NCBI RefSeq assembly: GCF_004010195.1
Contig: NW_025214536.1
Coordinates: 1 to 45,581, forward strand
DNA: 45,581 nt
Direction of reading: 5' to 3'
Origin: Chiloscyllium plagiosum
Taxonomy: Eukaryota
The position numbers and the translations under genes are program-made. Shown piece by piece: positions 1 to 45,581 of this stretch (position 1 is the stretch's first letter; the number at the start of each line of letters is the position of its first letter). The notes beneath the pieces were generated by a model, which saw nothing but the letters and a program-made list of their open reading frames with translations, was not told the origin of the DNA and ran no database searches.

Positions 1-150
1 TAACTAATAATGCAACACCACCTTCTCTTTTACTCCATTCCTGTGCTGCCTATAGTTCTTGTATCACAGAATATTGAGTTGTCACCCCTGACCCCCCTCA
101 AACACATCTTAGCGATGGCAAAAATGTCCACTTCTCCATGTCACCTCGTC
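1..150 (-). mobile_element. CR1 LINE ORF2 endonuclease-region fragment, decayed
   Basis: Minus strand reads QLNIL*Y...GGVALLV, matching the CR1 APE-endonuclease segment WQLNIPGY...GGGVALL. Has stops and a frameshift. Confidence 0.7.
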
Positions 151-463
151 CCCTTTTCACATCAGTCGGTCCGATAATATTCCCTGCATTACGGTAAAGG
201 ACATCCAGTCTGGAATATAGCATCTGGAATATTCTGTACCTCAGAGTTGTTCAGTCATTTACTGTTTGTTATCAAGCTGCTTTTCCACGAACTAAAACTG
301 TAACTCTGGGACTGAATGAATAATTGTTGAGTTGTAATTTCTTTTTTAATTAATGTATTAATCAAATGCAACGTTCCAGAATTGAACAGTCAGCTTCACA
401 TACAATGAATTCCTGCTGATTAATTCCCTGCTCAGTGTGCAGAGGGGTCTGCCCTCAGTAATG

Positions 464-590
464 GAGAAAGTGAGGACTGCGGATGCTGGTGATCAGAGTC
501 GAAAAGTGTGGTGCTGGTAGATCACAACGGGTCAGGCAACATCTGAGGAGTGGGAGAGTGAATGCTATGGGCATAAGCCCTTCATCAGGA
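464..590 (-). mobile_element. Penelope-like element terminal-repeat fragment with degenerate hammerhead motif
   Basis: Similar to 6607-6733 and to the reverse complement of 9750-9830. Minus strand has CTGATGA-AGGGC-TTAT-GCCC with the GAAAC part decayed. Confidence 0.7.
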
Positions 591-754
591 AGACATTGGT
601 GTATTCACATTTTTTTTTTTCCATTGCATGATTCACAGGGTATTTGGAACGGTGTTTGCTCAGCAAGGCCGCACTGTATATAGCCCTGAAATGGAAAGCA
701 GTCAGTCAGTTGGTTGGACAGGGAGTAGACAAAGTTAGGTGAAGTGCAGACTAG

Positions 755-1056
755 GATTAGATTAGATTACAGTGTAGAAACAGGCCCTTCGGCCCAACAA
801 GTCCACACCGACCCGCAACCCACCCATACCCCTACATTTACCCTTTACCTAACACTACGGGCAATTTAGCCTGGCCAATTCACCTAACCTGCACATCTTT
901 GGATTGTGGGAGGAAACCGGAGCACCTGGAGGAAACCCACGCAGACACGGGGAGAACGTGCAAACTCCACACAGTCAGTCGCCTGAGGCGGGAATTGAAC
1001 CCAGGTCTATAGCGCTGTGAGGCAACAGTGCTAACCACTGTGCGACCGTGCTGCCC
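755..1056 (-). mobile_element. tRNA-derived SINE (HE1/V-SINE type), near full length
   Basis: Minus strand starts GGGCAGCACGGTCGCACAGTGGTTAGCACTG (A box), then GGTTCAATTCCC (B box), V-domain TTTGCACGTTCTCCCCGTGTCTGCGTGGGTTTCC, a CR1-like tail GGGCCGAAGGGCCTG and a (TCTAA)n end. Confidence 0.9.
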
Positions 1057-1057
1057 A

Positions 1058-2370
1058 CAAAGGATTTTGAGAGACAGAATTTATGATTACTTGGAAAATC
1101 ATTGTTTGATTAGAGATAGTCAGCATGGCTTTTTGAGGGGCAAGTCATGCCTCACACAACTTATTCAATTCTTTCAGGATGGGATCAAACACATTGGAAT
1201 TGGTTCATATGGAGTTTAGCAAGGTGGTTGATAAGTTACCCTAAGGTCGGCTCATTCAGAAAATAAGGAGGCATGGGATACAGGGAACCATGGAAACCTG
1301 TCTGTGCGGATACATAATTGCCTGGCCAGTTGAAGACTGAGGGTGGTAGAACATGGAAAGTATTCAGCCTGGAGCTCGGTGACCAGTGGCTCTCTGCAGG
1401 AATCGATTCTGGGACTGCTGTTCTTTGTGAATTATTTAAATGACATGGATGATGAAGTGAAAGGGTGCTTTAGTAAGTTTTACGATGTAACAAAGATTGT
1501 TGGAGTTATGCATAGTGTGGAGGGCTGTCGTGAGTTGTAATTGGACATGGATAGGATCCATAACTGGGCTGGTACATGACAGATGGAATTCAACCTGGAT
1601 AAGTGTGAAGTTATTCATTTTGGAAGATCGAATCTGAATGCAGAATGCAGGGTTAAAGTCAGGATTATTGACAGTGTGGAGGACCATAGGGAGCGTGTGG
1701 TCCATGTCATAGGACGCTCAGAGTTGTCACCCACGTTGATAAGGTTATTAAGATGTATGGTGTTTTCATTAGCCTGGGATTGAGTTTAAGAGCCCCAAGT
1801 TTATGTTGTTGCGCCAAAAAGATCTGGTGTGACTACACTTAGAATATTGTGTTCAGTTCTAGTTGCCTTGTTACTGGAAAGATGTTGAGGCTTTGGAGAG
1901 GGTGCCGAGGAGATTTACCAAGATGCTGCCTAGACCTGAGGGGATGTCTTACAAAGTAAAGTTGAGGGAGCTAGGGCTTTTCTCCTTGGAACAATGAAGA
2001 ATGGGATGTGACTCGATAGAGGTGTGCAAGATGATGAGAGGCATAAATAGAATTTGTAGCCGGATCCTTTCTCTCAGGGTAGAAATGGTTATCTCGAGCG
2101 GGCATAATTAAAGGTGGTTGGAAGAAGGTTTGTGGAGATGTCTGAGGTAGGTTCTTTACTTAGAGAGTGGTGGGTGCAAGGAATTTACTGCCAGCAGCGG
2201 TAGTAGAGTCAACTGCATTAGGGATATTTAAGTGACTATTGGATGGGCGCAGGAATGATAGTACAATGAAGGGTATGTCAGTTAGTCTGATCTCCGAGTA
2301 GGATAAAAGGTCAGCAGGACGTCAAGGGTTTAAGGGTTTGAAATGTGCTGTAATGTTCTGTGTTTTATAT
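1058..2370 (+). mobile_element. CR1 LINE, 5'-truncated, decayed reverse transcriptase and 3' UTR
   Basis: Peptides LIRDSQHGFLRGKSCLT, WSSVTSGSLQESILG and MEFNLDKCEVIHFGRSN in shifting frames; 3' tail TGTGCTGTAATGTTCTGTG. Confidence 0.92.
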
Positions 2371-3429
2371 TTCACCCAGCCTGTGGATTCTTATCAATTG
2401 TTGAACATGTGAGGGAGTGATGTGTGTGAGAAGCTGGGGAGGGGCGTTAGCCCGAAACCTCCAGTTATGTTATTCATTGTTACATGCCATTACAGTATGT
2501 GTGGTGTTCTACACCAGGCAGGCTCCGCCAAGTTCAGTTATCAACGTGATTCTTGACTTGTCATTTGCTGCTGTTTTCTTTGGATACAATCTGTTGGGTG
2601 ACCCATGTATTAATCAGATGTCTTCTAAGTTGCGCGAATTGGGCAAAAATAAGACTTCAACGTTGATTATTCGTTTGAACTATAATCTCTGAAAAGAATT
2701 AGGTTGCTTCTATATTTACGGAACTAAAATATAAACTCCTGTCAAGATTTCCTAACTCAGAAAATAAAGAATGTACATTTTATTTTGTATCGAACAAACA
2801 ACATGGATGTAACTCTTTTGGCGATCAGAATTACACACACAATGTCAGGATTCAAAATAATGCATTGTCACTCCAATATTTTGTAAGTGGTTGGCTTCTG
2901 AATGATTTCATGTTCAGGGTGAGCAAACGATTGAACAATCAAATAGAATTAGCGTCCTTATACATTTATAGATAATCAATCAGTTTAATTTCTCACTGAA
3001 ATGTACAAGCTTCAGCTATTTGCCAGCGAATTAGAAATGGCTATAATTCAGCATGCACTGTGAATATTAAAGTTAATAAATGATTTGTGCTATCAAATTT
3101 TAGTGAACAATAATTTGAAAACTTCAAATTTTTCGAAAGAATGTTATTTAATTTGAATTGCAGACAGTGAACAAAAGAGATGAACATATTATCGTGTGAG
3201 TGAAAAGTCAAACCGTTTCAAAGAGATTTGTGCCAAAGCAATGACAGATTTGTTTTCATAATTGGAATACAAATTTTAAAATATTCATGTTCTGAGTAAT
3301 AATTAGACAAAAAATGAAGCTGGCCTTGCAATACTTGCATTTTAAATGCTTATGCTGCACTAAGTAATCAGATATTCGCGAGCATTTTCAATGGGAAATA
3401 ATCGAATAATGACTTCTATTTACATCAGA

Positions 3430-3835
3430 CACATGATAGAGTGCAAAACTTTAAAGTACAGGAGGAGGCCATTGGCCACTGTATATACATCAGCTCCAGG
3501 AATGTGTCCCAATCCCCTCCCATTTGCCAGCCCTATCTCTTCAGCCTGTTAAATTCATAGTTCCAAATACATATTATCCAGTTCTCTTTTTAATCTTCAT
3601 CCACAACTCTCCCAGGCAGTCCATTCCAAATCCTAACAACTCCCTCAATAAAGAAGTTTTTTTCTTTATCTCACTCCTGGCTCTTTTGCAGACAATCTTG
3701 GAATTAGAACTCCTTGATGCTGTAATGCCAACTAACGGAAACAAAGTATTCCTGTTTTACTCTACAACTTTTTTCCATACTTTTGAGCACTGCAATAAGT
3801 TCACATATTTGTCTGTTCTCCTCCAGGAAGAATAA
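3430..3835 (-). mobile_element. CR1 3'-end fragment, old
   Basis: ACAGGAGGAGGCCATT tail hairpin region and CCATTCCAAATCCTAACAACTC resemble the reverse complement of CR1 3' ends elsewhere in the window. Confidence 0.6.
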
Positions 3836-4301
3836 GCCCCGCAAGAACTGTAACAAGCACGACGTCGGAAAAACAGGCAGAAAATTAGCCACCTGGATAC
3901 ATGAACAACAATTGGCCAGAAAAAAGACATGACCCACTATCGCTAGCATCCTTACATACAGATGAGGAAGTACACCATTTCGACTGGGTCTGCACATCCA
4001 TCTAGGACAAGCCAAACAGAAACACGCACGAGAATTCCTAGAAGCATAGCATTCCAACCTGAACTCTACCAACAAACACATCGATTTTGATTCTATCTGA
4101 CACTCTCTGTGAAAAAGAACCGGACATAAAATCATCAATACTGGAAATTACATCACTGACTCAAGGAAACATTAAAACATAAATAGCAAGTGGGACAAAA
4201 CACCAGCACTTCACCAGAGGCTCACAGATAATGTTCCCTAGTATAGTGATGAACCATCTGAAAATGAACTCTCTAGCTCAGCAAGCAAACTGACATCCAG
4301 A
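3836..4301 (+). mobile_element. Penelope-like element 3' part: GIY-YIG endonuclease remnant plus terminal repeat
   Basis: Plus frame reads KNCNKHDVGKTGRKLATWIHEQQLARKRHDPLSLASLHTDEEVHHFDW then LGQAKQKHAREFLEA*HS, matching the Penelope YIGxTGR..R..EH endonuclease. A decayed hammerhead-like segment lies at about 4225-4260. Confidence 0.85.
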
Positions 4302-4404
4302 GGAAGCGCAATTTCCCTCACACTCCCTTTAACTAAATCCTTCATTCCAGTTATCATTCCGATTATTTTAATTTTTTTTTATTATTATTCTGCAAAGTAA
4401 TGTG

Positions 4405-4475
4405 GTCTGTCTGTCTCTCTTCTGAATTAGTGTGTGTGTGAGAGAGAGAGAGATTGAGTGTGTGTGAGAGAGAGA
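4405..4475. repeat. Compound (TG)n/(AG)n microsatellite
   Basis: gtgtgtgtgtgagagagagagag...gtgtgtgtgagagagagaa seen directly. Confidence 0.85.
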
Positions 4476-4579
4476 AAACAATCCTCTGTAATCTCTGGAT
4501 TACTCCCCGTGCCATGTGGAAAAGAGGGAAGGATGAGAAAGAAAGTATAACGTAACATGTTGTTAAAAAGCTAGTTCAC

Positions 4580-4710
4580 GGGTGAGGTTTTCAGATTGTT
4601 GGATCATTGGTATCTCTTCCAGGACAGGTGTGGACCTGCACAAAAAAGACAGGTTCTATCTTAACTGGACGAGCACCAACATCCGTGTGGGGAGGTTTGC
4701 TAGTGCAAGT
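4580..4710 (+). mobile_element. CR1 ORF1 SGNH-esterase C-terminal fragment
   Basis: Reads FRLLDHWYLF...DLHKKDRFYLNWTSTNIRVGRFA, matching the CR1 ORF1 motif D.LHLN..G. Confidence 0.7.
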
Positions 4711-4899
4711 CAGACAGATTTGAATAAACCAGGAGAGTGAAAACCAAAGCAGAAGATCAGGAACTGAGCAGAAGGTAGAGGTGAGTTGGAAAACAGGCAC
4801 ATCAAGTCTAATGACCATGCCGAGAGAAGGAATCAAATCAGTCCAAAACGTTTGCAACAAGGAAGCTTGAGGAGGGAATGTGGTACAGGTGTTCAAGAG

Positions 4900-5130
4900 C
4901 CTCAGAGGTATGGAGATGATGAACGGCTAGCAGCTGTTTTCCTTAGTCAACGGATCAAAAACAAAGGCACACACTTTTAAAGTGAAAGGCCGGGGATTGA
5001 GAGAGGATTTCCAAAATGTGTTTCGATATGAGAAGGTGGTATGAATCTGGAATGCGTTATCTAGGAAGGTGATTGAGGCAGGTAACCTCACAAACGTTTT
5101 AAAAGCCTTTGGATGTGCACTTGCTTGCAC
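4900..5130 (+). mobile_element. CR1 ORF2 C-terminal fragment
   Basis: Matches the CR1 ...TRGH.FKV.G.R....F...VV..WNAL region (AAGGTGGTATGAATCTGGAATGCGTTA). Confidence 0.7.
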
Positions 5131-5559
5131 AGACATGATCGGCCTGTTTTTCATTGCATGATTCTTTGCAGTGGCAGCCATGAACAATCTGATATTGCAG
5201 TTGCTGCTTTGTTCCTTTGACTGTACTCAGTAAGTGGCTATATTACAAACCAGCATTATCCCATGCAGCTTCAGCACTTACTCAACCAAAGGTAGCCCAG
5301 CCATCTCTGGGAACATCCAGGCTAATTCAAATGCTCAGTGTAAGCATTGTCCAACAACAGCACTGATATTATTCTAGCTGTTTGCCAACATTATTGTAGC
5401 TACAGCTATATGAACACAGCTTTTCCTCCACTTTAATACAGACCTCTAGCAATTAGGCTGCTATTTCTCTGAAGTATAATAAATTTTTTCCCAGGTATTC
5501 ACGTTGAAACTGATAATCCCCCATAACAAAAGGCCGGCAATCGAGGAATCAGTTAAAGG

Positions 5560-5860
5560 GAATCCTCTTCGAAAATCTTTGAAAAGAATTATATCCTTTC
5601 ATTTTAGTTTAGGGGATCAAAACTGCATACAGTACATCAAATGTGGTCTCAGCAATGCTCTGTACAGATGCAGTAAAGCATTCCTGCACCTAAAAACAGC
5701 ATCATTCCACTTACGTTCCAAATCACTTGCTGCACCTGCAGACTGACTTCATATGATTCATGTCCCAAGAACATGGAAACAGCCTGAATCACGGAGTTCC
5801 GCAATCTCTCTCCATTTAAATTGTTTACCATTGTTTCCTCCTTCATACCAAAATAGACAA
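5560..5860 (-). mobile_element. CR1 fragment, old
   Basis: GATCAAAACTGCATACAGTACATCAAATGTGGTCTCAGCAATGCTCTGTACAG is the reverse complement of the LY.ALVRPHLEYCVQFWSP motif. Confidence 0.7.
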
Positions 5861-6606
5861 CTTACCTCATGTTATTTCTGCTGAAGGTTTGCTCACTAAG
5901 CTTTCCTTCCCGAATCACATTGCAGACTCACTATCTCCATTTGACGACACATTGAATGATCATCTTGGTGTGTGAGCTAATTGAGCTCCAAGTCATTCCC
6001 TCCCCTCTCATTGTAACTGTCCTGTCTGACTGAATGGGGTGGTCCAGAAACCTGTAACAGCATTGAGGGCTGGAAAGAGGGAACAACACATGGGGTAGGG
6101 ACAGCAGTCTATCTCTGTAACAGCCACGAGGGGTCGATTGAGGGAACAACTCATGGGGTAGGGTCAGAAGTTGTTCATTCGGCTGCAACATTCTGAAGGC
6201 TCATGGCCGATTCGATTGTGTCTGACCATCCAATTACTGTCTGTTCCCAATAAACACTGACCCTACTGTCCAGCAAAGATCAGTCGAGCTGAGCCATGTA
6301 AATCTTCAATAACCGAGTCTTTCCTGATCCCTGAGGATGAGGACACCACAGGTGGCACAATATTAAAGTGAAAGGAACGTCCATATTTCATTGTGGGACT
6401 GTTACTTTAAAACAGTGTTAACTGAACAACAAATCACCACCTCTTTCCCGACGTAAGGACACAATAATTAGGAATAAAGATAAACCAAACCTTTTCCACA
6501 TTCCACTGACCCTTTCCAATCAAATATGCATAACACTCAGCCTCTGCTGATGTCTCAGGAAGAGAATGCCTGACAGCATAATTCCACAGGAGCTTAAGGA
6601 AATAAG

Positions 6607-7042
6607 GTAAAAACAATTACTGCAGATGCTGGAAACCAGATTCTGGATTAGTGGTGCAGGAAGAGCACAGCAGTTCAGGCAGCATCCGAGGAGCATTAAA
6701 ATCGACGCTTCTGGCAAAAGCCCTTCATCAGGAATAAAGGCAGAGAGCCTGAAGTGTGGAGAGATAAGCTAGAGAAGGGTGGGGGTGGGGAGAAAGTAGC
6801 ATAGAGTACAATAGGTGAGTGGGGGAGGGGACGAAGGTGATAGGTCGGGGGAGGGGCGTTGGAGTAGATAGATGGAAAAGAAGATAGGCAGGTAGGACAA
6901 GTACCTAGGATTTGCAGTGGGAGAGGAACTCCCTGAGATTCTCGTAGAAAGAGGAGGAAAATTCTTCAAGATAGGCATCCTTGCAAGAGGATTCGCAATA
7001 CGGTTAAAATCAACTAGGTAAAAACAATGACTGCAGATGCTA
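6607..7042 (-). mobile_element. Short non-autonomous Penelope-like/retrozyme-like element with terminal direct repeats, hammerhead motif and 13-bp TSD
   Basis: GTAAAAACAAT(T/G)ACTGCAGATGCT at 6607-6630 and 7018-7041. TTAAGGAAATAAG at 6594-6606 and 7043-7055. Minus strand CTGATGAAGGGCTTTTGCCAGAAGCGTC at about 6704-6731. Confidence 0.8.
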
Positions 7043-7184
7043 TTAAGGAAATAAGCTGATTGAGGCCATTCAGCCAATCGATTCTGAAATTCTGTTCAAT
7101 AATATCTTATATGTTCCTCGACCTCATTTTTATGCCTTTTCCCGAGAATCATTGATACACTTACAAATCAAAAACATATCAATT

Positions 7185-7535
7185 TGTGTCTTAATGACAC
7201 TAGGGTCTGTGTCTCTGCGTTTCTGTATGTGTGTGGGTGTGTGCGCCTGTATGTGTGCATGTGTGTGTTTCTGTTTGTATGTATATATACGAGCGTGTGT
7301 GTGTGCGTGTGCGTGTGTCCATGTGCTTGCTCTCTGTGTGTTCGCGTGTCTACATCTGTCTGTCTGTGTTTCAGTCAGTGTTTCCATCTGTGTTTCTGTC
7401 TATTTGTATGTGATGTGCATATCTCTGTGTGTTTATGCGTGTGTCTATGCCTAACTCCTTGTATGTATTATGTGTGTTCGTATATTAGGGTGTTGAGCAA
7501 CACCGTGTATTTTTGTGTTTGCGTTTCTGTGCAGT
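7185..7535. repeat. Degenerate (TG)n low-complexity tract
   Basis: TG-rich sequence giving C/V-rich spurious ORFs. Confidence 0.85.
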
Positions 7536-8419
7536 GAGGTATCTGTGCTTTTTATTGCAAGAGAAAGGACTGCTGTTGGAACTGCCAGTGGTTTAAAGTG
7601 AGAATTGTCTTTCACTGAACATTGCTCCTTAATCAGTCGGTGGGACATGGATGTTTCAGAATCTCCACAGAGGCGTTCTGGTCCTCTTTGGCTCTTTCAG
7701 AGTCCTCCCCACATGGTGAAAGGAGGGGGGTAGGGAACGGTTATCGGGCACTCCACCACCCGGCTTGGCCCTTTCTGTCCTATTCCAGGCTGTTTCTCCT
7801 GGAATGGGAGGGAGGGAGAGTGGGTGACCCAGCTGTTAGTGCTGGTGTAGGTGCGGGGGGGTTGTGAAGATTCTGGAATGAGTCAGTTGATAGTTTAGAA
7901 TCAATATAGTATTGTTAGTGAGGGGGGTATTGCGTAAGTGACAGAGAAATTGAGGAACAAAGTTACTGAATTCAATAGTGAGAGTGGAAGTTCCTGAGCC
8001 TTATTTGGAGACAGAACGTGAACCTTATTCGGGGGTAGGTGCCATAACAGATGTACAGTGCGTGTGAGGGAGCAAAGAGTATCAGGTGACTCTTATCCTG
8101 ACACAGCGAGGAGGATATTGATGCTTGTCCTGTGTTGTGGAACATTTCTTCAGATCAACACAGCGTCGACGTGAGCCTCCCCGAATGTCTTTTCCAAGTC
8201 TATCATTCATAACGACACAGACCTGTCCCTCGGCTTCCACAGAATCCGGTGAGGTCGAGTTTGCAGATAGCAAGGAGAAGCAAATTGGTGTGTTATATAT
8301 CGAAACCAAAATGGTACTAGAAATTCTTGGCATCATATGTTGGAAATTAGATAGGCAAGTATTGTGGATACTTCAGTTTTATTGGAAGGTCTCAAGTTGA
8401 ATCTAAACTGCATGAACTA

Positions 8420-8600
8420 AGTGATTGCTGAAGCTGTGAAAAATAAATTCTGTCAGTGAACATGAGGTGGTTGAAGAGTATGTTGTGAAGCAAACTAGAG
8501 AACAGGTTATTTCGGAATTGATGTTGTGTGGTCAGAAGGACGATTTATTAATCTTAGTCTGAAGCAGCATTTAAGGAATAGTGACATTAATAAGGTGCAT
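8420..8600 (+). mobile_element. CR1 endonuclease-region fragment, old
   Basis: GAGTATGTTGTGAAGCAAACTAGAGAACAGGTTATT (EYVVKQTREQVI) and TTAAGGAATAGTGACATT (LG.SDH-like). Confidence 0.55.
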
Positions 8601-8739
8601 TTTACACGGTGTCTGCAAACCGTGCGTGAACATTCTGGTCAAACACCAGAATGGAAGACTGGAGGCTAGAGGGTTAAGTTCGCTTCACTGAATTGGGAAA
8701 GTGCAATATAACATTCAGTGGGAGACAAGCAATGGTTGT

Positions 8740-10085
8740 TAGAGTCATAGGGTCCGACAGCACGGAGACAGGCCCTTCGGCCCAAACTGGTCCATTCTGA
8801 CAAAAATGTCCATCCACGCTAAACCCATTTCCCTGCTATTGCCGGTATCTTTCTAATCCTTTCCTGTCCGTGTATTTGTCCAAATGCCTTTTAAATGTTG
8901 TGAATGTACCCACCTCAACCTCTTCCGCTGGCACCTCATTCCATTTGCGTACCAGCCCCTGTGTGTAAAACAGTTGCTCCTCAGATTCCCTTTTATTCTT
9001 TCCTCTCTGACGTTAAACTGTTGCCCTCTAGTCTGTGATTTCCCAAACCTGGGGAAAAAAGATTGAGTGCATTCACTCTGTCCATCTTTGCCATGATTTT
9101 ATACACTTCGACCAGATTCCTCCCTCAGTCTCATACACACAAAAGTTAAGACTCCTAGCTTGTCCAACCTCTCCCTATACCTCAGACCATTGAGTCGTTT
9201 GCAACATCCTCCCTTGATTTGACTTTCTGAAATGAAAAAACTTACGCTGATCTATATTAAAATCCATTTGCCATGTCTCAGCCCATTTCCCCAGCTGATC
9301 AAAATACTGCTGTAATTTCTGAAATTTCAGAGTCACTTCCTCACTCTCCATGATGCCGCCAATTTTAATGCCGTCTTCCAACTTACAAATCATGCCTGTA
9401 CATTTTCATCTAAATCATAGATACATGTAATATGTATTGGTCCCAGTGCCAACACCTGAGGCATTCCACTAGTCACAGGCTTCCAGTCTGATACGAATTC
9501 TTCCAGTATTACTCTCTGCTTCCTACCATCAAGGCAATTTTGTATCGAATTTGCCAGCTCCCCCTCAATTCCATGCGATCTAACGTTCCAGAGCAGCGTA
9601 CAATGTGGAACGTTATTGAAGGCCTTACTGCAATCCATCTAGTCTACGTATAGCACCCGGACCTCCCGGAATGTGCTGATCACTTCATCAAAGAACTCCA
9701 ACAAAATTTGTGAGTCATGATCTCCCATGCACAAACTCCCATGCTGACTTTGATGAAGGGCTTTCGTCCGAAACATCGATTTTCCTGCTCCTCGGATGCT
9801 GCATGACCTGCTCTGCTTTTCCCGCACCATTGCAAGCTTACTCCGAATCACATCCAATCTTTCCAAATGCATGCATTTCCAATCTCTTCCAATCTTCTCA
9901 GGTAACCTACCCTCGAGGTTTTAGGTTTCCTGGTCTTTAATCCCCAGGTTTATCTTTGTAGCCTTTTTTAATATGGGCTCAGCATTCGCTACCCTCCAGT
10001 CGTCCAGGACCTGACTTGTTGGCAAGCGATGATGGAAAAGAGCCAAGCAGGGCTCCCGCAATTTCTTCTCTACCTTCCTATCCTC
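8740..10085 (-). mobile_element. CR1 LINE, decayed, interrupted by a Penelope-like fragment
   Basis: Minus ORFs MDCSKAFNNVPH...WKPVTSGMPQVLALGP and KWAETWQMDFN; 3' hairpin AGGCCCTTCGGCCC at about 8770. Confidence 0.9.
9749..9830 (+). mobile_element. Penelope-like terminal-repeat fragment with hammerhead motif, nested in CR1
   Basis: TTGATGA-AGGGC-TTTC-GTCC-GAAAC-ATC then GATTTTCCTGCTCCTCGGATGCTGC, similar to the reverse complement of 6650-6731. Confidence 0.75.
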
Positions 10086-10329
10086 CTGTGATGTTCCTGA
10101 GTATAACTGGTCAGGATCAGGAGTTTTTTTAGAAATACTGCAAAGTCTGAAAAATATGTCTATTTATTTCAGGTACAAACACCAAAGAGTGAGAAAGTGC
10201 CTCAATTCTGGTTAACATAACAAATTAGAAAATATATTAATCATAGGAAGTGACTTCAGAAGAATTCCAGATATTGTTAAAACCTGAGAATTCTCAGAAA
10301 TTAACGATCCAGGAAAGGAAGGCCATGAA

Positions 10330-10525
10330 ACTGATAAGGAAATCAAAAAGCGAACAAGCATGCTAACAAACAGGAACACAAAGACTGCATCAATCTACGA
10401 TCTATATTTCAAAGGAAGCAAAATAAAAGCAAGGTCAAATGTGGAAATTTGTAAACGGGAGAGGAGACATTATTGTGGAGAACAGGGAAATGGCCCAGAA
10501 AATAACCAGTTACTTTGCTTCTGTT
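10330..10525 (+). mobile_element. Old CR1 ORF2 fragment (left part of a split element)
   Basis: Reads GDIIVENREMAQKITSYFAS, a CR1 inter-domain motif. It resumes with VF at about 12766. Confidence 0.65.
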
Positions 10526-12764
10526 CAGTCTGCAGTTTGAAAGAGAGAAGGCAAAATCGGATGTAACGGTGTTACATTTAAATGAAGGTAATTATGAGGG
10601 CATGAGAGAGGAAATGACGAAAATAGACTGGAAGCAGAGCCTAGCAAGGAAGACAGTAGAGTAAGAATGGCAGGAGTTTGTCGGTAAAATTGAGGACACT
10701 GCACAGATGTTCATCCCCAAGAAGAGAAAGATTATCCGGGGAGGGAGTAGACAACCATGGCTGACAAAGGAAGTCAGGAAAAGTGTCAAAGAAAAAGAGA
10801 TATCCTATAAAGTGGCCAAGAGCACTGGGAAATCAGAAGACTGGGAAGGCTACAAAAACAAACAGAGGATAACAAAGAGAGAAATAAGGAAGGAGAGGAT
10901 CAAATACGAAGATAGGCTAGCCAGTAATATTAGAAATGATAGTAAAAGTTTCTTTCAATACATAAGAAACAAACGACAGTCAAAGAGTAGACATTGGGCC
11001 ACTTCAAACTGATGCTGGAAGCCTAGTAATGGGAGATAAGGAAATAGCAGTAGAACTTAATAAGTACTTTTGCATCAGTCTTCACAGTGGAAGACATGAG
11101 TAATATCCCAATAATTAAAGGGATTTAGGGGGCTGAGTTGAGTATGGTTGCCATTACAAAAGAGAAAGTGCTAGAAAAGCGAAAAGGTCTTAAAATTGAC
11201 AAATCTCCTGGCCCTGATGGGCGACATCCTAGAGTTCTGAGGGAGGTGGCTGAGGAAAAGCGGAGGCTTTGGTTGAGATCTTTCAAAAGTCACTGGAGTC
11301 AGGGAAAGTCCCGGATGATTGGAAGATCGCTGTCTTAACCCCCTTGTTCAAGAAAGGATCAAGACAAAAGATGGAAAATTATAGGCCAATTAGCCTAACC
11401 TCGGCTGTTGGTAAAATTATTGAATCCATCATTAAGGATGAGGTTTCTAAATTCTTGGAAGAGCAGGGTCGGATTAGAACAAGTCAACATGGATTTAGGG
11501 AGGGGAGGACGTGCCTGACAAACCTGTTGGAGTTCTTTGAAGAGGCGACAAGTAGGGTAGACCGGGGAAACCCAGTGGATGTGGTCTACTTAGACTTCCA
11601 AAAGGCCTTTCATGGGGTGCCACACGGGAGGCTGCTGAGCAAGGTGAGGGCCCATGGTGTTCGAGGTGAGCTACTGGTATGGATTGAGGTTTGGCTGTCC
11701 GACAGAAGGCAGAGAGTTGAGATAAAAGGTTCTTTTTCGGAATGGCAGCCGGTGACAAGCCGTGTCCAGCAGGGTTCAGTGCTGGGGCCGCAGCTGTTCA
11801 CATTACATATTAATGATCTGGATGTAGGGACTGGGCGCATTCTAGCGATGTTTGCCGATGATACAAAGTTAGGTGGACAGGCAGGTCGTACTGAGGAAGT
11901 GGGGAGGCTGCAGAAGGATCTGGACAGTTTGGAAGAGTGGTCCAGGAAATGGCTGATAGAATTCAATGTGAGCAAATGCGAGGTCTTGCATTTTGGAAAA
12001 ATGAATTCAAGCATGGACTACTTTCTAAACGGTGAGAAAATTCATAAAGCCAAAGTACAAAGGGATCTGGGAGTGCTAGTCGAGGATTCTCTAAAGGTAA
12101 ACATGCAGGTTGAATCAGTGATTAAGAAAGTGAATGCAATGTTGTCATTTATCTCAAGAGGGTTGGAATATAAAAGCACCGTTGTGCTACTGAGATTATA
12201 TAAAGCTCTGGTTAGGCCCCATTTGGAGTACTGTGACGAGTTTAGGTCCCCACACCTCAGGAAGGACATACGGCACTGGAGCGTGTCCAGCAGAGATTCA
12301 CACGGATGATCCCTGGAATGGTAGTTCTAACATATGAGGAACGGCTGAGGATCCTGGGATTGTATTCATTGGAGTTTAGAAGATTAATGGGAGATCTAAT
12401 AGTTTTTACAAGATAATACATGGCTTGGAGAGGGTGGACGCTAGGAAATTGTTTCCGTTAGGCGAGGAGACTAGGACCCGTGGACATAGCCTTAGAATTA
12501 GAGTGGGTAAATTCAGAACAGAAATGCAGAGACATTTCTTCAGCCAGAGAGTGGTGGGCCTGTGGAATTCATTGCCGCAGAGTGCAGTGGAGGCTGGGAT
12601 GCCAAATTTCTTCAAGGCAGAAATTGATAAATTCTTGATGTCACAAGGAATTAAGGGAGAATGCGGGTAAGTGGAGTTGAAATGCCCATCAGCCGTTATT
12701 GAATGGCGGAGTGGACTCGATGGGCTGAGTGGCCTTAATTCCGCTCCTATGTTTTATGGTCTTA
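10526..12764 (+). mobile_element. Relatively young 5'-truncated CR1 LINE nested in an older CR1
   Basis: ORF2 pieces 10707-11012, 11138-11338, 11269-12309 (NYRPISLTS, QHGF, LDFQKAF, QGSVLGP, FADDTK) and 12425-12670. Tail (CTTATGGT-like) ends about 12764. Candidate TSD TCTGTT at 10520-10525 and 12765-12770. Confidence 0.95.
11269..12309 (+). pseudogene. CR1 reverse transcriptase domain (346-aa open segment of a frameshifted ORF2)
   Basis: Non-LTR RT motifs present including FADD. Flanking frameshifts and the missing endonuclease domain make the copy non-autonomous. Confidence 0.9.
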
Positions 12765-13810
12765 TCTGTTTTCATGGAACAATATCCAGGAAATCACCCA
12801 GAAATACCAAGTGATCATATCGGACATCTGCAACTAAAGACATAAAGTCAACTCATATCAGTAACAAGGTAGTATTTGAACATTGCTGGATTGAGCATTG
12901 CTAAGTCTGACGAAGCAGATGTACTTCCTATCAAAATGCCAGAAATAAATCATCAATAGTCGTATTAATTGCACTGTCGATGACTGTGTTTTATTCTCCT
13001 GTACAGTCTGCAGAGACCGGAAAATATTGTGGATGAACGTGAACCAAGCACTGTAGATGAATGGAAGGGATCAAAACAGCTACAAAGGGAAGAAGACATA
13101 GTGTGGAGAACTGCAGACCAATTAACTTGATATCTGAATGGAAACTGTTGGAATCTATACACGGGATGAGATTTTTGATATTTAGATATTAACAGCAACA
13201 ATGGAGAGAATCAGCATGCATTTCTGATAGAGAAATCATACTTGATAAACTTCGGGATGGTTCGAAGTTGTTCCTTCCAGCACAGATAATGGGGAACCAG
13301 TAGAAGTGGCATACATTGGATTTTCGGAAGGGTTTCTATTAGATCTCAGTGAGTTCGTAAATGCAATGAATGTGAAGGGTTTTTGAAGGAATATATATTA
13401 GTGGAAAGTTAAGGTCTGGTTCGCCTTCATTTAAGAGAGTCAGAACGTTGATGTAAAGACATGTTGAAGCAGTTTCACAGCGTGCTGGTGGGACTGTACC
13501 TGGAGTATTGTGTACGGGTTTGGTGACCGAATCTCAGAAAGAATATACTGACCACAGAGAAAGGGCAATGGAAATTCTCGAGACTAATCCCTCAGATGGT
13601 GGGATTGCCTGATAAGGAAATTCGGAAGAGTTTCAAAGAATGAGAGGTGGGTCACAATGAAATTTAGAAAATTCACAAAACATATGACAAGTTGGAAATT
13701 AACAGAACCCTTCCCTCGCTGTCTATTCCACATTCAAGGCAAATAATGGCAGAATCTAGGACAGGCCAGTTAAGACTGCAATAAGGAGGAAATTCTTCAC
13801 TTGGAGGGGA
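12765..13810 (+). mobile_element. Old CR1 (right part of the split element), heavily decayed
   Basis: Remnants of NYRPI (GAGAACTGCAGACCAATT), SQH.F (AATCAGCATGCATTT), LDFRK and LEYCV.VW.P motifs. Confidence 0.75.
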
Positions 13811-13949
13811 ATAATTAACACAGGGGCTTGGACACCTACTGGCAGGCAAGATTAGGGAGAATCTCCAGATATTCTACAAGTGTCTCCAGCGGAACAGAAT
13901 AACCAGGGAGCAGTAGGTCTCATTACTGACTGGCCAAGTTGCATCCAAA

Positions 13950-15062
13950 TCAACTTTAGTGGTAGGAGACAGAGGGTGGTGGGAGAAGGCTGTTTGTGTG
14001 ATTGGAGGCTAGTGTCCAATGGTGTACCACAGGGATCAGTGCTGTGTCTCTTATGATTTCTGCTTCAGAAGTGGTGGTGTTGTACTGGGGTGTACAAAGC
14101 TAAAAATTGTATAACACCAGGTTATAGTCCAAAAGGTTTATTTGGTGGCACTAGCTTTCGAAGCACTTCAACAAAGCGCACAACCACCTGATGAAGAAGC
14201 AGCGCTGCAAAAGCTTGTGCCTCCGAAGAAACCTGTTGGACTACAAGCTGATGTTTTTTTCACTTTATACCTTATCATAAATGATGCAGCTCTAAATATG
14301 GACGAGGGGTGGTTGGTGTCATAAGTAAGTTTGTGTTTGATACGAAGATTGGCCGGGTGTTTGGCAGTGAGGAGGAAGGCCTTATGTTACAGGAAGATAC
14401 AGATGGAATGGTCAGATGGGTGGATCAATGGCAGATGGGATTTCACCCTGATAAATATGAGGTGATAAACTTTGCAAGAAGAAACCAGACAGAGGATGAC
14501 TCAATGAATGACAGCACACACGGAAGCTCAGAGGGTGCTTCTCCACACATCCCTAAATGTGGCTGGACAGGTTATTGCACAATTTGGGAAAACATAGGGG
14601 AGAAGTAAACACAGCCTTTATACATTGAAGCATAGATTATAAGAGCTATGCGGAACTTTGATTAGGCCAGGATGGAATACTGTGTGTATTTCTGGGAGCC
14701 ACATTACAGAAAGGATGTGTTTGTACTGGAGGGGGCGCAAAGGAGATTCACCAGGATTTTTCCTGGGATGGAGTATATCAGCAATAGAGAGAGGGTGGAT
14801 AGGTTCGGGTTGGTTACATTGGAGGAGTGAATCAGAAGGATAAGATTCCGAGGGACACGGACAGGGTGAATAGACAGCAGCTATTCCTTTTAGTCAAAGG
14901 GCCACACTTTTAAAATGAAGGGTTTGAGGTTTAGTGAGGATTTGAAGATGGTCTTTCACCCAGAGTGCGTTGGGGTCTGGAATACACTTCTTGAGAGGGA
15001 GGTTGTCAAGGTAACCTTAAAACCATTAGACATTACATGGTTGTGCACTTGAAATACCATAA
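13950..15062 (+). mobile_element. CR1 fragment interrupted by a Penelope-like foldback
   Basis: GGTGTACCACAGGGATCAGTGCTG (GVPQGSVL), then after the insert SKFVFDTKIG...WQMGFHPDKYEV. Confidence 0.85.
14066..14265. mobile_element. Penelope-like terminal-repeat fragment in inverted (foldback) arrangement with hammerhead-like core
   Basis: 14113-14166 is an imperfect reverse complement of 14202-14255. CTGATGA-AGAAGCAGCGCTGC-AAAAGC starts at 14188. Confidence 0.7.
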
Positions 15063-15065
15063 GAT

Positions 15066-15272
15066 TCTCTCGCTCTCTCTCGCTGTCCCCTCTCTCTCTG
15101 TCTTTCTCTCTCTCTGTGTCCTTCTCTCTGTCTCTGTCCCTCTTTCTCTGTCTCTCTGTCCCTCTCTCTTTGTCCCCCCTCTCTCTCTCTGTTCCTCTCT
15201 CTGTCCCTCAGTCTCTCAGTCCATCAGTCTCTCTGTCTCTCTCTATCTCTGTGTGTGTATCCCCATCTCTCT
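15066..15272. repeat. Degenerate (CT)n polypyrimidine microsatellite
   Basis: Seen directly. Confidence 0.9.
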
Positions 15273-15479
15273 TGTGTCGGAAAGTGGGCCTAATATAGAC
15301 CGTGCTGTATTTCAGATGGTACAGAAAATGTGCTTCTGCTATTGTTGAGATGTGAGAGGTCGATCATTGAGTCGCTTAAGATAGGAATTGATGGGTTTGT
15401 GAAGAATATCTTATCAAAGTATATAAGAGTGAATTTGTGATATCTTCTGAAAATATGTCAATGACAAAATTAAGAGAAA

Positions 15480-16950
15480 AAGGTGCAGCTTTCTGACAGT
15501 CTGATACCAGATAATTGAGAACAGGGAAATAGCAGAACTATGGAGCAAATACTTCAGCTATGCCTTCACAGAAGAAAAAAACAAGAAAACTTCCCAGAAA
15601 TACTCGGGAACTTTAGTCTGGTGAGAAAAACGGAATAGCAACTAAAATAGCAACTAAACAGTTTTAGAGAAAAATATTGGACTGAAATTAATGGGGAGAG
15701 ACAAAGTCAACAGAGATTTATGAAATGGGAATCATATTTGAGAAAGTGGCTTTTAGCAAAATTCGGGAGATGGTATCAAAGCAATACGATTGGAATCTCA
15801 GAAATATTTTTGATAAAGCCCCAAGCCTTTTGTGCAAATTCGAAACCCGTGGGACTGCGGGAAACATAGGGTCATGGTTATAGAATGGGAGAGCTGGCAG
15901 GAAACAGTGAGTAAGATTATAACCATGTCTTTTTTTCATATAAGGCTGAGAGGATATAACAAGGATCGAGATTTGGCATCCAGCTATTTCCAATACACAT
16001 CATATCTTTGGTTGAGGGGCTCAAAAGCAATATTCCCAAGTCTGCTGACAGTACTAAACAATGTCAGCTTGTGAGTGAATGAGGAGGGTGTAAAAAAGTT
16101 CCAAGGTGATTTAGACAAGCGGAGAGACTGGGCAAAGACGTGGTAGATGGAGAGCAATGGGAGAGATGAGATGTTGTGTACTTTGATGGGAACAATAGAA
16201 TGGCAGCCTATCATTTGAAAAGAGAGTGGTTGAAAAATGTTGGTCTCTAAATGAACTTAAGCTGCATTTTTGTTTTATTTATGTGCACCCCTCCGAGTTC
16301 ATGTAGGGCAGTGATTTCTAAAGCCTGAAGTCAATATTGGGAATGGCATTGGCACGCTGACCAGTGTATATAGACCCAGCAAGTCGGGAGCTGTAACATT
16401 GAAAATAATCTGGATCTCCCTGTACACCAGTAACTGAAAGCAATATTGCAGGAGCAGAAAGCAGGTAGGTCGATAAATGGTGTATTCACCTTCATTTCAG
16501 GGGGACATGAGTACAGGAGTAAGGGTAATTTGCTAAAGCTGTACAGGGCCTTAGTGGGACCCTATCCCAAACATTGTGCAGTACTGTGTGCAGTTTTGCT
16601 CACCTTGCCTAGTAAAGGACAAACTTGACATTGAGGGAGAGCAGTGAAGGATGACCAGACTGATCTCTGGGATGACAGGCTTGTTTTGGGAGCAGAGTTT
16701 GGGGTGACTAGGCCTGTATTTCATGAGAATTAGGAAACTGAGTGGAGATCTCATTGACATTTATCAAACTCTGACAGTGTGAGACAGATTGGAAGCAAGG
16801 ATGATAGTTCACTCTGGAGAAAACGGTTCACGAATCGCATTGCAGTCAAATCGTACTTAATAAACAAGCGTTATCAGAGAACTGCCTATATATTGAATAG
16901 AGGAGAAAATTTGATGGGCCGAAAGCACTAGATCAGTTCTCGTTTTATAT
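15480..16950 (+). mobile_element. Old CR1 fragments (RT to 3' end)
   Basis: ENREIAELWSKYF, TTTGATAAAG (FDK), KSADST (FADDT-like), LKLYRALVGP, and 3' GATGGGCCGAA at about 16913. Confidence 0.75.
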
Positions 16951-17639
16951 TTCACAATGTTTCAACATATTTTGCGATATGAACATTGTATGAGGAAAAC
17001 TGCATTGAGGAGATATTCGGCCATGAACGAGTATGGGGAAAGCTCAATGTATTGAATGACCTCCTCCTTTCCAGATGTTTGTGTGCAGTCTGTGGGAAAG
17101 CTGTGTAAATATCGTCACAAGCTCTGAGGTGTTAGGAAGGAGGCCTCTGCAGGGTCGACAGGACTGTGTTTCCCATTCCCTTTTCTGATAACGAGGCTGG
17201 TGCCAGGTGTTCTGTCCGCTTTTATCCTTTAAGACATCTGAGCAGTTTGATGCAATTGAGTGTCTCATTTGGCTGATTCAGACACAATTGAAGAGTTTAT
17301 CACATGTCTGTGCGTCTGGAGCCACTTTTAGGTCAGACCAGGAAAGCACGGGATATTCACTTCTTGAAAGTACATTGGGGAATGAGATCGATGTTTACAA
17401 TCAACATTGGACACAAGATCACTGTTACTGACACCAGATTTTCGGTCTCGATATTTTATTAATTATTTTTAAAATCCACAAGCTGCCAGAGCATGATCCT
17501 GGTCTGGATTAGTAATCCAACGATATTTCCGCAACAGCACCATCTCCACATTGGGAACTATCGGAAACCATACTGACCTGATTTTTTCGGTGCTACTTGA
17601 CAGTTATGTCAAAAAGAATTCACAACAATTTGACTGTCG

Positions 17640-18240
17640 TGATGGGACTTCGAGGTGGTAATTGGTCAGATTGCAATTATTCTCCTCATCGGGGACTGGA
17701 CATAGCTGAGTAGGTTTCGGCATTGCAGGGAGATGTCAGAGTTGGAGCTGAAATGAAACAGCTTCCCCAGGGACACAGCTCTTTGTGCAGCACAAGTCTT
17801 CAGTCTTATTGCAGGAATGGGGTCAGGGCCCACTGCCTTTGTCGTATCTCCTGTGTTCAGCTGTTTCTTCATGTCACGTGCAGCAAATCGAATTGCTTGA
17901 AGACTGGCATCTGTGAGTCTGTGGGCATCATGATGGGTGTGAGGTAGATCATCCACTCAACACCTCTGGCTGAGGATAATGCAGACTCTACATCCTTGAC
18001 TTTTTTTTCACTGACGTACAGAGTTGTTCCGATATTTAGGATGAGGATATTTGTGGAGTCCTCTCCTCCAGTAAACCCTTTAATAGTCCATCAACATTTA
18101 TGCTTGGATTTAGCAGGAACAGAGCTTAGATCCGACCTGTTCGTCTTGGGATCATTTCCCCCTCTTCATCAGAAGTTAATTCTGCTGTTTGGAATGCAAC
18201 CAGTCAAGTGTTGTAGCTTTAATGGTTTGTCAACAGGTTT
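17640..18240 (-). mobile_element. Non-LTR retrotransposon ORF2 fragment of a different (CR1/L2/Jockey-group) family
   Basis: Minus ORF KAVGPDPIPAIRLKTCAAQRAVSLGKLF (RT domain 0, GPD.I....LK) followed by a NYP/NYRP-like segment. Clade not resolved. Confidence 0.75.
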
Positions 18241-18634
18241 AGGTGCACGAGATCCCGACCTTGGCATCAGCCCAAGTGACCAAACCTGATTTTTGATGCG
18301 GTAACACTTTCATTTTCATAATCTCATTCTGCTGAGGGCATCTCCCTGGTGTCACGGCTCCAATTTGTTACTTTAACTCAATCCATTTAAGGTAATAATC
18401 TAAATCGTTTCTTTTCCACAATGACAACTTCAGTATTTGAAGTGAATGTGTTTCCCTCTGTCTTTTCTCCCTGACCATGATAAAAAAAACACTGTAGCGT
18501 TAGTGATGCCAGTCTTATGCAGTTTCAGAGTCAAGGAACTTGTTCGCCATGCATTATTCTTCAGTTCCAAGTGTACGGCACTCCATGTTGGACAGGATAT
18601 TTGAGCATCTTTGACATCCTTCTTTGGCAATTGT

Positions 18635-18768
18635 CCAAAAACAGAAATTGCTGAAGAACTTACTGAAAATGTTGCAGCATCTCTGTGGAGTGAATGCAGA
18701 GTTAAACTTACAGTTCCAGTGACCCTCTACAAAGCTCCCAGTTTCTCCAGCAATTTTTGCATTTTTAT
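18635..18768. mobile_element. Penelope-like terminal-repeat remnant with inverted ends
   Basis: AAAAACAGAAATTGCTGAAGAACT (18637) versus AGTTTCTCCAGCAATTTTTG (18740) form an imperfect inverted pair; internal GCAGCATCT...CAGTGACCCT. Confidence 0.5.
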
Positions 18769-18769
18769 T

Positions 18770-19005
18770 TTAAGGTGAAAGAGGGAAGATGTAAAAGGAA
18801 TGAAGGGGCAACGTTTTTACACAGAAGGTAGTATGGGTATCGAATGAGATGCCAGAGGACGAGTGGTAGATGCCAGTACAGCTATAACATTTAAAACTCA
18901 TTTGGACAAACACATGAATGGGAAACATTGAGAGGCATATTGGCCAAATGAAAGCAGATGGGACGAGCTTAATTTGGAAAACCTGGCCAGCATGGACATT
19001 TAGCA
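18770..19005 (+). mobile_element. CR1 3' fragment
   Basis: GCAACGTTTTTACACAGAAGGTAGTA (N.FTQKVV) and 3' UTR GGCCAAATG...CAGCATGGAC. Confidence 0.8.
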
Positions 19006-19009
19006 AAGC

Positions 19010-19945
19010 TTCACGCAGAGTCAGTGTGGGTTTGTGAAAGGGAAATTATACTTTGACCTGTAAAATTATGCAAAGTATTTCTGGAGATGCCTGAGAATGT
19101 AACAAGTGGATTTGATAAAGGAGATCTGGTAGACACCAGGTTTTCCAGAGATTTTCCGCAAGCTATGACAAAATAAAAGTCCTTACACAAGACGGAAACT
19201 CGTAGGATGATGGACAATGTATTAACATGGGATGATGATTGGTTAGCTCATAGCAATCGGATAGTCAGGATTAATAAATTTACATAATAAAGGTGTATCT
19301 GCTGGAGTGCCACAGCTATTAGTCCGATGGCATCAGTTATTTATAATCTATAGCGATAGCCTGAAGGAGGGAGTTGAGTGCAATATACATCCGAGTTTGT
19401 GGATGACACTGAGAACCGAAAGGCAGGCTGTTATTGAATGGAGAGGACTTCCAGAAAATGAGCAGTACAAAGGGATTGGAATCTTCCTGTGTATGAAACA
19501 TAAAGCCAGCATGCTGATGCAGCAAATATCTAATTTGGTTCATTAGACAGGTTCCTGGGATGAAAGGGTTGTGTAACTGAGAATCTCTAAAATGGTGAGG
19601 CAATTATTCATTGGGGTTTAAATGAATGATGAGTGATACTGCTGAAAAATACAAGACACAGAAAGGGCTTGAGAAGGTACATATTGAGAAGTTGCTTCCA
19701 TTCCTGGCCAAAGTGTCGAACTCGAGGATATAGATACCGAATAAGGAACATCGATTACAATCTAAGATGCAAACCGATTTCTTCTCTCAGAAGGTAGTGA
19801 ACATCTGGAATTTCCTGACCCAGAGAGGTGTGAAAGGATACAAGGAGTCGGCAAGAAAGTGGAGTTGAAACCTGGAGTAGATCAGCCATGTTTGTATTAA
19901 ATGACAGGGCAAGCTTGATGGGCGGAATGACCTACTCCTGTTCCT
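19010..19945 (+). mobile_element. Old CR1 RT-to-3' fragment
   Basis: SQCGFVKGKLYF (SQHGF-like), DFPQAMTK (DFQKAFDK-like), TTCTTCTCTCAGAAGGTAGTG and 3' GATGGGCGGAATGACCTACTCCTG. Confidence 0.75.
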
Positions 19946-20225
19946 GGAAATCGTGTTACAAAATGTTGCATTCAGGGAGAGCAGAGGATTTGTTGATTTA
20001 ACCTTGGGTGGGGTATGGGGCCTGTATTCCCAGCGTTTCTGGGGCTGCAACATGACCGACATCTGGAGCAGAAGTTAAAGAGAGGGTAAGCATGGAAACG
20101 GGGATTGGGGGTGTGGGTTCACTTCCTGAACCAGCTTAGATTTTCCAAGTACATTTCCCAAAAAACACCAAACCGTCGGAGTGGCCACGATCTGCCACCA
20201 CGTAGCAGGTCGGAAGGGCTGAATG

Positions 20226-20500
20226 GAACATCAGAACATAGGGCTGAGGGATACGAGAGCGCCATTCAGCCCTTTGTCACTACTCCACCAGGGAATGAGG
20301 TCATGGCTCATCTCATTGTGGTCCCAGCTGCACTTTTCTCTCCATGCACCATTATCCCTGATTCATCTGTCTGTCGAAAATTCGACCAAGCCAGCCTCGT
20401 TATAATATAAATATCTGGCCATCCCAAACGTTTGGGAAAGAGAATTCCCACTTCAATGAAATCCTACTTTGTGAATTTCTCCTAATTCCTGAGGTTGGAA
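20226..20500 (-). mobile_element. CR1 3'-end fragment
   Basis: GAACATCAGAACATAGG tail followed by GCCATTCAGCCC hairpin and AGAGAATTCCCA. Confidence 0.6.
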
Positions 20501-20673
20501 GGTGTCACTGTTTCCTTTTCTAGTCCCACTCCTCCACTTCTCACAACAAATTTTAAATGTAACCAGGTTGGTGATTTGGCCGATGGTAAAGGTCTCAAAC
20601 TGGGTCAGGTTCAGTGACAGGAACAAGTCAAACAGATTTCTTTAGTCAGCCACAAATAACTGAGAGAACTAAT

Positions 20674-21023
20674 GGATGCACATGGTAGATCCGTGGTTAG
20701 CACTGCTACCCCCCATCCACAAGGAGCTGCATTCAATTCCAACCTCGGGCAACCTTTCATGTCGATTTTAAACATTCTCCCCATGTCTGTGTAGGTTTCC
20801 TTCCAGTTACCTCCCACAGTCCAACGATATGCAGCTTAGAGTGGATTAGGCATGCTAAATTGCCCGTAGTGCCCAGGGATGTGTTGGTTAGATAGGTTAG
20901 GCATGGGAAATGCAGGGTTACATGGATAGAGTAGGGGGGCAGGTCCGGGGGTGGGGGGAGACTGTTCCAAGGATCAATGTGGACATGATGGACGGAATGT
21001 TCTGCTTCCACACTGCAGAGATA
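20674..21023 (+). mobile_element. tRNA-derived SINE (HE1/V-SINE type), decayed
   Basis: GTGGTTAGCACTGCT, TTCAATTCC B box, CATTCTCCCCATGTCTGTGTAGGTTTCC, GCTAAATTGCCCGTAGTG; homologous to the reverse complement of 755-1056. Confidence 0.85.
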
Positions 21024-21089
21024 AAAGTGACCAGAAGTTTGGACTATACAAACACCCAGTGGGAAACTATCCAATCCACTCTCCTCTAG

Positions 21090-21415
21090 GTTTCAATAAG
21101 ATCACCTCTCATTCCAAGAGTAACCTGTTAAAGCCTTCATAATATAAGACCCTCATCCCTGGGATACATGAAGTGAAACATCTCCAAACTGCTTCCAATT
21201 TAATTATATCCTTTCACAGGTAAGGAGACAAAAATAATCTCACACACAGATAAGGTTATTTTTTGTTTTCTCAGTGATGAGAGTATTTGGAACTATCTTC
21301 CCGGCAGAGCATTGGAGGCAGAGATATTGAATATTTTTGAGGCACAGTCAGAAGGTTCATAAATAATAACGGAGTCAAGGATTATCGGTGAATGGCAGGA
21401 ATGTGCATTGTTGGG
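21090..21415. mobile_element. Two short CR1 fragments in opposite orientation
   Basis: 21090-21230 resembles minus-strand CR1 ORF2 end; 21250-21415 (TCTCAGTGATGAGAGTATTTGGAAC) resembles plus-strand CR1 3' region. Confidence 0.5.
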
Positions 21416-21667
21416 GAAATGCTGAAAGTGGTACAAAATCACACTGCTCCAGAACATCCAGGAATATAATGCAAAATAAAAGGATAATATCGATAAATCC
21501 TCAGGGGGAATCTGAGATAGCGGCGATGTGGAAAGTCTGCTTTGTTGGGCTCTGCATCACAACACCGGCAAAGTGGTTGCCTAACCTACTCCATCTCAGC
21601 AATTTACTTAAAATTCAACCCTAAAAAAGTAATAGAATCTTTACTGATCCCAGTTTGTCAAGTGGAA

Positions 21668-22533
21668 ATGACAAAACACGGGAAAGGATCGAGTCAGTCC
21701 CAACACACGGAGCAGCCATCAGAAGCATCGAGCCTGCCTGAGGCCGCAGCTGCAACCCACTCTGCTCGTTCGATAGACCAATTACTCACCAGGTCTTGGT
21801 CACTGGTGAAATGATTGAAGGCATGATTAAAGAAAGGTTCAGCAGTGGCTAGAACCTCTACCACTCTCGGACGCACTCCAAAAACACCCACTCTGCTCGT
21901 TCGATAGACCAATTACTCACCAGGTCTTGGTCACTGAGTTCAACAAGTTATGTGAAATGATTGAAGGCATGATTAAAGAAAGGTTCAGCAGTGGCTAGAA
22001 CCTCTACCACTCTCGGACGCACTCCAAAAACATGAGCAGCAACTTGACAGCCTTGTAAACAGAACAGACGATGTCAAGCGCTGAACAGCAGTGGCAGAGA
22101 CCGCGATCGTTTCATCTCAGGAGAGGATCCAAGCCCTTGAAAAACAGGTCCGTACCTTAACTGAACATGATGACGACCTCGAGAACAGGGGCAGGATGAA
22201 GAATATTCACGTCATCGGTCTGCTGGCCCAGACAGCAGGTGGTCAGCCAGTGAGAATTTTTCGAGATCTGGCTGCAGCGATTCCTTCACTTCGAAACTGA
22301 AGAAGGATGGGTGAAGACTGAGACAGTTCAACGGGTTACGGTGCAGAGGTCAGGCTCAGACCAGTGCTCTCGCGCTTGTGCGGTTACATATTTATGGGAT
22401 AAACAAAAACTAATGCAAGCTTCCAGAACCCAGGGGAAAGATCCGAATGCTTTAATTCAAGGGTCCCAGGATTATGTCCTTTCGGGAATTTTCAGCGGCG
22501 GTGATTCAGACAAAAAAATTGTTTGATGATATC
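21668..22533 (+). pseudogene. L1-clade ORF1p (Transposase_22-like coiled-coil/RRM) remnant
   Basis: ERIQALEKQVRTLTEHDDDLENRGRMKNIHVIGL matches L1 ORF1p LENRSRRNNIRI.GL; C-terminal GSRIMSFREFSAAVIQTKKLFDD matches I.FFQDFS.....R..F. Frameshifted and cut by CR1 at 22534. Putative ATG at 21668. Confidence 0.85.
21755..22031 (+). repeat. Tandem duplication (131 bp + 146 bp) inside the L1 ORF1
   Basis: 21755-21885 equals 21886-22031 except that the second copy has AGTTCAACAAGTTAT (21937-21951). Confidence 0.95.
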
Positions 22534-24454
22534 GAACATAGAACATTACAGCTCAGTACAGGCCCTTCGGCCCTCGATGTTGCGCCGACCTTTCATACCA
22601 ATCTGAAGCCCATCTAACCTATACTATTCCATGTACGTCCATATGCATGTCCAATGACGACTTAAATGTAATTAAAGTTGGCGAAACTGCTACCGTTACA
22701 GGCAAAGCATTCCATACCCTTACTACTCTCTGAGTAAAGAAACTACCTCTGACATCTGTCCTATATCTATCACCCCTCAATTTAAAGCTATGCCCCCTCG
22801 TGCTCGCCGTCACCATTCCTGGAAAAAGGCTCTCCCTGTTTACCCGATCTAACCCTCTGATTATCTTATATGTCTCTATTAAGTCACCTCTCAACCTTCT
22901 CCTCTCCAATGAAAACAGCCTCAAGTCCCTCAGCCTTTCCTCGTAAGACCTTCCCTCCATACCAGGCAGCATCCTAGTAAATCTCCTCTACACCCTTTCC
23001 AAAGCTTCCACATCCTCCTTATAATGCGGTGACCAGAACTGTACACAAGACACTAAGAGCGGCCACACGAGAGTTTTGTACAGCTGCAGTATAACCTCAT
23101 GGTTCCGGAACTCGATCCCTCTGTTAATAAAAGCAAAAACACTCTATGCATTCTTAACAAACCTGTCAACCTGGGTGGAAACTTACCAGGATCTGTGTAC
23201 CTGGACACCGAGATCTCTCTGCTCATCTACACTACCAAGAATCTTACCATTAGCCCAATACTTTGCATTCCGGTTACTCCAACCAAAGTGAATCACCTCA
23301 CTCTTGTCCGCATTAACCTCCATTTGTCACCTCTCAGCCCAGCTCTGCAACTTATCTATGTCTGTCTGTAACCTACAACATCATTCGTCACTATCCACAA
23401 CTCAATCGACCTTAGTGTCGTCTGCAAATTTATTAACCCACCCTTCTATTCCCTCATCCAGTTCGTTTACAAAAATAACGAACGGCAGTGAACCCAACAC
23501 CGATCCTTGCGGTACATCACTGGTAACTGAACTCCAGGATGAACACTTCCCATCAACTACTACCCTCTGTCTTCTTTCAGCAAGCCAATTACTGATCCAA
23601 ACTGCTATATATCCCACAATCCCATTCCTCCGCATTTTGTACAATAGTCTACTGTGGGGAATCTTACCAAACGCCTTGCTGAAATCCATATACACCACAT
23701 CAACTGGTTTATTCTCATCTACCCATTTGGTCACCTTCTCAAAGAACTCAATAAGGTTTGTGAGGCATGACCTAGCCTTCACAAAACCGTGCTGACTATC
23801 CCTAATCAATTTATTCTTTTCTAAATGATTATAAATCCTATCTCTTTTAACCTTTTCCAACACTTTACCAACAACTGATGTAAGGGTCACTGGTCTATAA
23901 TTACCAGGAATGTCTCTACTCCCCTTCCTGAACAGGAGAACCACATTTGCTATCCTCCAGTCTTCTGACACTATTTCTGTAGAAGATGACGATTTAAAGA
24001 TCAATGCCAAAGGCTCGGCAATCTCCTCCCTGACTTCCCAGAGGATCCTAGGATAAAACCCATCCGGCCCAGGGGACCTATCTATTTTAACACTCTGCAG
24101 GATTTCTAATATCTCCTCCTTGTGAAGCTCAATCACAGCTAGTCTTGTAGCCTGTATCTCAGTAATCTCCTCGACCACATTGTCGTTTTCTAGAGTGAAT
24201 ACTGCTGAAGAATATTCATTTCGTGCCTCCCCTATCTCCTCTGACTCCACACACTAGTGCCCACTACTATCCTTGATTGGCCCTAATCTTACTCTCATTA
24301 TTCTTTCATTCCTTAAATACTTCGGGTTTACCCTGATCCTACCCGCCAACAACTTCTCATGTCTCCTCCTTGTTCTTCTGAGCTCTCTCTTTAGGTCTTT
24401 CCTGGCGACCTTGTAACCCTCAAGCGCCCTAACTGAGCCTTCACATCTCATCCT
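22534..24454 (-). mobile_element. CR1 LINE, 5'-truncated or interrupted, RT with nonsense mutations
   Basis: Minus ORFs 23402-24250 (GPDG, NYRPVTLTS, QHGF, MDFSKAF, PQGSVLG, FADDTK) and 22619-22972. Tail GAACATAGAACAT at 22534 and hairpin AGGCCCTTCGGCCC. Confidence 0.95.
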
Positions 24455-27400
24455 TTGTGCCATGCTGCGTGTGCGCGATGTCAGTGCCGGTCTTTGTGCC
24501 ATGCTGCGTGTGCGCGATGTCAGTGCCGGTCTTTGTGCCATGCTGCGTGTGCGCGATGTCAGTGCCGGTCTTTGTGCCATGCTGCGTGTGCGCGATGTCA
24601 GTGCCGGTCTTTGTGCCATGCTGCGTGTGCGCGATGTCAGTGCCGGTCTTTGTGCCATGCTGCGTGTGCGCGATGTCAGTGCCGGTCTTTGTGCCATGCT
24701 GCGTGTGCGCGATGTCAGTGCCGGTCTTTGTGCCATGCTGCGTGTGCGCGATGTCAGTGCCGGTCTTTGTGCCATGCTGCGTGTGCGCGATGTCAGTGCC
24801 GGTCTTTGTGCCATGCTGCGTGTGCGCGATGTCAGTGCCGGTCTTTGTGCCATGCTGCGTGTGCGCGATGTCAGTGCCGGTCTTTGTGCCATGCTGCGTG
24901 TGCGCGATGTCAGTGCCGGTCTTTGTGCCATGCTGCGTGTGCGCGATGTCAGTGCCGGTCTTTGTGCCATGCTGCGTGTGCGCGATGTCAGTGCCGGTCT
25001 TTGTGCCATGCTGCGTGTGCGCGATGTCAGTGCCGGTCTTTGTGCCATGCTGCGTGTGCGCGATGTCAGTGCCGGTCTTTGTGCCATGCTGCGTGTGCGC
25101 GATGTCAGTGCCGGTCTTTGTGCCATGCTGCGTGTGCGCGATGTCAGTGCCGGTCTTTGTGCCATGCTGCGTGTGCGCGATGTCAGTGCCGGTCTTTGTG
25201 CCATGCTGCGTGTGCGCGATGTCAGTGCCGGTCTTTGTGCCATGCTGCGTGTGCGCGATGTCAGTGCCGGTCTTTGTGCCATGCTGCGTGTGCGCGATGT
25301 CAGTGCCGGTCTTTGTGCCATGCTGCGTGTGCGCGATGTCAGTGCCGGTCTTTGTGCCATGCTGCGTGTGCGCGATGTCAGTGCCGGTCTTTGTGCCATG
25401 CTGCGTGTGCGCGATGTCAGTGCCGGTCTTTGTGCCATGCTGCGTGTGCGCGATGTCAGTGCCGGTCTTTGTGCCATGCTGCGTGTGCGCGATGTCAGTG
25501 CCGGTCTTTGTGCCATGCTGCGTGTGCGCGATGTCAGTGCCGGTCTTTGTGCCATGCTGCGTGTGCGCGATGTCAGTGCCGGTCTTTGTGCCATGCTGCG
25601 TGTGCGCGATGTCAGTGCCGGTCTTTGTGCCATGCTGCGTGTGCGCGATGTCAGTGCCGGTCTTTGTGCCATGCTGCGTGTGCGCGATGTCAGTGCCGGT
25701 CTTTGTGCCATGCTGCGTGTGCGCGATGTCAGTGCCGGTCTTTGTGCCATGCTGCGTGTGCGCGATGTCAGTGCCGGTCTTTGTGCCATGCTGCGTGTGC
25801 GCGATGTCAGTGCCGGTCTTTGTGCCATGCTGCGTGTGCGCGATGTCAGTGCCGGTCTTTGTGCCATGCTGCGTGTGCGCGATGTCAGTGCCGGTCTTTG
25901 TGCCATGCTGCGTGTGCGCGATGTCAGTGCCGGTCTTTGTGCCATGCTGCGTGTGCGCGATGTCAGTGCCGGTCTTTGTGCCATGCTGCGTGTGCGCGAT
26001 GTCAGTGCCGGTCTTTGTGCCATGCTGCGTGTGCGCGATGTCAGTGCCGGTCTTTGTGCCATGCTGCGTGTGCGCGATGTCAGTGCCGGTCTTTGTGCCA
26101 TGCTGCGTGTGCGCGATGTCAGTGCCGGTCTTTGTGCCATGCTGCGTGTGCGCGATGTCAGTGCCGGTCTTTGTGCCATGCTGCGTGTGCGCGATGTCAG
26201 TGCCGGTCTTTGTGCCATGCTGCGTGTGCGCGATGTCAGTGCCGGTCTTTGTGCCATGCTGCGTGTGCGCGATGTCAGTGCCGGTCTTTGTGCCATGCTG
26301 CGTGTGCGCGATGTCAGTGCCGGTCTTTGTGCCATGCTGCGTGTGCGCGATGTCAGTGCCGGTCTTTGTGCCATGCTGCGTGTGCGCGATGTCAGTGCCG
26401 GTCTTTGTGCCATGCTGCGTGTGCGCGATGTCAGTGCCGGTCTTTGTGCCATGCTGCGTGTGCGCGATGTCAGTGCCGGTCTTTGTGCCATGCTGCGTGT
26501 GCGCGATGTCAGTGCCGGTCTTTGTGCCATGCTGCGTGTGCGCGATGTCAGTGCCGGTCTTTGTGCCATGCTGCGTGTGCGCGATGTCAGTGCCGGTCTT
26601 TGTGCCATGCTGCGTGTGCGCGATGTCAGTGCCGGTCTTTGTGCCATGCTGCGTGTGCGCGATGTCAGTGCCGGTCTTTGTGCCATGCTGCGTGTGCGCG
26701 ATGTCAGTGCCGGTCTTTGTGCCATGCTGCGTGTGCGCGATGTCAGTGCCGGTCTTTGTGCCATGCTGCGTGTGCGCGATGTCAGTGCCGGTCTTTGTGC
26801 CATGCTGCGTGTGCGCGATGTCAGTGCCGGTCTTTGTGCCATGCTGCGTGTGCGCGATGTCAGTGCCGGTCTTTGTGCCATGCTGCGTGTGCGCGATGTC
26901 AGTGCCGGTCTTTGTGCCATGCTGCGTGTGCGCGATGTCAGTGCCGGTCTTTGTGCCATGCTGCGTGTGCGCGATGTCAGTGCCGGTCTTTGTGCCATGC
27001 TGCGTGTGCGCGATGTCAGTGCCGGTCTTTGTGCCATGCTGCGTGTGCGCGATGTCAGTGCCGGTCTTTGTGCCATGCTGCGTGTGCGCGATGTCAGTGC
27101 CGGTCTTTGTGCCATGCTGCGTGTGCGCGATGTCAGTGCCGGTCTTTGTGCCATGCTGCGTGTGCGCGATGTCAGTGCCGGTCTTTGTGCCATGCTGCGT
27201 GTGCGCGATGTCAGTGCCGGTCTTTGTGCCATGCTGCGTGTGCGCGATGTCAGTGCCGGTCTTTGTGCCATGCTGCGTGTGCGCGATGTCAGTGCCGGTC
27301 TTTGTGCCATGCTGCGTGTGCGCGATGTCAGTGCCGGTCTTTGTGCCATGCTGCGTGTGCGCGATGTCAGTGCCGGTCTTTGTGCCATGCTGCGTGTGCG

Positions 27401-30400
27401 CGATGTCAGTGCCGGTCTTTGTGCCATGCTGCGTGTGCGCGATGTCAGTGCCGGTCTTTGTGCCATGCTGCGTGTGCGCGATGTCAGTGCCGGTCTTTGT
27501 GCCATGCTGCGTGTGCGCGATGTCAGTGCCGGTCTTTGTGCCATGCTGCGTGTGCGCGATGTCAGTGCCGGTCTTTGTGCCATGCTGCGTGTGCGCGATG
27601 TCAGTGCCGGTCTTTGTGCCATGCTGCGTGTGCGCGATGTCAGTGCCGGTCTTTGTGCCATGCTGCGTGTGCGCGATGTCAGTGCCGGTCTTTGTGCCAT
27701 GCTGCGTGTGCGCGATGTCAGTGCCGGTCTTTGTGCCATGCTGCGTGTGCGCGATGTCAGTGCCGGTCTTTGTGCCATGCTGCGTGTGCGCGATGTCAGT
27801 GCCGGTCTTTGTGCCATGCTGCGTGTGCGCGATGTCAGTGCCGGTCTTTGTGCCATGCTGCGTGTGCGCGATGTCAGTGCCGGTCTTTGTGCCATGCTGC
27901 GTGTGCGCGATGTCAGTGCCGGTCTTTGTGCCATGCTGCGTGTGCGCGATGTCAGTGCCGGTCTTTGTGCCATGCTGCGTGTGCGCGATGTCAGTGCCGG
28001 TCTTTGTGCCATGCTGCGTGTGCGCGATGTCAGTGCCGGTCTTTGTGCCATGCTGCGTGTGCGCGATGTCAGTGCCGGTCTTTGTGCCATGCTGCGTGTG
28101 CGCGATGTCAGTGCCGGTCTTTGTGCCATGCTGCGTGTGCGCGATGTCAGTGCCGGTCTTTGTGCCATGCTGCGTGTGCGCGATGTCAGTGCCGGTCTTT
28201 GTGCCATGCTGCGTGTGCGCGATGTCAGTGCCGGTCTTTGTGCCATGCTGCGTGTGCGCGATGTCAGTGCCGGTCTTTGTGCCATGCTGCGTGTGCGCGA
28301 TGTCAGTGCCGGTCTTTGTGCCATGCTGCGTGTGCGCGATGTCAGTGCCGGTCTTTGTGCCATGCTGCGTGTGCGCGATGTCAGTGCCGGTCTTTGTGCC
28401 ATGCTGCGTGTGCGCGATGTCAGTGCCGGTCTTTGTGCCATGCTGCGTGTGCGCGATGTCAGTGCCGGTCTTTGTGCCATGCTGCGTGTGCGCGATGTCA
28501 GTGCCGGTCTTTGTGCCATGCTGCGTGTGCGCGATGTCAGTGCCGGTCTTTGTGCCATGCTGCGTGTGCGCGATGTCAGTGCCGGTCTTTGTGCCATGCT
28601 GCGTGTGCGCGATGTCAGTGCCGGTCTTTGTGCCATGCTGCGTGTGCGCGATGTCAGTGCCGGTCTTTGTGCCATGCTGCGTGTGCGCGATGTCAGTGCC
28701 GGTCTTTGTGCCATGCTGCGTGTGCGCGATGTCAGTGCCGGTCTTTGTGCCATGCTGCGTGTGCGCGATGTCAGTGCCGGTCTTTGTGCCATGCTGCGTG
28801 TGCGCGATGTCAGTGCCGGTCTTTGTGCCATGCTGCGTGTGCGCGATGTCAGTGCCGGTCTTTGTGCCATGCTGCGTGTGCGCGATGTCAGTGCCGGTCT
28901 TTGTGCCATGCTGCGTGTGCGCGATGTCAGTGCCGGTCTTTGTGCCATGCTGCGTGTGCGCGATGTCAGTGCCGGTCTTTGTGCCATGCTGCGTGTGCGC
29001 GATGTCAGTGCCGGTCTTTGTGCCATGCTGCGTGTGCGCGATGTCAGTGCCGGTCTTTGTGCCATGCTGCGTGTGCGCGATGTCAGTGCCGGTCTTTGTG
29101 CCATGCTGCGTGTGCGCGATGTCAGTGCCGGTCTTTGTGCCATGCTGCGTGTGCGCGATGTCAGTGCCGGTCTTTGTGCCATGCTGCGTGTGCGCGATGT
29201 CAGTGCCGGTCTTTGTGCCATGCTGCGTGTGCGCGATGTCAGTGCCGGTCTTTGTGCCATGCTGCGTGTGCGCGATGTCAGTGCCGGTCTTTGTGCCATG
29301 CTGCGTGTGCGCGATGTCAGTGCCGGTCTTTGTGCCATGCTGCGTGTGCGCGATGTCAGTGCCGGTCTTTGTGCCATGCTGCGTGTGCGCGATGTCAGTG
29401 CCGGTCTTTGTGCCATGCTGCGTGTGCGCGATGTCAGTGCCGGTCTTTGTGCCATGCTGCGTGTGCGCGATGTCAGTGCCGGTCTTTGTGCCATGCTGCG
29501 TGTGCGCGATGTCAGTGCCGGTCTTTGTGCCATGCTGCGTGTGCGCGATGTCAGTGCCGGTCTTTGTGCCATGCTGCGTGTGCGCGATGTCAGTGCCGGT
29601 CTTTGTGCCATGCTGCGTGTGCGCGATGTCAGTGCCGGTCTTTGTGCCATGCTGCGTGTGCGCGATGTCAGTGCCGGTCTTTGTGCCATGCTGCGTGTGC
29701 GCGATGTCAGTGCCGGTCTTTGTGCCATGCTGCGTGTGCGCGATGTCAGTGCCGGTCTTTGTGCCATGCTGCGTGTGCGCGATGTCAGTGCCGGTCTTTG
29801 TGCCATGCTGCGTGTGCGCGATGTCAGTGCCGGTCTTTGTGCCATGCTGCGTGTGCGCGATGTCAGTGCCGGTCTTTGTGCCATGCTGCGTGTGCGCGAT
29901 GTCAGTGCCGGTCTTTGTGCCATGCTGCGTGTGCGCGATGTCAGTGCCGGTCTTTGTGCCATGCTGCGTGTGCGCGATGTCAGTGCCGGTCTTTGTGCCA
30001 TGCTGCGTGTGCGCGATGTCAGTGCCGGTCTTTGTGCCATGCTGCGTGTGCGCGATGTCAGTGCCGGTCTTTGTGCCATGCTGCGTGTGCGCGATGTCAG
30101 TGCCGGTCTTTGTGCCATGCTGCGTGTGCGCGATGTCAGTGCCGGTCTTTGTGCCATGCTGCGTGTGCGCGATGTCAGTGCCGGTCTTTGTGCCATGCTG
30201 CGTGTGCGCGATGTCAGTGCCGGTCTTTGTGCCATGCTGCGTGTGCGCGATGTCAGTGCCGGTCTTTGTGCCATGCTGCGTGTGCGCGATGTCAGTGCCG
30301 GTCTTTGTGCCATGCTGCGTGTGCGCGATGTCAGTGCCGGTCTTTGTGCCATGCTGCGTGTGCGCGATGTCAGTGCCGGTCTTTGTGCCATGCTGCGTGT

Positions 30401-33400
30401 GCGCGATGTCAGTGCCGGTCTTTGTGCCATGCTGCGTGTGCGCGATGTCAGTGCCGGTCTTTGTGCCATGCTGCGTGTGCGCGATGTCAGTGCCGGTCTT
30501 TGTGCCATGCTGCGTGTGCGCGATGTCAGTGCCGGTCTTTGTGCCATGCTGCGTGTGCGCGATGTCAGTGCCGGTCTTTGTGCCATGCTGCGTGTGCGCG
30601 ATGTCAGTGCCGGTCTTTGTGCCATGCTGCGTGTGCGCGATGTCAGTGCCGGTCTTTGTGCCATGCTGCGTGTGCGCGATGTCAGTGCCGGTCTTTGTGC
30701 CATGCTGCGTGTGCGCGATGTCAGTGCCGGTCTTTGTGCCATGCTGCGTGTGCGCGATGTCAGTGCCGGTCTTTGTGCCATGCTGCGTGTGCGCGATGTC
30801 AGTGCCGGTCTTTGTGCCATGCTGCGTGTGCGCGATGTCAGTGCCGGTCTTTGTGCCATGCTGCGTGTGCGCGATGTCAGTGCCGGTCTTTGTGCCATGC
30901 TGCGTGTGCGCGATGTCAGTGCCGGTCTTTGTGCCATGCTGCGTGTGCGCGATGTCAGTGCCGGTCTTTGTGCCATGCTGCGTGTGCGCGATGTCAGTGC
31001 CGGTCTTTGTGCCATGCTGCGTGTGCGCGATGTCAGTGCCGGTCTTTGTGCCATGCTGCGTGTGCGCGATGTCAGTGCCGGTCTTTGTGCCATGCTGCGT
31101 GTGCGCGATGTCAGTGCCGGTCTTTGTGCCATGCTGCGTGTGCGCGATGTCAGTGCCGGTCTTTGTGCCATGCTGCGTGTGCGCGATGTCAGTGCCGGTC
31201 TTTGTGCCATGCTGCGTGTGCGCGATGTCAGTGCCGGTCTTTGTGCCATGCTGCGTGTGCGCGATGTCAGTGCCGGTCTTTGTGCCATGCTGCGTGTGCG
31301 CGATGTCAGTGCCGGTCTTTGTGCCATGCTGCGTGTGCGCGATGTCAGTGCCGGTCTTTGTGCCATGCTGCGTGTGCGCGATGTCAGTGCCGGTCTTTGT
31401 GCCATGCTGCGTGTGCGCGATGTCAGTGCCGGTCTTTGTGCCATGCTGCGTGTGCGCGATGTCAGTGCCGGTCTTTGTGCCATGCTGCGTGTGCGCGATG
31501 TCAGTGCCGGTCTTTGTGCCATGCTGCGTGTGCGCGATGTCAGTGCCGGTCTTTGTGCCATGCTGCGTGTGCGCGATGTCAGTGCCGGTCTTTGTGCCAT
31601 GCTGCGTGTGCGCGATGTCAGTGCCGGTCTTTGTGCCATGCTGCGTGTGCGCGATGTCAGTGCCGGTCTTTGTGCCATGCTGCGTGTGCGCGATGTCAGT
31701 GCCGGTCTTTGTGCCATGCTGCGTGTGCGCGATGTCAGTGCCGGTCTTTGTGCCATGCTGCGTGTGCGCGATGTCAGTGCCGGTCTTTGTGCCATGCTGC
31801 GTGTGCGCGATGTCAGTGCCGGTCTTTGTGCCATGCTGCGTGTGCGCGATGTCAGTGCCGGTCTTTGTGCCATGCTGCGTGTGCGCGATGTCAGTGCCGG
31901 TCTTTGTGCCATGCTGCGTGTGCGCGATGTCAGTGCCGGTCTTTGTGCCATGCTGCGTGTGCGCGATGTCAGTGCCGGTCTTTGTGCCATGCTGCGTGTG
32001 CGCGATGTCAGTGCCGGTCTTTGTGCCATGCTGCGTGTGCGCGATGTCAGTGCCGGTCTTTGTGCCATGCTGCGTGTGCGCGATGTCAGTGCCGGTCTTT
32101 GTGCCATGCTGCGTGTGCGCGATGTCAGTGCCGGTCTTTGTGCCATGCTGCGTGTGCGCGATGTCAGTGCCGGTCTTTGTGCCATGCTGCGTGTGCGCGA
32201 TGTCAGTGCCGGTCTTTGTGCCATGCTGCGTGTGCGCGATGTCAGTGCCGGTCTTTGTGCCATGCTGCGTGTGCGCGATGTCAGTGCCGGTCTTTGTGCC
32301 ATGCTGCGTGTGCGCGATGTCAGTGCCGGTCTTTGTGCCATGCTGCGTGTGCGCGATGTCAGTGCCGGTCTTTGTGCCATGCTGCGTGTGCGCGATGTCA
32401 GTGCCGGTCTTTGTGCCATGCTGCGTGTGCGCGATGTCAGTGCCGGTCTTTGTGCCATGCTGCGTGTGCGCGATGTCAGTGCCGGTCTTTGTGCCATGCT
32501 GCGTGTGCGCGATGTCAGTGCCGGTCTTTGTGCCATGCTGCGTGTGCGCGATGTCAGTGCCGGTCTTTGTGCCATGCTGCGTGTGCGCGATGTCAGTGCC
32601 GGTCTTTGTGCCATGCTGCGTGTGCGCGATGTCAGTGCCGGTCTTTGTGCCATGCTGCGTGTGCGCGATGTCAGTGCCGGTCTTTGTGCCATGCTGCGTG
32701 TGCGCGATGTCAGTGCCGGTCTTTGTGCCATGCTGCGTGTGCGCGATGTCAGTGCCGGTCTTTGTGCCATGCTGCGTGTGCGCGATGTCAGTGCCGGTCT
32801 TTGTGCCATGCTGCGTGTGCGCGATGTCAGTGCCGGTCTTTGTGCCATGCTGCGTGTGCGCGATGTCAGTGCCGGTCTTTGTGCCATGCTGCGTGTGCGC
32901 GATGTCAGTGCCGGTCTTTGTGCCATGCTGCGTGTGCGCGATGTCAGTGCCGGTCTTTGTGCCATGCTGCGTGTGCGCGATGTCAGTGCCGGTCTTTGTG
33001 CCATGCTGCGTGTGCGCGATGTCAGTGCCGGTCTTTGTGCCATGCTGCGTGTGCGCGATGTCAGTGCCGGTCTTTGTGCCATGCTGCGTGTGCGCGATGT
33101 CAGTGCCGGTCTTTGTGCCATGCTGCGTGTGCGCGATGTCAGTGCCGGTCTTTGTGCCATGCTGCGTGTGCGCGATGTCAGTGCCGGTCTTTGTGCCATG
33201 CTGCGTGTGCGCGATGTCAGTGCCGGTCTTTGTGCCATGCTGCGTGTGCGCGATGTCAGTGCCGGTCTTTGTGCCATGCTGCGTGTGCGCGATGTCAGTG
33301 CCGGTCTTTGTGCCATGCTGCGTGTGCGCGATGTCAGTGCCGGTCTTTGTGCCATGCTGCGTGTGCGCGATGTCAGTGCCGGTCTTTGTGCCATGCTGCG

Positions 33401-36400
33401 TGTGCGCGATGTCAGTGCCGGTCTTTGTGCCATGCTGCGTGTGCGCGATGTCAGTGCCGGTCTTTGTGCCATGCTGCGTGTGCGCGATGTCAGTGCCGGT
33501 CTTTGTGCCATGCTGCGTGTGCGCGATGTCAGTGCCGGTCTTTGTGCCATGCTGCGTGTGCGCGATGTCAGTGCCGGTCTTTGTGCCATGCTGCGTGTGC
33601 GCGATGTCAGTGCCGGTCTTTGTGCCATGCTGCGTGTGCGCGATGTCAGTGCCGGTCTTTGTGCCATGCTGCGTGTGCGCGATGTCAGTGCCGGTCTTTG
33701 TGCCATGCTGCGTGTGCGCGATGTCAGTGCCGGTCTTTGTGCCATGCTGCGTGTGCGCGATGTCAGTGCCGGTCTTTGTGCCATGCTGCGTGTGCGCGAT
33801 GTCAGTGCCGGTCTTTGTGCCATGCTGCGTGTGCGCGATGTCAGTGCCGGTCTTTGTGCCATGCTGCGTGTGCGCGATGTCAGTGCCGGTCTTTGTGCCA
33901 TGCTGCGTGTGCGCGATGTCAGTGCCGGTCTTTGTGCCATGCTGCGTGTGCGCGATGTCAGTGCCGGTCTTTGTGCCATGCTGCGTGTGCGCGATGTCAG
34001 TGCCGGTCTTTGTGCCATGCTGCGTGTGCGCGATGTCAGTGCCGGTCTTTGTGCCATGCTGCGTGTGCGCGATGTCAGTGCCGGTCTTTGTGCCATGCTG
34101 CGTGTGCGCGATGTCAGTGCCGGTCTTTGTGCCATGCTGCGTGTGCGCGATGTCAGTGCCGGTCTTTGTGCCATGCTGCGTGTGCGCGATGTCAGTGCCG
34201 GTCTTTGTGCCATGCTGCGTGTGCGCGATGTCAGTGCCGGTCTTTGTGCCATGCTGCGTGTGCGCGATGTCAGTGCCGGTCTTTGTGCCATGCTGCGTGT
34301 GCGCGATGTCAGTGCCGGTCTTTGTGCCATGCTGCGTGTGCGCGATGTCAGTGCCGGTCTTTGTGCCATGCTGCGTGTGCGCGATGTCAGTGCCGGTCTT
34401 TGTGCCATGCTGCGTGTGCGCGATGTCAGTGCCGGTCTTTGTGCCATGCTGCGTGTGCGCGATGTCAGTGCCGGTCTTTGTGCCATGCTGCGTGTGCGCG
34501 ATGTCAGTGCCGGTCTTTGTGCCATGCTGCGTGTGCGCGATGTCAGTGCCGGTCTTTGTGCCATGCTGCGTGTGCGCGATGTCAGTGCCGGTCTTTGTGC
34601 CATGCTGCGTGTGCGCGATGTCAGTGCCGGTCTTTGTGCCATGCTGCGTGTGCGCGATGTCAGTGCCGGTCTTTGTGCCATGCTGCGTGTGCGCGATGTC
34701 AGTGCCGGTCTTTGTGCCATGCTGCGTGTGCGCGATGTCAGTGCCGGTCTTTGTGCCATGCTGCGTGTGCGCGATGTCAGTGCCGGTCTTTGTGCCATGC
34801 TGCGTGTGCGCGATGTCAGTGCCGGTCTTTGTGCCATGCTGCGTGTGCGCGATGTCAGTGCCGGTCTTTGTGCCATGCTGCGTGTGCGCGATGTCAGTGC
34901 CGGTCTTTGTGCCATGCTGCGTGTGCGCGATGTCAGTGCCGGTCTTTGTGCCATGCTGCGTGTGCGCGATGTCAGTGCCGGTCTTTGTGCCATGCTGCGT
35001 GTGCGCGATGTCAGTGCCGGTCTTTGTGCCATGCTGCGTGTGCGCGATGTCAGTGCCGGTCTTTGTGCCATGCTGCGTGTGCGCGATGTCAGTGCCGGTC
35101 TTTGTGCCATGCTGCGTGTGCGCGATGTCAGTGCCGGTCTTTGTGCCATGCTGCGTGTGCGCGATGTCAGTGCCGGTCTTTGTGCCATGCTGCGTGTGCG
35201 CGATGTCAGTGCCGGTCTTTGTGCCATGCTGCGTGTGCGCGATGTCAGTGCCGGTCTTTGTGCCATGCTGCGTGTGCGCGATGTCAGTGCCGGTCTTTGT
35301 GCCATGCTGCGTGTGCGCGATGTCAGTGCCGGTCTTTGTGCCATGCTGCGTGTGCGCGATGTCAGTGCCGGTCTTTGTGCCATGCTGCGTGTGCGCGATG
35401 TCAGTGCCGGTCTTTGTGCCATGCTGCGTGTGCGCGATGTCAGTGCCGGTCTTTGTGCCATGCTGCGTGTGCGCGATGTCAGTGCCGGTCTTTGTGCCAT
35501 GCTGCGTGTGCGCGATGTCAGTGCCGGTCTTTGTGCCATGCTGCGTGTGCGCGATGTCAGTGCCGGTCTTTGTGCCATGCTGCGTGTGCGCGATGTCAGT
35601 GCCGGTCTTTGTGCCATGCTGCGTGTGCGCGATGTCAGTGCCGGTCTTTGTGCCATGCTGCGTGTGCGCGATGTCAGTGCCGGTCTTTGTGCCATGCTGC
35701 GTGTGCGCGATGTCAGTGCCGGTCTTTGTGCCATGCTGCGTGTGCGCGATGTCAGTGCCGGTCTTTGTGCCATGCTGCGTGTGCGCGATGTCAGTGCCGG
35801 TCTTTGTGCCATGCTGCGTGTGCGCGATGTCAGTGCCGGTCTTTGTGCCATGCTGCGTGTGCGCGATGTCAGTGCCGGTCTTTGTGCCATGCTGCGTGTG
35901 CGCGATGTCAGTGCCGGTCTTTGTGCCATGCTGCGTGTGCGCGATGTCAGTGCCGGTCTTTGTGCCATGCTGCGTGTGCGCGATGTCAGTGCCGGTCTTT
36001 GTGCCATGCTGCGTGTGCGCGATGTCAGTGCCGGTCTTTGTGCCATGCTGCGTGTGCGCGATGTCAGTGCCGGTCTTTGTGCCATGCTGCGTGTGCGCGA
36101 TGTCAGTGCCGGTCTTTGTGCCATGCTGCGTGTGCGCGATGTCAGTGCCGGTCTTTGTGCCATGCTGCGTGTGCGCGATGTCAGTGCCGGTCTTTGTGCC
36201 ATGCTGCGTGTGCGCGATGTCAGTGCCGGTCTTTGTGCCATGCTGCGTGTGCGCGATGTCAGTGCCGGTCTTTGTGCCATGCTGCGTGTGCGCGATGTCA
36301 GTGCCGGTCTTTGTGCCATGCTGCGTGTGCGCGATGTCAGTGCCGGTCTTTGTGCCATGCTGCGTGTGCGCGATGTCAGTGCCGGTCTTTGTGCCATGCT

Positions 36401-39400
36401 GCGTGTGCGCGATGTCAGTGCCGGTCTTTGTGCCATGCTGCGTGTGCGCGATGTCAGTGCCGGTCTTTGTGCCATGCTGCGTGTGCGCGATGTCAGTGCC
36501 GGTCTTTGTGCCATGCTGCGTGTGCGCGATGTCAGTGCCGGTCTTTGTGCCATGCTGCGTGTGCGCGATGTCAGTGCCGGTCTTTGTGCCATGCTGCGTG
36601 TGCGCGATGTCAGTGCCGGTCTTTGTGCCATGCTGCGTGTGCGCGATGTCAGTGCCGGTCTTTGTGCCATGCTGCGTGTGCGCGATGTCAGTGCCGGTCT
36701 TTGTGCCATGCTGCGTGTGCGCGATGTCAGTGCCGGTCTTTGTGCCATGCTGCGTGTGCGCGATGTCAGTGCCGGTCTTTGTGCCATGCTGCGTGTGCGC
36801 GATGTCAGTGCCGGTCTTTGTGCCATGCTGCGTGTGCGCGATGTCAGTGCCGGTCTTTGTGCCATGCTGCGTGTGCGCGATGTCAGTGCCGGTCTTTGTG
36901 CCATGCTGCGTGTGCGCGATGTCAGTGCCGGTCTTTGTGCCATGCTGCGTGTGCGCGATGTCAGTGCCGGTCTTTGTGCCATGCTGCGTGTGCGCGATGT
37001 CAGTGCCGGTCTTTGTGCCATGCTGCGTGTGCGCGATGTCAGTGCCGGTCTTTGTGCCATGCTGCGTGTGCGCGATGTCAGTGCCGGTCTTTGTGCCATG
37101 CTGCGTGTGCGCGATGTCAGTGCCGGTCTTTGTGCCATGCTGCGTGTGCGCGATGTCAGTGCCGGTCTTTGTGCCATGCTGCGTGTGCGCGATGTCAGTG
37201 CCGGTCTTTGTGCCATGCTGCGTGTGCGCGATGTCAGTGCCGGTCTTTGTGCCATGCTGCGTGTGCGCGATGTCAGTGCCGGTCTTTGTGCCATGCTGCG
37301 TGTGCGCGATGTCAGTGCCGGTCTTTGTGCCATGCTGCGTGTGCGCGATGTCAGTGCCGGTCTTTGTGCCATGCTGCGTGTGCGCGATGTCAGTGCCGGT
37401 CTTTGTGCCATGCTGCGTGTGCGCGATGTCAGTGCCGGTCTTTGTGCCATGCTGCGTGTGCGCGATGTCAGTGCCGGTCTTTGTGCCATGCTGCGTGTGC
37501 GCGATGTCAGTGCCGGTCTTTGTGCCATGCTGCGTGTGCGCGATGTCAGTGCCGGTCTTTGTGCCATGCTGCGTGTGCGCGATGTCAGTGCCGGTCTTTG
37601 TGCCATGCTGCGTGTGCGCGATGTCAGTGCCGGTCTTTGTGCCATGCTGCGTGTGCGCGATGTCAGTGCCGGTCTTTGTGCCATGCTGCGTGTGCGCGAT
37701 GTCAGTGCCGGTCTTTGTGCCATGCTGCGTGTGCGCGATGTCAGTGCCGGTCTTTGTGCCATGCTGCGTGTGCGCGATGTCAGTGCCGGTCTTTGTGCCA
37801 TGCTGCGTGTGCGCGATGTCAGTGCCGGTCTTTGTGCCATGCTGCGTGTGCGCGATGTCAGTGCCGGTCTTTGTGCCATGCTGCGTGTGCGCGATGTCAG
37901 TGCCGGTCTTTGTGCCATGCTGCGTGTGCGCGATGTCAGTGCCGGTCTTTGTGCCATGCTGCGTGTGCGCGATGTCAGTGCCGGTCTTTGTGCCATGCTG
38001 CGTGTGCGCGATGTCAGTGCCGGTCTTTGTGCCATGCTGCGTGTGCGCGATGTCAGTGCCGGTCTTTGTGCCATGCTGCGTGTGCGCGATGTCAGTGCCG
38101 GTCTTTGTGCCATGCTGCGTGTGCGCGATGTCAGTGCCGGTCTTTGTGCCATGCTGCGTGTGCGCGATGTCAGTGCCGGTCTTTGTGCCATGCTGCGTGT
38201 GCGCGATGTCAGTGCCGGTCTTTGTGCCATGCTGCGTGTGCGCGATGTCAGTGCCGGTCTTTGTGCCATGCTGCGTGTGCGCGATGTCAGTGCCGGTCTT
38301 TGTGCCATGCTGCGTGTGCGCGATGTCAGTGCCGGTCTTTGTGCCATGCTGCGTGTGCGCGATGTCAGTGCCGGTCTTTGTGCCATGCTGCGTGTGCGCG
38401 ATGTCAGTGCCGGTCTTTGTGCCATGCTGCGTGTGCGCGATGTCAGTGCCGGTCTTTGTGCCATGCTGCGTGTGCGCGATGTCAGTGCCGGTCTTTGTGC
38501 CATGCTGCGTGTGCGCGATGTCAGTGCCGGTCTTTGTGCCATGCTGCGTGTGCGCGATGTCAGTGCCGGTCTTTGTGCCATGCTGCGTGTGCGCGATGTC
38601 AGTGCCGGTCTTTGTGCCATGCTGCGTGTGCGCGATGTCAGTGCCGGTCTTTGTGCCATGCTGCGTGTGCGCGATGTCAGTGCCGGTCTTTGTGCCATGC
38701 TGCGTGTGCGCGATGTCAGTGCCGGTCTTTGTGCCATGCTGCGTGTGCGCGATGTCAGTGCCGGTCTTTGTGCCATGCTGCGTGTGCGCGATGTCAGTGC
38801 CGGTCTTTGTGCCATGCTGCGTGTGCGCGATGTCAGTGCCGGTCTTTGTGCCATGCTGCGTGTGCGCGATGTCAGTGCCGGTCTTTGTGCCATGCTGCGT
38901 GTGCGCGATGTCAGTGCCGGTCTTTGTGCCATGCTGCGTGTGCGCGATGTCAGTGCCGGTCTTTGTGCCATGCTGCGTGTGCGCGATGTCAGTGCCGGTC
39001 TTTGTGCCATGCTGCGTGTGCGCGATGTCAGTGCCGGTCTTTGTGCCATGCTGCGTGTGCGCGATGTCAGTGCCGGTCTTTGTGCCATGCTGCGTGTGCG
39101 CGATGTCAGTGCCGGTCTTTGTGCCATGCTGCGTGTGCGCGATGTCAGTGCCGGTCTTTGTGCCATGCTGCGTGTGCGCGATGTCAGTGCCGGTCTTTGT
39201 GCCATGCTGCGTGTGCGCGATGTCAGTGCCGGTCTTTGTGCCATGCTGCGTGTGCGCGATGTCAGTGCCGGTCTTTGTGCCATGCTGCGTGTGCGCGATG
39301 TCAGTGCCGGTCTTTGTGCCATGCTGCGTGTGCGCGATGTCAGTGCCGGTCTTTGTGCCATGCTGCGTGTGCGCGATGTCAGTGCCGGTCTTTGTGCCAT

Positions 39401-42400
39401 GCTGCGTGTGCGCGATGTCAGTGCCGGTCTTTGTGCCATGCTGCGTGTGCGCGATGTCAGTGCCGGTCTTTGTGCCATGCTGCGTGTGCGCGATGTCAGT
39501 GCCGGTCTTTGTGCCATGCTGCGTGTGCGCGATGTCAGTGCCGGTCTTTGTGCCATGCTGCGTGTGCGCGATGTCAGTGCCGGTCTTTGTGCCATGCTGC
39601 GTGTGCGCGATGTCAGTGCCGGTCTTTGTGCCATGCTGCGTGTGCGCGATGTCAGTGCCGGTCTTTGTGCCATGCTGCGTGTGCGCGATGTCAGTGCCGG
39701 TCTTTGTGCCATGCTGCGTGTGCGCGATGTCAGTGCCGGTCTTTGTGCCATGCTGCGTGTGCGCGATGTCAGTGCCGGTCTTTGTGCCATGCTGCGTGTG
39801 CGCGATGTCAGTGCCGGTCTTTGTGCCATGCTGCGTGTGCGCGATGTCAGTGCCGGTCTTTGTGCCATGCTGCGTGTGCGCGATGTCAGTGCCGGTCTTT
39901 GTGCCATGCTGCGTGTGCGCGATGTCAGTGCCGGTCTTTGTGCCATGCTGCGTGTGCGCGATGTCAGTGCCGGTCTTTGTGCCATGCTGCGTGTGCGCGA
40001 TGTCAGTGCCGGTCTTTGTGCCATGCTGCGTGTGCGCGATGTCAGTGCCGGTCTTTGTGCCATGCTGCGTGTGCGCGATGTCAGTGCCGGTCTTTGTGCC
40101 ATGCTGCGTGTGCGCGATGTCAGTGCCGGTCTTTGTGCCATGCTGCGTGTGCGCGATGTCAGTGCCGGTCTTTGTGCCATGCTGCGTGTGCGCGATGTCA
40201 GTGCCGGTCTTTGTGCCATGCTGCGTGTGCGCGATGTCAGTGCCGGTCTTTGTGCCATGCTGCGTGTGCGCGATGTCAGTGCCGGTCTTTGTGCCATGCT
40301 GCGTGTGCGCGATGTCAGTGCCGGTCTTTGTGCCATGCTGCGTGTGCGCGATGTCAGTGCCGGTCTTTGTGCCATGCTGCGTGTGCGCGATGTCAGTGCC
40401 GGTCTTTGTGCCATGCTGCGTGTGCGCGATGTCAGTGCCGGTCTTTGTGCCATGCTGCGTGTGCGCGATGTCAGTGCCGGTCTTTGTGCCATGCTGCGTG
40501 TGCGCGATGTCAGTGCCGGTCTTTGTGCCATGCTGCGTGTGCGCGATGTCAGTGCCGGTCTTTGTGCCATGCTGCGTGTGCGCGATGTCAGTGCCGGTCT
40601 TTGTGCCATGCTGCGTGTGCGCGATGTCAGTGCCGGTCTTTGTGCCATGCTGCGTGTGCGCGATGTCAGTGCCGGTCTTTGTGCCATGCTGCGTGTGCGC
40701 GATGTCAGTGCCGGTCTTTGTGCCATGCTGCGTGTGCGCGATGTCAGTGCCGGTCTTTGTGCCATGCTGCGTGTGCGCGATGTCAGTGCCGGTCTTTGTG
40801 CCATGCTGCGTGTGCGCGATGTCAGTGCCGGTCTTTGTGCCATGCTGCGTGTGCGCGATGTCAGTGCCGGTCTTTGTGCCATGCTGCGTGTGCGCGATGT
40901 CAGTGCCGGTCTTTGTGCCATGCTGCGTGTGCGCGATGTCAGTGCCGGTCTTTGTGCCATGCTGCGTGTGCGCGATGTCAGTGCCGGTCTTTGTGCCATG
41001 CTGCGTGTGCGCGATGTCAGTGCCGGTCTTTGTGCCATGCTGCGTGTGCGCGATGTCAGTGCCGGTCTTTGTGCCATGCTGCGTGTGCGCGATGTCAGTG
41101 CCGGTCTTTGTGCCATGCTGCGTGTGCGCGATGTCAGTGCCGGTCTTTGTGCCATGCTGCGTGTGCGCGATGTCAGTGCCGGTCTTTGTGCCATGCTGCG
41201 TGTGCGCGATGTCAGTGCCGGTCTTTGTGCCATGCTGCGTGTGCGCGATGTCAGTGCCGGTCTTTGTGCCATGCTGCGTGTGCGCGATGTCAGTGCCGGT
41301 CTTTGTGCCATGCTGCGTGTGCGCGATGTCAGTGCCGGTCTTTGTGCCATGCTGCGTGTGCGCGATGTCAGTGCCGGTCTTTGTGCCATGCTGCGTGTGC
41401 GCGATGTCAGTGCCGGTCTTTGTGCCATGCTGCGTGTGCGCGATGTCAGTGCCGGTCTTTGTGCCATGCTGCGTGTGCGCGATGTCAGTGCCGGTCTTTG
41501 TGCCATGCTGCGTGTGCGCGATGTCAGTGCCGGTCTTTGTGCCATGCTGCGTGTGCGCGATGTCAGTGCCGGTCTTTGTGCCATGCTGCGTGTGCGCGAT
41601 GTCAGTGCCGGTCTTTGTGCCATGCTGCGTGTGCGCGATGTCAGTGCCGGTCTTTGTGCCATGCTGCGTGTGCGCGATGTCAGTGCCGGTCTTTGTGCCA
41701 TGCTGCGTGTGCGCGATGTCAGTGCCGGTCTTTGTGCCATGCTGCGTGTGCGCGATGTCAGTGCCGGTCTTTGTGCCATGCTGCGTGTGCGCGATGTCAG
41801 TGCCGGTCTTTGTGCCATGCTGCGTGTGCGCGATGTCAGTGCCGGTCTTTGTGCCATGCTGCGTGTGCGCGATGTCAGTGCCGGTCTTTGTGCCATGCTG
41901 CGTGTGCGCGATGTCAGTGCCGGTCTTTGTGCCATGCTGCGTGTGCGCGATGTCAGTGCCGGTCTTTGTGCCATGCTGCGTGTGCGCGATGTCAGTGCCG
42001 GTCTTTGTGCCATGCTGCGTGTGCGCGATGTCAGTGCCGGTCTTTGTGCCATGCTGCGTGTGCGCGATGTCAGTGCCGGTCTTTGTGCCATGCTGCGTGT
42101 GCGCGATGTCAGTGCCGGTCTTTGTGCCATGCTGCGTGTGCGCGATGTCAGTGCCGGTCTTTGTGCCATGCTGCGTGTGCGCGATGTCAGTGCCGGTCTT
42201 TGTGCCATGCTGCGTGTGCGCGATGTCAGTGCCGGTCTTTGTGCCATGCTGCGTGTGCGCGATGTCAGTGCCGGTCTTTGTGCCATGCTGCGTGTGCGCG
42301 ATGTCAGTGCCGGTCTTTGTGCCATGCTGCGTGTGCGCGATGTCAGTGCCGGTCTTTGTGCCATGCTGCGTGTGCGCGATGTCAGTGCCGGTCTTTGTGC

Positions 42401-45400
42401 CATGCTGCGTGTGCGCGATGTCAGTGCCGGTCTTTGTGCCATGCTGCGTGTGCGCGATGTCAGTGCCGGTCTTTGTGCCATGCTGCGTGTGCGCGATGTC
42501 AGTGCCGGTCTTTGTGCCATGCTGCGTGTGCGCGATGTCAGTGCCGGTCTTTGTGCCATGCTGCGTGTGCGCGATGTCAGTGCCGGTCTTTGTGCCATGC
42601 TGCGTGTGCGCGATGTCAGTGCCGGTCTTTGTGCCATGCTGCGTGTGCGCGATGTCAGTGCCGGTCTTTGTGCCATGCTGCGTGTGCGCGATGTCAGTGC
42701 CGGTCTTTGTGCCATGCTGCGTGTGCGCGATGTCAGTGCCGGTCTTTGTGCCATGCTGCGTGTGCGCGATGTCAGTGCCGGTCTTTGTGCCATGCTGCGT
42801 GTGCGCGATGTCAGTGCCGGTCTTTGTGCCATGCTGCGTGTGCGCGATGTCAGTGCCGGTCTTTGTGCCATGCTGCGTGTGCGCGATGTCAGTGCCGGTC
42901 TTTGTGCCATGCTGCGTGTGCGCGATGTCAGTGCCGGTCTTTGTGCCATGCTGCGTGTGCGCGATGTCAGTGCCGGTCTTTGTGCCATGCTGCGTGTGCG
43001 CGATGTCAGTGCCGGTCTTTGTGCCATGCTGCGTGTGCGCGATGTCAGTGCCGGTCTTTGTGCCATGCTGCGTGTGCGCGATGTCAGTGCCGGTCTTTGT
43101 GCCATGCTGCGTGTGCGCGATGTCAGTGCCGGTCTTTGTGCCATGCTGCGTGTGCGCGATGTCAGTGCCGGTCTTTGTGCCATGCTGCGTGTGCGCGATG
43201 TCAGTGCCGGTCTTTGTGCCATGCTGCGTGTGCGCGATGTCAGTGCCGGTCTTTGTGCCATGCTGCGTGTGCGCGATGTCAGTGCCGGTCTTTGTGCCAT
43301 GCTGCGTGTGCGCGATGTCAGTGCCGGTCTTTGTGCCATGCTGCGTGTGCGCGATGTCAGTGCCGGTCTTTGTGCCATGCTGCGTGTGCGCGATGTCAGT
43401 GCCGGTCTTTGTGCCATGCTGCGTGTGCGCGATGTCAGTGCCGGTCTTTGTGCCATGCTGCGTGTGCGCGATGTCAGTGCCGGTCTTTGTGCCATGCTGC
43501 GTGTGCGCGATGTCAGTGCCGGTCTTTGTGCCATGCTGCGTGTGCGCGATGTCAGTGCCGGTCTTTGTGCCATGCTGCGTGTGCGCGATGTCAGTGCCGG
43601 TCTTTGTGCCATGCTGCGTGTGCGCGATGTCAGTGCCGGTCTTTGTGCCATGCTGCGTGTGCGCGATGTCAGTGCCGGTCTTTGTGCCATGCTGCGTGTG
43701 CGCGATGTCAGTGCCGGTCTTTGTGCCATGCTGCGTGTGCGCGATGTCAGTGCCGGTCTTTGTGCCATGCTGCGTGTGCGCGATGTCAGTGCCGGTCTTT
43801 GTGCCATGCTGCGTGTGCGCGATGTCAGTGCCGGTCTTTGTGCCATGCTGCGTGTGCGCGATGTCAGTGCCGGTCTTTGTGCCATGCTGCGTGTGCGCGA
43901 TGTCAGTGCCGGTCTTTGTGCCATGCTGCGTGTGCGCGATGTCAGTGCCGGTCTTTGTGCCATGCTGCGTGTGCGCGATGTCAGTGCCGGTCTTTGTGCC
44001 ATGCTGCGTGTGCGCGATGTCAGTGCCGGTCTTTGTGCCATGCTGCGTGTGCGCGATGTCAGTGCCGGTCTTTGTGCCATGCTGCGTGTGCGCGATGTCA
44101 GTGCCGGTCTTTGTGCCATGCTGCGTGTGCGCGATGTCAGTGCCGGTCTTTGTGCCATGCTGCGTGTGCGCGATGTCAGTGCCGGTCTTTGTGCCATGCT
44201 GCGTGTGCGCGATGTCAGTGCCGGTCTTTGTGCCATGCTGCGTGTGCGCGATGTCAGTGCCGGTCTTTGTGCCATGCTGCGTGTGCGCGATGTCAGTGCC
44301 GGTCTTTGTGCCATGCTGCGTGTGCGCGATGTCAGTGCCGGTCTTTGTGCCATGCTGCGTGTGCGCGATGTCAGTGCCGGTCTTTGTGCCATGCTGCGTG
44401 TGCGCGATGTCAGTGCCGGTCTTTGTGCCATGCTGCGTGTGCGCGATGTCAGTGCCGGTCTTTGTGCCATGCTGCGTGTGCGCGATGTCAGTGTCAGTCT
44501 TTGTGCCATGCTGCGTGTGCGCGATGTCAGTGCTAATCTTCGTGCCATGCTGCATGTGCGCGATGTCAGTGATGGTCTTCGTGCCATGCTGCATGTGCGC
44601 GATGTCAGTGATGGTCTTCGTGCCATGCTGCGTGTGCGCGATGTCAGTGATGGTCTTTGTGCCATGCTGCGTGTGCACGATGTCAGTGCCGGTCTTTGTG
44701 CCTTGCTGCGTGTACGCGATGTCAGTGATGGTCTTCGTGCCATGCTGCGTGTGCGCGATGTCAGTGCTGGTCTTTGTGCCATGCTGCGTGTGCGCGATGT
44801 CAGTGATGGTCTTTGTGCCATGCTGCGTGTGCGCGATGTCAGTGCCGGTCTTTGTGCCATGCTGCGTGTGCGCGATGTCAGTGCTAATCTTCGTGCCATG
44901 CTGCGTGTGCGCGATGTCAGTGTCAGTCTTCGTGCCATGCTGCGTGTGCACGATGTCAGTGCCGGTCTTTGTGCCTTGCTGCGTGTACGCGATGTCAGTG
45001 ATGGTCTTCGTGCCATGCTGCGTGTGCGCGATGTCAGTGCTGGTCTTTGTGCCATGCTGCGTGTGCGCGATGTCAGTGATGGTCTTTGTGCCATGCTGCG
45101 TGTGCGCGATGTCAGTGCCGGTCTTTGTGCCATGCTGCGTGTGCGCGATGTCAGTGCCGGTCTTTGTGCCATGCTGCGTGTGCGCGATGTCAGTGTCAGT
45201 CTTCGTGCCTTGCTGCGTGTGCGCGATGTCAGTGCTGGTCTTTGTGCCATGCTGCGTGTGCGCGATGTCAGTGCTAGTCTTCGTGCCATGCTGCGTGTGC
45301 GCGATGTCAGTGCTAGTCTTCGTGCCATGCTGCGTGTGCACGATGTCAGTGTCAGTCTTTGTACCATGCTGCGTGTGCGCGATGTCAGTCCTAGTCTTTG

Positions 45401-45581
45401 TGCCATGCTGCGTGTGCGCGATGTCAGTGCTGGTCTTTGTGCCATGCTGCGTGTGCACGATGTCAGTGATGGTCTTTGTGCCATGTTGCATGTGCGCGAT
45501 GTCAGTGCTGGTCTTTGTGCCATGCTGCATGTGCACGATGTCAGTGATGGTCTTTGTGCCATGCTGCGTGTGCACGATGTC
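24453..45581. repeat. 39-bp tandem repeat array (minisatellite/satellite), about 542 units, unit CTTTGTGCCATGCTGCGTGTGCGCGATGTCAGTGCCGGT
   Basis: Period 39 holds without net indel to the window end. 513 apparently identical units span 24453-44459; first variant seen at 44494. Unit is 24/39 GC with 4 CpG. Confidence 0.99.

Follow-up and report, generated by a model that had tools for sequence, protein, structure and literature searches.

The window analysed here, the whole 45,581 nt stretch of contig NW_025214536.1 from Chiloscyllium plagiosum, ends in a long tandem array of a 39-bp unit that starts abruptly inside an old retroelement. The features of the region are, from left to right:

21755..22032, no strand: young tandem duplication, with parts of 51 nt and 81 nt that are each 100% identical; the first copy is without 15 nt
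21950..22533, plus strand: probable remnant of an L1-type ORF1 that breaks off at the CR1 3' end and does not continue beyond the CR1
22534..24452, minus strand: decayed CR1-type LINE, with its 3' end at about 22534 and cut at 24452 in ORF2, upstream of the reverse-transcriptase domain
24452..24453, no strand: blunt junction where the CR1 meets the first perfect unit, with no degenerate edge units and no N
24453..44459, no strand: 513 identical 39-bp units in one block; perfect periodicity lasts until 44493
44460..45581, no strand: variant part of the 39-bp minisatellite (the tail), 28 full units and part of another, running off the window

A perfect block and a variant tail

On a per-unit check, positions 24453-44459 proved to be exactly 513 copies of one 39-mer, with zero substitutions or indels. 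Each unit has a GC content of about 61.5% and carries four CpGs and one CCGG, giving 2052 CpGs and 513 CCGG sites in the block, and the observed/expected CpG ratio is 1.11 in the block versus 0.42 in the flank. An earlier interpretation made from the letters alone (the sequence-only reading) had reported the same 513 unchanged units, four CpGs in each (about 2000 overall) and a single CCGG per unit, all of which agree with the counts, and had omitted that the array continues as 28 variant units to the window end. Tandem Repeats Finder (TRF), which it had proposed as a check, returned a 39-bp array of 541.8 copies reaching position 45581. The perfect run extends 34 bases past the block, for a total of 20,041 bp, and the first mismatch is at 44494. 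An Rfam scan of the window gave no matches, and the exact 30-base core of the unit had none in metagenome and viral contigs. A limited literature search listed no publication on this repeat. When four units were folded as DNA the result was no better than for shuffled sequences (z +1.0), which leaves hairpin-driven instability of the array without support.

The 28 full units of the tail fall into 20 types, with no indels and a mean pairwise difference of 8.3%, and the longest identical run is two units, against 513 in the block. Differences per unit go from 0 to about 2.5 as a step at the boundary, with no gradient. The tail also contains a 7-unit internal duplication, with four identical pairs of units at lag 7. 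The block unit occurs there three times in 28 and is one base apart from the tail consensus (unit position 36 is C in the block, and C in nine and T in 19 of the tail units). Greedy k-mer walks on the tail recovered the block unit rightwards only, at k of at least 39; leftwards walks gave other cycles or dead ends. Given this 3/28 frequency in the neighbouring units, 513 block units in succession would have a log10 P of about -498, and chance assembly of the block from the tail's unit mix is ruled out. Four of the 13 distinct tail variants lie at CpG (2.7 expected, p 0.27); all four are of the deamination type and account for 37 of 70 variant occurrences, suggesting past CpG methylation of the array. 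Units arranged head to tail within the minisatellite (VNTR) range of about 10-100 bp, interspersed variants and local turnover are all present, and the 39-bp repeat is best read as a genuine minisatellite of the shark, non-coding and with variant units of the ordinary sort.

That the array instead encodes a protein repeat of 13 residues is barely credible. Four of the six frames (+0, +1, -0 and -1) are stop-free from 24453 to 45581, and frame -1 happens to continue in frame into the CR1 ORF2 remnant; however, a 39-bp unit without a stop produces open frames by construction, and the invariance of the translated frames, remarked upon in the sequence-only reading, is true but trivial because the units are identical. 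Neither homologous proteins, with frame -0 as the query of the large libraries, nor a bias towards silent changes was found. Most tail variants alter residues in the two frames printed, and third positions of the best frame hold six of the 13 distinct variants against 4.3 expected. Of the 101 matches of frame -0 among 1.84 billion representatives, none has a 7-residue word in common with any frame. The best Atlas score was 0.88 with low recognition, and the Pfam matches of the array are short chance matches to repeats.

The left junction and its flanking elements

The left edge of the array shows 0 bases of in-phase extension of the unit, and no 11-mer of the unit occurs in positions 1-24452 on either strand. 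This blunt start inside a decayed CR1 LINE was left out of the sequence-only reading; its description of the neighbouring retroelements as heavily mutated holds for the CR1 copy, which has seven internal stops ahead of a probable natural stop at codon 611. The element gave an RVT_1 match (E 5e-21) and was aligned to a longer copy in the window at 10818-10991. Its CR1-type name rests on the reverse-transcriptase match, on a high copy number and on its 3' end, which resembles what we take to be the 3' ends of CR1-type elements. Between 96,546 and 150,176 contig records per sequencing run aligned over 19600-24570 (three 39-bp units included), and the alignments of runs X2, X9 and X11 to this interval were dominated by LINE copies; run X22 gave no aligned reads, which is uninformative on transcription or splicing of the array. 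Of 24 listed sequencing runs, the best contained 0.27 of the words sampled from the window. Among the 24 pieces listed of about 363,000, each was at most 381 letters long with 25-54 differences, and none was an orthologous contig. Depth in the last bin mixes LINE and array, and perfect arrays collapse in contigs of this sort, so these alignments carry no information on the presence of the unit in relatives. Loose alignment ends fell at 22534 in three sequencing runs. The CR1 linker, used as a query for microhomology at the junction, gave no match.

The sequence at 21950..22533 belongs to a family that is repeated in relatives. By Atlas features it matched, at 0.91, a cluster with Transposase_22 on 11% of its members, while Pfam, PDB and homolog searches returned no relevant match, and its L1 identity is a lead only. 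The young tandem duplication and the junction are 2.4 kb apart. Contigs of X9 and X11 join position 21778 to 21909 and so skip one copy of the duplication, and the duplication at 21755..22032 could itself be an assembly product.

Assembly or expansion as the source of the block

We consider it most probable, at roughly 55%, that assembly, through an unrolled loop or a fill, set the number of copies in the perfect block, the block unit itself being a real minisatellite variant. The identity of the units, the length of the run, the blunt edge and the variant tail are observed directly, and from these we infer the role of software. One real variant would have been repeated in the record up to a limit of 20,000 bases (or 512 extra copies) or up to a gap estimate, whether a loop in the assembly graph was unrolled, a contig end was extended or a model fill was inserted. 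Two forms of this are consistent with the data. It is possible, and tentatively put first, that the true perfect run exceeds the reads or the k-mer, the CR1 junction being real and only the number 513 arbitrary. Slightly less probable is that the block bridges a contig ending in the high-copy LINE and another starting in the minisatellite, in which case junction and block would be largely unreal.

The assembly reading is favoured mainly by the round length of the block. Period-39 self-matching holds over 20,002 positions, so that the run equals one unit plus 20,000 plus 2, and 513 is both 20000/39 rounded up and 512 + 1. For a length that a parameter might have set, this figure of one unit and 20,002 bases has a chance of 0.2-1.6% under a log-uniform model of 10-50 kb in which the run lands just above a 5- or 10-kb multiple (0.2-0.3% for a margin of 15 bases, 1.0-1.6% for one of 80 bases); the roundness was spotted post hoc, and the chance becomes 1.5-8% if any 1-kb multiple is counted as round, which weighs against the assembly reading. 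All copies of the block are identical and its edges are abrupt, as in an assembly model, and the longest run of 513 units in the block versus two in the tail, with a step between them, points in the same direction. Contigs tend to break in high-copy LINEs and tandem arrays, and both ends of the block lie in such break-prone sequence, which also argues for assembly, as does the agreement of the block length with the HiFi read length of about 20 kb. The block reaches the edge of the array, and since the centres of tandem arrays, not their ends, are described as usually the most homogeneous (PMC5615363), this too supports an assembly product. Documented practice lends further support: model arrays are reported in published assemblies as uniform blocks (PMC9186530), the zebra finch assembly is described as also containing sequence-model arrays (preprint 10.1101/2025.10.14.682431), and a graph cycle can be output as tandem copies whose multiplicity is estimated (PMC13273997).

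Several observations count against an assembly origin. There is no N at the junction of CR1 and block, the tail beside the block is crisply resolved, so that the pipeline kept variants there, and the block unit is a genuine variant of the array rather than the tail consensus. Real uninterrupted minisatellite expansions of several kb are also on record (PMC9714581). In a limited literature search, no assembly program with a 20,000-base limit or a 20,000-base fill was identified. If the copy number was written by assembly, the locus is a warning for this genome, in which perfect arrays and the joins adjoining them should not be read as biology.

The sequence-only reading had listed an assembly or polishing artefact among its options, and the two parts fare differently: an assembly product of another sort, the unrolled loop or fill, is favoured, and polishing is very improbable. 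Polishing would have homogenised a variable array through out-of-register reads and a majority vote that yields consensus units, an artefact named 'regression to the mean' in the CGC1 preprint (10.1101/2024.12.04.626850). The block unit is only one base from the tail consensus, and a different majority may hold for the part of the array outside the window, but at position 36 the block does not carry the column majority of the 28 visible units. Simulated piles of 30 tail units returned the block unit 36 times in 2000, and 513 identical results would need 60-70% or more of added block-type units (P 0.06 at 60% and 0.71 at 70%). The adjacent tail, moreover, was not homogenised.

A tenfold excess of mutation at CpG, the value in mammals, was assumed for estimates of age. 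With this excess and the mutation rate of the epaulette shark (7e-10 per base per generation, PMC10587355), a 20-kb stretch could stay unchanged for up to about 75,000 generations, or 37,000 to 376,000 over the confidence interval of that rate; the available text of the stickleback (PMC12218844) and shark (PMC10587355) papers gives no fold value for the CpG excess. The 'very recent' amplification suggested before is therefore overstated, and amplification of a single variant keeps its place among the options. The CpG paradox of the block is weak, and the absence of CpG decay calls for no new protective mechanism, whether the block is real or made by assembly.

Because a clean block is allowed for up to about 75,000 generations, active maintenance is not needed either. 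The idea of a centromeric or subtelomeric satellite whose uniformity is maintained by concerted evolution had been raised in the sequence-only reading, found no support in the window, and appears highly unlikely. No telomeric array was found (six TTAGGG and six CCCTAA hexamers in the whole window, none in the TRF list), nor was a CENP-B-box-like match to the mammalian motif. Instead of a uniform core with diverged ends, the block sits at the left edge of the array with a step on its right, and homogeneity without maintenance is possible at shark mutation rates. On the other side, the array runs off the window and so may be much longer, and in the zebra shark tandem repeats are described as enriched on short chromosomes, with chromosome ends sharing such traits (preprint).

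A more serious alternative, though less probable than an assembly-set copy number, is that the block is real as written, one minisatellite variant having been amplified about 500-fold in a single recent event. Its most likely route would be a break in the old CR1 that was repaired by copying from the array, either by break-induced replication in which slippage recurred or by rolling-circle copying of a small circle holding one or a few units; such repair would account at once for the blunt junction and for the perfect run, and the remaining CR1 and L1 sequence would have been removed or displaced by it. Consistent with this, the block unit is present in the tail (3/28), and a block free of changes is to be expected at ages of up to about 75,000 generations. 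An old element is severed within its ORF2 at the junction, and on the far side the L1-like target does not reappear, which suggests that the junction is unlike the CR1's own insertion joint, and 2.4 kb away lies a 100%-identical, template-switch-like duplication that is skipped in the contigs of relatives. Uninterrupted expansions of 33-42-bp units at FRA10B and FRA16B (PMC9714581) and a 30-mer at 100-3000 copies (PMC10502081) are described precedents, and rolling-circle reinsertion is a proposed route of amplification (PMC5615363). Against a real expansion stand the length, which falls on 20,000 plus one unit, and the nearby duplication, which may be an assembly product as well; the L1 identity is a lead for which Pfam, PDB and homolog searches were blank, and the remainder of the CR1 and L1 could lie past the right end of the window.

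If real, the block would be a clean case in which a GC-rich minisatellite variant was amplified in one step at a LINE break, of a kind known from human minisatellites, and would help to measure CpG decay and repeat turnover in sharks. It is unlikely, though worth stating, that a real block records how a new uniform satellite arose in a single burst. The old LINE would then have broken and been repaired by replication of one CpG-intact 39-bp unit, of the rolling-circle or the slipping break-induced type, leaving 20 kb and 2052 CpGs free of mutation in a lineage whose mutation rate is among the lowest measured in vertebrates. Were the block both real and segregating, each allele would have started, at a datable point, from an unmutated state, and CpG deamination, conversion and length change could be counted in it directly.

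Comparison with known arrays

In general build the array resembles vertebrate VNTRs, which likewise have units spanning a few dozen bases set head to tail, mixed variants, local block duplications and total lengths of kilobases to tens of kilobases. Described examples are a human 30-mer VNTR (chr12:2255791-2256090) of 100-3000 copies, the ABCA7 25-mer and the WDR7 69-mer (PMC10502081); according to the same source VNTRs often contain variants, whereas the shark block is 513 identical units. To our knowledge no fragility is associated with the shark array, unlike FRA10B and FRA16B. Those rare fragile sites are expanded minisatellites with units of about 42 bp (FRA10B) and 33 or 35 bp (FRA16B), in which one motif of a variable minisatellite became an uninterrupted run of several kb (PMC9714581), as would be the case here if the block is real; an uninterrupted multi-kb run of a single motif is present in the assembly record. 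Both are reported to be AT-rich (91% for FRA10B), whereas the shark unit is CpG-rich with a GC content of 0.615.

The model arrays described for the rDNA blocks of T2T-CHM13 and the alpha-satellite models of GRCh38 (PMC9186530), the zebra finch sequence models, and the whirl multiplicity of MGA as a case of an unrolled array (PMC13273997), share with the block identical copies in one stretch, and their copy number comes from an estimate and not from spanning reads. These arrays are documented by their authors, and the available text of these sources names no 20,000-base limit.

In C. elegans CGC1, 27-mer arrays over 20 kb and more are reported to be dominated by one or two unit types and to have been confirmed by ultra-long reads (10.1101/2024.12.04.626850), and so long near-uniform arrays can be real; unit variants are reported in those CGC1 regions, in contrast to the shark block, which has none.

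The perfect block and the variant tail

A single 39-mer is repeated 513 times from 24453 to 44459, every copy being exact when counted across the window, just as the sequence-only reading had described. The block holds 2052 CpGs, close to the earlier figure of about 2000, and 513 CCGG sites, which bears out the one site per unit reported before. The perfect run ends at 44493, and TRF, previously proposed as a check, followed the array past the block to the window's final base (541.8 copies overall). The left edge is blunt, with no in-phase extension, and 11-mers of the block unit were not found in the window to the left of the block.

The block is followed by a tail (44460-45581) with 28 full units of 20 types, free of indels, which differ from each other by 8.3% on average and never form a run of one type longer than two units. 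The change from block to tail is abrupt, from 0 to about 2.5 differences per unit with no gradient. The block unit is found in the tail (3/28, the most frequent single type), but is not the tail consensus, since the block carries C at unit position 36, where T (19 of the 28 tail units) outnumbers C (9). Four pairs of identical units spaced 7 apart reveal a local duplication of 7 units (273 bp) within the tail (44655-45083), in which units 519-523, counted from the block start, reappear nearly unaltered as units 526-530. The four CpG-site variants are all of deamination type and account for 37 of the 70 differences; as distinct variant sites they make up 4 of 13, which is not significant (p 0.27). 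The tail pattern suggests ordinary CpG decay. At unit positions 36-37 the states CG, TG, CA and TA are all present in the tail, and the CpG-intact state of the block is therefore probably ancestral there. At unit position 4, a tail variant creates a CpG that is absent from the block. The 39-bp repeat is a real, ordinary minisatellite.

CpG retention and coding potential

The epaulette shark mutation rate is given as 7e-10 per base per generation (CI 1.4-14.1e-10; PMC10587355). At this rate, and with a tenfold excess at CpG bases that is assumed rather than measured, the block would be expected to gain one change per 25,000 generations, and zero changes set a 95% age bound of about 75,000 generations (37,000-376,000 across the rate CI), or 214,000 generations when the CpG excess is left out. 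This leaves ample time for tandem repeat expansion, so the identity of the block requires no protection and no selection. The active maintenance invoked earlier is thus unnecessary; the amplification need not be very recent either, and may have been a one-step expansion.

Four of the six frames are open through the array, as expected from the 39-bp unit itself. A coding repeat is very unlikely, as the one frame searched widely returned no related protein and most tail variants alter residues. The window contains no telomeric array and no Rfam matches, a folding test gave no special fold for the unit, and its exact core had no match in viral or metagenome contigs.

Copy number and the assembly

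Positions matching the base 39 further on number 20,002, so that the run is one unit + 20,000 + 2, and 513 is ceil(20000/39), or equally 512 + 1. With lengths taken as log-uniform over 10-50 kb, and the coincidence spotted after the fact, the chance of a round 5- or 10-kb multiple is 0.2-0.3% (15-base margin) or 1.0-1.6% (80-base margin), rising to 1.5-8% when every 1-kb multiple counts as round. The round length is discounted because it was noticed after the fact and a literature search found no assembly program with a 20,000-base limit; despite this, it is the most discriminating fact. We consider a copy number set by assembly likelier than a true 513-unit expansion, at a probability of roughly 0.55. 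That probability is split almost evenly, with a slight lead for a real perfect run whose length may differ from the one written over a block that is largely unreal. These odds, and those of a true expansion, are judgements based on one after-the-fact coincidence plus anatomy.

Published assemblies contain artificial consecutive rDNA-morph blocks and alpha-satellite models (PMC9186530), the zebra finch assembly includes sequence models (10.1101/2025.10.14.682431), and graph cycles can be written as tandem repeats with estimated multiplicity (PMC13273997). HiFi reads are about 20 kb long (PMC9186530), which places the block at the limit of what they span. Tandem arrays usually have uniform centres and diverged ends (PMC5615363), whereas here the uniform part sits at the array end. 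The best public sequencing run contained 0.27 of the sampled window words. Of the artefacts raised by the sequence-only reading, it is such an assembly product that the 20,000-base coincidence favours, and not polishing, i.e., a majority vote over misregistered reads that makes variable units uniform. Polishing is unlikely, since simulated piles of tail units gave the block unit in 36 of 2000 cases, and uniformity across 513 units would require reads already mostly of block type.

A true expansion of one minisatellite variant to 513 units is possible, if less probable. Its unit is a genuine variant also present in the tail, the adjoining tail is well resolved and the sequence has no gap (0 Ns in the window). 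Precedents include the uninterrupted several-kb expansions of 33-42-bp units at FRA10B and FRA16B (PMC9714581), a human 30-mer in 100-3000 copies (PMC10502081) and read-validated C. elegans 27-mer arrays of >20 kb (10.1101/2024.12.04.626850). Against it stands the run length.

The left flank and the junction

The left 24 kb is rich in LINEs and SINEs whose types point to shark DNA, with a CpG observed/expected of 0.42, and includes:

476-591, 6619-6734 and 9751-9829: short interspersed repeat end, three copies, 72-85% alike, one inverted
6052-6171: diverged two-copy repeat, 63 bp
10600-12750, plus strand: another CR1-type copy, longer than the cut one, whose RT domain (RVT_1, E 1e-28) lies in an open stretch of 351 codons
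15066-15252: degenerate (TC)n tract, about 185 bp
21755-22032: young tandem duplication, parts of 51 and 81 nt each 100% identical, first copy lacking 15 nt of the second
22534-24452, minus strand: CR1-type LINE cut by the block (RVT_1, E 5e-21)

The duplication at 21755-22032, 2.4 kb from the junction (24452/24453), resembles the product of template switching or of a slip in assembly, and contigs from two relatives (sequencing runs X9 and X11) pass over one of its copies. As a perfect, template-switch-like event it may reflect recent repair activity, in favour of a real block, but it may instead be a further assembly slip. If the block is real, slipping break-induced replication, or else rolling-circle copying of a single unit, could have repaired a break in the LINE; that arrays formed on circles can reinsert has been proposed (PMC5615363). 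The alignments listed for relatives' contigs over the junction region were of diverged repeat copies, with none across the junction itself.

The block edge falls within ORF2 of the cut LINE, an old copy judging by its seven internal stops. Its 3' end disrupts a candidate remnant of an L1-type ORF1, a lead (Atlas match 0.91, family on 11% of members) for which Pfam, PDB and homolog searches returned nothing relevant; on the far side of the LINE the remnant is not continued. If this reading is right, 24452/24453 would not be the joint at which the LINE inserted but the site of a subsequent break, or a join made during assembly. Alternatively, the remaining parts of the LINE and the remnant could lie beyond the array. 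One minus-strand frame (24257-45581) stays open along the entire array and extends, with no change of frame, through 65 codons of what is left of the CR1 ORF2, as far as can be told a 1-in-3 coincidence. In the longer copy, the stretch that aligns with the opening residues of the cut copy is 10818-10991. The window's LINEs are a mix of several subfamilies. The longer copy shares 65% identity with a decayed copy at 1070-2364, as compared solely through the alignment of the cut copy.
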